64,000 bases of DNA, from assembly GCA_963751275.1 (NCBI GenBank), contig CAVVTZ010000009.1, forward strand, positions 224,001 to 288,000, in the 5' to 3' direction. Under the pieces are notes generated by a model. It made no database searches, was not told the DNA's origin, and saw only the letters and a list, made by a program, of their open reading frames with translations. Every line of letters begins with the position of its first letter. Positions within the stretch are counted from its first letter, which is position 1. Position numbers and translations under genes: made by a program. Positions 1-64,000 of this stretch are shown piece after piece. Source of the DNA: an uncultured Gemmatimonadaceae bacterium (lineage in GTDB: Bacteria > Gemmatimonadota > Gemmatimonadetes > Gemmatimonadales > Gemmatimonadaceae).

Positions 1-353
1 AGATACTTGTCCCAATCGGGGCCCACCTGCGCGTCGAAATCGTTCCGGCGCCGTTCGAGGCTCCTCTGCTGGATCAGCGCGGCGTAGTACTGTCCGGTGG
101 GCGTGTTCTCCTTGGCGATCACGGCCATCATCGAGTCGCGCGCCTGCAGCGCCTTGATGTACCGCGCCACGAGATCCACGGTGACCGTCGGCGCACCCGC
201 GTCGCACTTGGGCGGCTTCGCGGCGGTCGTGCTGCTCGCCGGCTCGCTCTTCGCCGGTACGCCCGGCAGTTTCGGCGTGGGGATGGAGATCTGTGCGAGC
301 GCGGCGCTCGTCGAGAGGATCAACGCGGCGGCGATCGGCATCGAGCGGATCAT
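1..353 (-). CDS. Secreted hypothetical protein, 3'-truncated by the window edge
   Basis: Read by hand: MIRSMPIAAALILSTSAALAQISIP... (signal peptide ending ALA-Q), AGGAG upstream, frame open to base 1. Confidence 0.7.
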   Translation of the reverse strand, partial: MIRSMPIAAALILSTSAALAQISIPTPKLPGVPAKSEPASSTTAAKPPKCDAGAPTVTVDLVARYIKALQARDSMMAVIAKENTPTGQYYAALIQQRSLERRRNDFDAQVGPDWDKY

Positions 354-457
354 CGGTCGGCTCCTGGGGTTCCGAGTTGGATGCCAGCGGTGAAGGGCGG
401 GGAAGCGTCCGGGGCTCCGGTTCCGCACCCTCCGTTCGCGGACTAAACTACCACTCA

Positions 458-2040
458 ATGACCAAGAAGAAAGACGCCCCCAAGCCGGGCGAGCCGAACG
501 AGGAACTGCTCGCGCGCTTGCGCAGCACCACGGAGCTGCTCGAGCAGATCATTCGCGATCGCGGGGTGCTCGTGGGCGTTCCTTCCGAGGAGCGGCGGCG
601 CTTGCTCGACGCCGTGGGCCAGGTGTACCACCCCAATGCCAACGCGCGCCGGCAGATGGTGCGCGCCACCACGCGCGCGCGCAAAGCCGAACGCATCAAG
701 AAGGAGGACAAGTCGCTGCACGCGACGGGCATCCGCACCCTGCGCCGCCAGACGGTGTTCACCACGCCCAACGTCTTCCCGCCCGAGGGATTCACGCAGG
801 AAGATGTGGACACCGAGGCCGAATTCCGAGAGGCGCTCGAGCCGCAGCACTGCTACGTCTGCAAGAAGAAGTTCACGAGACTGCACCACTTCTACGACCA
901 GCTCTGCCCGACGTGCGCGGAATTCAATTTCAAGAAGCGCACGGAGCTCGCCGACCTGCGCGGCCGCGTGGCGCTGCTCACCGGCGGGCGCGTGAAGATC
1001 GGCTACCAGGCGGGCCTCAAGCTGCTCCGCTGCGGCGCACGCCTCATCGTCACCACGCGCTTCCCGCGCGACTCGGCGCAGCGCTACGCGAAGGAGCCGG
1101 ATTTCGCCGAGTGGGGCGACCGACTCGAGATCTTCGGGCTCGACCTGCGGCACACGCCCAGCGTCGAGGCGTTCTGCCGCGAGCTGCTCACCACGCGCGA
1201 CCGGCTCGACTTCATCGTCAACAACGCGTGCCAGACCGTGCGGCGCCCGCCGGATTTCTACGCGCACATGATGGACGGCGAGACGGCCGCGCTGCGCGAG
1301 ATGCCCGCCGCCGTGCGCAAGCTGCTCGGCGCCTACGAAGGGCTGCGCGGCTATCACATGCTGCCGGAGTCCGAGGGAACGGGCGCGGCGGTGACGGCGG
1401 ACGCCGGCTCACCGATGTCGCCGGCATCACCCACGCGGCGGAGCTCTCGCAGGTCCCGCTGCTCCCCGAGGAGCTGCGAGGCGCAGAAGGCGTCTGTTCC
1501 CCGAGGGACAGCTCGACCAGGACCTGCAGCAGGTGGACCTGCGCGAGCGGAACTCGTGGCGGCTGCTGATGGCCGAGGTGCTCGAGCGGTGGAGCTGCTC
1601 GAGGTGCAGCTCGTGAACGCGGTCGCGCCCGTTCATCCTGAACGCGCGGCTCAAGCCGCTGCATGCTGCGCACGCCCGAGCGCGACAAGCACATCGTGAA
1701 CGTGTCGGCGGTGGAGGGGCAGTTCTACCGGCAAGTTCAAGACGACGCGGCATCCGCACACGAACATGGCGAAGGCGGCGCTGAACATGATGACGCGCAC
1801 GGCCGCCACGGACTACCACGCACGACGGCATCCACATGAACAGCGTGGACACGGGGTGGGTGACGCGACGAGGATCCGGTGGAGATCGCGGCGCGGAAGG
1901 TGGCGGAGCATCGGTTCCATCCGCCGCTCGACATCGTGGACGGGGCGGCGCGCATCGTCGATCCGATCATTCACGGCGTGAACACCGGGCATCATGTTTG
2001 GGGGCAGTTCCTCAAGGACTACGAGCCGACCGACTGGTAG
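458..2040 (+). CDS. SDR family oxidoreductase with N-terminal Cys cluster (frameshifted)
   Basis: CYVC...[15 protein letters not shown] and DFIVNNA motifs; C-terminal [15 protein letters not shown] and NSVDTGWV lie in other frames; several indels 1400-1870. Confidence 0.85.
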
Positions 2041-2098
2041 CGCTCGGGAGTCGGGAATCGGGAATCGCCGCGGGACGCGCAACTACGGTGAGGGCGTG

Positions 2099-2872
2099 AT
2101 GATCCAGCTACGAATGCGCGCAATGCTCTCCGGTCTGGCGTTGGCGGTGGGAATCTCCGCCGCCGCGCAGACCGATGAGATCCAGGTCTACGACGGCGAG
2201 CTCGCCAAGCCCGGCGAGTTCACGCTGACGCTGCATACGAACTACATCGTTAATGGCGATACCGCGCAGGCCTTTCCGGGTGCGGTCACGGCGAACCATT
2301 CGCTCAATGGCGTTCCCGAGTTCGCGTATGGCGTTTCCGACTGGTTCGAGGCGGGACTGTACCTGCCCGTGTGGAGCCTGGACGCGCACCAGGGCTTCGG
2401 CCTCGATGGATTCAAATTGCGCGCGCTCTTCGCGGTGCCGCACGCCGACGAGCGCGCGTTCGCGTACGGGGTGAACTTCGAATTCAGCGTGAACGCCCCG
2501 CAATGGGATCAGTCGAAGTATTCCTCTGAAGTCCGCATGATCCTGGCCTGGCATCTCAAGCCGGTGGACATCATCGTGAATCCGATCTTCGACACGGATT
2601 ACTCCGGTCTCGCGAACCTCGATTTCGCGCCCTGCGCGCGCATCGACTACAACGCGGGCACGCTGTGGTCGTTCGCACTCGAGGAGTATTCCGACTATGG
2701 TCCCATCCATGACATTCCCCCGTGGAACGAGCAGTTCCACGAGCTGTTCGCGGTGGTGGACCACCATGGCAAGACGTGGGACGCGGAGTTCGGCGTCGGC
2801 GTCGGGCTCACGAGCGCCTCGGACCAGCTCACGCTCAAGCTGATCCTCGCGCGTTCGCTCAACGGCAAATAG
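2099..2872 (+). CDS. Secreted, probable outer-membrane beta-barrel protein
   Basis: Signal peptide ending AAAQ; alternating aromatic beta-strand pattern; 'DEIQVYD' N-terminus. Confidence 0.65.
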   Translation: MIQLRMRAMLSGLALAVGISAAAQTDEIQVYDGELAKPGEFTLTLHTNYIVNGDTAQAFPGAVTANHSLNGVPEFAYGVSDWFEAGLYLPVWSLDAHQGFGLDGFKLRALFAVPHADERAFAYGVNFEFSVNAPQWDQSKYSSEVRMILAWHLKPVDIIVNPIFDTDYSGLANLDFAPCARIDYNAGTLWSFALEEYSDYGPIHDIPPWNEQFHELFAVVDHHGKTWDAEFGVGVGLTSASDQLTLKLILARSLNGK

Positions 2873-2883
2873 GAGCGCGGCGC

Positions 2884-3432
2884 ATGCGGCGTGTCGCGAC
2901 CGTCCTGATGGCGGCGGCCTCTCTCGTGACCTGCGCGGCCGTCGCGCGCGCCCAGGAGACGCTCGCCTTCACCGTGCCCGCCGCGCCCTGGCGGCTCGTG
3001 CTCCCGAAGAACGCGATCACCGTGGAGGATGAGCGCGTGGACGACAACGGCCGCTCCGGATACTTCACCATGTCCGATGCCAAGACGAACATCACGATCT
3101 CCTTCCTCATCCAGCCGGCGGGCGATTGCGTGAACAGCCGGACGTGCCGCGACAGCGTGCGGGCGCGTGGCAACCCCACCTGGCAGGATCCGCAGCAGAT
3201 GTCCGACGGCATGTTCGGCGACATCTCGTACTTCCAGTTCTTCATGCCATCGTACGGCGGATACCCCGTGAAGCAGGAGAACCTGTACGCCGAGTTCGTG
3301 CAGGACGGCTTCCGGGTGGACCTGCACCTCTCGAAGGTGCGATATTCGCCGTCGGACCACGCGCTGTTCGAGGCGATCGTGAGATCGATCCGTTTCGAGC
3401 CAAAGGACCCCCCGCCGGGAACGGAGGACTGA
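2884..3432 (+). CDS. Secreted hypothetical protein
   Basis: AGGAG RBS, signal peptide ending ARA-Q, typical codon usage. Confidence 0.7.
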   Translation: MRRVATVLMAAASLVTCAAVARAQETLAFTVPAAPWRLVLPKNAITVEDERVDDNGRSGYFTMSDAKTNITISFLIQPAGDCVNSRTCRDSVRARGNPTWQDPQQMSDGMFGDISYFQFFMPSYGGYPVKQENLYAEFVQDGFRVDLHLSKVRYSPSDHALFEAIVRSIRFEPKDPPPGTED

Positions 3433-3433
3433 G

Positions 3434-4117
3434 ATGCGGGTGCTGCTGTTCGGCGCGACCGGCATGGCCGGCCGCGCGGTGTTCGAGGCCTGCCTGGCGT
3501 CGCCGGTGGTGACGCAGGTGCGCGCCATCACGCGCGCTCCGCTCGCCGAGCCGTCGCGGAAGTTCGTGGGCGTGGTGCACGGCGATCTCAGCGACTACTC
3601 AGCGGTGGAGCCGGCCTTTCGCGATGTGGACGTCTGCCTCTTCTGCGTGGGGATCTCCTCGACGCAGGTGCCGGAGGAATCCGCCTACCGGAGGATCACG
3701 TACGACTTCCCGCTCGCGGCCGCCGCCGCGCTGCGCTTCGGAAGTCCGGCCGCGCAGTTCCAGTATCTGAGCGGCGACGGCGCGGGCCTCGACAGCCGCT
3801 TCATGTGGGCGCGCGTGAAGGCGGAGGCCGAGCGCGATCTCGTGGCGCGGTACCAGGCCGTGTGCTGGCGTCCCATGATCATCGGCGCGAAGGCGTCGGC
3901 GAATACGCCATTCGCGTACAAGCTGGTATTCCCGCTCTTCCCGTTGATGAAAGGATTCCGGCGATTCTACGTGAGCGGCGCGGATCTCGGCAACGCGATG
4001 ATCCAGGCGAACATTGAACGCACGCGCAGCCGTGTGATCAAGGCCGCGGAGATCCGGGATTTCGCCGATCGGTACTCGAGGGTGAGCCACCGGACTTCGG
4101 GGCCGGTCAAGGTCTAG
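3434..4117 (+). CDS. NAD(P)-binding Rossmann / epimerase family protein
   Basis: LLFGATGMAG; WARVKAEAE motif. Confidence 0.85.
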   Translation: MRVLLFGATGMAGRAVFEACLASPVVTQVRAITRAPLAEPSRKFVGVVHGDLSDYSAVEPAFRDVDVCLFCVGISSTQVPEESAYRRITYDFPLAAAAALRFGSPAAQFQYLSGDGAGLDSRFMWARVKAEAERDLVARYQAVCWRPMIIGAKASANTPFAYKLVFPLFPLMKGFRRFYVSGADLGNAMIQANIERTRSRVIKAAEIRDFADRYSRVSHRTSGPVKV

Positions 4118-4127
4118 GAGGCGAATC

Positions 4128-4802
4128 ATGTTCGTCGGACACTACGGACCTAGCTTCGCCGCGAAGAAGGCGGACACATCGATCCCGCTCTGGGTGCTGT
4201 TCCTCGCGGTGCAGCTGCTCGACGTCGGCTGGGGCGTCTTCGTGCTCCTCGGCGTCGAGAAAGTGCGGATCATCCCGGGCTTCACGAAGTCGAATCCGCT
4301 CGATCTGTATTACATGCCGTATACGCACGGGCTCATCACCGCGCTCCTCTGGTCCGCGGGCGCGATGCTGCTCTATCGGTTCTTCTGGAAGAGCGCGACC
4401 ACGCGCGCGGGATTGATCGTCGCGGCAGCGGTGTTCTCGCACTGGGTGCTCGACTTCATCGTACACATCCCCGATCTACCGCTGTATGGCAACACGGCGA
4501 AGGTCGGACTCGGCCTCTGGAACTATCCCGCGATCGCGCTGCCGCTGGAGATCGTGGTCTTCGTTGGCGGACTCTGGATGTACTTCAGCACGGGCATCAA
4601 ACGGCGGATGCAGTTTGTGGTCCTGGGCATCGGAATGTTCGCGATCCAGATCGCGACCTTCTTCGGCCCGCCGCCGCCGTCGGCCAAGCTGGCCGCCGCC
4701 GAGGCACTGATCGCGTATTTCCTGTTCGCGGGACTGATCGCGTGGATGGAGAGGCGCGAAATGGGGGTCCGGCCTCCCGAACTACAACAATCGACAGGAT
4801 GA
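4128..4802 (+). CDS. Membrane-bound metal-dependent hydrolase-like protein
   Basis: MFVGH, PYTHGL and SHWVLD motifs; several TM helices; last codons run into the hairpin at 4763. Confidence 0.8.
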   Translation: MFVGHYGPSFAAKKADTSIPLWVLFLAVQLLDVGWGVFVLLGVEKVRIIPGFTKSNPLDLYYMPYTHGLITALLWSAGAMLLYRFFWKSATTRAGLIVAAAVFSHWVLDFIVHIPDLPLYGNTAKVGLGLWNYPAIALPLEIVVFVGGLWMYFSTGIKRRMQFVVLGIGMFAIQIATFFGPPPPSAKLAAAEALIAYFLFAGLIAWMERREMGVRPPELQQSTG

Positions 4803-4894
4803 ACATGATGTGCATGATGAACGGCGGTGACGCCGTTCATCATGCACATCATGTTCATCCTGTCGATTGTTGTAGTTCGGGAGGCCGGACCCCC
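4763..4894. repeat. Perfect hairpin (family B, 9-nt periodic arms)
   Basis: 64-bp perfect inverted arms around a GTGA loop (4827-4830); arm contains GACAGGATGAACATGATGTGCATGATG; lies between convergent genes. Confidence 0.95.
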
Positions 4895-6291
4895 TAGAAC
4901 GGATTATCCGGCAGCACGATGAATCGCGGCCGATCCACGACCACGCCGTCGAGATGCAGCATCGCGAGTCCGACGCCGGCCGCGCCCTGCATCATTCCGG
5001 TCTGCGCGATCACGTCGGCGGGCGAGATGCGATTCTCCGCCTGGATCCACTTGAGTCCGTCGCCGTCGATCGTCGCGCGCGCCATGGTGTCATCCGCGAC
5101 CTTCACCGCGAACACGAGATGCCGGCGTTCCTTGGTGAGCGCATACATCGACAGGAAGAACTCGCACACGCCGGAATTCCCGCAGCACTGCGAGATGTTG
5201 TTCCAGTAGCCCGAGAGATCGGGATGCTTCTCGGGCACGCCGCTGTCGATGATTCCCTGCGCGAGCTTCGGCACCTGGCTCGACCACTTGGCGTCTCCGG
5301 TCGCGACGCCGAGTTGGTGATAGAGGCGCGCGGTGCCCGCCGGCCCGTGGCACCAACTCAGATAGTAGAGATCCTCGCCGCCGGGCTCGTGGTGGAAGAC
5401 CTTCTTCCCCGCGGGACCGGTCGCGACCGCGATCGCGTCGAGGTACGTCGCGCCCGCGATCGCCGCGTCGAGGAAGGCGCGCTCCTTCGTCGCGAGATAG
5501 AGCGTCGCAAGGAAATATGAAACGCCCCCGGTGCCGTGCGAGAAGTTCGGATACAACTTCGCGACGCTTGGGCTCGATTGCCACTTGAGTCCGCCCTCCG
5601 CCGGGATCCCCACCTCCACGAGATGCCGCCCCGCCTTCGCCGCGGCGTCGCGCGCCTTCGGGTCGTTGAGCGCCTTCTCCGCCCAGAGCATCGTGAGCCC
5701 GATCCCCGCGCCGCCGGCGATGATGTCGTACACGCTGTTCCACGCAATGCCGTTCCCCTGCGGCGTCGCGGCCGCGTGCAGGAGCGTCATCGCGCGCTGC
5801 GCGCCCGCGTAGTACACATCGCGTCCGGTGGCCGCGTGCGTGCGCTCGAGCACGTACGCGATGCCCGCCGCGCCCGTGTACAGTCCCACGCCTTCTTCGC
5901 CGAGCTCCGCTGCCGTGGCGGGCAGTGTCGCGATGAGATAGTCCGCGCCGGATGCGGCGCGCTCGAGCATCGCCGGATCCCTGGTGGCCGACCACGCTTC
6001 GAGATAGAACAGCACGACGCCGGGCGTGCCGTTGTACATGTCGGTCTCGATCACTTCCGGCTTGAGCGGGTTCGCCGGCCACGCGGTGCCGCGCGCATCG
6101 CGCACCGCGCTCCGGCGGATCCACTGCTCGGCGCGCAGCGACGCGTTGTAGTACGGCCGGCTCGGCGCGAACAGATCGCGGAACAACCGCCGCCACCCTT
6201 CCGGCGCCGTGATCATCGCCGCGAACGCCGCCCCGCGCTCCAGCAGCGCGCGCCGCGTGAACCCCTCATGCGAGCCCGTGTCGTACGCCAT
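4894..6291 (-). CDS. LanC-like (lanthionine synthetase C family) protein with putative Tat signal
   Basis: Repeated GxxG motifs (YNGTPG, YTGAAG, SHGTGG, WCHGPAG, QCCGNSG, MQGAAG); N-terminal TRRALL. Confidence 0.85.
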   Translation of the reverse strand: MAYDTGSHEGFTRRALLERGAAFAAMITAPEGWRRLFRDLFAPSRPYYNASLRAEQWIRRSAVRDARGTAWPANPLKPEVIETDMYNGTPGVVLFYLEAWSATRDPAMLERAASGADYLIATLPATAAELGEEGVGLYTGAAGIAYVLERTHAATGRDVYYAGAQRAMTLLHAAATPQGNGIAWNSVYDIIAGGAGIGLTMLWAEKALNDPKARDAAAKAGRHLVEVGIPAEGGLKWQSSPSVAKLYPNFSHGTGGVSYFLATLYLATKERAFLDAAIAGATYLDAIAVATGPAGKKVFHHEPGGEDLYYLSWCHGPAGTARLYHQLGVATGDAKWSSQVPKLAQGIIDSGVPEKHPDLSGYWNNISQCCGNSGVCEFFLSMYALTKERRHLVFAVKVADDTMARATIDGDGLKWIQAENRISPADVIAQTGMMQGAAGVGLAMLHLDGVVVDRPRFIVLPDNPF

Positions 6292-6380
6292 GAGCTATCC
6301 TATGGAAGGTCCGTCGCGCATGTCAATGAGTGGTTCGTACGGGTCCACGAGTTCTCAGGTTCCATGCGCAGCGACCCAAG

Positions 6381-6597
6381 CATCACGGTTCAAGCATGAA
6401 CGGATCAACCGGATGATCCGGATGCGACGGATCGCTCCATGAGGCGCATGAGTGCCCCGTGGCAATGTCGGCTTCGATGATTTGTTGTTCACAACAAAAT
6501 CGAACGCCTGCGTCAGCGCGCCGGCTTCTCTGCGCGCATGGAGCGATCCGCCGCATCCGCCCCATCCGGTTCATCCGTTCATGCTTGAACCGTGATG
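6381..6597. repeat. Imperfect long hairpin with CGGAT 9-mer arms and central AT-rich palindrome
   Basis: CATCACGGTTCAAGCATGAACGGAT...ATCCGTTCATGCTTGAACCGTGATG; TTTGTTGT-TC-ACAACAAA at 6481-6498. Confidence 0.9.
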
Positions 6598-6712
6598 AAT
6601 GTGTTCGCGCACTCGGAACGCGAGAACTCGCCGAGCCCGGCGTTCAACTAGCCACACGCTACCCCACACTCTAGTATTTACCACTCACCCTATGTTCCTC
6701 GAGGCCCTTGTC

Positions 6713-8767
6713 ATGCGGAATCGTCTGTTCGTTCTCCTCGCGCTCGCGATGGTGGCTGCGCCGCTCGATGCGCAGAGACCGACGAGCGACCGGCTCACGC
6801 TCAAGGACATCTTCGAGCTCGAGTGGGGCGCCGATCCGCAGATCGCGCCCGATGGCAAGCGCGTCGTGTTCGAGCGGCAGGGCTTCGACATCATGAAGGA
6901 CAACACGAAGAGTGCGCTCTGGATCGTGAACGCCGATGGCTCCGACCTCCGCCCGCTGCTCGATCCCACGCGGCAGGCCGGCAGTCCGCGCTGGTCGCCC
7001 GACGGCACGAAGCTGCTCTTCGTCTCGAGCGTGGATGGCAAGAGCGAGATCTTCGTGCGCTGGATGGACACCGGCGTCGAGGCGAAGCTCACGCACCTCG
7101 CCGAATCGCCGCGTTCGATCGCCTGGTCGCCCGACGGCAAGTGGATCGCCTTCTCGATGTTCGTCCCCGATGATCCGAAGCCGTTCGTGACGCTCCCCAC
7201 GCCGCCCGCCGGCGCCGACTGGGGACCGCCGCTGCAGTACATCGATCAGGTGCAGTACCGCTTCGACGGCCGCGGTTATCTCCGCCGCGGGCACACGCAC
7301 GTCTTCGTGCTGCCCGCCGAGGGCGGCACCGCGCGCCAGATCACCGACGGCGCGTGGGACGATGGCGCGCCGATGTGGAGTCCCGACGGCGCGGCGCTCA
7401 TCTTCTCCGGTAACCGGCACGCGGACGCGGAGTACGAGCCGAACAACAGCGACATCTACGAGGTATCCGCGACCGGCGGCGCGGTGAAGGCGCTCACCAC
7501 TCGCTATGGCCCCGACAACGATCCGGTCGTCTCGCCCGACGGCAAGACGATCGCGTACACCGGGTTCGACGACCGGCACCAGGGTTACCAGGTCACGCAG
7601 ATCTATCTGATGAATCGCGACGGCTCGGGCTCGCGCTCCCTCTCGGCGAAGCTCGACCGAGATGCGCGCGGTCTCGCGTGGAGCCGCGATGGCAAGGGAC
7701 TCTACTTCCAGTACGATGACCAGGGCGACACGAAGGTCGGCTTCATCACCACTGCCGGCGCGGTGACGGTGCTCGCGCACCAGCTCGGCGGCCTCGACCT
7801 CGGCCGCCCCTACGGCGGCGGATCGTTCACCGTCGCGAACAACGGGCGGTTCGCGTTCAACTTCACCACGCCGGACCATCCGGCCGACATCGCCGTCGGC
7901 GAGGCGGGACATCCGGTCGTGCGGCTCACGCGGCTCAATGATGATCTCTTCGAGCACAAGACCCTCGGCGCCGTCGAGGAACTGTGGTTCCCGTCGTCGT
8001 TCGACCAGCGCAAGGTGGAAGGCTGGATCATGAAGCCGCCCGGCTTCGATTCCACGAAGAAGTATCCGCTGGTGCTCGAGATCCACGGTGGTCCGTTCGC
8101 GAACTACGGCGCACGCTATGCGACCGAGCTCCAATTGTACGCGGCCGCGGGCTACGTGGTGCTGTACACCAATCCGCGCGGCTCCACGAGTTACGGCGAG
8201 GAGTTCGGGAATCTCATCCATCACGATTACCCGAACCACGATTTCGATGATCTGATGAGCGGAGTGAACGCCGTGATCGCGAAGGGCTACGTGGACACCA
8301 CGAACCTGATGGTCACCGGCGGCAGCGGCGGCGGCGTGCTCACCGCCTGGATCGTCGGCCACACGAATCGCTTCCGCGCGGCCGTCGTGCAGAAACCGGT
8401 GATCAACTGGTACAGCTTCGTGCTCACCGCCGACGCCGATGCCTTCTTCACGAAATACTGGTTCCCCGGCATGCCGTGGGACAACCAGGAGCAGTACATG
8501 AAGCGCTCGCCGATCACCTACGTCGGCAACGTCACCACGCCGACGATGCTCATTACCGGCGCGGTGGACTATCGTACGCCGAGCTCGGAGGCCGAGCAGT
8601 TCTACGAGGCGCTGAAGTTGCGGAAGATCCCGACGGCGATGGTGCGCGTGCCGAACGCCTCGCACGAGATCTCCGCGATCCCGAGTCACATGATGGCGAA
8701 GGTCGCATACATCCTGGGCTGGTTCGGCCAGTACCGTACGGGGAGCGGTACGCCGCTCACGCCGTAG
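6713..8767 (+). CDS. S9 family (prolyl oligopeptidase / acylaminoacyl) peptidase, secreted
   Basis: Signal peptide, WSPDG PD40 repeats, IHGGP, GGSGGG nucleophile, D and H triad motifs (VDYRT, ASHEI). Confidence 0.95.
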   Translation: MRNRLFVLLALAMVAAPLDAQRPTSDRLTLKDIFELEWGADPQIAPDGKRVVFERQGFDIMKDNTKSALWIVNADGSDLRPLLDPTRQAGSPRWSPDGTKLLFVSSVDGKSEIFVRWMDTGVEAKLTHLAESPRSIAWSPDGKWIAFSMFVPDDPKPFVTLPTPPAGADWGPPLQYIDQVQYRFDGRGYLRRGHTHVFVLPAEGGTARQITDGAWDDGAPMWSPDGAALIFSGNRHADAEYEPNNSDIYEVSATGGAVKALTTRYGPDNDPVVSPDGKTIAYTGFDDRHQGYQVTQIYLMNRDGSGSRSLSAKLDRDARGLAWSRDGKGLYFQYDDQGDTKVGFITTAGAVTVLAHQLGGLDLGRPYGGGSFTVANNGRFAFNFTTPDHPADIAVGEAGHPVVRLTRLNDDLFEHKTLGAVEELWFPSSFDQRKVEGWIMKPPGFDSTKKYPLVLEIHGGPFANYGARYATELQLYAAAGYVVLYTNPRGSTSYGEEFGNLIHHDYPNHDFDDLMSGVNAVIAKGYVDTTNLMVTGGSGGGVLTAWIVGHTNRFRAAVVQKPVINWYSFVLTADADAFFTKYWFPGMPWDNQEQYMKRSPITYVGNVTTPTMLITGAVDYRTPSSEAEQFYEALKLRKIPTAMVRVPNASHEISAIPSHMMAKVAYILGWFGQYRTGSGTPLTP

Positions 8768-8772
8768 CGCGC

Positions 8773-9171
8773 TTGCCCGGACTGCCGCTCACACTGCTCG
8801 CCCAGCCGCTCGCGATGTGCCAGCTTCCGGCGGATTCCTCCGAGCCCGCGTGGACGCGCGGGGCTCGCGCATTCCTGACGGTCAGTCGCACACCAACGGA
8901 ATTGTCGATCGTCGCCGATGAGCGTGCGTTCCCGGCGGACGTGAACGCGCAGCGCGGCTATCGCGCGTTCCGCGTGCAGGGGCCGCTGCCGCTGGATCTC
9001 GTCGGGATCTTCGCATCGCTCGCGGCGCCGCTCGCGGCGGAAGGGATCGCGATCTTCCCGATCGCGACGTTCGACACCGACTATCTGCTCGTGCATTCGC
9101 GCGACCTCGCGCGCGCGACCGCCGCGCTCGAGCGCGCCGGTCACGTGATCGCCGCAGAACCGCTTCTCTAA
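8773..9171 (+). CDS. ACT domain-containing protein
   Basis: RTPTELSIV, GPLPLDLVGI and ATFDTDYLLV motifs; TTG start uncertain. Confidence 0.8.
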   Translation: MPGLPLTLLAQPLAMCQLPADSSEPAWTRGARAFLTVSRTPTELSIVADERAFPADVNAQRGYRAFRVQGPLPLDLVGIFASLAAPLAAEGIAIFPIATFDTDYLLVHSRDLARATAALERAGHVIAAEPLL

Positions 9172-9180
9172 GGAGGGATC

Positions 9181-9618
9181 ATGACGCGTCGCACGGTCGT
9201 GCTGCTGCTGGCCAGCGTATTGCTCACGGGGAGCGCGCCCGACGATCCCCGTGCTCAGGTGATGGCCACGGAGACCGCGTTCGCGAAGACGATGGCCGAC
9301 CGCGACTATACCGCGTTCGGCACCTTCGTATCGAGCGAGGCGGTGTTCTTCACCGGCGCCGCTCCGCTGCGCGGCAAGCAGGCGGTGCTCGACCACTGGA
9401 AGCGCTACTATGACAAGGGGCCCGCGCCTTTCTCCTGGGCGCCCGAGAAGGTGGAAGTGCTCGAGTCCGGCACGCTCGCGCTCAGCACGGGGCCGGTGTA
9501 CGATCCCGCCGGCAAGCAGACCGGCACGTTCACATCTATTTGGCGACAGGATGCGCCCGGCGTCTGGCACATCGTGTTCGACAAGGGGAATCCCGTGTGC
9601 AACTGCGAGGCGAAGTGA
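9181..9618 (+). CDS. NTF2-like / DUF4440 protein
   Basis: ETAFAKTMA, FTSIWR...WHIVFDKG; strong RBS. Confidence 0.85.
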   Translation: MTRRTVVLLLASVLLTGSAPDDPRAQVMATETAFAKTMADRDYTAFGTFVSSEAVFFTGAAPLRGKQAVLDHWKRYYDKGPAPFSWAPEKVEVLESGTLALSTGPVYDPAGKQTGTFTSIWRQDAPGVWHIVFDKGNPVCNCEAK

Positions 9619-10652
9619 TACGACACTCGGTCGGCTCGATCGCTGTGTCGCTCGCCCTCGCGGCGCCCGCCCACGCGCAGATCGTGCACACCGACCAGCC
9701 GAGCGGCACGTCGGAATTATTGATCGCCGTGAGCCCGGTGAGCGACAAGGTCGTGTGGGTGAGCGGGCAGCACGGGACGTGGCTGCGCAGCACCGACGGC
9801 GGCGCGCACTGGCAGGTCGGGCACGTGCCCGGCGCCGATTCGCTCCAGTTCCGCGACGTGCACGCGGTGGATGCGAACACGGCCTATCTGCTCAGCATCG
9901 GCAACGGCTCGCAGTCGCGCATCTACAAGACCACCGACGCCGGCAAGCACTGGAGGCTGCAGATCACGAACACCGATTCGGCGGGTTTCTACGACTGCAT
10001 GGATTTCTGGGACCCGAAGCGCGGCGTGGCGGTGGGCGACGCGGTGGCCGGGCAGATAGTGATACTCACTACTATTGATGGTGGCGCCCACTGGAACCGC
10101 GTGCGCGCGTCGGCCCTGCCGGCGGCGCTGCTGAATGAGGGAAGCTTCGCCGCCAGCGGCACCTGTCTCGTCACTCAGCCGGGCGGCCACGCATGGATCG
10201 TCTCCAGCAACGCGCAGCAGGCGCGGTTGCTGCACACCGCGGATTTCGGCCGGTCGTGGCAGCTGGAGCCGCTGCCGATCACGACGCACTCGGGCTCCGG
10301 ACCGCAGTCGATCAGCTTCCGCGATCCGGAGAATGGCGCGGTGTTCGCCGGCGGCGCCGCGGTGTTGCCGAGCGATGAGCTCGTGGCCATTACCGTGGAT
10401 GGCGGCGCGCACTGGACGGCGCGCACGTCGCCCGACTTCAAACAGGGCCTCTGGGCGGGCGTGTACGTGCCGGGCGCGAACCCGACCGCGATCGTCGCGG
10501 TGGGCCCCGACGGTGCGGCGTACTCGCGAGACGACGGCATGACGTGGATCGCGATCGACAGCTTCGATTACTGGTCGGTGGGCATGGCCTCCCCGCGCGC
10601 CGGCTGGGCGGTGGGTGCGAAGGGACGGATCACCAAGTTGTCGGGCTTCTGA
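9615..10652 (+). CDS. BNR/Asp-box repeat beta-propeller (YCF48-like) protein
   Basis: Repeated (S/T)xDGGxxW Asp-boxes; signal peptide; GTGA overlap with upstream gene. Confidence 0.85.
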   Translation: MIRHSVGSIAVSLALAAPAHAQIVHTDQPSGTSELLIAVSPVSDKVVWVSGQHGTWLRSTDGGAHWQVGHVPGADSLQFRDVHAVDANTAYLLSIGNGSQSRIYKTTDAGKHWRLQITNTDSAGFYDCMDFWDPKRGVAVGDAVAGQIVILTTIDGGAHWNRVRASALPAALLNEGSFAASGTCLVTQPGGHAWIVSSNAQQARLLHTADFGRSWQLEPLPITTHSGSGPQSISFRDPENGAVFAGGAAVLPSDELVAITVDGGAHWTARTSPDFKQGLWAGVYVPGANPTAIVAVGPDGAAYSRDDGMTWIAIDSFDYWSVGMASPRAGWAVGAKGRITKLSGF

Positions 10653-10678
10653 GCATCTCTCTCGCAGCGAGGGGCACC

Positions 10679-11167
10679 ATGCATCTGCATCCGATCGTTG
10701 GCGCCGCGCTCCTTCTTGCCGCGGCCTGCGCACCCGCGGCGCCGTCCAAGCCCGGGCTCCCGCCGGTCACGAAGGAGGACGGCGATCGCGTCGCCCGGGA
10801 GATGGCCGCCGACGGCTCCCGCCTCGACGTACCCGCGCTCGTGAAGTTCATACCGCGAACGGACCGCATTGTGTATGTGAGCGACACGAACCCGATCAGC
10901 GGCAACGCCTACGCCAAGGAGATCGGCGACTTCTACAAGACGCTGAGCAAGCTCGACTACCACTGGGACAGCCTGCAATCACTCCCGATCAGCGACAACG
11001 CCGTGATCGTGACGGGCTGGGCGAGCATCACGACGGTCCCGCTCAAGGGAAGAACGGAATCGGTGCGCGCGATCGTGACCAGCGTCTACGTTCGCGATTC
11101 CACCGGCTGGAAGCGCGTGATCTCGCACAAGACCACCATCCCGCCGCCGAAGGCCGGTGGGAAGTAG
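10679..11167 (+). CDS. NTF2-like lipoprotein
   Basis: Lipobox LAAAC; C-terminal VYVRDSTGWKRVISH. Confidence 0.75.
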   Translation: MHLHPIVGAALLLAAACAPAAPSKPGLPPVTKEDGDRVAREMAADGSRLDVPALVKFIPRTDRIVYVSDTNPISGNAYAKEIGDFYKTLSKLDYHWDSLQSLPISDNAVIVTGWASITTVPLKGRTESVRAIVTSVYVRDSTGWKRVISHKTTIPPPKAGGK

Positions 11168-11180
11168 GAAAGTCGAACCA

Positions 11181-11385
11181 CAACAGCTTGTACGCGGATC
11201 GCGCGGAGTCCGCGGATGACGCGGAACGCTCCCGGTGGCGGATCGGCGCATCGAGCGATCGCAAGCGATCGTATTTGTTGTTAACAACAAATTCAGGTCG
11301 TCGCCGCGACTCGTCGGCCGCGGATCGCCGCGCGGAGCACTCCGCGTGTTCGGAGGATTCCGCGTGGTCCGCGTACAAGCCGTTG
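11181..11385. repeat. Imperfect long hairpin with CGCGGA 9-mer arms and central AT-rich palindrome
   Basis: GCTTGTACGCGGA...TCCGCGTACAAGC; perfect ATTTGTTGTTAACAACAAAT at 11273-11292. Confidence 0.9.
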
Positions 11386-11430
11386 CTGTTAATGTTTGTG
11401 TAGCGGCGCCATGAGCCTGAGCACTCGACG

Positions 11431-12234
11431 ATGAGTTTCCTCTCCAATATCGGCCACGAGTTCCTCAAGAAGTTCGCCGACCAGTTCCAGGTGCGGTTGC
11501 CCACGGAGCCGATTCCGGCGTCGTGGCCGGCGATCGTCGCGAAGAACGTGCCGCTCAGCCGCGCGCTCGGCGACGCGGAGCGCGAGCGGCTGCTGCGGAT
11601 CGCGCAACTGTTGATTCGCGAGGTGCCCTTCGAAGGGTGCAAGGGGCTCGAGATCACCGAGGAGATCCGGGTCACGATCGCCGCGACCGCCGCGATGCTG
11701 TTGGTGCGGCGGTCGTTCCCCAAATTCCTGCGCCTCGAGCGCATCCTCGTATACCCCGATTCGTTCGTGGCGCTGCGCGTGCGCGATCATCGGAGCCTCG
11801 ACGTCGTGCGGGAGGAGCATGGGCTCGAAGGCGAGGCCTGGGGCGACGGCATCGTGGTCATCGCGTGGGGCGATGTGGTCGCGGCCGCGTCGCCCACACC
11901 GCCGCACGGCAACGTCGCGCTCCACGAGTTCGCACACCTCCTCGATTTCGAAGACGGCTCGGCGGACGGCACGCCGCTCCTCGAGAGTGCGGGCGCGCGC
12001 TCGAGATGGCGCGCCATATTCCAGCGCGAGTTCGAGCAGCTCGAGAAGGACATCGAGGCCGACCGGCCCGCGACGCTGAATGACTACGCGGCCACGAACC
12101 TCGCCGAGTTCTTCGCGGTCGCCACCGAGACCTACTTCCTCGAGCCGGACCGCCTGCGCGCGGGACGCCCCGATCTCTTCACCCAGCTCGATCGCTTCTA
12201 CCGGCCCGGCGCTGGCAATGCGTTCCCGGGGTAG
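11431..12234 (+). CDS. mtfA: M90 family zinc peptidase (MtfA-like)
   Basis: NVALHEFAHLLD, YAATNLAEFFAVATE and ILVYP motifs. Confidence 0.85.
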   Translation: MSFLSNIGHEFLKKFADQFQVRLPTEPIPASWPAIVAKNVPLSRALGDAERERLLRIAQLLIREVPFEGCKGLEITEEIRVTIAATAAMLLVRRSFPKFLRLERILVYPDSFVALRVRDHRSLDVVREEHGLEGEAWGDGIVVIAWGDVVAAASPTPPHGNVALHEFAHLLDFEDGSADGTPLLESAGARSRWRAIFQREFEQLEKDIEADRPATLNDYAATNLAEFFAVATETYFLEPDRLRAGRPDLFTQLDRFYRPGAGNAFPG

Positions 12235-12278
12235 CTATGGTAAGCATGCAGCGCATCCCTCGCACTTCGGAGGATCCC

Positions 12279-12890
12279 ATGTCGAATACCATACGCCAGA
12301 CGCGCCTCTTCGCCCTGGCCGGCGTGATCACTTTCGCCGCGGCAGCCGCCGCGGCGCAGGCGGCGCCAGCGTCGACGGCGCCGACGCCGCACACCGTCAC
12401 GTGCGGCGATGGCACCACTGATAACTCGGCCGTCAAGTCTCCCTGCAGCGGGCACGGCGGCGTGAAGAAGAATGCGCAGCCGAAGCCGGCTCACGTCCCA
12501 TCGACGGCGGCTGCCAGCGCCGCGGCCGCGGCACCACCGACGAAGATCATGACGCCGACGAAGGTCTATGATCCGGCCGCCGGCGGCGTCGGCAATACGG
12601 CGGTGGAAAAGGAAGGCCAGATGAACAAGGCCGCCGGCGGCATCGGCAATACGACGGTGCAGAAGGAGGGGCAGATGAATAAAACGGCCGGCGGCGTCGG
12701 CACGACTGAAGTCGTCAAGATGAATTCTGCGGCCGCCGGCGGCGTCGGCCAGACGCAGGTCATTAAGGGGGACGCCTCCGTGAAGTGCAAGGACGGCACC
12801 TACTCCGCGAAGGCGGCGCACGCCAAGGACCAATGCGTGAACCATGGCGGCGTATCGATGACCGGCGGCACCAAGACGACGCCCCCCTGA
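12279..12890 (+). CDS. Secreted protein with two CxDGT...CxxHGGV (DUF3761-like) motifs and internal repeats
   Basis: GGAGG RBS, signal peptide, TCGDGT..CSGHGGV and KCKDGTYS..CVNHGGV flanking four AGG(V/I)G repeats. Confidence 0.75.
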   Translation: MSNTIRQTRLFALAGVITFAAAAAAAQAAPASTAPTPHTVTCGDGTTDNSAVKSPCSGHGGVKKNAQPKPAHVPSTAAASAAAAAPPTKIMTPTKVYDPAAGGVGNTAVEKEGQMNKAAGGIGNTTVQKEGQMNKTAGGVGTTEVVKMNSAAAGGVGQTQVIKGDASVKCKDGTYSAKAAHAKDQCVNHGGVSMTGGTKTTPP

Positions 12891-13423
12891 CCTCCTTCCG
12901 CATCCGCCGTGGCACCGTTGCCGATGCCGCGGCGCTCGCGGCCTTCGCCGCGCGCACCTTCGCCGAGACGTTCGGCCCCGACAATGATCCGGCCGATCTG
13001 GCCGCGCATCTCGCCGAGTCGTACGGCGTGCCGCAGCAGTCGAAGGAGCTCGCCGATCCCACACAGGTCTTCCTGGTCGCCGAGCACGACGGCGCGATCG
13101 CCGGCTTCGCGCAATTGCGCACCAAGCCGCCGCCGCCCTGCGTCACCGGCGAGGCGCCGGTGGAGATCGCGCGTTTCTACGTGGACCGTCCTCACCACGG
13201 CACCGGACTCGCGCAGCAACTGATGGCCGCCACGCGCGCGACCGCCGTCGATATGGGCGGCCGCACGCTCTGGCTCGGTGTGTGGGAGCGCAACCCGCGC
13301 GCCATCGCGTACTACGCCAAGAGCGGCTTGCGTGACGTCGGTTCGGCTGATTTCTTCGTCGGGCCGGACCGGCAGACGGATCGCATCATGGCCGGCCCGC
13401 TCGATCCCCCCACACGAGGATGA
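12887..13423 (+). CDS. GNAT N-acetyltransferase (PaiA-like)
   Basis: EIARFYV, HGTGLAQQLM, LWLGVWERNPRAIAYY; homology begins at a CTG overlapping the upstream stop. Confidence 0.85.
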   Translation: MTSFRIRRGTVADAAALAAFAARTFAETFGPDNDPADLAAHLAESYGVPQQSKELADPTQVFLVAEHDGAIAGFAQLRTKPPPPCVTGEAPVEIARFYVDRPHHGTGLAQQLMAATRATAVDMGGRTLWLGVWERNPRAIAYYAKSGLRDVGSADFFVGPDRQTDRIMAGPLDPPTRG

Positions 13424-13424
13424 C

Positions 13425-13835
13425 ATGAAGGCCACGCTGCTGTATCGCATCGCGTCGGTCGCGCTCGTGCTGTTCTGCGCCGGCCACACCTTCGGCTTCC
13501 CGCGCTTCAAGCCGCCGACCGCCGAGGGGATCGCCGTGCGCGACAGCATGAAGAGCGTGATGATGCAGGTGGGCGGCAAGCAGTACAGTTACGCGGGCTT
13601 CTACTACGGATTCGGTTACTACATCACCGCGTACCTTCTCTTTTCAGCGCTCCTCGCGTGGCAATTCGGCACCCTCGCCGCGAGCGATCCGCAGGCGATC
13701 GGCATACTCGGCTGGGCCTTCGCTGCGCTGCAGGGTGCGGGACTCGTGCTCAGTTGGCTGTACTTCTTTCCGATAACGGCCGCGTTCTCCGCCGTCGTAT
13801 TCGTGCTAACCGCATGGGCGGCCTTCCTGTTGTAG
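13425..13835 (+). CDS. Four-TM membrane protein
   Basis: GAGGA RBS; hydrophobic helices. Confidence 0.7.
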   Translation: MKATLLYRIASVALVLFCAGHTFGFPRFKPPTAEGIAVRDSMKSVMMQVGGKQYSYAGFYYGFGYYITAYLLFSALLAWQFGTLAASDPQAIGILGWAFAALQGAGLVLSWLYFFPITAAFSAVVFVLTAWAAFLL

Positions 13836-13840
13836 CGACC

Positions 13841-13928
13841 ATCGTGTTGATCATGTTCATCCTGTCCAAAGCAGTCACGACAGACGAACGGCAAGAACAT
13901 TTGACAGGATGAACATGATGGACATGAT
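13841..13928. repeat. Family B arms in outward (end-to-end) orientation
   Basis: ATCATGTTCATCCTGTC...GACAGGATGAACATGAT. Confidence 0.85.
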
Positions 13929-13982
13929 CGAGCCGTACTGCACGCTCCTGGCAGGATCATCTCTCTATATGGAGTTGGCACC

Positions 13983-16900
13983 ATGAAGCCGTTCGCACCG
14001 ACTATGCGCCATCCGGTGATCACGATATACGCTTCGTTCATCATATTGTGCCTCGCCGCCGCGCCGATCGCGGCGCAAACGAAGCTCCTCAGATTCCCCG
14101 ACGTCCACGGCGACAAAGTCGTCTTCACGTACGCGGGCGATCTGTGGACCGCTTCGACGTCCGGCGGCACCGCAACGCGGCTCACCGCACATCCCGGCCT
14201 CGAACTCTTCGCGAAATTCTCGCCCGACGGGAAATGGATCGCCTTCACCGGCCAGTACGACGGCGACGAGCAGGTGTACGTGATCCCCGCCGGCGGCGGC
14301 GTGCCCAAGCAGCTCACCTTCTACCCCGCGCACGGCCCGCTCACGCGAGCGCTGGGGCTACGACAACCAGGTGTATGGCTGGACGCCCGACGGCAAGCGC
14401 ATCGTCTATCGCAGTCCTGCGCGCCAGCTGGACGCTCGGCACGAACCGCCTGTTCACCGTGCCCGCCGAGGGCGGCGCCTCGGTGCCGCTCCCGATGCCG
14501 ATGGCCGGCTCCGGTTCGATACTCGCCCGACGGCAAGCAGATGGTCTACTCGCCGCTCTTCCGCGATTTCCGCTCGGAGAAGCGCTACGGCGGCGGGCAG
14601 GCGAACCGTCTCTGGATCTTCGATTTCGCGACGAATACGGCGAAGCCGATCACCGAGGGTCCGCGCGCCGAGCGCGATCGAGATGTGGATCGGCAACACG
14701 ATCTACTACAACACCGACAAGACGGGCACGTTCAACATCTGGTCGTACGACGTGGCCAGCGGCGCACGCAAGCAGATCACGCAGAGCACGAAGTGGGATA
14801 CGCGCTGGCCGAGCCGCGGCGACGAGGGCCGGATCATCTACGAGAGCGCGGGCGAGCTGCAGCTGCTCGACACGAAGACGGGGAAGTCCACGCCGATTTC
14901 GATCACCGTGCCTGACGATGGCCTTGCCTCGCGTCCTTCGCACATCTCGGCGGCGAACAATGTCGAGTGGTACGCGCTGAGTCCCAAGGGCGAGCGCGCG
15001 GTGTTCGCGGCGCGCGGCGACATCTTCACCGTGCCCGCGGAGAAGGGCCCGACGCGCAATCTCACGAACTCGTCGAACGCGCACGACCGCGACGCGCGCT
15101 GGTCGCCGAACGGGAAGGAGATCGCGTTCATTTCGGATCAATCGGGCGAGGAGCAGATCTGGGTGGTGGCACAGGACGGCAGCAGCAAGCCGCAGCAGCT
15201 CACCACCACGCTCAAGGCGCGGCTCTCCGCGCCGGGTTGGTCGGCGGATGGCAAGAGCCTCGCCCTCGGCGACATCTACGGCCGCGTGTACGTGCTCGAC
15301 CGCGCCAGTAAGAAGCTCACCGAGATCGCCCACGATCCGCGGAACCCGGTCACCGACTACGTCTGGTCGCCGCGCGGGAATTTCCTCGCGTTCACGCTCA
15401 CGGGGATGGATGGCGAGCAGTCGGTGTACGTGTGGGGCGCGGGCGACGGCAAAGTGCACGCGGTCACGGGCCATCCCTTCAGCGAGTACGATCCGGCGTG
15501 GGATCCGGACGGCAACTACCTCTACTTCCTGAGCGACCGCGAGTACCAGCCGCTCATCTCGAAGTTCGAGTTCAACTACGCGGTGGCGCGCACGACGGGG
15601 ATCTTCGCCGTCACGCTGCGGAAGGACGTGAAGAATCCCTTCCCGATGGAGAGCGACGAAGTCTCGACCGGCCCCGACACCGCGGCGAAGCCCGACTCCG
15701 GGAAGATGGCCAAGATGAGCAAGGACTCCTCGAACGCGCTGAACAAGACCGCCCTCACGATCGATTTCGACGGCATCGAGAACCGCGTGACGCGCGTGCC
15801 GGTGGACGCCGACAACATCGGCGGGCTCAACGCCAAGAAGGGGTCGCTCATCTATCTCGTCTACGGCAATCCGTACTACGGCCGCGAGAGCGACCGGAAG
15901 ACCGCGCTCAAGATCTTCGCCCTCAAGGACCGCAAGGAGAACATCCTCGACGACGACGTGAACGGCTACGAACTCTCGGCCGACGGGAACAAGATCCTCC
16001 TCTCGTCGAGCGGCGCGTACCAGATGATCGACGCGAGCGTGGGCGGCGGCGTCGTCCAAGAAGACCGTCTCCACCGCGGGCCTCATGGTGGACCGCGTTC
16101 CCTCGCAGGAGTACGCGCAGATCTTCAACGAGGTGTGGCGGCGCTATCGCGACTTCTTCTACGTGCAGAACATGCACGGCTACGACTGGGACGCGCTGCA
16201 CGACCAGTACGCGCCGCTCCTGAAGTACGTGCAGCACCGGTCGGATCTGAACTACGTGATCGCCGAGATGATCGCGGAGCTGAGCATCCAGCACGCATAC
16301 ATCGCGGGCGGCGACTGGCAGCGGCCGCCGCGCCCGGGCGTCGCGCTGCCGGGCGCGGTGTTCAGCGTGGATTCCGCGAGCCGGGCGCTATCGCATCGCC
16401 ACGATCTATCCCGGCCAGAACGAGGAACCGTGGTACCGTTCGCCGCTCACCGAGGTGGGCGTGGACGCGTCGGCGGGCGAGTACGTGCTCACGATCAATG
16501 GGCAGGATCTCACGGCATCCACCGACATCTACGAGATGCTCCGCTATAAGGCCGACCGACCGGTGGAGCTCACGCTCGCGAGGACGGCCAAGGGCGACGG
16601 CAGCCACACTACCAGCTACCATCCGATCCGCGCGGAGGACGATCTCGTCTACTTCACCTGGGTGCAGGGCAACCGGCATCGCGTGGACTCGGCCACCGGC
16701 GGCAGGATCGCGTACCTGCACATTCCCGACATGGGCTCCGATGGGATCCGCGAGTTCATCAAGTGGTATTATCCGCAGCTCCGGAAGGAGGGGATGATCG
16801 TCGACGTGCGTGCGAACGGCGGCGGCAACGTCTCGCAGATGCTCATCGAGCGGCTGCAGCTCACCGTGCTCGCCACGGAATTTTCGCGGACCGATTCCGG

Positions 16901-17309
16901 GACGGGGGTGTACCCGAGCGCGGCGTTCCTCGGGCCGAAGGTCGCGATCCTTGATGAACGGTCGAGCTCCGACGGCGACATCTTCCCCGCGATGTTCAAG
17001 GCGGCGAAGATCGGCCCGCTCATCGGCAAGCGGTCATGGGGCGGCGTGGTCGGCATCACCGATCACGGCCAGCTGATCGACGGCGGCAGCGTGAACGTGC
17101 CCGAGTCGGCCACCGCGAGCGCGAAGGGGCAGTGGATCATCGAAGGCCACGGCGTGGATCCGGACATCGAAGTGGAGAACGACCCCGCGTCGCTCATCGC
17201 GGGACGCGATCCGCAGCTCGAGCGCGCGATCTCGGAAGTGATGACCATGCTCAAGACCAATCCGGGCATTTTGCCGAAGCGGCCGCCGGATCGGGTGAAG
17301 ACGCATTGA
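13983..17309 (+). CDS. Tricorn-like S41 protease (frameshifted)
   Basis: [15 protein letters not shown] propellers, [29 protein letters not shown] spread over several frames. Confidence 0.9.
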
Positions 17310-17381
17310 CGTGCCGCGTGCCTCGTGCCGCGTGCCTCGCCAATCGAGGGGCGCGGCACGAGGCACGCGGCACCAGGCACG
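17310..17381. repeat. Hairpin of 7-nt units (CGTGCC(G/T) / GGCACG), immediately after the stop codon
   Basis: CGTGCCGCGTGCCTCGTGCCGCG...CGCGGCACGAGGCACGCGGCAC. Confidence 0.8.
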
Positions 17382-17461
17382 CGGAACCCCGCACGCTTTT
17401 CTTCACGATTCCTGCACACCTCGCCTCTCCCCGCGAGGCGCGAGGAGCTCCAGCTTCAAGC

Positions 17462-19156
17462 ATGGCAAGGTCCGCGCGTCGCGTCCTCTGGCTCGAGCTC
17501 CTTCTCGTCGGGGCGCTGGTGTCCGTCGCGCTCATCCTGGCCCAGACTTACCGCGCCGCCACGTCCAACCGCGGGGTCACGGAGGGAGCGCTACGCGACT
17601 ACGCCGGCTTCGCGGCGTGGAGTTATCGCGAGCACCTGATCATGCAGTTGCGCCAGGCCATCGACGAAGTGCTCGGCCCGGTGAATCACGGTGACGGCCT
17701 GCACATGGGCCTCGGTGTCCCCAATGCCTCGGACCTCGTGCACTATCTCCGCTGGGATGACAAGTGCAAGTGCCACGTTCCACGGCGCGGACCGAGCCCG
17801 CTCCACTTCTACGCCTTCGCACTCGGCAGCGACTCGCTCGCCATCGCGGTGAACCGCGCTCCGGCCGGATCCCCCGGATGGCTCATCGACCCGCCGGCCG
17901 GCCAGCCAATGCGTGAGCGCGCGCCGGACCACGCGACGGGCGACGCGGCCTGGATCAACGCGATGCTGAGCGAGACCGCGCGCCGTACGCCGCGCTCGCC
18001 CTGGGGTTACGATCTCATCGTCACACCCCATGACGGCGTGCCGCGCGTGCTCGCGTCGCGCTCCATGCCCACGGCCTGGGGCGACACGATCGTGTACGCC
18101 CTCGAGTACGATCGCGCTGCCGTCGCCGCCACGCTCGGCCGGGTGCTCTCCGAGAGCGATCTGCTCCCGCCGTCGCTCGTGACGGCGCACGCCGGCAGCG
18201 GCGCCATCGATCTCGAAGTGACGGATGTGAACGGCGATGTGCTCTTCCGCACGAACGATCGCATCGATTGGCGCCAGTCCTCCGAATCGCAGCTGCCGGC
18301 CGACTATGGCGGGCTCCGCGTGCGCGCCCAGCTCCATCCGCGTCTCGCCAGCGCGCTGCTCATCGGTGGCACGCCGAAGTCCCGCGTGCCACTCCTGTTG
18401 GTACTCCTCGCCCTGGCGGTCGGGCTCACGGTGTTCGCCGGGGTGTTGCTGCGGCGGGAAGTGCGGTTCGCCGCCGAGCGCGCCGATTTCGTCGCGAGCG
18501 TGTCGCACGAATTGCGCACGCCGCTCACGCAGGTGCGGCTCGTGCTCGACACGCTCCGTCTCGGGCGCGAAGGGGATGCGACCGCGCGCGACTCGGCGCT
18601 CGGCATCGCCGATCGCGAAGTGCTCCGGCTCCAGCACCTGGTGGAGGGTGTGCTGCGATTCACGCGAGGCCCGCGCAAGGATGGCTCGCCGCGCGTGAGC
18701 GGCGATGTGCTCGCCGAGACGCGCGTAGTGGTGCGGGAGTTCGCCCCGCTCGCCGAGCCGAAGGGCGTCACCGTGTGCGTCGAGGGGGAAGGCGTGGTGG
18801 CCGCCGCGATGCAGCAGGGGGCGCTGCGGCAGCTGCTGCTGAATCTGCTGGATAACGCGGTGAAGTACGGGTGCGACCGCGGCGTGGTGACTGTCCGCGT
18901 GACGCCGCGCGACGGCGGCGGCGCGCGCATCGCCGTGTCGGACGCCGGCCCCGGCGTACCCGCGGCGGATCGCGAGAAGATCTGGCGCGCGTTCGAACGC
19001 GGCGGCGCGGCGCGCGGGCACGCGGCGGGCGGGAGCGGCATCGGCCTCACCATCGTGCGGCAGATCGCCGAGGAGCACGGCGGGCGCGCGTGGGTGGAGG
19101 AAGCGGACGGCGGCGGCGCGCGCTTCGTCGTCGAGATCGGCGCGGTGGCGGGCTGA
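17462..19156 (+). CDS. Sensor histidine kinase
   Basis: Two TM segments, SHELRTPL H-box, NLLDNAVKY, DAGPG, GSGIGL. Confidence 0.95.
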   Translation: MARSARRVLWLELLLVGALVSVALILAQTYRAATSNRGVTEGALRDYAGFAAWSYREHLIMQLRQAIDEVLGPVNHGDGLHMGLGVPNASDLVHYLRWDDKCKCHVPRRGPSPLHFYAFALGSDSLAIAVNRAPAGSPGWLIDPPAGQPMRERAPDHATGDAAWINAMLSETARRTPRSPWGYDLIVTPHDGVPRVLASRSMPTAWGDTIVYALEYDRAAVAATLGRVLSESDLLPPSLVTAHAGSGAIDLEVTDVNGDVLFRTNDRIDWRQSSESQLPADYGGLRVRAQLHPRLASALLIGGTPKSRVPLLLVLLALAVGLTVFAGVLLRREVRFAAERADFVASVSHELRTPLTQVRLVLDTLRLGREGDATARDSALGIADREVLRLQHLVEGVLRFTRGPRKDGSPRVSGDVLAETRVVVREFAPLAEPKGVTVCVEGEGVVAAAMQQGALRQLLLNLLDNAVKYGCDRGVVTVRVTPRDGGGARIAVSDAGPGVPAADREKIWRAFERGGAARGHAAGGSGIGLTIVRQIAEEHGGRAWVEEADGGGARFVVEIGAVAG

Positions 19157-19842
19157 TGCCGCGCGTGCTCGTGGTGGAGGACCAGCGCGATCTCGCGAAC
19201 CTCCTCGCGCACAACCTCAAGATCGAAGGGCTCGACGTGCGCACCGTGGAGGACGGCCGCGAGGTCATGCCGCTCGCGCGCGCGTGGCTGCCGGATCTCG
19301 TGATCCTCGACCTCATGCTCCCCGGCATGGATGGCTACGAGGTACTGCGCGCCCTGCGCGCCGTGTGGGCCGACCTGCCCGTGCTCATCCTCTCGGCGCG
19401 CGGCGAGGAGCAGGATAAGATCCGCGGATTCCGGCTGGATGCGGATCAATACGTCACCAAGCCGTTCAGTCTGCTGGAGCTGCTCGAGCGCGTGCACGCG
19501 CTGCTGCGGCGCGCCTCGCGCGAAGCGGGCGAGCCCGCCGCCGGCCTGCTGACCTTCGGCGAGGTGACCGTCGATCCATCCTCCCGCACGGTGACCCGCG
19601 CGGGCGAAACGGTGACCCTGCCGCCCAAGGCGTTCGACCTGCTCCTCTCGCTCATCCGCCGCGACGGTAAGGTCGCGACGCGGGTCGAACTGCTGCGCGA
19701 GGTCTGGGGCTACGGCCCGCTCGTGCTCTCGCGCACGGTGGACTCGCACATCGTGGAGCTGCGCCGCAAGCTCGAGGCCGATCCGGCCAATCCGCGCCAT
19801 CTCGTGACCGTCTTCAGAATGGGCTATCGCTTCGAGCGCTGA
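19156..19842 (+). CDS. OmpR-family response regulator
   Basis: VLVVED, DLMLPGMDG, KPF, winged-helix RTVDSHI. Confidence 0.95.
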   Translation: MPRVLVVEDQRDLANLLAHNLKIEGLDVRTVEDGREVMPLARAWLPDLVILDLMLPGMDGYEVLRALRAVWADLPVLILSARGEEQDKIRGFRLDADQYVTKPFSLLELLERVHALLRRASREAGEPAAGLLTFGEVTVDPSSRTVTRAGETVTLPPKAFDLLLSLIRRDGKVATRVELLREVWGYGPLVLSRTVDSHIVELRRKLEADPANPRHLVTVFRMGYRFER

Positions 19843-19993
19843 CCCCGCGCGCATCACAACTCCTGAACAACTCGCGCACCGGAACGCCACCACTGAGCGG
19901 CGACCTCCCGCCATCGTACGCGCAGTCTCGAGGCACAAGGCACCCGGCACGAGGCACCGACCCTCAATGGAGGCCCCATGCACACGATCAGAG

Positions 19994-20878
19994 ATGATCA
20001 TCGCCGGTCTGTTGTTGCTGATGTTCGGCGATCCGAATCCGAAGCTCCTCATCACGCCCGCCGAACTCAAGGCGCGGCTGGCCGATCCCAAGCTCGTGAT
20101 CCTGCAAGTGGGGCCGCTCGAGGATTACGAGGCCGGCCACATCCCCGGCGCGCGGCGCGTCGCGATGGAGGACCTCAATATCGAGCACACGAGCACCGGC
20201 GTGATGCTCGAGCTGCCGGACACCGCCGTCCTGCGCAAACGTCTCGAGAGACTCGGCATTTCGAACGACAGCTGGATCGTCGTGGCCGGCGGGGCCGACT
20301 GGGTGTCACCCGCGACCCGCGTCGTCTTCACGCTCGAGGCGGCCGGCCTCGGCGCCCGCACGCAGCTGCTCGATGGCGGCGCGAGAGGCTGGCAGCGCGC
20401 TGGCTTCGCCCTCACCCCGGACGATCCGCCGGCCGCCAAGCACGGCACGCTCACGCTCCCGCCGGACCGCTGGGTGGTCGTGGATCACTCATGGATCCAG
20501 GCGCACCTCTCCGATCCGCACATCCGCATCATCGACGCCCGCGCGCCCGTCTTCTACGAGGGAGTGGGCATGCCGGAGCACGGCACGCCCGGCGGCCACA
20601 TCGCGGGCGCGAAGAACATCCCCTTCAACACGCTCACGAACGATTCGCTCCTCGTGCTGCCGCTCGATTCCCTCCGGAAGATGTTCGCCGCGGCGGGCGT
20701 GAAGCAGGGCGACACGGTGGCCGCGTATTGCCATATCGGGCAGCAGGGCACGGTCGTGATCTTCGCCGCGCGGCTGCTGGGCATTCCCGCGCGCCTCTAC
20801 GACGGATCGATGACGGAATGGCAGTCGCTCAAGCTGCCGCTCGAGAACGCGAACCCGAACGCGAAGCCCGCGCAGTGA
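19994..20878 (+). CDS. Tandem-rhodanese sulfurtransferase, probably exported
   Basis: GHIPGA and GHIAGA, active-site YCHIGQQG, LYDGSMTEW; hydrophobic N-terminus. Confidence 0.9.
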   Translation: MIIAGLLLLMFGDPNPKLLITPAELKARLADPKLVILQVGPLEDYEAGHIPGARRVAMEDLNIEHTSTGVMLELPDTAVLRKRLERLGISNDSWIVVAGGADWVSPATRVVFTLEAAGLGARTQLLDGGARGWQRAGFALTPDDPPAAKHGTLTLPPDRWVVVDHSWIQAHLSDPHIRIIDARAPVFYEGVGMPEHGTPGGHIAGAKNIPFNTLTNDSLLVLPLDSLRKMFAAAGVKQGDTVAAYCHIGQQGTVVIFAARLLGIPARLYDGSMTEWQSLKLPLENANPNAKPAQ

Positions 20879-21396
20879 ACCGGAGCGCGCCGAGCCCGTA
20901 CGCCGATGCCGGATGGAGTGGCATCGCGCTCGGCGCGCTCCTCGCGTTCTCGTTCATCGTCGCGGGGCGGGGACTCGGCGCCTCCGGCGCGTTCGCCGCC
21001 GCGGCGGGGGACGCGCTCGGTCGCATCGCGCCGGCGGCGACGGCGGCCGACCCGGCGCTCGCCGATCGCATCCCGATCGGCGTGCCCCTGCTCGGCGACT
21101 GGATCGTACTCCAGATCATCGGCGTCTTCGCGGGCGGTGGGCTCTCCGCGTGGCTCGCCGGCCGCTGGCACCTCTCATCTGCGCCGCTCTCGCCCACGCG
21201 CATCGCGCGCGCGGGGATCGGCGGCGCGCTGATGGGAGTCGGCGCGCGGCTCGCCTATGGCTGCACGAGCGGCCTGGCGCTCTCGGGCGGCGCGCTCCTC
21301 TCCACCGGCGCGTGGATCTTCATCCCGCTGGCCTTCGGCACCGCAATGATCGTCACGCTGGTCGCGCGCGGGCGGCGCGAAACCCCGGTGCCATGA
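20875..21396 (+). CDS. YeeE/YedE family sulfur-compound transporter
   Basis: GRGLGASG and GARLAYGCTSG motifs. Confidence 0.85.
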   Translation: MNRSAPSPYADAGWSGIALGALLAFSFIVAGRGLGASGAFAAAAGDALGRIAPAATAADPALADRIPIGVPLLGDWIVLQIIGVFAGGGLSAWLAGRWHLSSAPLSPTRIARAGIGGALMGVGARLAYGCTSGLALSGGALLSTGAWIFIPLAFGTAMIVTLVARGRRETPVP

Positions 21397-22481
21397 GCGC
21401 GCTCCCGGTCTGGGCCACCGCGCTGCCGATCGGCATCGCCTTCGGATTCATCCTCGAGCGCGCCGGGCTCGGCGATCCGCGCGTGATCCTCGGCCAACTC
21501 GTGCTGCGCGATTTCACCGTGATCCGCGTGATGTTCGGCGCGATCGTCACGGCGATGCTCGTCGTCATGCTGGCCGGTGTGACGGGACTCATCGACGTGC
21601 ACGCGATCGCGATCCCGCCCACCGACGCCGCGGCGCAGGCGCTGGGCGGCGTCATCTTCGGCGGCGGCTTCGCGCTGGCCGCGCTCTGTCCCGGCACGGC
21701 GTGCGTGGCGGCGGCGAGCGGACGGCGCGATGGCGTGGTCGCGGTCATCGGCATCTTCCTCGGCACGCTGGCGACGCCGTTCCTCTGGCCCGCGCTCGGC
21801 ACCACGGCGGCCGTGCCCCGCGAGGGTGCGACGCTGCCCGCGGACCTTGGGTGGCCGGCGTGGACCGTGGTGCTCGCGATCACGGCGGGCGGGATCGCCG
21901 CGTCGATGATCGCGCGGCGCGTGGAACGTCGCGGCGCGCCGGCCGCGTGGTGGCATCCGGCGAAAGTGGAACTGGCGGCGCTCGCCCTCGCGCTGGTGTT
22001 CGGCGTACTGAGCGCGCGTCCCGCTCCGCCCGCGCCGCCTCGTGTGGACGCGCTCGCGCTCGCGGCGATGATCCAGGCGCATCGCCCCGGACTTCGCGTG
22101 ATCGACGTGCGCCCGCATCTCGACTCCGGCACGTACATGATCCCGGGCGCCCAACGGCTGCCGGCGGCCGGTGGGGCGGATCTCCATCTGGCGCCGGGAC
22201 AGCAGGTCGTTATCTATGGAGACGACGATGCCGGCGCCGCGCGGGGCGTGCCACTGCTGCGCACCGCCGGCGCGCCGGATGTGATGGTCCTCTCCGGCGG
22301 CATGACGGCGTGGGAGGAAGAAGTGATGGCGCCGGAGGCTCCGCTCGTCCCCTCGGACACCGCGGCAGCGCGGTACCGCGAGGCGCGCGCGCTGTCGCTC
22401 TACTTCGGCGGCACTCCGGACGGCCGGCGTCGCGCCGGCGATCGCGTCCTCAAGAGCATCAGGAGGCGCAACACATGCTGA
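21393..22481 (+). CDS. YeeE/YedE-rhodanese fusion protein
   Basis: GIAFGFILERAG and LCPGT, followed by VIDVR...IPGA...LSGGMTAW; C-terminal RRRNTC. Confidence 0.85.
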   Translation: MSALPVWATALPIGIAFGFILERAGLGDPRVILGQLVLRDFTVIRVMFGAIVTAMLVVMLAGVTGLIDVHAIAIPPTDAAAQALGGVIFGGGFALAALCPGTACVAAASGRRDGVVAVIGIFLGTLATPFLWPALGTTAAVPREGATLPADLGWPAWTVVLAITAGGIAASMIARRVERRGAPAAWWHPAKVELAALALALVFGVLSARPAPPAPPRVDALALAAMIQAHRPGLRVIDVRPHLDSGTYMIPGAQRLPAAGGADLHLAPGQQVVIYGDDDAGAARGVPLLRTAGAPDVMVLSGGMTAWEEEVMAPEAPLVPSDTAAARYREARALSLYFGGTPDGRRRAGDRVLKSIRRRNTC

Positions 22482-23854
22482 CCACCGCCGAAAGCCGGAC
22501 GACGCGGACTCCGGTCCCCTCCGACGAGGAATTCTTCGCGGCGTGGCGGGCGCGCGAGCTCACGCGCGTCGATCGCGCCGGACTCGCCTACGTGGACTAC
22601 ACCGGCGCCGCGCTGTATCCCGAGTCGCTCGTGCGCGCGGATGCGGCGCGCCTGGAGCGCGCCGTGCTGGGGAACCCGCATTCGCAGCACGGGCCGTCGC
22701 GTGAGGCGACCGGCGACGTCGAACGCGCACGCGAGGCCGTGCTCGCGTTCCTGCACGCGGATCCGGCGGAGTATGCGGTGGTGCTCACCGTAAACGCGAC
22801 CGCGGCCTGCCGCCTGGTGGGAGAGAGCTTCCCGTTCACGCGGGAGAGCGCGTTCGTGCTCACGGCCGACAATCATAATTCCGTGAACGGCATTCGCGAG
22901 TACGCGCGCGCGCGCGAGGCGTCGATCTCGGTGATCCCGATTGATGAGGAACTGCGGCTCGTCGATCCGCTGAGCGCGCTGGCGGCGCCGGTGCGCGGCG
23001 CCTCGCTCTTCGCGTTCCCGGCGCAGTCGAACTTCTCCGGCGTGCGGCATGCGTTGTCGCTCGTGGCCGAGGCGCGCGCGCGCGGCTACGCGGTGCTGCT
23101 CGACGCCGCCGCCTACGTGCCGACCGCGGAATTGCGGCTCGATGAGGTGCATCCCGATTTCGTCGCCCTGTCGGTGTACAAGATCGCCGGCTATCCGTCG
23201 GGCGTGGGCGCGCTCGTGGCGCGCCGCGAGTCGCTCGCGCGGCTGCAGCGGCCGTCGTTCGCCGGCGGAACGGTGGATTGGGTCTCGGTGCAGCACGAGC
23301 GGCACCAGCTGATGCGCGGGCCCGGCGCGTTCGAGGATGGCACGGTGCCGTTCCTCGCGGTGGGCGCGGTGCCCGATGCGCTCGCCGTCGTCACCGAAGT
23401 CGGCCGCGACCGCCTCGCGCGCCACACCGCGCATCTCACCGCGCAGCTGCTGCGCGGACTCTGCTCGCTCCGGCACGGGAACGGCGCGCCGGTGGCGATC
23501 ATCCACGGTCCCGCGAACATGGAGTCGCGCGGCGCGGCGGTGGCGCTCTCGGTGCTCGCACCCAATGGCGCCTCGGTCCCCTATTGGGAAGTGGAAGAGC
23601 GCGCGCGCAACCGGCACGTCGCGCTCCGCGGCGGCTGCTTCTGCAATCCCGGCTGCGCGGAACGGTCGTTCGGCTTCGGCGCGCGCGAAACCGTCCAGTG
23701 CCTCGACGAACTGGGCGACGATTTCACGATCCCGCGCTTCGCCGCCTGCCTCGGCGAAGGGACGGTCGGCGCGATCCGCATCTCCTTCGGACTCGGCAGC
23801 GTGGCGGCCGACGTGGAGAGGGTGGTCGAGTTCATCGGAGAGTACGCGAGCTAA
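22475..23854 (+). CDS. PLP class-V aminotransferase, Moco-sulfurase (MOCOS/ABA3) N-domain-like cysteine desulfurase
   Basis: YVDYTGAALY, GNPHS, FPAQSNFSG, SVYKIAGYPSG (PLP Lys), LRGGCFCNPG, GAIRISFG. Confidence 0.9.
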   Translation: MLTTAESRTTRTPVPSDEEFFAAWRARELTRVDRAGLAYVDYTGAALYPESLVRADAARLERAVLGNPHSQHGPSREATGDVERAREAVLAFLHADPAEYAVVLTVNATAACRLVGESFPFTRESAFVLTADNHNSVNGIREYARAREASISVIPIDEELRLVDPLSALAAPVRGASLFAFPAQSNFSGVRHALSLVAEARARGYAVLLDAAAYVPTAELRLDEVHPDFVALSVYKIAGYPSGVGALVARRESLARLQRPSFAGGTVDWVSVQHERHQLMRGPGAFEDGTVPFLAVGAVPDALAVVTEVGRDRLARHTAHLTAQLLRGLCSLRHGNGAPVAIIHGPANMESRGAAVALSVLAPNGASVPYWEVEERARNRHVALRGGCFCNPGCAERSFGFGARETVQCLDELGDDFTIPRFAACLGEGTVGAIRISFGLGSVAADVERVVEFIGEYAS

Positions 23855-23868
23855 GTCACTGTCAACAG

Positions 23869-23986
23869 CCGGGAGCCGATTGCCGGGAGCCGATGAGGCA
23901 TGACAACACATCCCATTACGACACGGCGCGATGTCGTGATGGGATGTGTCGTCATGCCTCATCGGCTCCCGGCAATCGGCTCCCGG
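23869..23986. repeat. Near-perfect hairpin with 7-nt periodic arms (GCCGGGA/GCCGATT)
   Basis: CCGGGAGCCGATTGCCGGGAGCCGATGAGGCATGAC...GTCATGCCTCATCGGCTCCCGGCAATCGGCTCCCGG. Confidence 0.92.
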
Positions 23987-24084
23987 TATCTTGCCGTGCT
24001 CGGAACAAACCATACGGCCCTTCGTAGTGTCGAACCGGAGTCCCGCCGTTACGAGGCACAAGGCACACGGAACGAGGAACGTAC

Positions 24085-26583
24085 ATGCGCCAGCTGAAAC
24101 TCGCCTTCCGCACGCTCTTCAAGTCCCCCTTCGTCACCACGGTGGCGATCCTCTCCCTCGCGCTCGGCATCGGTGCCAACGCGGCGATCTTCTCGCTCTT
24201 CGACCAGACGCTGCTCCGCGCGGTGCCGGTGCGCGATCCCGGCCAGCTCGTGGATCTCGCGGCGCCCGGTCCGATGTTCGGCTCCAATTCCTGCAGCATG
24301 ATCGGCGGCTGCGACGAAGTCTTCTCGTACCCGATGTTCCGGGATCTCGAGAAGAGTCAGACCGTGCTCACGGGGCTCGCCGCGCACCGCGATGTCGGTG
24401 TGAGCCTGTCCTACGATCAGCAGCCGATGAACGGCCGCGGTCTGCTGATCTCGGGATCCTACTTCCCGACGCTCGGCCTCAGCCCCGCCGCCGGCCGGCT
24501 CATCGGCCCCGCCGACGACTCGACGATCGGCGCCAACTTCGTGGTCGCCCTCAGCTACGACTTCTGGCAGTCGCGCTTCGGCGGCGACGCGTCGGTGATC
24601 GGGAAGCCGATCATCGTCAATGGCCAGACGATGACGATCATCGGCGTCGCGCCGAAGGATTTCTCGGGCACGTCCCTCGGCGTGAAGCCCCAGGTCTTCA
24701 TTCCGATCTCGATGCGGCACGTGTTGTGGCCGTGGTTCCACGACTTCGAGAACCGGCGCAGCTACTGGGTCTATCTCTTCGGGCGTCTCAAGCCGGGCGT
24801 CACGCTCGCGCAGGCCGCCATGGGGCTCAACAAGGTCTACAAGCCGCTGATCAACGACGTCGAGGTGCCGCTCCAGAAGGGGATGAGCGAGCAGACGCTC
24901 GCGAAGTTCAAGGCGAAGGAAGTGAAGGTGACGGATGGCCGGCGCGGACAGAGCCAGATCCACCAGGAAGCGAAGACGCCCCTGACGCTCTTGATGGCCA
25001 TCACGGTCATCGTGCTGCTCATCGCGTGCGCGAACATCGCGAACCTTCTCCTCGCGCGCGGCGCGAATCGCGCCATGGAGATGGGCGTTCGCCTCGCGCT
25101 CGGCGCCAGTCGCCGGCAGCTGCTCGTACAGCTCCTCACCGAATCGCTGCTGCTGAGCCTCATCGGCGGGGTCGTGAGCCTCGTCGTCGCGCGATGGACG
25201 CTGGGCGCGATCTCGACGCTGCTCCCCTCGGATGGCAGCGCGTCGCTCGCTTTCTCGCTCGAGCCGAGGATCCTGCTCTTCGCGGCGGCGCTCTCCGTGT
25301 TCACGGGCTTCGCGTTCGGCATGTTCCCCGCGCTGCACAGCACGCGCGGCGATCTCGTCACGACCATCCGCTCCAACGCCGGCCAGATCTCCGGGCACCG
25401 CGCCGCGGCGCGATTCCGCGCGACGCTCGTCACCGCGCAGATCGCGCTGTCGATGGCGCTCCTTATCGCGGCCGGACTGTTCATGAAGAGTCTCGCGAAC
25501 ATCAGCAATGTGAACCTCGGCGTGCACGTGGACGACATGGTCACCTTCGGCATGTCCCCCGAGCGCGCCGGGTACGACAGCACGCGCGCGCAATTGTTCT
25601 ATGGTCAAGTGGAAGAGGCGCTCGCTGGCATTCCGGGCGTCACCGGCGTCACGTCGTCGATGGTGCCGCTCCTGGCCGGCGACAACTGGGGGAACAGCGT
25701 GAAGGTGCAGGGTTTCGCCGACGGGCCGGACGTGGACGCCAACTCCCGCATGAACGAAGTGGGCGCCGGGTACTTTCATACCATCGGCATCAAGATGCTC
25801 GCCGGCCGCGATCTCACCACCGCCGACGCGCAGGGCGCGGCGCAGGTCGCGGTCGTGAACGAGTCGTTCGCCAGGAAGTTCAAGCTCGGCAACGACGTCG
25901 TCGGCAAATACATGAGCACGGGAGGCTCGCACGATTCGCTGAACATCCAGATCGTCGGCCTGGTGCAGAACGCGAAGTACAGCGACGTGAAGGACTCGGT
26001 GCCGCCCGTGTACTACACGCCGTGGCGCCAGGACCACAACGCCACGTACATGAACTACTACGTGCGCGGCTCGCTCCCGCCAGCGGAGCTGCTGCGCGCG
26101 ATCCCTGCGGCGATGCGGCGCCTGGATGCCACCGTGCCGGTGGAGGACCTCAAGTCGATGCCGCAGCAGATCAAGGAGAACGTCGCGCTCGACCGGATGA
26201 TCAGCATCCTGTCGGCATCGTTCGCGGTGCTCGCGACCCTGCTCGCCGCCGTCGGGCTATATGGCGTGCTCGCCTACACCGTGGCGCAGCGCACGCGCGA
26301 GATCGGTGTGCGCATGGCGCTGGGAGCCGATGCGGGACAGGTGCAAGTGATGGTCATGCGCCAGGTGGGCTGGATGATGCTGATCGGAGGCGCCGTCGGT
26401 CTCGTCGGCGCGTGGGGGCTCGGCCGCGGCGCTGCGTCCCTGCTGTACGAGATGAAGGGGTTCGACCCCGCCGTCTTCGTGCTCTCCATTATCACATTGA
26501 CGTTGGTCGCCGCCGGCGCCGGCTATCTCCCCGCGCGCAAGGCGTCGAAGGTGGATCCGATCAAGGCGCTCCGCTACGAGTAG
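24085..26583 (+). CDS. ABC permease, duplicated MacB/FtsX (ADOP-type)
   Basis: LALGIGANAAIFS, LLIACANIANLLLAR, QRTREIGVRMALGA, DPIKALRYE. Confidence 0.95.
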   Translation: MRQLKLAFRTLFKSPFVTTVAILSLALGIGANAAIFSLFDQTLLRAVPVRDPGQLVDLAAPGPMFGSNSCSMIGGCDEVFSYPMFRDLEKSQTVLTGLAAHRDVGVSLSYDQQPMNGRGLLISGSYFPTLGLSPAAGRLIGPADDSTIGANFVVALSYDFWQSRFGGDASVIGKPIIVNGQTMTIIGVAPKDFSGTSLGVKPQVFIPISMRHVLWPWFHDFENRRSYWVYLFGRLKPGVTLAQAAMGLNKVYKPLINDVEVPLQKGMSEQTLAKFKAKEVKVTDGRRGQSQIHQEAKTPLTLLMAITVIVLLIACANIANLLLARGANRAMEMGVRLALGASRRQLLVQLLTESLLLSLIGGVVSLVVARWTLGAISTLLPSDGSASLAFSLEPRILLFAAALSVFTGFAFGMFPALHSTRGDLVTTIRSNAGQISGHRAAARFRATLVTAQIALSMALLIAAGLFMKSLANISNVNLGVHVDDMVTFGMSPERAGYDSTRAQLFYGQVEEALAGIPGVTGVTSSMVPLLAGDNWGNSVKVQGFADGPDVDANSRMNEVGAGYFHTIGIKMLAGRDLTTADAQGAAQVAVVNESFARKFKLGNDVVGKYMSTGGSHDSLNIQIVGLVQNAKYSDVKDSVPPVYYTPWRQDHNATYMNYYVRGSLPPAELLRAIPAAMRRLDATVPVEDLKSMPQQIKENVALDRMISILSASFAVLATLLAAVGLYGVLAYTVAQRTREIGVRMALGADAGQVQVMVMRQVGWMMLIGGAVGLVGAWGLGRGAASLLYEMKGFDPAVFVLSIITLTLVAAGAGYLPARKASKVDPIKALRYE

Positions 26584-26670
26584 CTCGGCGCGCGGCCACA
26601 AACCGTTTCCGTACTTCGACTGTCGAAGCAGAAGCCCGCCCTTTCGCGGATCGAGGCACGAGGAACGCCA

Positions 26671-29166
26671 ATGCGCCAGCTCAAGTTCGCACTGAGAACG
26701 CTGTTCAAGTCCCCCTTCGTGACCGCCGTCGCGATCCTCTCCCTCGCACTGGGGATCGGGGCGAACGCGGCGATCTTCTCGCTCTTCGATCAGCTGCTGC
26801 TCCGCCCGCTCCCGGTGCGCGACCCCGGCGAGCTGGTGGACTTGCACGCGCCCGGCCCGAATCCCGGCTCGCAGTCGTGCGGCTTCGCCGGCGACTGCCA
26901 CGACGTGTTCTCCTATCCGATGTTCCGGGATCTCGAGAAGGGCCAGACCGTGCTCGCGGGACTCGCCGCGCACCGCAACCTGAGCGTGAGCCTCACGTAC
27001 GAGCAGCAACCGATGAGCGGGGCGGGGATGCTCGTGTCGGGCTCCTACTTCCCGACGCTCGGTATCTCGCCGGCGCTCGGCCGCCTGATCGGGCCGGACG
27101 ACGACCGGACCATCGGCGCGCACTTCGTGACCGTGCTCAACTACGACTTCTGGCAATCGCGCTTCGGCGGCGACCCATCGGTCGTCGGCAAGCAGCTCAC
27201 CGTGAATGGGAACCAGTTCACGATCATCGGCGTCGCGCCGCGCGGCTTCGAGGGCACTACGTTGGGCGTGCATCCGCTCGTCTTCGTACCCATCACGATG
27301 CGGCACGTCGTCTCGCCCTGGTTCACGGCGTTCGACAACCGGCAGAACTACTCGATCTATCTATTCGGCCGGATGAAGCCGGGCCTCACCATCAAACAGG
27401 TGGCCGCGGGCCTTAATCACGTCTACCAGCCGATCATCAAGGATGTGGAAGCGCCGCAGCAGGAAGGGATGAGTCCGCAGACGATGGAGAAGTTCAAGGC
27501 GAAGGAGATCGTCGTGACCGCCGGCGCGCGCGGCCAGAGCAGCGTGCACAAGCAGGTCCGCACACCGATGCTCCTGCTGATCGCGATCACGGCCATCGTG
27601 CTGCTCATCGCGTGCGCGAACATCGCGAACCTCCTGCTCGCGCGCGGTGCGAATCGCGCGATGGAGATGGGCGTGCGCCTCGCCCTCGGCGCGAGCCGCC
27701 GCCAGCTGCTCGCGCAGCTGCTCACCGAATCGGTGCTCCTCGCGATCCTTGGCGGCGCCGCCAGTCTCCTCGTCGCCCAATGGACGCTCAGCGCGATCGG
27801 CGCGATCCTTCCGCCCGACGGGATCAAGACGCTCTCCTTCCATCTCGACCCGTCGGTGCTCGCCTTCTCGGGCGCGCTGGCCGTCGTCACCGGATTGCTC
27901 TTCGGGATGTTCCCCGCGCTGCACAGCACGCGCGGCGATCTCATCACCAGCATCCGCGCGGGGGCCGGCCAGATCTCCGGCGCGCGCGCGGCCGCACGCT
28001 TCCGCTCTTCGCTCGTCACCGCCCAGATCGCGCTCTCGATGACGCTCCTCATCGCCGCCGGCCTCTTCATGAAGAGCCTCGCGAACGTGGGGCACGTCGA
28101 CCTCGGCATGCAGGTGGATGACGTGGTGATGCTCGGCATGTCGCCGCAGCGCGCCGGCTATGACAGCGCGCAGATGCAGCAGTTCTACGCCCGCGCCGAG
28201 GAGGCCCTCAAGGCGATCCCCGGCGTCACGACCGTCACGTCGTCGCTCGTGGCGGTGCTGGGCGGCGACAGTTGGGGGAACGACGTGACCGTGCAGGGAT
28301 ACCCGAGCGGCCCCGACGTGGACCAGAACTCCCGCTACAACGAAGTGGGACCCGGATACTTCACGAAGCTCGGCGTGAAGTTCGCCTCCGGCCGCGACTT
28401 CACCGACGCCGATGTGCGGGGCAGCGCGAAGGTGGCGATCGTCAACGAAGCCTTCGCGAAGAAATTCAGGCTGGGCAAGGACGGCGTGGGCAAGTTCATG
28501 GCGCAGGGCCACCACGATTCGCTCGACACCCAGATCGTGGGCGTCATCCGCGACGCGAAGTACAACGGCGTGAAGGACACCGTGATCGCGGTGTACTACG
28601 TGCCGTGGAAGCAGGCCGCCGACGCGACGTACATGTACTACTACGTGCACAGCGCGCTCCCCGCGTCGCAGCTGCTGCGGGACATCCCGGCGGCCATGAA
28701 GCGCTTCGATCCGAACGTCCCCGTGGAAGGCCTCAAGACGATGCCGCAGCAGATCAAGGACAACGTCTTCCTCGACCGGATGATCAGCATCCTCTCGGCC
28801 GCCTTCGCGGTGCTCGCGACGCTGCTCGCCGGCGTGGGCCTTTACGGTGTGCTCGCGTACACCGTGGCGCAGCGCACTCGCGAGATCGGCGTGCGCATGG
28901 CGCTGGGCGCGGACTCCGGCCGCGTGCAGCTGATGGTGATGCGCCAAGTGGGCGTGATGATGCTCATCGGCGGCACGATCGGGCTCGCCGCGGCGTACGG
29001 CCTGGGCCGAGCGGCGGCGTCACTGCTCTATGACCTGAAGAGCTTCGATCCGGTGGTCTTTTCGCTGGCGATCGTGACGCTCGCGCTCGTCGCGAGTGGC
29101 GCCGGCTGGCTGCCCGCGCGCAAGGCATCGAAGGTCGATCCGATCAAGGCGCTGCGGTACGACTAA
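26671..29166 (+). CDS. ABC permease, duplicated MacB/FtsX (ADOP-type), tandem paralog
   Basis: Same motifs; colinear with the previous gene. Confidence 0.95.
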   Translation: MRQLKFALRTLFKSPFVTAVAILSLALGIGANAAIFSLFDQLLLRPLPVRDPGELVDLHAPGPNPGSQSCGFAGDCHDVFSYPMFRDLEKGQTVLAGLAAHRNLSVSLTYEQQPMSGAGMLVSGSYFPTLGISPALGRLIGPDDDRTIGAHFVTVLNYDFWQSRFGGDPSVVGKQLTVNGNQFTIIGVAPRGFEGTTLGVHPLVFVPITMRHVVSPWFTAFDNRQNYSIYLFGRMKPGLTIKQVAAGLNHVYQPIIKDVEAPQQEGMSPQTMEKFKAKEIVVTAGARGQSSVHKQVRTPMLLLIAITAIVLLIACANIANLLLARGANRAMEMGVRLALGASRRQLLAQLLTESVLLAILGGAASLLVAQWTLSAIGAILPPDGIKTLSFHLDPSVLAFSGALAVVTGLLFGMFPALHSTRGDLITSIRAGAGQISGARAAARFRSSLVTAQIALSMTLLIAAGLFMKSLANVGHVDLGMQVDDVVMLGMSPQRAGYDSAQMQQFYARAEEALKAIPGVTTVTSSLVAVLGGDSWGNDVTVQGYPSGPDVDQNSRYNEVGPGYFTKLGVKFASGRDFTDADVRGSAKVAIVNEAFAKKFRLGKDGVGKFMAQGHHDSLDTQIVGVIRDAKYNGVKDTVIAVYYVPWKQAADATYMYYYVHSALPASQLLRDIPAAMKRFDPNVPVEGLKTMPQQIKDNVFLDRMISILSAAFAVLATLLAGVGLYGVLAYTVAQRTREIGVRMALGADSGRVQLMVMRQVGVMMLIGGTIGLAAAYGLGRAAASLLYDLKSFDPVVFSLAIVTLALVASGAGWLPARKASKVDPIKALRYD

Positions 29167-29400
29167 CTATTCGTCCATCGCGTCGACGCTCACTTCAGCG
29201 CGCCCTTCGAGATCGTAGTGCACGTGGACTTGCCAAGGCTGGCAACACACCTGGCAGTCCTCCACGTATTCCTGCGCCTCGCCGCTGTCCGGGTCCAGTG
29301 CGATCTCGTTCTCCTCCCCGCAGTACGGGCAGCGCACCGTCGCCTCGGTGTCGGAGAGCGGCTGGTCGTCTGACTCGTCGGGAGATTCCTCGTCGTACAT
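29167..29400 (-). CDS. CPXCG-motif cysteine-rich protein
   Basis: CPYCGE...YVEDCQVCCQPW; GGAG RBS. Confidence 0.9.
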   Translation of the reverse strand: MYDEESPDESDDQPLSDTEATVRCPYCGEENEIALDPDSGEAQEYVEDCQVCCQPWQVHVHYDLEGRAEVSVDAMDE

Positions 29401-29483
29401 GCTGCTCCATCGATCTGGGAAGTGAACGCGCGCGGGGACGCGAAAGATAGCGGCACGTGACACCAGCGAGTGGCCGCCTTTCA

Positions 29484-29569
29484 CATCATGTGCATCATGT
29501 TGATCCTGTCAAAGCCGTTGTCGTGGCCGTTACAAACTGCCTGACATGATGAACATGATGCACATGATG
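29484..29569. repeat. Family B arms in outward orientation
   Basis: CATCATGTGCATCATGTTGATCCTGTCA...TGACATGATGAACATGATGCACATGATG. Confidence 0.85.
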
Positions 29570-29647
29570 ACAACGATACCAACGAACCGGTCGCCGCTCT
29601 GGAGACGGAGGACGTGAACATCTCCTTGAACACTGCTCGATAGTAGT

Positions 29648-29789
29648 GGCCTCCCGCTGGACAAACGGACTGCGACGTTGGACGTTAGGCCACGTGGAAC
29701 GTGGGGCTGGGAGTGATTCCCACTCTCAGCGACCACCCTCCACGCGGCCCAACGTCCAACGTCGCCCCCCGTTTGTCCAGCAGGAAGCC
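29648..29789. repeat. Hairpin family E copy 1 (GACGTTG units)
   Basis: CTGGACAAACGG..GCGACGTTGGACGTT...AACGTCCAACGTCGC..CCGTTTGTCCAG. Confidence 0.88.
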
Positions 29790-29806
29790 CCCGCTCCGTA
29801 GTAAGC

Positions 29807-30358
29807 ATGCCCCCCTCGAGTATCACCACCACCGTCCAATTCCCCCTCGACCGCGGCGAGCGCCAGCTCTGGGCGGGCGTGCCGCGGCAGGGTCTCACGC
29901 TCGGGCCGAACGATCTCATCGTCGTCCCGTTCAGCTTGCTGTGGGGCGGATTCGCGATCTTCTGGGAGTGGGGAGTCTTCCACTCCGGCGCGCCCTTCTT
30001 CTTTCGGCTCTGGGGCGTGCCGTTCGTCCTGCTGGGTCTCTACATGATCTTCGGCCGCTTCTTCTACGATTCCTACCGTCGTGCCCGCACGACGTACGCC
30101 GTCACGTCCGACCGCATCATCATCCAGAACGGCGGTTCCGTGAAATCCATTCCGATCCGCACACTGGGGGAAGTCACGCTGCGAGAGAGCGCCGACGGGT
30201 CCGGCACGATCGCCTTCGGCCCGCTGCCCACCGGGATGAAACTCGCGCTGCCGCTCACTCGGCCCGGCACGGAGACCATCCCGATGTTCGAGATGATCCC
30301 GAACGCGCGCGCCGTCTACGACATCATCCGCGACGCTCAGCGCGCGCCTGGCGCGTAG
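29807..30358 (+). CDS. Membrane protein with bacterial PH-like domain
   Basis: [10 protein letters not shown], two TM helices, [20 protein letters not shown]. Confidence 0.75.
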
Positions 30359-30450
30359 GGTTTTTTGCCAGTGGCGCTTGCTGCGCCAGCACCCGACATT
30401 GGTAACACGCAGGTTGCGCGCGCGTTGAACCCGTTCCCGAGGACCCGGCC

Positions 30451-30993
30451 ATGGCATTCCGAAAAGGCGTCTACATCGTCCCCACCCATCGCTGGTACAT
30501 CGAACGCACGGTGTGGCTGGTCGCCGGCGTCGTCCTCCTCACGGGCACCGCGCTCGCCTATTGGGTGAATCCGTACTTCGTCTTCCTCGTGATCGCCACC
30601 GGCCTCGCGTCGATCACGGTGTCGCTCACCGGGTTCTGCATCGTCGGTAACGTCCTCGCGCGCCTCGGCTTCACCCCCATGCTCGGCGAGGATGCCAAGA
30701 AGACGGGCAAGTGGTACTTCATGAAGACCGACAAGTGGTATCTCGAGCGCCGCATTTACATGGCGGTGGGCATCAACATCTCGATCGCGTCGGTGCTCTC
30801 GCTCGTGTGGACGCCGTGGTGGCTGGCCTTCACCGCGTTCGTCGGCAGCGCGATGGTCTGGTTCGCGGCCACCGGCTACTGCATCATGGCGAACGGGCTC
30901 TATTGGCTGGGCGCCGAGCCGCGGCTGTCGCCGGAGAAGGGCAGCGCCGAGAAGATCACCGCGCCCGACGGCACCGCGATCGCCAAGGGCTGA
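30451..30993 (+). CDS. Duplicated DUF2892 (YgaP-like) membrane protein
   Basis: Two WY(I/L)ER...TG(F/Y)CI repeats. Confidence 0.8.
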   Translation: MAFRKGVYIVPTHRWYIERTVWLVAGVVLLTGTALAYWVNPYFVFLVIATGLASITVSLTGFCIVGNVLARLGFTPMLGEDAKKTGKWYFMKTDKWYLERRIYMAVGINISIASVLSLVWTPWWLAFTAFVGSAMVWFAATGYCIMANGLYWLGAEPRLSPEKGSAEKITAPDGTAIAKG

Positions 30994-31020
30994 CGCCCGC
31001 GGGCGGAATTCCATATGATG

Positions 31021-31051
31021 GAGAGGGCCGTCCCCCGCGGACGGCCCTCTC
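31021..31051 (+). terminator. GC-rich hairpin, probable terminator
   Basis: GAGAGGGCCGTCC-loop-GGACGGCCCTCTC followed by TGCTTT. Confidence 0.55.
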
Positions 31052-31070
31052 TGCTTTCTCCGAGGCCTGC

Positions 31071-31760
31071 ATGCGCAATGTGGAACTGCACTTCTCCCAG
31101 CGGATCGGCTGGCTGCGCGCCGCAGTACTGGGCGCGGATGATGGTATCGTCTCCACGGCCAGTCTCATCCTGGGCGTCGCCGCGGCCGGCGCGCCGACGA
31201 GCGGCGTGCTCATCGCCGGCGTCGCGGGCCTCGCCGCGGGTTCCATGTCGATGGCCGCCGGCGAGTATGTGTCCGTCAGCTCGCAATCGGACACCGAGAA
31301 CGCGGATCTCGAGCGCGAGAAGAAGGAGCTGAAAGAGGACAGCGCCGGCGAGCACAAGGAATTGGCGCATATCTATGAGAAGCGCGGGCTCGACCCCGTG
31401 CTCGCGAAGCAGGTCGCGCAGCAGTTGATGGTTCACGATGCGCTCGGCGCGCATGCGCGCGATGAGCTGGGCATCACCGAGATCCACCGTGCGCGCCCGG
31501 TGCAGGCGGCGCTCGCATCGGCCGCATCGTTCGCGGTGGGCGCCGCCCTGCCGCTGGTGATGGTGCTCCTCGCGCCGCGGAATCTGCTCACGGTGCTCGT
31601 GGTCGCTGTCTCGCTCGTGTGCCTCGGCAGCCTCGGCGCCGTCGCCTCGCGCGCCGGCGGCGCGAAGGCCTGGGTGGGCGCCGCGCGCGTGACCTTCTGG
31701 GGCGCGCTCGCGATGGCGATCACGTACGGCGTGGGCGTACTGTTCAAGGTCACCGTCTAG
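31071..31760 (+). CDS. VIT1/CCC1 iron/manganese transporter
   Basis: WLRAAVLGADDGIVST, SMAAGEYVSVSSQ. Confidence 0.92.
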   Translation: MRNVELHFSQRIGWLRAAVLGADDGIVSTASLILGVAAAGAPTSGVLIAGVAGLAAGSMSMAAGEYVSVSSQSDTENADLEREKKELKEDSAGEHKELAHIYEKRGLDPVLAKQVAQQLMVHDALGAHARDELGITEIHRARPVQAALASAASFAVGAALPLVMVLLAPRNLLTVLVVAVSLVCLGSLGAVASRAGGAKAWVGAARVTFWGALAMAITYGVGVLFKVTV

Positions 31761-31767
31761 GCCGCTC

Positions 31768-32229
31768 ATGGAACTGCTGATCCGCCGCGCCGTCGCCGAA
31801 GATTCTCTTGCGCTCACGGCGCTCGCGCGCCGCAGCAAGGCGGATTGGGGCTACCCGCCGGAATGGCTCAAGATCTGGGAGCCGGATCTCACGATCGGCG
31901 CGAATTACATCGCGGACAATCGCGTCTACGTCGCCACCGTCGACGGCAAACTCGCCGGCATGATCGCCGTCGAGGACCGCACCCTTTCGTGGACGCTCGA
32001 GCACGTGTGGGTCGATCCTGCGCAGCAAGGGATGGGCGTGGGCACCGCGCTCGTGCGCCACGCCCTCGCCGAGATCCGTGCCGTGCGCCGAGGCATGGTG
32101 CAGGTCGCCTCCGATCCACACGCCACCGGGTTCTACCAGGCACTCGGCGCCGTTGCCGCGGGGAATGCACCCGCGCCGATGCCCAACGCGCCGGGCCGCA
32201 CGCTGCCGCTGTTCAAGTTCACGGTGTGA
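31768..32229 (+). CDS. GNAT N-acetyltransferase
   Basis: SKADWGY, QGMGVGTAL, SDPHATGFY. Confidence 0.88.
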   Translation: MELLIRRAVAEDSLALTALARRSKADWGYPPEWLKIWEPDLTIGANYIADNRVYVATVDGKLAGMIAVEDRTLSWTLEHVWVDPAQQGMGVGTALVRHALAEIRAVRRGMVQVASDPHATGFYQALGAVAAGNAPAPMPNAPGRTLPLFKFTV

Positions 32230-32250
32230 CCATTACCTAGCGAGGAACCC

Positions 32251-32643
32251 ATGGCCGCAGCCGATCTCTCCGACGCCACCGTCGGGCAGCTGATGATCCC
32301 GGTGTCCGACCTCGACGATGCCGTCGCGTTCTATCGTGATGTGCTCGGCCTGAAGTTGCTCTTCGCGGCGCCGCCGCAGATGAGCTTCTGGCAAACGGGC
32401 AACGTGCGCCTGCTCGTGGGCGTCCCCGAGGCGGGCCAGTCCGCGAACCGCGGATCGATGATCTACTTCAAAGTGGCCGACATCCACGCGGTGCACGCGA
32501 CGCTCAAGACGCGCGGCGTGAAGTTCTTCGCGGAGCCGCACCTCGTGCACCGCACGCCCACGAGCGAACTCTGGCTCACCGAGTTCCGCGATCCCGACGG
32601 CAATCAGCTCGCACTGATGAGCGAAGTGGCGGTGAAGGCGTAG
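32251..32643 (+). CDS. VOC/glyoxalase family protein
   Basis: AVAFYRDVLGL, FRDPDGNQL. Confidence 0.9.
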   Translation: MAAADLSDATVGQLMIPVSDLDDAVAFYRDVLGLKLLFAAPPQMSFWQTGNVRLLVGVPEAGQSANRGSMIYFKVADIHAVHATLKTRGVKFFAEPHLVHRTPTSELWLTEFRDPDGNQLALMSEVAVKA

Positions 32644-32827
32644 CGCGTCTGTAGGCCTTTTCCTGATTGGCGCACTGGGCTTCAGCGTCCCATTCTGCTG
32701 GTGGCTGGATTGTCCACGCGCCCAATGACCAGCCTGCCCTCGCTTCCTCATTAGAATCTGCTTAGGTTGGGACGCGCAGAAGGGCAGTGAATTCGCGCGT
32801 AGTCGAGTGCACTCAGGGGGTGTTGTT

Positions 32828-34439
32828 ATGGCACGACTGTTCCGTTCCACCGCGGCGATCGCCGCACTGCTCGTGGCCGGCGCCATGCCGTCGCTCGCGC
32901 AGGCAGCGAAGAAGCCCAACATCGTCGTCATCATGGCCGACGACATCGGGTGGTTCAACATCGGCGCGTACAACCGCGGCATCATGGCGGGCAAGACGCC
33001 GAACCTCGACCAGATGGCCGCCGAGGGCATGCTGTTCACCGACTACTACGCCGAGGCCAGCTGCACGGCCGGCCGCGCGAACTTCATCACCGGTGAACTC
33101 CCCATTCGCACGGGTCTCACCACGGTGGGCCAGGCCGGCTCGCTGATCGGCATCCCCGCGGAAGCGGTCACCATCGCGCAGGTGCTCAAGTCGATGGGCT
33201 ACGCCACGGGCCAGTTCGGCAAGAACCACCTGGGGGACCACAACAACTTCCTCCCCTGCGTGCACGGCTTCGACGAGTTCTTCGGTTACCTCTATCATCT
33301 GGACGCGATGGAGGACCCCGACCACAAGAACTATCCGCAGAACCTCCGCAACACCGTCGGGCCGCGCAACATGGTCTCGTGCGTCGCGACCACCAAGAAC
33401 GATCCCACCGTGCAGCCGCGCTGGGGCGAGATCGGCATGCAGACGATCAAGGATGAGGGCCCGTTGCCGCCGCTCCGCATGGAGACGGTGGACGACGAGA
33501 TCCTCGCGCGCGCGCTCGACGTTCCTCGACAAGGCGAAGAAGGACGGCAAGCCGTTCTTCCTCTGGCTCAACCCGACGCGCATGCACGTGATCACGCATC
33601 TCGCGCCGAAGTACAACGACATGCGCACGTCCGAGAACGGGTGGTCGATCCAGGAAGCCGGCATGTTCCAGCTGGACGAGATCGTCGGCAGCGTGATGAA
33701 GAAGCTCAAGGACATGGGCGTGGATGACAACACGGTGCTCGTCTTCACGACGGACAACGGCGCCGAGAACTTCACCTGGCCCGACGGCGGCCAGACGCCC
33801 TTCGCGGGCGGCAAGGGAACGGTGCTGGAAGGCGGCTTCCGCGTGCCCGCGATCGCGCGCTGGCCCGGCAAGATCAAGCCGGGTTCGGTGCAGAACGGGA
33901 TCTTCTCCGGTCTCGACTGGTTCCCGACGTTCGTCGCCGCGGCCGGCAATGCGAACATCGCGGCCGAGCTGAAGGCGGGCGCGACGATCGGCGGCACGAA
34001 GTACAAGGTGCATCTCGACGGCTACAACCAGATGGATGCGCTCACCGGCAAGGCCCCGTCGGCGCGCCACGAAGTGTTCTACTTCGCCGAGAGCACGCTG
34101 GGCGCGGTGCGCATCGATGATTACAAGTACCGCTTCATCGACCAGCCGGGCGGTTGGCTCGGCGGAACGATCAAGCCCGATTGGCCTATCCTGGTGAACC
34201 TCCGCCTCGATCCCTTCGAGCGCACGGGTCTGCCGAATGGCGCGAACGGCTCGCTCGCGTTCTATAACTGGTACGCGTTCGAGTTCTGGCGCTTCGTCTA
34301 TGCGTCGAACGAGATCGGCATGTACGCGCAGACGTTCCTGGAATTCCCGCCCATGCAGCGCGGCGCAAGCTTCAATCTCGAAGCGCTGAAGGCGGAGCTG
34401 GAAGCGAAGATGGCGGCGATGGCGAAGGTCTCGGAGTAG
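32828..34439 (+). CDS. Arylsulfatase (frameshift near 33520)
   Basis: Signal peptide, KPNIVVIMADD, SCTAGRA (CxAxR formylglycine motif), GKNHLG, TTDNG, GKG..EGGFRVP. Confidence 0.92.
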
Positions 34440-34454
34440 GCCGCCCCTCGTTGC

Positions 34455-34490
34455 CGACGGCCCCGCGCAAGACATTGCGCGGGGCCGTCG
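34455..34490 (+). terminator. Hairpin after sulfatase, probable terminator
   Basis: CGACGGCCCCGCGCAA-GACA-TTGCGCGGGGCCGTCG; same stem as 57015-57050. Confidence 0.65.
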
Positions 34491-34516
34491 TGTCTTCCTC
34501 CCTTTCTCAGAATCAC

Positions 34517-34753
34517 ATGATCACTCTGCGCGACAACGACAACGGCCAGCTCATTGGCTCGGTAACGGAAGAGGAATTCCAGGTGCTCGTCGATGCGCTC
34601 GAGGAGGAATCCGACGAGGACACGGATTACTACATCGAGGCCGGCACGATCGAGATGCTCGAGGACGACGGCGCGCCGGAGGGTCTCGTGAAGCTGCTGC
34701 GGGATGCGCTGGGCACACGCGACGGCGTCGAGATCGCCTGGTCGAGGGCGTAG
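34517..34753 (+). CDS. Small acidic hypothetical protein
   Basis: MITLRDNDNGQLIG...LEEESDEDTDYYI; typical codon usage. Confidence 0.75.
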   Translation: MITLRDNDNGQLIGSVTEEEFQVLVDALEEESDEDTDYYIEAGTIEMLEDDGAPEGLVKLLRDALGTRDGVEIAWSRA

Positions 34754-34786
34754 GCCAACGGCCCAGTGATAGTCATACCGCGGATC

Positions 34787-34940
34787 GTGGTGGCTTCCCG
34801 CTGGACGAACGAACGGCGACGTTGGACGTTGGCCCGCGTGGAGGCTGGTTGCTGAGAGTGGGGGGCCACTCCTAGTCTCCAAGCGCCACGCGGGCTAACG
34901 TCCAACGTCGCCGTCCGTTGGTCCATCTGGAAGCCACCAC
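34787..34940. repeat. Hairpin family E copy 2 (inverted relative to copy 1)
   Basis: GTGGTGGCTTCC..ACGGCGACGTTGGACGTT...AACGTCCAACGTCGCCGT..GGAAGCCACCAC; interior matches the reverse complement of copy 1. Confidence 0.88.
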
Positions 34941-34962
34941 TCCAAGCAGTTGAGGACTTTGA

Positions 34963-35709
34963 GTGTCCGATAAAGTCGTGATCATCACCGGCGCGAGCAG
35001 CGGCATTGGCGCCGCGCTGGCCGAGCTCCTCGCCAAGCAGGGCGACTCCGTCGTCCTCGTCGCCCGCCGCGCCGCCGAACTCAAGGCCGTCGCCGACCGC
35101 TGCGGCCCCATGGCCCTCGCGATCGTCGCCGATGTCACCCACCGCGGCGAGGTGAAGCGCGTCATCGCCGAGTCGATCGCGCGGCTCGGCCGCATCGATG
35201 TCCTGGTCAACAATGTGGGGCAGGGGATCACCCGCGCGCCGAGCCAGCTCACCGACAGCGACATCGATGACATGATTCGCACGAACGTGAAATCCGCCAT
35301 CTACGGCATGCAGGAGATCCTGCCGCACTTCCAGTCGCGTGGCGAAGGGCACGTCATCAACATCTCCTCGATGCTCGGCCGCATGCCCTTCGCCGTCATC
35401 CGCTCGGCGTACACTGGCGCGAAGCACTTCCTGAATGCCATCACCGCGATGTTCCGCACGGAGGTGCAGGCGACGTACCCGAACATCCAGTTCTCCCTCG
35501 TGTCGCCGCCGGTGGTGCACACCGATTTCGGCTTGCACGCGATGCACGGCGGCCCCGACTCTCGGCAGCTGCCCGGAGGCCAAGAGGTGGATGAGGTCGC
35601 GAAAGTGATCGCGGGCGTGATCGCGTCGCGGCGGCCGGATGTCTATACGCGCGCAGGCTCGAAGGCCGCGGTGAGCGCGTACTTCGAGAAGACGGGCGAG
35701 GATCCGTGA
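34963..35709 (+). CDS. SDR family oxidoreductase
   Basis: ITGASSGIG, VLVNNVG, YTGAK. Confidence 0.92.
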   Translation: MSDKVVIITGASSGIGAALAELLAKQGDSVVLVARRAAELKAVADRCGPMALAIVADVTHRGEVKRVIAESIARLGRIDVLVNNVGQGITRAPSQLTDSDIDDMIRTNVKSAIYGMQEILPHFQSRGEGHVINISSMLGRMPFAVIRSAYTGAKHFLNAITAMFRTEVQATYPNIQFSLVSPPVVHTDFGLHAMHGGPDSRQLPGGQEVDEVAKVIAGVIASRRPDVYTRAGSKAAVSAYFEKTGEDP

Positions 35710-36245
35710 TGCCACCTCGCGTGCCCGCCGCGCTCCGCTGGCTGCTCGCGCTCATGGTGCTTGGCACCAGCCTGCGCCTCTGGGCCGGCATCGCGGTGCC
35801 CGTGCTCGATATCTCGGACAAGGGCCAACTCTGGGCCGGGCTCGGCGCCGGACTCGCGATGGCGTTCATCGCGCGCTATCTCACGCGTGGCCACGAACTC
35901 GGCATGGGCAACGCGCCCCCCTGGCTCGCCCGCTCGATCGTCGCGTTACTCGGGTTCTCACTCGGCGTACTGCTGGGATCCGGATTGTTCCTCGCGGGGA
36001 ACGCGCTGCTCGATCGCGCACCGGTGCAGTGGACGACGTTCACGGTAGAAGGCCATCCGCGCGGGCGGAATGGGAGCCGATTGGAATTGCGGGAATACCT
36101 CGGCGATGGATCGGTGCACGAGGTGTGGATTCCCGACACGCGCGGGACCGCGAATCTGTCCATCGGCGAGAAGGTCGAGCTGCCGATCAGGCCCGGGGCG
36201 TTCGGGTCGCCTTGGATGGATGGAGCGGTGCGGATGGCGCCGTGA
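35706..36245 (+). CDS. Membrane hypothetical protein
   Basis: Three TM segments; overlaps upstream stop. Confidence 0.6.
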   Translation: MMPPRVPAALRWLLALMVLGTSLRLWAGIAVPVLDISDKGQLWAGLGAGLAMAFIARYLTRGHELGMGNAPPWLARSIVALLGFSLGVLLGSGLFLAGNALLDRAPVQWTTFTVEGHPRGRNGSRLELREYLGDGSVHEVWIPDTRGTANLSIGEKVELPIRPGAFGSPWMDGAVRMAP

Positions 36246-36402
36246 TCGGGCAACAGCAACGAACTGCATTTGACAGGATGACAGGATGAACAGGATAACT
36301 GCTGATGACAACTTGAGGCGTGAGCGCCTCAAGTTGTCATCAGCAGTTATCCTGTTCATCCTGTCATCCTGTCAAAGCAGTTCGTTGCTGTTGCCCGATC
36401 AC
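36242..36402. repeat. Near-perfect hairpin (family B)
   Basis: 79/78-nt arms with one bulge, TGAG loop at 36321-36324; TTTGACAGGATGACAGGATGAACAGGAT. Confidence 0.95.
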
Positions 36403-36461
36403 TTGCCATCCCGCTCCCCCAAGCCCAACATAGACATGCCCGCCCCATGGGAGATCGCACC

Positions 36462-38285
36462 GTGGCCCCGACGAACGTCTCGGACCCGAAGTACTACCAC
36501 AAAGTCGTCGACTGCCAATGGGCATGTCCTGCCCACACGAACGTCCCGGAATACCTCCGCCTGATCGCGCAGGGCCAGTATTCCGATTCCTACATGCTCA
36601 ATCGCGAATCGAACGTCTTTCCCGGCATCCTGGGAAGGACCTGCGACCGCCCGTGTGAACCTGCCTGCCGCCGCGGCCGAGTGGACGGCAAACCGGTCGC
36701 GATCTGCCGCCTGAAGCGCGTTGCCGCCGATCTGCGCGACGACATCACCGACCGCCTCCCCACCGCGCCTCTCATCAAGAACGGCAAGCGTATCGCCCTC
36801 GTCGGTTGCGGCCCCGCGTCGCTCACGGTCGCGAACGATCTCATGCCGATGGGCTACGAGTGCGTGATCTTCGAGAAGATGGACCGCTCAGGCGGGCTCA
36901 TGCGCATCAATATCCCTGCCTTCCGTCTTCCCGCCCACGTCCTGGATGAGGAGATCGAGTACATCACGAACATGGGCGTCGAGGTCCGCTACAACGCGCC
37001 CGTGAACAGCATGAAATCCCTGCTCGCCGAGGGCTTCGACGCGGTGTTCGTCGGCAGCGGCGCGCCCAAGGGGAAAGAGCTGGACATCCCCGGCCGCAAC
37101 GACCCCGCGATCGCGGCGAACATCCAGATCGGCATCGAATGGCTCGCGTCGGTCCACTTCGGCCACATCGAGAAGATCGGCAAGCGCGTGCTCATCATCG
37201 GCGTCGGCAATACGGCCATGGATTGCTGCCGCACGTCGAAACGGCTCGGCGCCACCGATGTGAAGGTCATCGCGCGCCGCGGCCGCCGCTATTTCAAGGC
37301 GAGCCCGTGGGAATTGGAGGACGCTGAAGAAGAATTGGTCGAGATCGTCGAGAACCACGCCCCCAAGCGCTTCGTGATCGAGAAGGGGAAGCTCGTAGGG
37401 ATGGAGTTCGAAGTGCTCCGCTGGACCGTGAGCCCCGACGGCAAGCAGTCGAGCGAGGTGCTCGACACCGTGACGCTCCCGTGCGACGACGTGATCCTCG
37501 CGATCGGCCAGGACAACGCCTTCCCCTGGATCGAGCGCGACATCGGCATCGAGTTCGACAAATGGGAGATGCCGGTGGTGGACAAGACCACCTACCAGTG
37601 CTCGCGCCCCGGCGTCTTCTTCGGCGGCGATGCCGCGTGGGGCCCGCTCAACATCATCTGGGCCGTGGAGCACGGGCACCAGGCCGCGATCTCCATCCAC
37701 AACCATTGTCAGGGCCTCCCGATCACGGATCGACCGTCGTTCGGGATGAATCTCGTGAGCGCGAAGATGGGCATGCACGCGTGGAGCTACAGCAACGACT
37801 ACAATCCCAGCCCTCGCGCGAAGATGAATCACGAGGAGCTCGTGAAGCGCTTCACCGACGTCCACATCGAGGTTGAACTCGGCTTCACCCCCGAGCAGAC
37901 CGCGCGCGAAGTGGAGCGCTGTTTGAACTGCGACATCGAGACGCACTTCACCGCGAACCTCTGCATCGAGTGCGATGCCTGCGTCGATGTGTGTCCAGTG
38001 AACTGTCTCACCATCGCCCCCGGCGGCGAAGAGAGCGACCTCCGCACTCGCCTGATGGCCCCCGCGACCAATCTGACGCAGGACCTCTACATCTCACCGG
38101 AATTGCCGCAAACGAAACGCGTGATGCTGAAGGATGAAGACGTCTGTCTTCACTGTGGTTTGTGCGCCGAGCGCTGCCCCACGGCAGCCTGGGACATGAG
38201 AAAGTTCGAGCTCGAGATCCCCTACGCGTTCGGCAGTGGCGGTGTAGTGGCAGGCGACAGCCAACAGCCGACAGCCAGCCGTTAG
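36462..38285 (+). CDS. GltD-like FAD/NAD(P)H oxidoreductase with C-terminal 4Fe-4S ferredoxin domain
   Basis: CQWACP, GRTCDRPCEPAC, GCGPA, CIECDACVDVCP, CLHCGLCAERCP. Confidence 0.92.
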   Translation: MAPTNVSDPKYYHKVVDCQWACPAHTNVPEYLRLIAQGQYSDSYMLNRESNVFPGILGRTCDRPCEPACRRGRVDGKPVAICRLKRVAADLRDDITDRLPTAPLIKNGKRIALVGCGPASLTVANDLMPMGYECVIFEKMDRSGGLMRINIPAFRLPAHVLDEEIEYITNMGVEVRYNAPVNSMKSLLAEGFDAVFVGSGAPKGKELDIPGRNDPAIAANIQIGIEWLASVHFGHIEKIGKRVLIIGVGNTAMDCCRTSKRLGATDVKVIARRGRRYFKASPWELEDAEEELVEIVENHAPKRFVIEKGKLVGMEFEVLRWTVSPDGKQSSEVLDTVTLPCDDVILAIGQDNAFPWIERDIGIEFDKWEMPVVDKTTYQCSRPGVFFGGDAAWGPLNIIWAVEHGHQAAISIHNHCQGLPITDRPSFGMNLVSAKMGMHAWSYSNDYNPSPRAKMNHEELVKRFTDVHIEVELGFTPEQTAREVERCLNCDIETHFTANLCIECDACVDVCPVNCLTIAPGGEESDLRTRLMAPATNLTQDLYISPELPQTKRVMLKDEDVCLHCGLCAERCPTAAWDMRKFELEIPYAFGSGGVVAGDSQQPTASR

Positions 38286-40124
38286 ATGTCTGCCGTTAAC
38301 GACTTCGCGATCAAGATCGCAACAGTGAACGGCACCGGAAGCGCGAGCGCGAACGGTCTGTTGATGCAGACCATCTTCCGCATGGGCATCCCCGTCAGCG
38401 GCAAGAACATCTTCCCCTCCAACATCCAGGGCCTCCCCACCTGGTACGAGATCCGCGTCAGCGGCCAGGGCTACACCGCGCGCCCGCCCGAGATCGATCT
38501 CGTCGTCGCGCTCAACAACTCCACATACGCGAAAGACGTCGCCGCCGTGCGCCCGGGCGGTTATCTCCTCTACGATTCCAGCTGGCCCCTCAATGCCGCG
38601 CTGAAACGCGACGACATCACGATCCTCGGCGTCCCCTTCGGCAAGATGTGCGTCGAGACCTTCGAGCGGGACCGCGACCGCACGCTGCTGCGCAACATCG
38701 CCTACGCCGGCGCGCTCGCGGCGCTCCTGTCGATCGACATGGAGATCATCACCGAGGCGCTCACCGAGAAATTCAGCAAGAAGAAAGCGCTGCTCGACGC
38801 GAACTTCACCGCGATCAAGCTCGGCTACGATTTCGCGAAGGCCCACTTCAAGTGCCCGCTCGATTTCCATCTGCAGAAGATGGACGCCACGAGCGGCCAC
38901 ATCCTGATCGACGGCAACACTGCCAGCGCGCTCGGCGCCGTCTACGCCGGCGCGACCGTGGGCGCGTGGTACCCGATCACGCCGGCCACGTCGCTGATGG
39001 AGGCGTTCAAGGAATTCTGCGAGCGCTACCGCGTGGACCCAAGAACGAAAGAGAAACGCTTCTGCATCATCCAGGCGGAAGATGAACTGGCCGCCGCCGG
39101 CATCGTGATCGGGGCAGGGTGGGCGGGCGCGCGGTCGTTCACGTCCACGGCGGGCCCCGGCATCGATCTCATGAGCGAATTCATCGGGCTCGCGTACTAT
39201 ACCGAGACGCCGGCCGTCTTCTTCGATGTGCAGCGCACCGGCCCCAGCACGGGAATGCCCACGCGCACGCAGCAAGGCGACCTGATGTCCATCGCCTACG
39301 CCTCGCACGGCGACACCAAGCACATCATGATCTTCCCGTGCAATCCGGAAGAATGTTTCTCGATGAGCGTGGAGAGCTTCGACCTCGCCGAGCGTTTCCA
39401 GACGCCGGTATTCGTCGTGAGCGACCTGGACATCGGGATGAACGACTGGATGTGCAAGCGTCTCACGTGGGACGACAGCTTCCGCCCGGACCGCGGCAAG
39501 GTGCTCGGGCCGGCGGAGCTGGAGAAGATCAAGAAGTTCAATCGTTATCTCGACCTCGACGGCGACGGCATCGCCGCGCGCACCTTGCCGGGCCAGAGCG
39601 CGAAAGGCGCATATTTCTCGCGCGGATCGGGCCACGACAAGTACGGCGGCTACACCGAGGACAGCGACGCGTACCAGGAGGTCGTGGACCGGATCGCGAG
39701 GAAGATCAACGGCTCCGCGCCTTCGCTGCCCGCACCCGAGATCATCAAGCAGAAGGGCGCCAAGATCGGCATCGTGTCCATCGGCGGCTGCCACGCGGCG
39801 GTAAAGGAGGCCTGCGACGTGCTCGCCGCCGCCGGCACGAAAGTGGACTACATGCGCATCCGATCGTTCCCCTTCGATAAACCCGTACTGGATTTCCTGG
39901 AGGGCCATGAGAAAGTGTTCGTCGTGGAGCAGAACCGCGACGCCCAACTCCGCGCCCTGTTGACCATCGAAACCGGTTTCCCGCGCGACCAGATGACCGC
40001 CGTGCTGGACTACGCCGGCCTGCCCCTCACCGCCAAGGTAGTGATCGAAGCCGTCTCGCCGCCGACAGCCGACAGCCGACAGCCCGCCCGTGCAGTTAAG
40101 AAGAAGAAGGGTGCCCCCGCATGA
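38286..40124 (+). CDS. korA: 2-oxoacid:acceptor oxidoreductase alpha subunit
   Basis: WYPITPAT, QAEDELAA, VQRTGPSTGMPT. Confidence 0.92.
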   Translation: MSAVNDFAIKIATVNGTGSASANGLLMQTIFRMGIPVSGKNIFPSNIQGLPTWYEIRVSGQGYTARPPEIDLVVALNNSTYAKDVAAVRPGGYLLYDSSWPLNAALKRDDITILGVPFGKMCVETFERDRDRTLLRNIAYAGALAALLSIDMEIITEALTEKFSKKKALLDANFTAIKLGYDFAKAHFKCPLDFHLQKMDATSGHILIDGNTASALGAVYAGATVGAWYPITPATSLMEAFKEFCERYRVDPRTKEKRFCIIQAEDELAAAGIVIGAGWAGARSFTSTAGPGIDLMSEFIGLAYYTETPAVFFDVQRTGPSTGMPTRTQQGDLMSIAYASHGDTKHIMIFPCNPEECFSMSVESFDLAERFQTPVFVVSDLDIGMNDWMCKRLTWDDSFRPDRGKVLGPAELEKIKKFNRYLDLDGDGIAARTLPGQSAKGAYFSRGSGHDKYGGYTEDSDAYQEVVDRIARKINGSAPSLPAPEIIKQKGAKIGIVSIGGCHAAVKEACDVLAAAGTKVDYMRIRSFPFDKPVLDFLEGHEKVFVVEQNRDAQLRALLTIETGFPRDQMTAVLDYAGLPLTAKVVIEAVSPPTADSRQPARAVKKKKGAPA

Positions 40125-41176
40125 CCTCCATCACGAAACCCCCAGTCACCCACCCCGGCCTCAAGAAGAACCAACTCGGCCTCACGACGCGTGACTACGA
40201 AGGCGCGATGTCCACCCTCTGCGCCGGCTGCGGCCACGACTCCGTCACCGCCGCCCTGATCACCGCCTTCTGGGAATGCGATGTGCCGCCCCACATGGCC
40301 GCGAAACTCAGCGGCATCGGGTGCTCGTCCAAGACCACCGCGTACTTCATGAAGCAATCGCACGGTTTCAATTCCGTGCACGGCCGCATGCCCGCGATGG
40401 CGAGCGGCGCGAACGCGGCCAATCGCGATCTGATCTGCATCGGCATCTCCGGCGATGGCGATTCCCTCTCGATCGGACTCGGCCAGCTCAGCCACGCGAT
40501 CCGTCGCAATATCAGCCTGCTCTACGTGATCGAGAACAACGGTGTGTACGGACTCACAAAGGGACAGTTCTCGGCGTCATCCGACTTGGGCTCCAAATCC
40601 AAGAAGGGCGAAGCCAACGTCTCGCCGCCGATCGATCCGTGTCTGCTCGCGCTCACCCTTGGCGCGACCTTCGTCGCCCGCTGTTTCTCGGGCGACAAGA
40701 AACAGCTCGTGCCCATCCTCAGCGCCGGCCTGCGTCACAAGGGATTGGCGCTCATCGATGTGATCAGCCCATGCGTGACGTTCAACGATCACGAGGGCTC
40801 AACCAAGAGCTATCGCTACACCCGCGAGCACACGAGCGAGGTGGAGTGGGGCGATATGGTCCCACTGCGCCGCGAGATCACCGCCCCCGATGCCGACGCC
40901 GATGTCGTGACCGTCACCATGCACGACGGTGTGTCGATGCGATTCCGGAAGACCACCGGCGGCTACGATCCCACCGACCGCGAGGCGGCCTACGCCCACG
41001 TGCGCGCCTGCCAGAAACGCGGCGAGGTCGCGACCGGTTTGCTCTTCATCGATGAATCGGGGCACGACATGCATGCCGTGAATCACACCGTCGAGCGGCC
41101 GCTGGTGGACGTGCCATACGAAGAGCTCTGCCCCGGCAGCGCCGCGCTCGAAGAGTTGATGGGAGAGTTCCGCTGA
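40121..41176 (+). CDS. korB: 2-oxoacid:ferredoxin oxidoreductase beta subunit
   Basis: LCAGCGH, SGIGCSS, HGR, GDGD..NNGVYGLTKGQ. Confidence 0.92.
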   Translation: MTSITKPPVTHPGLKKNQLGLTTRDYEGAMSTLCAGCGHDSVTAALITAFWECDVPPHMAAKLSGIGCSSKTTAYFMKQSHGFNSVHGRMPAMASGANAANRDLICIGISGDGDSLSIGLGQLSHAIRRNISLLYVIENNGVYGLTKGQFSASSDLGSKSKKGEANVSPPIDPCLLALTLGATFVARCFSGDKKQLVPILSAGLRHKGLALIDVISPCVTFNDHEGSTKSYRYTREHTSEVEWGDMVPLRREITAPDADADVVTVTMHDGVSMRFRKTTGGYDPTDREAAYAHVRACQKRGEVATGLLFIDESGHDMHAVNHTVERPLVDVPYEELCPGSAALEELMGEFR

Positions 41177-41562
41177 CGGAATCCCTTCCGCCGACGGACG
41201 ATCGCCGGCCTCCCGCGACGATATTCATCGGCGCGCTGATCATCGGCGCTGGATTCATTTTCGGCGCGCCGCACGTTGGGGTCGTGATGATCACGTCCCT
41301 CCTCGGCCTTACGATCTGCGCGTACGGCTGTTATCGGTGGGCGCAAACCGCCAAACCGGCACAGATGGTCGCGTGGGGTATTGTTGGCGCTGCCACGCTG
41401 CCCATGCTTTCCAAGATGATCGTGTTCTCGCTTCATGATTGGGACTTCTTTCCTTACATCGCTCTAGCGGCGGTGTCCGTCATCGGGGTCGTGCTTCTGA
41501 TCGTCGGGATCTGGCGCTGGCTTCGCGAGCGCGACAGCTATCTGACGACGACTTTACGATGA
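41173..41562 (+). CDS. Small membrane protein (start uncertain)
   Basis: Hydrophobic frame open from a CTG overlapping the korB stop to an ATGA overlap with the next gene; first canonical start 41284. Confidence 0.55.
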   Translation: MTESLPPTDDRRPPATIFIGALIIGAGFIFGAPHVGVVMITSLLGLTICAYGCYRWAQTAKPAQMVAWGIVGAATLPMLSKMIVFSLHDWDFFPYIALAAVSVIGVVLLIVGIWRWLRERDSYLTTTLR

Positions 41563-42188
41563 ACCTTCTCATCCTCGGCGCCTCTGGCGCGACCGGAAAG
41601 TTGCTTGTTGCCCAAGCGATCGCGGCGGGACATCGTGTCACCGCGGTCTCGCGGCATCCGGAGCGGATCGGGACGGCGCATGCGAATCTCACGATCAGCA
41701 CTGGCGACGTCGCGGGCGATCCGGGTGTGATGGTGAAGATGCTGCCGGGCCATGACGCCGTGCTCAGCACGCTCGGACGCGGACTGTCGTTCTCGCCGCA
41801 GGCATTGATGGCGCGCAGTGCCGCGAATGTCATTCCCGTCATGGAACGGCTCGGGCCACGCCGGCTCGTATGGCTGTCGGCGTACGGCGTGGCGCCTGAC
41901 TACGACGGCGCGACGGGAATGACGAGGCTTTTCTTCAGTACGTTGCTGCGGGGGATATATGCTGACAAATCGCTCGGCGAGGCGGCGGTGCGGGGGAGTG
42001 GGTTGGAGTGGACGTTGGTGAATCCCGTGATGCTCACGAACGATCCGCCGATCGCGAACTATCGTGCGATCGAGGAGCTTCGCGGAGTGAGTGGGGCGAA
42101 GATTCCGCGCGCGAATGTGGCGGCGTTCATGTTGAAGTGTGTGACCGACCGTGGCACTATCTCTAAGAGATTGATCGTCGCGCCTTAG
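41559..42188 (+). CDS. NAD(P)H-binding protein (flavin reductase / BVR-B-like)
   Basis: LILGASGATG, HDAVLSTLG, IYADK, SGLEWTLVNP. Confidence 0.88.
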   Translation: MNLLILGASGATGKLLVAQAIAAGHRVTAVSRHPERIGTAHANLTISTGDVAGDPGVMVKMLPGHDAVLSTLGRGLSFSPQALMARSAANVIPVMERLGPRRLVWLSAYGVAPDYDGATGMTRLFFSTLLRGIYADKSLGEAAVRGSGLEWTLVNPVMLTNDPPIANYRAIEELRGVSGAKIPRANVAAFMLKCVTDRGTISKRLIVAP

Positions 42189-42223
42189 GCAACTACACGG
42201 CGCGGCCCACGAGCGCGGTTATC

Positions 42224-42408
42224 GTTGCAGCTAACAGCAAACAGTCACGAGAACCGCACGGCAGGCTACAGTCAACAGTCAACAGGTCACAGAAATCAGA
42301 TCAGGAATGGGCGACTTACATCGCCCGTTCGTGATCCGTTTTCTGTGAGCTGTTGACTGTTGACTGTAGACTGGCAGTCACTCGTGACTGTTTGCTGTTA
42401 GCTGCAGC
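42224..42408. mobile_element. Family A hairpin element copy 1
   Basis: Arms GTTGCAGCTAACAGCAAACAGTCACGAG...CTACAGTCAACAGTCAACAGGTCACAGAAA and its reverse complement. Confidence 0.9.
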
Positions 42409-43500
42409 CTTCCCGGGCATGTGATGTGCAGTCGCCGTTTCGAGCGCCCGGAGCATGATCTCGCGCGCCCTCACCACCCACGCACGATAGTCCGCATTAT
42501 CCAACCGCTCCGGCAACTCCGTCAACCGGTCAAGATCGAACCGCGTATCCCACACTCCTAGCCCCGCCTTCACCCCATCGATCGCATTCAACCGCTGCTC
42601 CACATGCCCTTCCACCGGCACTAGCAGCATCGGCTTCCCAAGATACCCCGCCTCGCACACGGATTCGAACCCCGCCGTGCACACGAGATGTCGGCATTCC
42701 GCCATCATTCGCAGGAACTTCTCGCCGTCCAATTGATGGAACGTGAGCGTCGCGTCATGCTCGAACACCGCCGGCGCGCCGGGTTTGTCGTAGAAACAAT
42801 GCAACACCGTCTCCGGATTCCGCTCGTGCCACGCGATCACGTGCTCGGCGTAGCCATGATTCACCATATAGACCAGCACGAACGCCCCGCCCACGGTCGG
42901 CTCGAGCTCGAACAGCCGCCGCCGGAGCAGTGGCGGCGCGACGATCATCTTGCGGTGTGGCAGGTCCGGCGCCGAATAATGTGACAACGCCAGCCACGTC
43001 GATCGCGCGCCCACGAGACGTGTATACCACTTGAGCCCCCACTGCTGCGCGCGCATCTCGGGCATGCGCGGGAAATCGGGATGTTCCAGCAGGAACTGAT
43101 GCCCGATCGCGATCACCGGCGGCCGCTCACGGTACGCGAGCGCATACACGCCGGTGAGCACTTCGTAGAAATTCAGGATCACATCGGGCTTGAGCTCGCG
43201 CACGAGCGCGGCCAGCGCGCGCACGCTGCGCGCATACTCAGGCAGACGCCGCAGCACCCTCGCGATCGTGGCCGGCATATTCACCGACCGGTTGCCCGTG
43301 TACGCGAACTCCAGCGTCGGGATCACCGTCAACGGCACCGGCATCGCCGAAGCAAAGTAATCCGGCAACTTCCGCTGCCGTCCCATTCCGACCACGACGC
43401 CCACGATCTCGTGCCCCGCGCTCTCCACGATCTCCCGAGCCGCCATCGCCTGGGTCAAGTGACCCCGCCCCTCGCCCTGCACGCAGAAGAGGATTCTCAT
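42316..43500 (-). CDS. Glycosyltransferase (MJ1255/VC2487-like, GT-B)
   Basis: VQGEGRGH, TAGFESVCEA, GHVEQRLNA; C-terminus reads into element A1. Confidence 0.88.
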   Translation of the reverse strand: MRILFCVQGEGRGHLTQAMAAREIVESAGHEIVGVVVGMGRQRKLPDYFASAMPVPLTVIPTLEFAYTGNRSVNMPATIARVLRRLPEYARSVRALAALVRELKPDVILNFYEVLTGVYALAYRERPPVIAIGHQFLLEHPDFPRMPEMRAQQWGLKWYTRLVGARSTWLALSHYSAPDLPHRKMIVAPPLLRRRLFELEPTVGGAFVLVYMVNHGYAEHVIAWHERNPETVLHCFYDKPGAPAVFEHDATLTFHQLDGEKFLRMMAECRHLVCTAGFESVCEAGYLGKPMLLVPVEGHVEQRLNAIDGVKAGLGVWDTRFDLDRLTELPERLDNADYRAWVVRAREIMLRALETATAHHMPGKAAANSKQSRVTASLQSTVNSSQKTDHERAM

Positions 43501-44221
43501 GAAGATCGAGTAAAGTGATCCTGCCGTCGAAGTCCTCGACCAGCGCCGTGCAACTCTCCACCCAATCGCCGCAATTGAGATAGCGCACGCCGCCAATGTC
43601 CTTGATCTCGGCGCGGTGGATGTGCCCGCAGATCACGCCGTCGGCATTCTGATGCCGCGCCATCTGCGCGATCGTGCGCTCGTAGTCGCCCATGAAGGCC
43701 ACCGCCGCCTTGGCCTTCCCCTTGAGATAGGCCGCGACGGACCAGTAGCCGAAGCCCAGGCTCCGGCGCAGGCGGTTGAAATAGAGATTGACGTCGAGGA
43801 TCCAGTCGTACAGATGCGATCCCACGCGCTCGAGCAGCGGCCCGATGCTCGTGAGCCCGTCCGCCTGGTGCCCGTGCAGCACGAGATATCGCTTGCCGTC
43901 GGCGCCGACGTGGATCACTTGCCGCGCGAGGGTCACACTGCCGAATTGCAGGCCGGTGAAGTCCTCGAGGAATTCATCATGATTCCCCGTGATATAGATC
44001 ACGCGCGTCTGCTTGCGGCTCTTGCGCAGCACTTTCTGGATCAGGACGTTGTATTCATCCCGCCAATACCACTTGGAGCGCAACTGCCAGCCATCGATGA
44101 TGTCGCCGACGAGATAGAGATAGTCGGAGTCGTTGTCGCGTAGGAAATCGAGGAGAAGATCGGGGCGGGAGTGTTTTGTGCCGAGGTGGAGATCGGAGAT
44201 CCAGATCGAGCGGTAGTGCAT
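43238..44221 (-). CDS. LpxH-like metallophosphoesterase (UDP-2,3-diacylglucosamine diphosphatase family)
   Basis: SDLHLG, GDIID, GNHD, HG, CGHIH, NCGDWVESCT; tail overlaps the GT gene. Confidence 0.9.
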   Translation of the reverse strand: MHYRSIWISDLHLGTKHSRPDLLLDFLRDNDSDYLYLVGDIIDGWQLRSKWYWRDEYNVLIQKVLRKSRKQTRVIYITGNHDEFLEDFTGLQFGSVTLARQVIHVGADGKRYLVLHGHQADGLTSIGPLLERVGSHLYDWILDVNLYFNRLRRSLGFGYWSVAAYLKGKAKAAVAFMGDYERTIAQMARHQNADGVICGHIHRAEIKDIGGVRYLNCGDWVESCTALVEDFDGRITLLDLHENPLLRAGRGAGSLDPGDGGSGDRGERGARDRGRRGRNGTAAEVAGLLCFGDAGAVDGDPDAGVRVHGQPVGEYAGHDREGAAASA

Positions 44222-44310
44222 GGATGGAATTCAATGGGTCGCGGTCATCATTGCCGCGCGTTTGCGTAACTGTTCGGTCACAACTACCAGCCATCCCCAG
44301 AGCGCGTACG

Positions 44311-44491
44311 GTTGCAGCTAACAGCCAACAGTCACGAGTACCTGCCAGTCTACAGTCAACAGTCAACAGCTCACAGAGAACGGATCACGAATGCGCGATG
44401 TACATCGCGCGCTCGTGGTCTGCTTTCTGTGACCTGTTGACTGTTGACTGTTGACTGGCCGTCACTCGTGACTGTTGGCTGTTAGCTGCAA
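44311..44491. mobile_element. Family A hairpin element copy 2
   Basis: Same arm consensus; inner stem ATCACGAATGCGCGATG. Confidence 0.9.
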
Positions 44492-44595
44492 GCTTCCCGG
44501 GCATGTGATGATGGGCAGTTCGCCTCCGCCCCATGGAACCTTGGAACCTGCCGGTGTAGGAGATATCAATACCACTCCTTCCCACGGAGGCCCTC

Positions 44596-45021
44596 ATGTC
44601 CCTGTCCGTCCGTCCCCTGTTCGCGCTCGCGCTTGTCACTTCCCTCATCGCCTGCAGCTCTGACAGCACCGGTCTTACCGAGAGCCAACAGACCGCCGAG
44701 CGCTTGAAAGGGACCTGGGCCGAGCCGTTCACGATCCCGGGTTCATCGTTCATCATGACCCTCGATACGCAGGACACCACCGTCACGGGCACGGGCTTCT
44801 TCAGCTATGAAGCCGGCCCGGCCGGGACGCTGAGCGTTACCGGCACGGTGTCGGGAGAACAGGTGGATCTCGACGTCACCTACAGCACCGGCCTGCACGA
44901 GCATTTCCGCGGCGGAGTGCAATTCGACACCTTCAGCGGAGACTCGTGGAGCACGCCAGTGGGAGATCCTGCGCCATTCACCCTGAAGCGAACGACACCG
45001 CCAGGCTCGAATCCGGTCTAG
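44596..45021 (+). CDS. Lipoprotein, hypothetical
   Basis: GGAGG RBS, lipobox LIAC. Confidence 0.75.
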   Translation: MSLSVRPLFALALVTSLIACSSDSTGLTESQQTAERLKGTWAEPFTIPGSSFIMTLDTQDTTVTGTGFFSYEAGPAGTLSVTGTVSGEQVDLDVTYSTGLHEHFRGGVQFDTFSGDSWSTPVGDPAPFTLKRTTPPGSNPV

Positions 45022-45158
45022 CACCGCCGGCAGCCGTCATGGTGGTTCGGCTCGCGGCGGTGTTTATGAGTTTCACCGTGTGGCGAGTGGGGGGTCGTGT
45101 GGCGGCTGCCGGCTGTCCCATTAACTGCGTACTACCTACGGATCACCAGGACTGGAAG

Positions 45159-45343
45159 GTTGCAGCTAACAGCAAACAGTCACGAGTGACTGCCAGTCTA
45201 CAGTCAACAGTCAACAGGTCACAGAAGACGGATCACGAGCGCGCGAAGTGCGTCGCGCATTCGTGATCCGTTTTCTGTGACCTGTTGACTGTTGACTGTT
45301 GACTGCCGCGCCGTTCTCGTGACTGTTTGCTGTTAGCTGCAAC
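45159..45343. mobile_element. Family A hairpin element copy 3
   Basis: GTTGCAGCTAACAGC...GCTGTTAGCTGCAAC. Confidence 0.9.
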
Positions 45344-45360
45344 GTGAAGCTCTCTCGTAG

Positions 45361-47362
45361 TCAGTTCGGCTTGATCCCGACTGCTCGATCGAGCTCCGCC
45401 GGCGAATAGAGCACTCCATTCTTCATCACCACCGCCACCTTCCTCACGTCGGAAATATTCGCCGCCGGATGCCCATCCACCACGATCATATCCGCCAACT
45501 TCCCAACCGTCACCGACCCCAACGACTTATCCATCTTCATCACCCGCGCCGCCCCGATCGTCGCGATCTTCAATACCTCGGCCGGCGCGATTCCCGCCTG
45601 CACATACAGCTCCAACTCCCGATCGTACGCGAACCCGGGAAATCCATCCGTCCCCGCCACGATCACGAGCCCATTGTCATGCATGATCTTCACCATCCCG
45701 AGCATCGCCGCAAAACTGTCCTTATACCGCTGATCCATCCCCTCCGGCACCGGCAGCCCGCCCGCGAGCAGTCCGCGCCGCACTCCACTCGGCAGCCGGT
45801 CGGCCACCATGACATAACCCGGATCGATCGACCCCTTCCGCGCGACGAACATATTCTCGAACACATTCACCGTGGGATCGAGCACGGTGTGATGCGCCTT
45901 CAAGAGCGCGACGAAATCCGCAAAGCTCGGTGACCCGAAATCGAACTGCGCCGCCTTCTGCGCCACCGCGGTGAATCGCGCCGGCGTCCGCGTGTCCGGC
46001 ACGGAATCGATCCAGAAATTCAGGAAAAGGAAATTCGCGTGCTGGATCTCATCGTATCCGTCATTCACGGCCTGCGTCGCCGTCATGAACGCCGGCACGT
46101 GCCCGCTCACGCGCAGCCCCAGCTTGTGCGCTTCGGCCGCGATCACGGGCACGAGCTCCGGCTTCACCGAGCTGTAGATCTTGATCTGCACATAGCCCAG
46201 CTTCGCCACGCGATCCACGATCGCGCGCGCGGTGTCCGCGTTGTCCGCGAGCAATTTCGTGGGACCCGCGTACGGACCGGGTCCGTCGATGAGCGCCGCG
46301 AGAATGAGCCGGGGACCGAGCAGGGATCCGTCGGCGAACCGCTTCTGCCGCAGGAGCGATTCATCGACATCGTTGCCCAGATCGCGCACGGTCGTGATCC
46401 CGGCCTGGAGGAACAGCAGACCGTCGTCGTCGCCGAGGTGGACGTGCATATCCCACATCCCGGGCATGACCGTCTTCCCCGCGGCGTCGATCACCTGCGC
46501 GCCCGCGGGGACCTTCACTTTCGCGTTCGGCCCGACGGCGGTGATCTTGTCGCCCTGCACGACGATCGTCGTGTGCGGCACGATCGTGCCGGTGAGGGCA
46601 TCGAACAGATCGGCATCCTTGAATACCACGGGCCCCTTGGGCCGGTGCGCGAGCGACGCCGCCATGCGCGCCGTGCGCGCGGAATCGCCCACGGTCTGGA
46701 TCGCGATCAGCTCGGCGGCGCTCGATTCCCACCCTTTCCGAATGACGGTCATCCAACTGCTCGGGACGGCGAAGAGCGTCGTGTCGGTGTCGTACCAGAG
46801 CGAGAATGGGGTGAAGCCGAAGCCGGTGAAGGAATATTGAATGACCGTGCGGGACGCGCCGTTGGCGTGCAGCGTGACCGAGCCCACGCTGTCGACATGC
46901 ACTTCGCCGGCGGGGAGCATCTTGATGCTGTGCCCCGGCGCGCGCAGGATGAGGCGCGCGAGAATGGTGTTCTCGATGTTCGCGCCGTCCATGCTGTTGT
47001 AGAAGACGGGCACGGTGATCGGCGCGCTGCCCTGTTCCGCGGAATTCTTCCAGATGCCGGTATTGTTCATCACGGAATAGGATTCCGCGACGGGAGTATT
47101 GAGATAATCGTGGCCGGTGGTGTTGACCGTGAGTTGCGTGCCATCGGCGGCGAGGGTGACGGTCTCATCGTACGACGGTCCGCGGCCGCGGTCGTTGAAT
47201 TCATAGTGCGCGTTCCAGCTGCCATTGGCGCTGCGCCAGTCTTTTTCGAAGCCGGCGGGGTGGCCGGCCATGATCAGGGAATAACTGATGGTGTCTGACT
47301 GCCTGCGCTGCCGTGGTAAAGGCGGCGAAGCACATTGCGGCGGCGGCGATTGAAAGGCGCAT
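45361..47362 (-). CDS. Secreted amidohydrolase family protein (frameshift near 47300)
   Basis: PGMWDMHVH, GHVP, IQH, AGTD, GKLADM; signal peptide MRLSIAAAAMCFAAFTTAAQA in an adjacent frame. Confidence 0.9.
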
Positions 47363-47403
47363 GGAGTGTTCCCTTGGGGGAGAGTACGAGGGGGCCTATG
47401 GTC

Positions 47404-47580
47404 GCAGTAAACAGCAAACAGTCACAAGTGACCGCCAGTCTACAGTCAACAGTCAACAGCTCACAGAGAACTGACTGCGGACGGGCGAAAACATCAATGC
47501 CCCCGCGGATCCGTTCTCTGTGAGCTGTTGACTGTTGACTGTAGACTGGCAGGTACTCGTGACTGTTTGCTGTCTACCGC
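47404..47580. mobile_element. Family A hairpin element copy 4
   Basis: GCAGTAAACAGCAAACAGTCAC...GTGACTGTTTGCTGTCTACCGC. Confidence 0.9.
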
Positions 47581-47590
47581 AGCGTTGAGA

Positions 47591-50095
47591 TCACTCAGAG
47601 CGCAGTGCCGTCAGCGGATCCACCTTCCCAGCCCGTCTCGCCGGCACCAAGCTCGCCACCGCCGCAACGCCAAGCAGTACCACTCCCACTCCCACGAACA
47701 CCACCGGATCATACGGCGATACCTGGAACAACATCGGCCTCACCCACTTCCCAGCCACCATCGCGATCCCACCCCCGATCACCACTCCCACGCTCGCCAA
47801 TATCATCCCTTCACCCAACACCAATCTCACAACGTCGGAAACCTGCGCTCCCAGCGCCACCCGCACTCCGAGTTCGTGCGTCCGCTGCGCGACATTGTAC
47901 GAGATCACGGAATACAGCCCGATCGCCGCCAACACCAATGCCAACACCCCGAACACCGTGAACATCGCCGCCCCCAGCCGCCACGATTGCATCTCGCGCC
48001 CGACGATGTCCGCGAACGGCACGACATTCACATACGACGCCCCAGGCATTTGCGCCTGCAATCGCTTGCGCAGCGTTTCACCATCCCCCGCCCGCGCGCC
48101 TTTCATGCGAACCAGGATCGAAAAATGACCCGATACGTTCGCTTGCGCAGCGCTAATGTAGTAGAAATATCCTGGATCGTCCGACAGACTTCGCGATTTC
48201 GTATTCTCCGCGATCCCCACCACATACGTGCACGGCATCGTGTCGGCGTCCAGCTTCATGCACTGCCCGAGCGCATCCGCGTGCGGCCATAAGATCTTCG
48301 CCATCGACTCGCTCACCACCGCCGACCTCGGCGCTCCCGCGATGTCGGCGGCGGTGATCCCGCGGCCGCGGATGATGCGCGTCCCCACCGTGGCGAAGAA
48401 GTCCGGGGTCACCGCATTGAGATCGAACTCGCCCAGCTTGTCCACCGAATCGATCCCGGCCACGTGGAGATCGGTGTTCCACATGCTCCAGAAGGGGAGC
48501 GTCGCGCTGAGCGCGGCATGCTCTACGCCGGGCATCGCCTGCGCCTGCTCGAGCAGGTTGTTCGTCAACTGCGTGTAGTGCGCGCTGTCGAGCTTCACGC
48601 CGCGCATGATCGGATTCACGACCTGCACCAGCGACGCATCGTAACCCAGCGGCATCGAATTCACGTTCCGCAGCGATCGCACGAACAATCCCGCGCCCAC
48701 CAGCAGCACCACGCTCAGCGCCCCCTGGAATACCAGCAGCCCGATGCGCAGCCGGGAGCGATGCACCGCGCCCTCGCGCGCGCCCGCCTTGAGATCCACC
48801 GTGAGATCCGCGCTCCGCGTCTGGAAGATCGGCGCGAGTCCCGTGAGCAATCCCGCCGTGAGCGCCGCGATGCCGGCGAAGACGAGCACGCGCGGATCGC
48901 TGATCACCGCCGCGCCTTCGGTCTTGGGCAGCATGGTCGCCCGCAGGATCGCGCCGCCGAACTGCGCGAATACCACCCCCACCACGCCGCCGAGCACGGC
49001 GAGCAGCACGCTCTCGGTGAGGAGCTGCGCCGCGAGACGCCCGCGGCTCACGCCCAGCGCCAGCCGCACCGCCACTTCCCGCTTGCGGCGCAGCGCGCGC
49101 GCCAGCAGCAGGTTCGCGACGTTCGCGCACGCGATGAGCCACACCACGATGGCGACGCCGGCGATCCAGGTCGCCACCTTCGCTTCGCTCGACTCACGCG
49201 GGCCCCGCTCGGCCAGGATGGATGCGACGATCGCGTGCGGCTTCGCGAGCGCCGGCGGCGTCTCATTGTGATCCGCCGCGGCCTGCGCGGCATATTCGCG
49301 CTGGAACGCGCCGCTCACATCCGCCGTCGCCGCGTCGAGCGAGACCCCCGGCTTCCGCTCGGCGATCATCTGCGTCCACTGCCAGTGATAGGTCGATTCC
49401 CACGATTCGCCGCGCAGGCGGAGATTCTCCCCCAGTTCGTGCCCGTACGCCGAGATGGGGATGAAGGCCGCGGGGGGCTGCGACGGCCATGTTCCGACGA
49501 AGCCCGCGGGCGTGACGCCGATGATGGTATAGCGCGTGGCGCCGATCTGGATCGGCTGCCCGATGGCGTCCGCGCGTCCGCCGTACTGTGTTTGCCACAG
49601 ACCATAGCTCAGCACGGCCACCGGGGTTCCAATGGGCGCGACGTCTTCTGCGGGGCTGAAGTATCGCCCGGCCACGGGGGGCGCGGTGAAGAAGCCGAAG
49701 AAGGCCGCACTGACCGCGGCGACATCCATCTCGCGCGCATCGAGCCCTTCGCCGATCGCGACCTTGCGCTCGAAGGTGGCCGCCGTCCGCTCGAAGGAAT
49801 GGGTCTCTTTCGTGAGATCCATGATGCGCGCATAGGGCATGGTGCCGCCCGCGAATTCCTTCCCGCGATAGCTGGTGGCGAGATAGATCCTATGCGTCCG
49901 CTCCGGCGCCGTGAGCATGGGCGGCGGGCGGAAGAGCAATTGGTCTACTATTGAGAAGATCGCGGCGTTTGCCCCGATTCCGAGCGCGAGCGTGAGGACG
50001 ACGGCGAGCGTGAAGCCGGGTTTGTTGCGGAGGCCGCGGAGGGCGTAGGTGAGGTCTTGTTTGATCGCTTCCCAGCGGTTTTCGGTGGTGGGCAT
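47591..50095 (-). CDS. ABC permease, ADOP-type
   Basis: LALGIGANAAIFS, IACANVANLLLAR, QRTHELGVRVALGA, DPLTALRSE. Confidence 0.95.
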   Translation of the reverse strand: MPTTENRWEAIKQDLTYALRGLRNKPGFTLAVVLTLALGIGANAAIFSIVDQLLFRPPPMLTAPERTHRIYLATSYRGKEFAGGTMPYARIMDLTKETHSFERTAATFERKVAIGEGLDAREMDVAAVSAAFFGFFTAPPVAGRYFSPAEDVAPIGTPVAVLSYGLWQTQYGGRADAIGQPIQIGATRYTIIGVTPAGFVGTWPSQPPAAFIPISAYGHELGENLRLRGESWESTYHWQWTQMIAERKPGVSLDAATADVSGAFQREYAAQAAADHNETPPALAKPHAIVASILAERGPRESSEAKVATWIAGVAIVVWLIACANVANLLLARALRRKREVAVRLALGVSRGRLAAQLLTESVLLAVLGGVVGVVFAQFGGAILRATMLPKTEGAAVISDPRVLVFAGIAALTAGLLTGLAPIFQTRSADLTVDLKAGAREGAVHRSRLRIGLLVFQGALSVVLLVGAGLFVRSLRNVNSMPLGYDASLVQVVNPIMRGVKLDSAHYTQLTNNLLEQAQAMPGVEHAALSATLPFWSMWNTDLHVAGIDSVDKLGEFDLNAVTPDFFATVGTRIIRGRGITAADIAGAPRSAVVSESMAKILWPHADALGQCMKLDADTMPCTYVVGIAENTKSRSLSDDPGYFYYISAAQANVSGHFSILVRMKGARAGDGETLRKRLQAQMPGASYVNVVPFADIVGREMQSWRLGAAMFTVFGVLALVLAAIGLYSVISYNVAQRTHELGVRVALGAQVSDVVRLVLGEGMILASVGVVIGGGIAMVAGKWVRPMLFQVSPYDPVVFVGVGVVLLGVAAVASLVPARRAGKVDPLTALRSE

Positions 50096-50197
50096 CGTTC
50101 GGGCTCCGCGTGGCGGGTCGGCTGGGGGGGCGAGGGGTCAAGATTGTGACACAATTCTGGCTTGGACGGTTGGCGTCCTACAGACTATCACCAGGCC

Positions 50198-50388
50198 GGG
50201 AAGATTGCAGTAAACAGCAAACAGTCACGAGTACCTGCCAGTCTACAGTCAACAGTCAACAGCTCACAGAAAACGATCCAGCGCGCAGGAGAACCTACTG
50301 CGCAGGGGCCTGCCTTCTGTGAGCTGTTGACTGTTGACTGTAGACTGGCGGTCACTCGTGACTGTTTGCTGTTTACTGCAACCTTCCC
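50198..50388. mobile_element. Family A hairpin element copy 5
   Basis: GGGAAGATTGCAGTAAACAGC...GCTGTTTACTGCAACCTTCCC. Confidence 0.9.
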
Positions 50389-50450
50389 CCGGCAAGTGAT
50401 GCAGGGTAGTGTCGTACCAACCCTCCCCCACCCGGGTGTGTCAAACATCC

Positions 50451-52925
50451 ATGCCCTCCCTCCGCTCCCTCGCCCGCAACCGCGCCTTCACCGCCACCGC
50501 GACCCTCACGCTGGCCCTCGGCATGGGCGCGACCACTGCGATCTTCACTCTCATTAAGAGAGTCGTCCTCGACCCACTCCCGTATCCGCACCAGGAACAA
50601 TTAGTCCGACTCACCAACCCCATGCCCGGCGTCGGACCGAATGTCGAATGGTCCCTCAGCACCGCACAATATTTCTACTTCACCGAACACGCGAAAACGC
50701 TCGCGAAGATCGGCCTCTTCCGCGAAGGCGGACTGAATTTCGCCTCCAGCACCCCAGGCGCCGAACCCCAGCGCGTCCACTCCGCCCGCGTCACCGCCTC
50801 CATGATGGACCTCCTGGGCGCTCGTGCGGTCCTGGGCCGGATCATCAATCAGAATGATGACATTCCCGGCGCCCCGCCCGTCGCCATGCTCTCGCGCGAT
50901 TTTTGGCGCCGGCAATTCGGCTCCGACCCATCGGTAGTTGGCACGACCATCCGCCTCGATGACGAGCCCGTCCAGATCATCGGCATCATGGCCCCCGGCA
51001 TCGAACTCCCCCTCGAACGCGGGCAGGCTGTCGGCGTCGCGAGCGATGTCTGGATCCCCCGCCGCCTCGATCCCGCGGGCCCGTTCTACAATAACCACGT
51101 CAACCCGGGCATCGCCCTCCTCGCCCCCGGCGCCACGCTCGCCTCGGTGAGCGCCGAGCTCGATCAGCTGACCCAGCAATTCCCCGCGGCTTTTCCCGTG
51201 GCGTATTCAGAGAATTTCATCAAGAACTTCCACACTCGGCCCACTCCGCTGAAAGAATACGTCGTGGGCGCCGCCGCCAAGAATCTCTGGATCCTGTTCG
51301 GCGCCGTCGCGCTCGTTCTCCTCATCGCCTGCGCGAACGTCGTCAATCTCTTCCTCGTCCGCTTCGAGGCAAGGCGCCGAGAATTCGCCATTCGTGCGGC
51401 ATTAGGCGCCGGCTGGCGCAATGTCGCCATCGATTCATTCCGCGAATCATTGATCCTCACGCTCGCCGGCTCCGTCCTCGCGCTCGGGATCGGCTACGCC
51501 GGCACCCGCTGGCTCGCGGCCCTCGCCCCGTCCAGCCTCCCCCGTCTCGCCGACCTCCAGCTCGACGCCGGTGTCTTCGCGTTCACGATCGTCCTCGCGA
51601 TCGTCATCGCCGCCTTCCTCGCCCTCGTGCCCGTTCTCCAAACGAATCGCCCCGACGCCCTCGGCGCACTCGGCGACAGCAGCCGTACCGCATCATCGAA
51701 CCTCCAACGTCGAAGTTTCCGCAACGTTTTGGTTGTTTCCCAGGTCGCCCTTGCATTGGTGTTGGTGATCGGTGCCGGATTATTGCTCGAATCATTCCAC
51801 CGTCTGAGCTCCGTCAGCCCCGGCATCGACGCACGGAACACGCTCACCGTCGAGATCTATCCGTCCTCGCAACGCTACCCCAGCATGGAAAAGCTGTGGC
51901 AATTCTATGCGCAGGTGAGCGAGAAAGTGCGCGCGATCCCCGGCATCGCCTCGGCCGGTTTCACCGAGGAATTGCCCTTCAGCGGCGATTTCGGATGCAC
52001 CGTGCAAGGATTCGAGGATGCCGGTGTCTATGAGCAGCTGAAACGCGCACACCAGACGACGTGCGCCGGCCAGGAGACGACGTCGCCGGGCTATTTCGCT
52101 GCAATGGGCATTCCGGTGCTGAAGGGTAGGGAATTCACTCCGAACGATAATGATGCGCCCACCACCGGCGCCGTGATCGTGAGCAAGACATTCGCCGACC
52201 GCTTCTGGCCCGGTGAGGATCCGATCGGGAAGGGCACGGGCCCGAACGGCCGCAATACGCCACCGTTCTATCATGTCATTGGCGTTGTCGGCAATGTGCA
52301 TGTCTCGAGTCTCGACGGCGAGATGGCGAATGCGATTTATTATCCCCTCGTCGCGATCCCGCACACAGGGCGATGGTTCGATGGCGAAATGGCGCTCGTC
52401 ATCAGAACATCGCGCGGCAGTCCGGAGAGTTACTTGAATGCCGTCCGCCGAGCGGTGGCGGAGGTCGATCCCACCGTTCCGATCGCGAACGCGGTTGAGA
52501 TGGAGAGCGTCGTTGCGAAGTCGATGAGCCGGCTTACGTTCACCATGACCTTGCTCGCGATCGCCGGCGTGACGGCACTATTGCTGGCGGCGATCGGGTT
52601 GTACGGCTTGATCGCCTACATTGTCGAACGGCGCACGAACGAGCTCGGCGTTCGATTGGCGCTGGGAGCGCAGCCCGGCCAAGTGGAAGGATTGGTCGTG
52701 GGCGGGGCGATGAGGCTTACTATAGTAGGACTGGCGATCGGGGCGGTGGTGGCGCTTGGGTTCTCGCGGCTGCTGGCGTCGTTGCTTTACGGAATTGCAC
52801 CGTGGGATCTTGCGGCATATCTCGGCGCGATCGGGGTGCTGGGAGTGGTCGCGATCGTGGCGGCGTGGGTGCCGGCGAGGAGGGCGGGGAAGATCGATCC
52901 TGCCGTTGCCTTGCGGGCTGAGTGA
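50451..52925 (+). CDS. ABC permease, ADOP-type
   Basis: LALGMGATTAIF, LLIACANVVNL, RRTNELGVRLALGA, DPAVALRAE. Confidence 0.95.
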   Translation: MPSLRSLARNRAFTATATLTLALGMGATTAIFTLIKRVVLDPLPYPHQEQLVRLTNPMPGVGPNVEWSLSTAQYFYFTEHAKTLAKIGLFREGGLNFASSTPGAEPQRVHSARVTASMMDLLGARAVLGRIINQNDDIPGAPPVAMLSRDFWRRQFGSDPSVVGTTIRLDDEPVQIIGIMAPGIELPLERGQAVGVASDVWIPRRLDPAGPFYNNHVNPGIALLAPGATLASVSAELDQLTQQFPAAFPVAYSENFIKNFHTRPTPLKEYVVGAAAKNLWILFGAVALVLLIACANVVNLFLVRFEARRREFAIRAALGAGWRNVAIDSFRESLILTLAGSVLALGIGYAGTRWLAALAPSSLPRLADLQLDAGVFAFTIVLAIVIAAFLALVPVLQTNRPDALGALGDSSRTASSNLQRRSFRNVLVVSQVALALVLVIGAGLLLESFHRLSSVSPGIDARNTLTVEIYPSSQRYPSMEKLWQFYAQVSEKVRAIPGIASAGFTEELPFSGDFGCTVQGFEDAGVYEQLKRAHQTTCAGQETTSPGYFAAMGIPVLKGREFTPNDNDAPTTGAVIVSKTFADRFWPGEDPIGKGTGPNGRNTPPFYHVIGVVGNVHVSSLDGEMANAIYYPLVAIPHTGRWFDGEMALVIRTSRGSPESYLNAVRRAVAEVDPTVPIANAVEMESVVAKSMSRLTFTMTLLAIAGVTALLLAAIGLYGLIAYIVERRTNELGVRLALGAQPGQVEGLVVGGAMRLTIVGLAIGAVVALGFSRLLASLLYGIAPWDLAAYLGAIGVLGVVAIVAAWVPARRAGKIDPAVALRAE

Positions 52926-52940
52926 AACTGTGAAGACTGT

Positions 52941-53149
52941 CACCAGACCGGTAAGGTTGCAGCTAACAGCGAACAGTCACGAGTGACCGCCAGTCTACAG
53001 TCAACAGTCAACAGCTCACAGAAAACGATCCAACGCGACGGAGATACTATTGCGCACGGGCCGGATTTCTGTGAGCTGTCGACTGTTGACTGTAGACTGG
53101 CAGGTACTCGTGACTGTTGGCTGTTTACTGCAATCTTCCCGGTCTGGTG
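52941..53149. mobile_element. Family A hairpin element copy 6 (longest paired ends)
   Basis: CACCAGACCGGTAAGGTTGCAG...CTGCAATCTTCCCGGTCTGGTG. Confidence 0.9.
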
Positions 53150-53211
53150 CTCCGTGACTTTTTCCGGTCCCGTGGGTAGTAATAGCTGTCCCTAACCGTA
53201 GAAGGTGCCCC

Positions 53212-53667
53212 ATGCATCTCTCCAAGTCCTACTCCCTTGCCGTCGCCGCCGCACTAGTCCTATCCGCCTGCATGTCGCAGAGCACCCCGACCGCCCCCTC
53301 GGCGTCCAGCGGCACCCCCGGCGACACCACTCACGTCGCCCCGAACACGATCAATCTGTCCGGCCACGTCTTCGCCATCCAAGCCACCCCCGCCGCGCAG
53401 GGATCCGACACACTGCACTACGTCCCCATCGCGAACGTCAGCCTGCGTTTGATGCACAATATTCTCGTGAACGGCAATTCCGCGCAGGAACTTGCCGGCA
53501 CCGGGGTCTCGGCGTCGGACGGGAGTTATCGATTCGGGAATTTGCCGAGCGGGTATTATGTGTTGTACGCGACGCCGTCGAGTGCGTCGGGATATTCTGG
53601 GTCGTATTCGTTGGTGCCGGGGCAGAGTGAGAATACGGTGGTCGATGTCTACGTATGGAAGAATTGA
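53212..53667 (+). CDS. Lipoprotein with carboxypeptidase-regulatory-like beta-sandwich
   Basis: Lipobox LSAC; SASDGSYRFGNLPSGYYVL. Confidence 0.75.
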   Translation: MHLSKSYSLAVAAALVLSACMSQSTPTAPSASSGTPGDTTHVAPNTINLSGHVFAIQATPAAQGSDTLHYVPIANVSLRLMHNILVNGNSAQELAGTGVSASDGSYRFGNLPSGYYVLYATPSSASGYSGSYSLVPGQSENTVVDVYVWKN

Positions 53668-53707
53668 TCGCAAGATCAACTGCGGTCGGGCTACGAGACC
53701 GGTAGCA

Positions 53708-53884
53708 TTGCAGCTAACAGCAAACAGTCACGAGTACCCGCCAGTCTACAGTCAACAGTCAACAGCTCACAGAAAGAAATTCAGCGCGACCGATAGATGG
53801 TTGCGCATGGGCCAGATTTCTGTGAGCTGTTGACTGTTGACTGTAGACTGGCGGTAACTCGTGACTGTTTGCTGTTAGCTGCAA
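53708..53884. mobile_element. Family A hairpin element copy 7
   Basis: TTGCAGCTAACAGCAAACAGTCACGAG...CTCGTGACTGTTTGCTGTTAGCTGCAA. Confidence 0.9.
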
Positions 53885-53986
53885 CCTTCCCTCGGGCCGG
53901 ACTCCGTGCCGTTGATGGTGCTTGCGGTCCCGGGGAAGATGAAGCCACTTTCCTGAGTCCAACTCCTCTCAGGATCGCACCAGCCC

Positions 53987-54541
53987 TTGCCCGATAACCC
54001 CCCTCGCCGCCCGATCGGCAAGCGCCCCGTAACCGGCACTCCGCCGATCACCGACAGGCGCCAGACCACCGGTACCCAACCGGTGACCGGCAAGCGCCCG
54101 ACCGTCGAGCGCCGCAGCACCACGCGCACCGCCTCCCAACGCCTCCTCGAGACCATCGAACCCGATCCGATCGAGGCGAAGGCGACGTGGCGTCAGATGT
54201 GGAAGCCCGCCGCCTTCATTGCCGTGGGATTCGCGATGTGGGCGCTGGCGATCAATGGCGCCTACGGCAGCACATTGTTCCTGGTGAAATGCGTCGGCAT
54301 CGTGCTGGCCGTCTACGGCATCGTCGCGTGGGCGCGCATCGCGCCGGCGGGGCAGCTGATGACATGGGGCGCGTTGCTGCAGGGCCCGCTCGTGATCCAC
54401 ACGGGCGCCGTGCTCGGGAGTACGTTAAATGCGTTCGGCATCGATATCCCGATCCTCCCCGTGATCGGCATCGCGCTCTTGATCACCGGCTTCGTCCGCT
54501 GGGCGCGCGGACAGGACAGCTGGCTGACGCGGAGTTTCTAG
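53987..54541 (+). CDS. Membrane hypothetical protein
   Basis: Basic disordered N-terminus followed by four TM segments. Confidence 0.65.
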   Translation: MPDNPPRRPIGKRPVTGTPPITDRRQTTGTQPVTGKRPTVERRSTTRTASQRLLETIEPDPIEAKATWRQMWKPAAFIAVGFAMWALAINGAYGSTLFLVKCVGIVLAVYGIVAWARIAPAGQLMTWGALLQGPLVIHTGAVLGSTLNAFGIDIPILPVIGIALLITGFVRWARGQDSWLTRSF

Positions 54542-54556
54542 CGCGGCGTTGAGCGC

Positions 54557-54865
54557 CTACGCGATCGCGCGTGCGATGTCCTTCGAGCGCGCGCCGAGCG
54601 CGATGAGCGAGCGCACGAGCAGATCGACCGACACCGAGGGATCGCCCGCTTCCATCCTTGCGACGCGCGATTGACTGGAGCGAAGCGTGGCGGCGAGCTG
54701 CGTCTGCGTCAGACGACGCTTGAGCCGTCACGCACGCAGCGTCCGGCTCATCGCGAGCTTCATTTCGCCGAGCGTTGCTTCGTCGGCCGAGAGTCCGATG
54801 AAGTCGGCTGTGGAGCCAACGGCCCAGCCGGCCCGACGCAGCCTCGCTCGCGCGCGTGCTTTCAT
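54557..54865 (-). pseudogene. XRE/HigA-like HTH antitoxin with in-frame TGA
   Basis: MKARARARLRRAGWAVGSTADFIGLS...RTLRA*RLKRRLTQTQLAATLRSSQSRVARMEAGDPSVSVDLL; AAGGAG RBS. Confidence 0.85.
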
Positions 54866-54905
54866 CGATGCTCCTTCCCATCCGATCGAGGGGTCATGGG
54901 GAGTA

Positions 54906-54923
54906 TACGTCAGAAATGACATA
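54906..54923. promoter_or_regulatory. Putative operator palindrome upstream of the HTH gene
   Basis: TACGTCA-GAAA-TGACATA. Confidence 0.5.
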
Positions 54924-55084
54924 AGCATAAGTCGTCGCGAATGCCAAGATGTCTTCGCGCATGTTGAACCCCATCATCTTCGTGGAGAGCGGCGCATCGA
55001 GGTATCGCGCGAACCCGGCTGGCCCGCTGGCCCAGCGCGCGGTATGCTCTACCGTTGTCGCCCGCGGTCCCGGAGATATTTCGC

Positions 55085-55486
55085 ATGCACCTCACCAACT
55101 TCACGCTGCGGTACGAGAGCAATTCTGTCGAACTCGAGGCGTTCGGCTACAATTGGGATCTGCACAATCAGACCGTCTTCCGTGGACTCAAGTTCGAGCC
55201 GCTGACGGGCGATGTCACAATGGAGTGGACGCCGGCCGATCCATCCGAGAAGAATCCCTGGGGCGACTTCGATAACCACGCCTCGCTCTGCCGCTTGCGA
55301 TTCTCTGGCGTCTCGTTGCTGCGCATGGGGTCTCGCGATGATGCCTACCCTGCGTCCGAGTCCGACTGCGTCGAATCGATCGATATCATCGCGGATGCCG
55401 AACCAGAGCGGATGGTCTTCAACTGGCAGGACGAGCGCGCTATCGAGATCGCGGCGAAGACCGTGACGATGGAGCGCGAGGGCTAA
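55085..55486 (+). CDS. Hypothetical acidic protein
   Basis: GGAG RBS, intact frame, lower GC. Confidence 0.65.
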   Translation: MHLTNFTLRYESNSVELEAFGYNWDLHNQTVFRGLKFEPLTGDVTMEWTPADPSEKNPWGDFDNHASLCRLRFSGVSLLRMGSRDDAYPASESDCVESIDIIADAEPERMVFNWQDERAIEIAAKTVTMEREG

Positions 55487-55654
55487 CGCCGACTCTTCAA
55501 GCGCGGCCCCGAAGCTGGCGCGCTTCTTCAGATCCCATGTCAAGGAGTGCCTGCGACGTACGTCCCTATAGGTGAAGGCGTTGGTCTTCTCGATAGCCGG
55601 TATAGACGCCCGCATTGCGAAAGCCGAGACTTTCACGTACGACGAGGGCAACGA

Positions 55655-56183
55655 ATGCTGTATCTGACGCGCAACGCACGCCTGTTATGGAGCGCTGCTG
55701 CGATTGGCGTTGTGGTCGCATGCGCATCGAGCGGTCATAGCAGTGGGTCGCCTGGTATTCATGGCGACCTATCGCCATTCATCACGGAACTCGCGGAGCA
55801 GGGCAGTTCCGATCCATTGCTTGTCGAGCAGCCTCTCCAAGGGTCAGTTAGCGGCGTACGAGGGAGCCATTGTTCTTTGTCACGTTACAGTTGCGGATAC
55901 TGGATTTGTGTTCATGTTGACGCCGGATAGTGCGACCTTGTGGTACCAGAGTTCATGGGCTGTCGCTGTCGACTCGATTCCGGCCTCTCTTGTTGCTCTC
56001 GAAGCCTCGCTGCGCAGAACCCTTGGCGCACGTGTTTCGTGCCCGGGCGAGCCCAGCTACCGATTGTACTGGTCAAAGGATCGCTACACAGTGAAAGTCA
56101 CCGTGTTCGGCGAGCGTCAATATCCGAGACGCGACATCATGGTGATAGCCGAAGAGGGGACTATGGATTGCACACCGAAGTAG
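55655..56183 (+). CDS. Possible lipoprotein, frameshifted
   Basis: Lipobox VVAC in one frame, protein-like C-half in another; low GC. Confidence 0.4.
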
Positions 56184-56203
56184 CGAGGCCAACCCCCGAG
56201 AAG

Positions 56204-56397
56204 ACGGCCCCGCACGATCTCTCGCGAGGGGCCGTTCTCAACTCCCGACTCCCGATACCCGAGTCGTGCTACCCGTTCACCACTTTCCGCGCCGCGATGA
56301 AGATCGGGACGACAGTCCCGTCCCTCGGCAAGATGTTCTGCTGTTTGTATGAACAGGGCTTCCCCTCGTAGTTTCTGAACACCAGCTCGTCGTCGGT
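56204..56397 (-). pseudogene. Diverged duplicate of the kamA 3' end plus terminator
   Basis: Aligns to 57017-57210; encodes DELVFRNYEGKPCSYKQQNILPRDGTVVPIFIAARKVVNG*. Confidence 0.9.
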
Positions 56398-56435
56398 GCG
56401 CCTAGGCGGAGCACTCCACGCGCTATGAGAGGAAT

Positions 56436-56960
56436 ATGACATTCGATACCGTCTTTGATGTCACCCAATCCGGATACCGGCAGTTGGCCGTTCTTCGTCC
56501 GCAGGCGATAATCGCCGTGCTGCTACTCGGGCTGGCTGGCTGGATCGTTGTGGCGACGCGTCGGTCACATCGGGTACCGCGAGGTATTGGCATACTCTTG
56601 GCGTTGGTGCCGGCGCTCATCGGTGCGGTTGCCTTTGGAGTTGTCGCACTTGGCGTTCTGTCGCTCGTTTCCCAGAACACCGCATTGCGGGGCGCGCTGA
56701 AAGCCGGCCGCGCCGTGATAGTTGAGGGCACGGTGTCAGATTTTGCACCACAGGCTCCAGACGGTCATGGGCCGGAAAGCTTTGTGGTCTCCGGTCACCG
56801 CTATGAGTACTCTTCCTCCGTCCTCTCTGCGGCGTTCAATCAAATCTCGGGACAGCACGGACCGATCCGCAATGGCTTACCGGTGCGGATTGCGGATGTG
56901 AACGGGCAGATCGCCAAACTCGAGATTCAGAAGGGGAGCGAAGCTATTCCTAAGCCTTAG
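56436..56960 (+). CDS. Two-TM membrane protein
   Basis: GAGGA RBS; VEGTVSDF..ESFVVSG..GLPVRI; lower GC. Confidence 0.75.
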   Translation: MTFDTVFDVTQSGYRQLAVLRPQAIIAVLLLGLAGWIVVATRRSHRVPRGIGILLALVPALIGAVAFGVVALGVLSLVSQNTALRGALKAGRAVIVEGTVSDFAPQAPDGHGPESFVVSGHRYEYSSSVLSAAFNQISGQHGPIRNGLPVRIADVNGQIAKLEIQKGSEAIPKP

Positions 56961-57014
56961 GTTGTTATTCGTCCGGCCTCTTTGTGACCAGTTGAGGGTA
57001 CATAGCGAGCACAG

Positions 57015-57050
57015 CAACGGCCCCGCGCGAGAGCTCGCGCGGGGCCGTTG
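57015..57050. terminator. Bidirectional hairpin between convergent genes
   Basis: CAACGGCCCCGCGCGA-GAGC-TCGCGCGGGGCCGTTG. Confidence 0.7.
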
Positions 57051-57081
57051 TCGATTCCTGACTCCCGATACCCGGGTCGTG

Positions 57082-58198
57082 CTACCCGTTCGCCACTTTC
57101 CTCGCCGCGATCTCGATCGGCACGATGGTCCCGTCCTTCGGCAGGATCTTCGGCTGCTTGTATGAATACTGCTTCCCCTCGTAGTTCCTGAACACCACTT
57201 CGTCCTCGTTCATATACTCGAGGTACTCGGGGAGCAGCGGAACTTTGCCGCCGCCTCCCGGAGAGTCGATCACGAAGGCCGGGATCGCCAACCCGCTCGT
57301 CCACCCGCGCAGCGCCTTCATGATCTCGAGCCCGGTCTGCACCATGGTCCGGAAATGCTCGCCGCCGGCCACCTGGTCGGCCATGTAGAGATAGTAGGGC
57401 CGCACGCGCGCCTTCAGCAGCTCGTGCATCAGCTTCATCATGATCTTGGGATCGTCATTGATCCCGCGCAGCAGCACGGTGTGCGCGCCAAGCACGACTC
57501 CCGCCTTCGACAACCGGTCCAGCGACGCCACGGTGTTCGGGGTCAGTTCGCTGGGATGATTGAAGTGGGTGTTCATATAGATCGGGATGATACTTCTGCA
57601 CCATCTCGCAGAATTCCGGCGTGATCCGCTCGGGCAAGTGCGCGGTGATCCTGCTCCCGATGCGAATGATCTCGACATGCGGGATCTCGCGCAGCTTCTG
57701 GAAGATGTGCTCCAGCCGCCGGTCCGAGAGCATCATCGGATCGCCGCCTGACAAGATCACGTCGCGCACCTCCGGATGATTCCGGATGTACTCGAACGCC
57801 GAGTCATACTGATTGAGCGGGATCTTCTCCGGATCGCCCACCTTCCGCCGCCGCGTGCAGAAGCGGCAATAGGTCGCGCACACGGGGCTCACGAGGAACA
57901 ACACGCGATCCGGATACCGGTGCGTGATGTTCGGCACCGGACTGTCGCCGTCCTCGTCCAGGCTGTCGATCACGCCATCGGTGATCTGCAGCTCCTCGAC
58001 GCTCGGGATGTATTGCTTCCAGATCGGGTCGTCCACTTCCTTGATCAGGTCCAGCACCTCGGGCGTGATCCGCATCTGGAAATTGTCGAACGCCGGCGCC
58101 AGCGCCTCCACGTCGATGTTCTCGCGGCCGAACTTCTCCGCGAGCTTCTCGAGGGTCGCGATGCTGTCGTCCTTGATGATCTTCTGCCAGTCGCTCAT
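57082..58198 (-). CDS. kamA: KamA family radical SAM (lysine 2,3-aminomutase-like), frameshift near 57590
   Basis: THRYPDRVL, CATYCRFCTRRR, LSGGDP, HFNHP, PGGGGK. Confidence 0.92.
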
Positions 58199-58723
58199 GG
58201 CCGCTCGGTGGTGAAGGTCTTCGTCAACATCACGCGGTCGTCATCCACGGCATAGAAATCGCGGATCCGCGCCTGTTCAGCATACCCCCGCGCCGCATAG
58301 AACGCGCGCGTCGCTTCATAATCGGTGCGGCTCGAGGTCTCGATCAACAGCATCCGGCCGCGTCGACGCAGCCACTCGCGCTTCTACTTCCGCAAGTAAC
58401 GCACTCCCTACTCCTTTTCCTTGCGCATTCCTTGTCCACCGCGATCCAGTACAAGATCCCACGTGCCCTTCAGTCACCGGCGTCGGCCCGAAGGCCGCAT
58501 AGCCGAGCAACTCGCCACTCGCGCTGAACGCGCCCACGAACTGATAGTCGCCGTCCGGCTCAGCACCCCTGAGCCCCAAGCCGGAGTCGAACACCTCCAG
58601 CGCGACTTCCACTTCCTGTTCCCGGAACGAACCCGTGCCCCGCACGATCGCCTCGAGGCGTTCACGGTGGCCCGCGTTCAATTCACCGATGCGCACCCCA
58701 ACCGGCTGCGCGCCGGCAGTCAT
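58195..58723 (-). CDS. GNAT N-acetyltransferase (frameshifted)
   Basis: EVEVALE, GYAAFGPTP, QGKGVGSALL, IETSS, TRAFY; ATGA overlaps on both sides. Confidence 0.85.
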
Positions 58724-59811
58724 CCCTGGGCGACGAAGAGATCCAGTGCGGCGCGGTCTTCCGGCCTGGCGGTCACGCCGCTCAGCACTTGCGCGCGCCT
58801 GCCACTGCTCCTCGGTCGACCGCGTGCGGCGCTTGAGCGCGCTCTCGCACACGGCATGGATCATGTCGGCATACTCGAGACCGGCCACGCGCGCCATGCG
58901 CGCCAAGCCGGCGTCGGGTGAGATATCGGGATTCGAATTCGACCTCGAGGATCCACGGCTTCCCCGCGCGGTCGATGCGCAGGTCCACGCGGCCGTATCC
59001 CTCGCCGCCGGCCAGGCGCCACGCCTTGAGCGCGATCCGCTTCAGCTCCTCGCTCTGCTCCTTCGGCATCTTCGCGGGACACTGCGGCACGCTGCCCAGA
59101 TCCTCGTCGCAGCCGGTCTCCCACTTGCTCTTGTAACTGACGATCCGCCACATCCCGCGCGGCATGCCGTCGAACAGGATCTCGGCGACGGGCAGCGCCT
59201 GGTCGCCCAGCACGCCGACATTCACCTCGCGGCCATCGACATACTTCTGCACGAGGATCTCGTCCCAACGCTCGTGCATCGCGGTCACGCGCTCGGAAGA
59301 GCTGGCGCGCATTGCGCACCACCGACCGCTGCTCCACGCCGATCGACGCATCCTCGGCACTCGGCTTCACGATCGCCGGATAGCCCACGTGCGGCATCGG
59401 GTCGCCCGGATGCACCAGCGCGAAGCGCGGGATGGGGAGGCCGGCGCGGTCGAGCAGGCTGTTCACGACATGCTTCCGCAAGCACATCGACGTCGTCCAG
59501 CTCGAGCTGCCGGTGTACGGCACGCCGATCACTTCCACGGCGCTGATGACGCTCGGCTCCAGCTCGGCGACGCCGTCCACGCCTTCGCACAGATTGAACA
59601 TGAGATCGAACTTCCCGCGGCGGACGCGCTCCACCCAGCGGCCGTCGGGATTCACCGGCACGCGCACGACCGTGTTGCCGTCGGGCGCGAGCGCGTTCTC
59701 CACGGCCTCGACGGTGTCGAGGATGGCCAAGTCCGGGCTCGCGCCGAGCGCGGAAAGGCCGTCGAAGAGAACGCCGATCTTCATGGTCAGTGGTCCTTGC
59801 TGTGCGCTCAA
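58720..59811 (-). CDS. D-Ala-D-Ala ligase-like ATP-grasp protein 1 (frameshifted)
   Basis: FNLCEG, PYTGS, IVKPSAEDASIG, GREVNV, YGRVDLR, ILEV. Confidence 0.88.
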
Positions 59812-61094
59812 CCGAGCGCGGCGGTGCGCCGGTTGCGTCGCACGGCCTTGCCGGTGAGGCGAACGTTCTGCCGCTCCGCCGCGTGGCGGAGGCAGGCCTG
59901 GATGAGCTGGTCGTAATTCATGCCCGCCGCGCGCGCCGCCTTGGGGAAGCAGGAATTATCGCGCGGGTCCGGCAGGATGCCGGGGAGGGGATTCACTTCG
60001 ACGACGTTCGGCGTGCCATCGGCGTCGAGCCGGATGTCGATGCGCGACCAATCGCGGCAGCCGAGCACGAAGTAGGCGGCGAGGGCCACCTGTTCGATGC
60101 GGGACTGCAGCGCGCTATCGATTTGCGCGGGGCACTCGAAGATCTCGAGCGGATTCTCCGGGCGGTCCCAGAGCCACTTGGCCTCGAAGCCGTAGACGGG
60201 CAGCGCGCCCTCGGGGAGAGCGGCGAAATTCATGCCGACGATGGGCAGGACGCGCGCGCCCGAGCCATTGCCGAGCACGGCGCAGGTGAACTCGGCGCCG
60301 GGGAGCCATTCTTCGACGAGCACGGGCTGTTGATAGTGCTCGAGCAGGAAGAGCGTCTGTTCCGCGAGCTCAGCGGGGGTGCGGCAGAAATTCCTTTCCG
60401 TGATGCCCTTGGAAGAACCTTCGTGCACGGGCTTCACGAAAAGCGGCAGACGGAGCCGGCCATTGACGCCGCGCAGGCGCCGCGTGGTGACGCGCTCGAG
60501 CAGCGCCGTCACTTCATGCGCGGCCCGCACGAGGACAAAAGGGGCGGTGGGGACGCGGTTGTAGGCGAGATATTCTTTCGTGCGCGCCTTATCGAGTCCC
60601 ATCGCGAGCGTGAAGGGATCGGAGCCGGAGTAGGGAATGCCGTAGAATTCGCAGATCGCGGGCACGTGGGCCTCGCGATTCGCGCCATTCATCCCTTCGG
60701 CGATGTTGAAGACGATATCGGGGTTGGCGACGCGGAGTTTCTCGGGGAATTCTGCCGTGGCCTCGAGCCTGATGACTTCACCCACACCTTCCAGCGCGCG
60801 CTCGACCGCATCGATCGTCTCCGCGCAATCCCACTCGGCGTATTTATCGTTGACCGTGCTGAGGTGGTGGGCGGCGACTTCGGGAGTCGAGAATTGCGAG
60901 TCGGGGAGGGACTCGGCGACTCGCGAGCGGCGCGACCATTTGCGGCGGCGGCTTGAGATCTCTTCGGCGGGACGCGGGGAGTCGGCGTCGGCTGAGAGGC
61001 GAAGAGATGCGGAGTCGGGTTTTTGATTGTAGGCGAAGCCTATTCGACTCATCTGCTCCGGGGGAACGAGCTGAACTGCTCGTGAGATGTTCAC
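59808..61094 (-). CDS. D-Ala-D-Ala ligase-like ATP-grasp protein 2
   Basis: FNIAEG, VKPVHEGSSKG, SRIDIR, EVNPLPG; start 61094 (leaderless) or 61052. Confidence 0.92.
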   Translation of the reverse strand: MNISRAVQLVPPEQMSRIGFAYNQKPDSASLRLSADADSPRPAEEISSRRRKWSRRSRVAESLPDSQFSTPEVAAHHLSTVNDKYAEWDCAETIDAVERALEGVGEVIRLEATAEFPEKLRVANPDIVFNIAEGMNGANREAHVPAICEFYGIPYSGSDPFTLAMGLDKARTKEYLAYNRVPTAPFVLVRAAHEVTALLERVTTRRLRGVNGRLRLPLFVKPVHEGSSKGITERNFCRTPAELAEQTLFLLEHYQQPVLVEEWLPGAEFTCAVLGNGSGARVLPIVGMNFAALPEGALPVYGFEAKWLWDRPENPLEIFECPAQIDSALQSRIEQVALAAYFVLGCRDWSRIDIRLDADGTPNVVEVNPLPGILPDPRDNSCFPKAARAAGMNYDQLIQACLRHAAERQNVRLTGKAVRRNRRTAALG

Positions 61095-61100
61095 GGGAGT

Positions 61101-61129
61101 AAGATAGGGTTAAAGGTTTTCTAGTGCAA
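61101..61129 (-). promoter_or_regulatory. Sigma70-type promoter for the ATP-grasp/GNAT/kamA operon
   Basis: Minus strand TTGCAC-17 nt-TATCTT with an A-tract upstream; predicted start falls at the GTG at 61094. Confidence 0.6.
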
Positions 61130-61194
61130 TGATTTTTTTGAGATACTTTTTGGCGACGACGACACTGCTTACTGCATCACTTGCGCATCCGTGA

Positions 61195-61829
61195 CATGAA
61201 GTCAACAGTCAACAGTGATCCAGTCGAACTGCAGTCGACAGTCATCGGTCGACAGCTCATCAGAAAACGGTGAGGTGTGCGTTCATGTGATGATGACGAA
61301 TGAATGGCGCCGAAGTAGCGTGGGGCATGTCGATCAGAAGTCATCGAGACCTCATCGTGTGGCAGCGTTCCATGGAGTACGCGGCGGAGGTGCATCGCAT
61401 GACGAAGCGTATTTCCGCCACGAGAGGGCGCTGACTTGCGGAAGCAACTCCTCCGTGCGGCGATGTCCGTGCTCAGCGAATATCGCGGAGGGCGCAGGTC
61501 GCATGCACCGTGGCGACTACCTGCGATTCATTTCGATCGCGCGCGGCTCCTTGCTCGAGTCCGACTCTCATGTCGCGATGGCGGTCACCTTCGGCTACCT
61601 GCGCGAAGAGGACGTGAGACGCGGGGAGCAATTGAGCGGCGACATCCTCCGTATGCTCACCAAGCTCGCGAGCGTACTCGCGCGCCAATCCCACGCTCGC
61701 CTCCCGACAATGTGAACAAGGGCAGGAGCCACTGCGCCTCCCGCCCTCATGGAGCCGATTCTCTGATGACTGTTGACCGATGACTGTCGACTGCAGTGTA
61801 CTGGATCACTGTTGACTGATGACTTCATG
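61195..61829. mobile_element. Inverted-repeat-bounded element carrying a four-helix-bundle gene
   Basis: ~72-bp terminal IRs (61195-61270 and 61755-61829), CATGAAGTCAACAGTCAACAGTGATCCAGT...; homologous to family A arms. Confidence 0.85.
61327..61715 (+). CDS. Four-helix-bundle protein (23S rRNA IVS protein / Avd-like), frameshifted
   Basis: MSIRSHRDLIVWQRSM...KQLLRAAMSV..NIAEGAGR...YLRFISIARGSLLE pieced from three frames. Confidence 0.88.
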
Positions 61830-61872
61830 CTTGGTCGTGCAAGTGCCGAACTCGGGGGATCGCCGTTCGCCG

Positions 61873-62625
61873 TTAGACCTTGTGATAGAGGATCCGTGCC
61901 GCCTCACGACGGTCCTCGGCTTGATACACCTCGAAATCCCCAAAAAACCCCGGCGCGATTCCCTGGAGCACGCGCAGCACCGCGATCGCACATCTCCGAA
62001 TCTCCTGCTCCGCCCCCTCACCAGATCGCAGCTCAAGCATAGTTCTCCAAGCCCGAGCATTCCCCGTCACCACGATCTTCGTCTCCGTCGCATTCGGCAA
62101 CACCGCCCTCGCCGCCTCCCGCGCCATCTTCCGCCGATGGACCTTGTCCGCGATCCATCCATACCGCTCCATCAACGCCTCGACCATCTCGATATACGCC
62201 GCCAGCGCCGACTCCATCTGCGCCTTCCACGCCGCCTCGAGCGCCGCATCCCCGATCACCGCCGGCGGGATCACGAAATTCGCGTCCGTCTCGTCCACGT
62301 AGCGCTGGGAGAGCTGTGAGTACGCGAACCCCGCCCAATGCCGCACGAGCTCGTGGGTCAAAGATCTACTCACGCCTTCGAGCAGCAAGGAGTAGTTGGC
62401 ATGCTCGAGCACCGACCCATGCCCCTGTTTCTTGATGTTCTCGAGATAATCTCGCGTCGTCCGGTTCGCCGGATTCTTCTGACTCATATAACACAACCGC
62501 CCCGCGAACTCCGCGAGGCGTTCACCGTCAGTACTCTCCCCCATCCAATGGACCGGCAGATGCGCCGGTTCTGAGAACGCCGGTTGCGACAGTACGCTGA
62601 TCACCGGCTCAGCAAAGTATTTCAT
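61873..62625 (-). CDS. thyX: FAD-dependent thymidylate synthase
   Basis: GHGSVLEH, SRSLTHELVRH, SQLSQRYV, AREAARAVLP, GNARAW, EIR. Confidence 0.92.
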   Translation of the reverse strand: MKYFAEPVISVLSQPAFSEPAHLPVHWMGESTDGERLAEFAGRLCYMSQKNPANRTTRDYLENIKKQGHGSVLEHANYSLLLEGVSRSLTHELVRHWAGFAYSQLSQRYVDETDANFVIPPAVIGDAALEAAWKAQMESALAAYIEMVEALMERYGWIADKVHRRKMAREAARAVLPNATETKIVVTGNARAWRTMLELRSGEGAEQEIRRCAIAVLRVLQGIAPGFFGDFEVYQAEDRREAARILYHKV

Positions 62626-62708
62626 GTCGTTGGATCGCCCTTCGCAGTTGGGGTAGAGCAGTCTAAAGTCTAAGTCAACGTCTAAGTCTGTAGCATTGCC
62701 GTCCGAAG

Positions 62709-64000
62709 TTAAGCAGTCTCCCCCAACGCCGACAGTCGCGACCTGCTCCACGCTCTCTCCCTCTCGATGGCATCAAGCGCGCTTCGAGCCGCCGCCGGCA
62801 GCGGCGACAGCGCCGGATCGTACTTCACCTCCCCCACCGCCACTTGTCCCGCCACCGGCACCTTCACCCCCGGATTCAATATCCCACTTGGATCGAACGC
62901 GTCCTTCACCGCCTTGAACAACGCGCGCGACTCATGATGCCACGTCCGGTCCATGAGCGGCGTGCGCAGCCGCCCGTCGCCGTGCTCGCCGCTCAAGGTC
63001 CCGCCCAACCTCTGCACCAGCTCGGTCACTTCCTCGAGCACCGCGTCGAGCGTCGCGCGCCAATCGCTCGCGCTCACGTCGATCAAGGGATTCACATGCA
63101 CATGCGCATCCCCCGCGTGCCCGAAGATCACGCCCTTCACGCCATGATCCTCCAGCACCTTCCGCACCCCGCGCACGTAGGCCACGAGCTGGTCGGGCGG
63201 CACCGCCGCGTCCTCGATGAACTGCATGCTCTTGAGACGCGGATCGAGCCGCGCGAGGATCGGGACTCGCGGCATGCCGCAGCTTCCACAGCGAGCCCTC
63301 GCTGCCCGGGTCCAGCGCGACGCGGATATTCATCGCCCCCGCTCCGCCGAACAGTCCCTCGAGTTGCCGCGCCGCCGCGATCGCCGAGGTCGCATCGCCG
63401 GCCTCTACTTCCACCAACAGCACCGCGTCGGTGCCATTGGTGATCCCGATATCGTCCCCCTCGCTCGTCGCCACCGCCAGGAACGTCGCGGTCGATCAGC
63501 TCGCACGCGCTCGCGCCGTTCGACCGCGCCCGCGCCGCCGCGTCCACCGCCTGCATGATGCTCGCGAACTCCGCCAACAACGTGCACGTCGCCGCCGGAA
63601 CGGGAACGAGCGACACCTCGACCCCCACGAACATCGCGAGCGTCCCCTCGCTGCCCACCAGGAGATCGATCAACTCGCCGCTGCGCGCATAGTCGGCCAG
63701 CGCGTAGCCCGAACTCTCCTTGCGCACGCCGGGATGCTGCCGGAACCGCCCGGGCGCCGCGAGGATGGCCGGATGCGCCGACGCCTGGAATCGCATGAGC
63801 GCGGGAATGTCCGGCGGCAACGGTGAGCCGCGCCGGATCACGGCGCGCGAGCCATCGTCGAACACGCAATCGAGCGCGGTGACCCACGCGCGCATCGCGC
63901 CGTAGCGCACCGTGTGCGCGCCGGCCGCGTTCGTCGCCGCCATGCCGCCAATGGTGCAGAACGCGCCGCTGGACGGATCCACCGGAAAGCGCAGCCCGTG
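62709..64000 (-). CDS. FAD-linked oxidase (GlcD/D-lactate dehydrogenase-like), 5'-truncated, frameshifted
   Basis: PVDPSS, TIGGMAATNAAG, GSEGTL, GHAGDAHVH, SGEHGDG, FDPSGILNPG. Confidence 0.9.

Follow-up and report, generated by a model that had tools for sequence, protein, structure and literature searches.

A four-helix-bundle gene in heptamer-repeat arms and its gene-less hairpins: a likely undescribed selfish repeat system in Gemmatimonadaceae

Among the closest described systems is REPIN-RAYT, in which, as set out in the available parts of the reports, a single-copy, site-stable gene is framed by its own repeat, and genome-wide gene-less inverted doublets occupy extragenic positions, with several parallel gene-repeat pairs and with singlets as remnants (10.1101/2021.07.10.451892; PMC3116915). 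The locus described here shares these features. Its partner gene, however, encodes a four-helix-bundle protein and not an HUH Y1 transposase, its arms are 70-110 nt arrays of 7-nt units and not short palindromes, and replacement at old sites dominates. To our knowledge the four-helix-bundle protein has no catalytic activity. The same protein family (S23p) is encoded in Coxiella burnetii by the ORF-bearing 23S rRNA intervening sequence (IVS), where the gene also lies in the loop of terminal inverted repeats with tandem heptamers at the 5′ side; in the accessible text of that report origin and mobility are unexplained there too (PMC4990558). Unlike the 23S rRNA IVS, the elements here are located between protein-coding genes, have hundreds of gene-less derivatives and carry longer arms. 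TIRtrons and related TIR families likewise have a gene in long terminal inverted repeats that also form dispersed dimers, but TIRtron genes are Y1 tyrosine transposases, and the words "helix" and "hepta" are absent from the part of the paper at hand (PMC3733652). Intergenic heptamer arrays, often in convergent inverted pairs and without a link to insertion sequences, are further known as the GGGAATC repeats of Xanthomonas and Nostoc. Unlike the arrays here, these are read as G-quadruplex candidates in the available text, which names no partner gene and contains none of the words "S23", "helix" and "intervening" (PMC4692102). Xanthomonas, one source of these repeats, is also that of 2GSC, the closest solved structure to our protein. 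Finally, according to the accessible part of its description, the non-catalytic protein Avd of diversity-generating retroelements (DGRs) is a pentameric four-helix-bundle barrel which binds a stem-loop with all five protomers (10.1101/2023.10.23.563531). For our protein the pentamer is suggested by homology only and, unlike in DGRs, there is here no Avd sequence match, no reverse transcriptase in the five genomes searched and no TR/VR pair.

Bacterial MITEs are short non-coding elements whose terminal inverted repeats are related to those of a gene-carrying element. The gene-less hairpins resemble them in their terminal inverted repeats, their lack of coding capacity and their multiple copies, and differ by the absence of a target duplication and of a cognate transposase, by their old shared sites and by their rewritten arms. 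A literature search, with most subscription papers and preprint supplements outside its scope, returned no description of a gene-plus-hairpin-family system; the relevant terms are absent from the accessible main text of a genomic-language-model preprint (10.64898/2026.10.21.760802), and the part of the REPORTH paper at hand makes no statement on site reuse. We conclude that the system is real, widespread and apparently unpublished, and that it joins a REPIN-like repeat population to an IVS-type cassette.

The window, that is, the whole stretch of 64,000 nucleotides analysed here, comprises positions 224,001-288,000 of contig C9 in the assembly G000 (83% complete). The gene-carrying cassette and its neighbours are arranged as follows.

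59808..61052, minus strand: D-Ala-D-Ala-ligase-like (ddl-like) ATP-grasp neighbour gene, score below all curated cut-offs
61163..61194, plus strand: left outer extension, with a near-match to the terminal motif and a CACTTGC word pairing with 61839-61845
61195..61270, plus strand: left heptamer arm, type B, about nine AG-ending units
61327..61715, plus strand: gene for a four-helix-bundle protein (PF05635/TIGR02436), frameshifted by 1 nt near 61403 and again near 61475; an intact 127-aa orthologue in G002 and G005
61756..61829, minus strand: right heptamer arm, also of type B; its complementarity with the left arm is 88%
61830..61875, minus strand: right outer extension, with the terminal AACGGC motif (61869-61874) overlapping the thyX stop codon (61873-61875)
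61873..62619, minus strand: neighbour gene thyX

By folding, the arm pair is predicted to form a single long stem. The element reaches about 35-45 nt past the named arms, on the right side up to the thyX stop codon, and is located outside rRNA, between two genes which are both on the opposite strand. The C-terminal frame of the window gene matches the PF05635 profile with 50.8 bits (cut-off 33.8); for TIGR02436 (cut-off 24) the score is 50.5 with the window part and 104.8 with the G002 orthologue. The intact orthologue has as its closest solved relative PDB 2GSC (E 4e-24, five chains), a protein given as a homopentamer in the accessible part of PMC4990558, and by this homology the cassette protein may be a pentamer as well. 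Avd did not appear among the PDB hits of the intact orthologue at E<=1 or among its NCBIfam hits. Rfam returned no family at gathering score between 42 and 62.5 kb of the window, only sub-threshold miRNA-type hairpin matches, and a promoter scan found nothing.

The frameshifts in the gene had been put down to possible decay or read error. A three-way alignment with G002 and G005 over 6.1 kb of coding DNA shows 14 out-of-frame indels that are private to G000, and 11 of these fall within housekeeping genes nearby; the corresponding numbers are 8 for G005 and 3 for G002. At the G000 rate at least two indels in 390 bases are expected with a probability of 0.17. Since the two frameshifts fit the assembly's own indel rate, read error suffices to explain both of them and decay, although also possible, is not needed. 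Between 57082 and 61052 a radical-SAM gene is accompanied by fragments of GNAT type and by a tandem pair of ddl-like genes, and several of these are split by single-base indels private to G000. The segments 56204-56395 and 57017-57208 form an 84% direct repeat of the 3′ end of the radical-SAM (kamA-like) gene; relatives are not alike at this place, and G005 has about 22 kb more there, as at an integration site.

The gene-less hairpins of family A in the window are listed together with a nonamer-type hairpin.

36242..36402, no strand: nonamer-type hairpin; the junction holds a family-A hairpin in G002 and G005, a whole-element replacement
42224..42409, no strand: family-A hairpin 1, without a gene; site shared by G002 and G005
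44310..44491, no strand: family-A hairpin 2, without a gene; site shared by G002 and G005
45158..45343, no strand: family-A hairpin 3, without a gene; site shared by G002 and G005
47400..47573, no strand: family-A hairpin 4, without a gene; site shared by G002 and G005
50205..50383, no strand: family-A hairpin 5, without a gene; site shared by G002 and G005
52955..53133, no strand: family-A hairpin 6, without a gene; site shared by G002 and G005
53708..53886, no strand: family-A hairpin 7, without a gene; site shared by G002 and G005

The original prediction held that the left gene arm is colinear with the arm of these hairpins and that only some 40-50 nt separate the arms of each copy. Both statements are borne out. 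The seven hairpins have 43-47 nt between their arms, which are 74-75% identical to the gene arms, and for each arm the alignment score was reached by none of 1000 seven-base-block shuffles, none of 1000 unit shuffles and none of 500 base shuffles. A chance likeness of heptamer arrays is thereby ruled out. In contrast, the idea that the hairpins are deletion derivatives of the cassette found no support, as their loops have no clear homology to the cassette interior (score 21.3 versus 18.8 ± 2.8 after shuffling); loops as remnants of the interior are thus not convincing. The MITE-style movement that had been envisaged is not supported either, because no target duplication is seen, the seven hairpins occupy the same sites in two relatives and turnover takes place mostly at occupied sites. 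Being present at the same sites in G002 and G005, the seven are not recent hops. An integron cassette array was also considered and rejected, since the genes between the hairpins point both ways and their order is kept in both relatives. Tandem and dispersed MacB/FtsX-type permease paralogues at 24069-28944 and 47591-52925 appear ordinary.

Family A, with 17 compact copies, is one among 23 hairpin clusters in the G000 assembly, which together with 18 singletons contain 319 compact hairpin loci. A search with arm profiles produced 952 hits, which fall into 481 loci: 277 are matched pairs, 124 single arms, 69 multiples, 5 chimeric pairs and 6 mixed. Same-family pairs have the inward orientation of the cassette in 277 of the 303 loci with two arms. 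All six PF05635 genes of G000 lie, as judged by eye, in inverted arms that match gene-less families, and by the same means five further families of G000 match the arms of PF05635 genes in congeners. The expectation that other TIGR02436-type genes would have inverted repeats, with arm types recurring in gene-less hairpins, was therefore justified. PF05635 is found in 35 of 41 related genomes, and inverted arms (score >=40) flank 51 of 60 PF05635 loci from such genomes. Among 80 metagenome loci listed, 62 were testable and 26 of these have inverted arms, 18 with period 7, compared with 8 of 507 control genes. Two genomes, G012 and G055 (unpublished), contribute to tallies only, and none of the claims depends on them. 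At C7:943262-943597 and C7:952096-952431 of G000, GxxExxY (PF13366) genes lie within nonamer inverted repeats with the shared end motif. Two of the three GxxExxY genes are so placed, in arms like those of 58 nonamer hairpins (clusters 2 and 3).

The link between the gene and family A is seen more clearly in the congeners. The thyX-ddl region is present in four of the five (the G004 assembly is without it), and all four have an intact gene at the junction. In G002 and G005 the cassette arms belong to family A (83-88% identity to the window's hairpins), and so do those of a 90% identical metagenome copy. The cassette arms of G000 are of type B, which is related to family A, and their closest gene-less relatives are not the seven hairpins but two type-B hairpins outside the window (C13:35.9k and C9:295.7k; 77-84%). 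The proposed association of gene and family A is supported by the family-A arms of the intact orthologues. The proteins of G001 and G003 are 47-51% identical to that of G002 and their heptamers differ too. With the orthologues at this one junction four different types of arm are found. For the G001 arm there are 64 matches in G001 and for the G003 arm 31 in G003, in either case with none in four other genomes; the window arm has 31-34 matches in G002, G004 and G005 and none in G001 and G003. Each congener amplifies its own arm type, and the thyX-ddl locus is a ready specificity matrix of four orthologous proteins and four arm types, each amplified only in its own genome.

In other genera, where the best 29 of 111 matches (29 genomes) were compared, no gene of this kind follows thyX. 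In 20 of these genomes a ddl-like gene is next after thyX, and at least three have, by eye, a different heptamer hairpin directly after the thyX stop. The junction is therefore a recurrent target. In one genome (G096, L126:1014-1475) a MarR-like gene, identified by eye, is found between thyX and the ddl-like gene. The G000 gene shows 71-74% identity, its neighbours 86-91%, and a horizontal swap of the gene is plausible on this sequence comparison. Silent divergence (19 of 40 fourfold sites) does not prove such a swap, because it is matched in cassettes which kept their arm type (24/53, 27/61 and 34/58); this argument failed its control. Only where the proteins are more than about 55% identical does arm similarity track their identity; for pairs further apart the two are uncorrelated (Mantel 513/2000), so that no recognition code is shown, and a general covariation of protein and arm is not significant below 70% identity.

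How the hairpins change can be followed by comparing G000 with 860 kb of G005 at 84% identity. Out of 72 mapped G000 sites, 34 have the same arm group in G005, 14 another group, 12 an unassigned hairpin and 12 none; an earlier, finer split was 27/22/23. Hairpin sites of contig C9 have a hairpin in G005 in 48 of 65 cases, compared with 4 of 152 hairpin-free junctions of at least 80 nt. G002 and G005 (93.7% identity) are unlike at 12 of 37 and at 11 of 42 sites. At one junction G000 has the gene where G005 has a gene-less element of the same family, so that a pair of filled and empty sites, which the original prediction proposed to compare, does exist. Another cassette lies the other way round between its arms than in three relatives; across four genomes it has three arm types. 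Where unrelated arm groups are swapped, as at 36242..36402, whole replacement has occurred, because the loops are unrelated.

The arms themselves are also rewritten. At 10 shared sites orthologous arms are 84-85% and paralogous arms 85-87% identical, compared with 66% and 49-52% for the loops, and one arm position is C in 19 of 20 arms of G000 and in 6 of 28 arms of G005, copies which are not independent. Such alignments indicate that arms of the A/B group change in concert. In G004, which is 86-94% identical per segment to G005 and 78-87% to G000, type B is found in 11 of 11 hairpins examined (one arm unclassified), and 8 of 9 sites common to G004 and G000 are B in G004 and A in G000. The inner loop is clearly inherited at only 2 of these 8 sites (mean 0.57 versus a background of 0.48), and most A-to-B changes could therefore be whole replacements. 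In the G000 group 15 of 19 pairs are A and 2 are B, one of the latter where G005 has A. As the gene has type-B arms and 15 of 19 paired hairpins are still type A, turnover seems to be in progress, and G000 is likely caught midway from A to B arms. At the L399/L400 border of G005 (C1, about 769 kb) an inside-out family-A hairpin has its arms back to back; G000 and G004 have a normal type-B hairpin there.

A driver of known type was sought with seven enzyme families in genomes of the genus, which are 63-89% complete; with this completeness absence means not found in those searched. No Y1_Tnp (PF01797, RAYT) and no IS110 was found in six genomes, and no RVT_1 (PF00078) reverse transcriptase in five, the one-contig G005 included. 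DDE_1 is present in two of six (one weak match in G000) and rve in three of six, neither in G005; tyrosine recombinases are found in all six and Ku in four. An autonomous insertion sequence with matching ends was not found in this search by enzyme family, and the gene-carrying form encodes PF05635. A known insertion sequence, RAYT, IS110 or reverse transcriptase as the driver was thus not found in the genomes searched, in agreement with the original prediction.

The small gene and its gene-less hairpins likely make up an undescribed selfish repeat system which spreads by copying over old copies. We tentatively prefer, stopping short of calling it probable, a two-part system of the REPIN-RAYT kind, in which a non-enzymatic pentamer likely binds the arms and host repair copies them. 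A rather doubtful alternative is true non-autonomous transposition in the manner of MITEs or REPINs. An unrecognised trans enzyme, for example the GxxExxY PD-(D/E)XK nuclease of the nonamer cassettes, would cut at AAC(T/G)(G/A)C ends and move all families, favouring 3′ gene ends and existing hairpins, with the four-helix-bundle protein as an adaptor. This end motif indeed occurs in all 12 arm groups, those with nonamers included, and at 234 of 634 arm ends compared with a background of 5%, but it was chosen after viewing the data and is missing from most ends. It is genus-specific (18 of 46 cassette ends within the genus, 1 of 32 and 3 of 46 outside). The hairpin-sized gains or losses seen between close relatives and the GxxExxY genes within nonamer inverted repeats would also suit such an enzyme. 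However, the longest direct repeats at 78 elements are no longer than for mismatched pairs (4.4 versus 4.4 nt), although short duplications could have decayed because the nearest comparison is at 93.7% identity. Junction alignments between relatives are ragged, and arms change at old sites with the loop kept, which argues against transposition. Less likely still is retro-mobility, which we regard as very improbable: a reverse transcriptase would receive the hairpin RNA from the pentamer, as it does from Avd in DGRs, and the cDNA would be pasted at 3′ gene ends. Avd and S23-type proteins are kin in fold, Avd binds a stem-loop according to the accessible part of 10.1101/2023.10.23.563531, and the hairpins sit behind stop codons; but the missing Avd match and the lack of a reverse transcriptase in the five genomes searched count against this route, and adenine-specific variation was not noticed by eye in the arm alignment.

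It is unlikely, too, that the hairpins are a domesticated 3′-end regulation, serving as terminators, mRNA stabilisers or RNase III sites with the protein as a TRAP-like ring, so that ordinary gene conversion would keep them homogeneous and selection for some hairpin at the site would explain its reuse. Their placement would fit well. By our own crude gene calls a stop codon is no more than 25 nt away from 182 of 266 hairpins, whereas 12 of 202 have a start nearby, and 112 of 314 are at convergent junctions, compared with 439 of 3020 junctions overall; selection against promoter and start-site insertions may contribute to this. Of the 383 genes followed by an arm, 76 have their stop codon fused to the end motif, compared with 47 of 2427 others, and TAA stops are enriched among the former (118 of 383 versus 232 of 2427). 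The cassette is kept at the thyX-ddl junction in five genomes down to 78% identity, and in Coxiella the IVS stem is cut by RNase III, as stated in the available part of PMC4990558. A regulatory role is at odds, however, with unrelated families replacing one another, with many sites lost in close relatives, with the gene missing behind thyX in other genera (29 genomes, the best 29 of 111 matches) and with at least 12 parallel arm groups in a single genome, which is more like selfish proliferation. Nor is there a G.U bias on the transcribed strand (304 versus 274). The left and right arms of one hairpin (85-88%) are no more alike than any two arms; for both reasons the arms fit a binding motif more than selected pairing.

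For copying over by host repair, we suggest that the replication of the elements could proceed in these steps. The system would consist of a single-copy four-helix-bundle gene in heptamer arms and of genome-wide gene-less hairpins with the same arms. The putative pentamer would read the AG-ending units of its own arm type at 7-nt spacing on extruded hairpin DNA or on RNA and bring two arms together. Hairpin-induced breaks or stalled forks could then be repaired from an ectopic copy in a gene-conversion-like "copy-over", and the targets overwritten would be hairpins already behind stop codons. Such copy-over would rewrite arms in place, swap whole elements at reused sites, convert filled to empty forms and possibly flip the interior. 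The five chimeric pairs and the 124 single arms among 481 loci were counted in its favour; the chimeric pairs are rare and may be double insertions instead. New insertions at naive sites also occur, and copy-over alone is therefore insufficient.

A bolder version of copy-over is possible, though we lean against it. A selfish element would spread without its own transposase or reverse transcriptase, by a non-catalytic ring protein which reads an arm of 7-nt period and steers host repair so that competing hairpins at gene ends are overwritten. Within one genome a dozen pairs of gene and arm, together with nonamer/GxxExxY pairs that have the same end motif, would compete for the same sites; as by-products there would arise rRNA intervening sequences and those heptamer repeats of bacteria that lack an explanation. 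PF05635, whose function is unknown although the family is very common, gains a testable function from the system. ORF-bearing rRNA intervening sequences and the heptamer repeats over-represented in bacteria could have originated in it, and it is an example of REPIN-like repeat populations without a recognisable mobilising enzyme. If copy-over is true, the elements would also reshape 3′ gene ends and often supply the stop codon.

Some minor observations concern other hairpins. A 15-base pattern scan of the genome contigs gave mostly chance matches. Two chimeric hairpins (C9:180.55-180.71k and C9:185.92-186.04k) combine a left arm of another heptamer family with a right arm of the family-A group. 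At C13:7.09-7.27k and C13:7.88-7.96k arms are found around or beside terminator-like short hairpins. Other periodic hairpins of the window are at 6381-6597, 11181-11385, 17311-17384, 23869-23986, 29484-29789 and 34787-34940. A nonamer-type hairpin at 4763-4894, absent in G005, has perfect 64-bp arms which include locus-specific outer sequence; this suggests fold-back copying or a very recent event.
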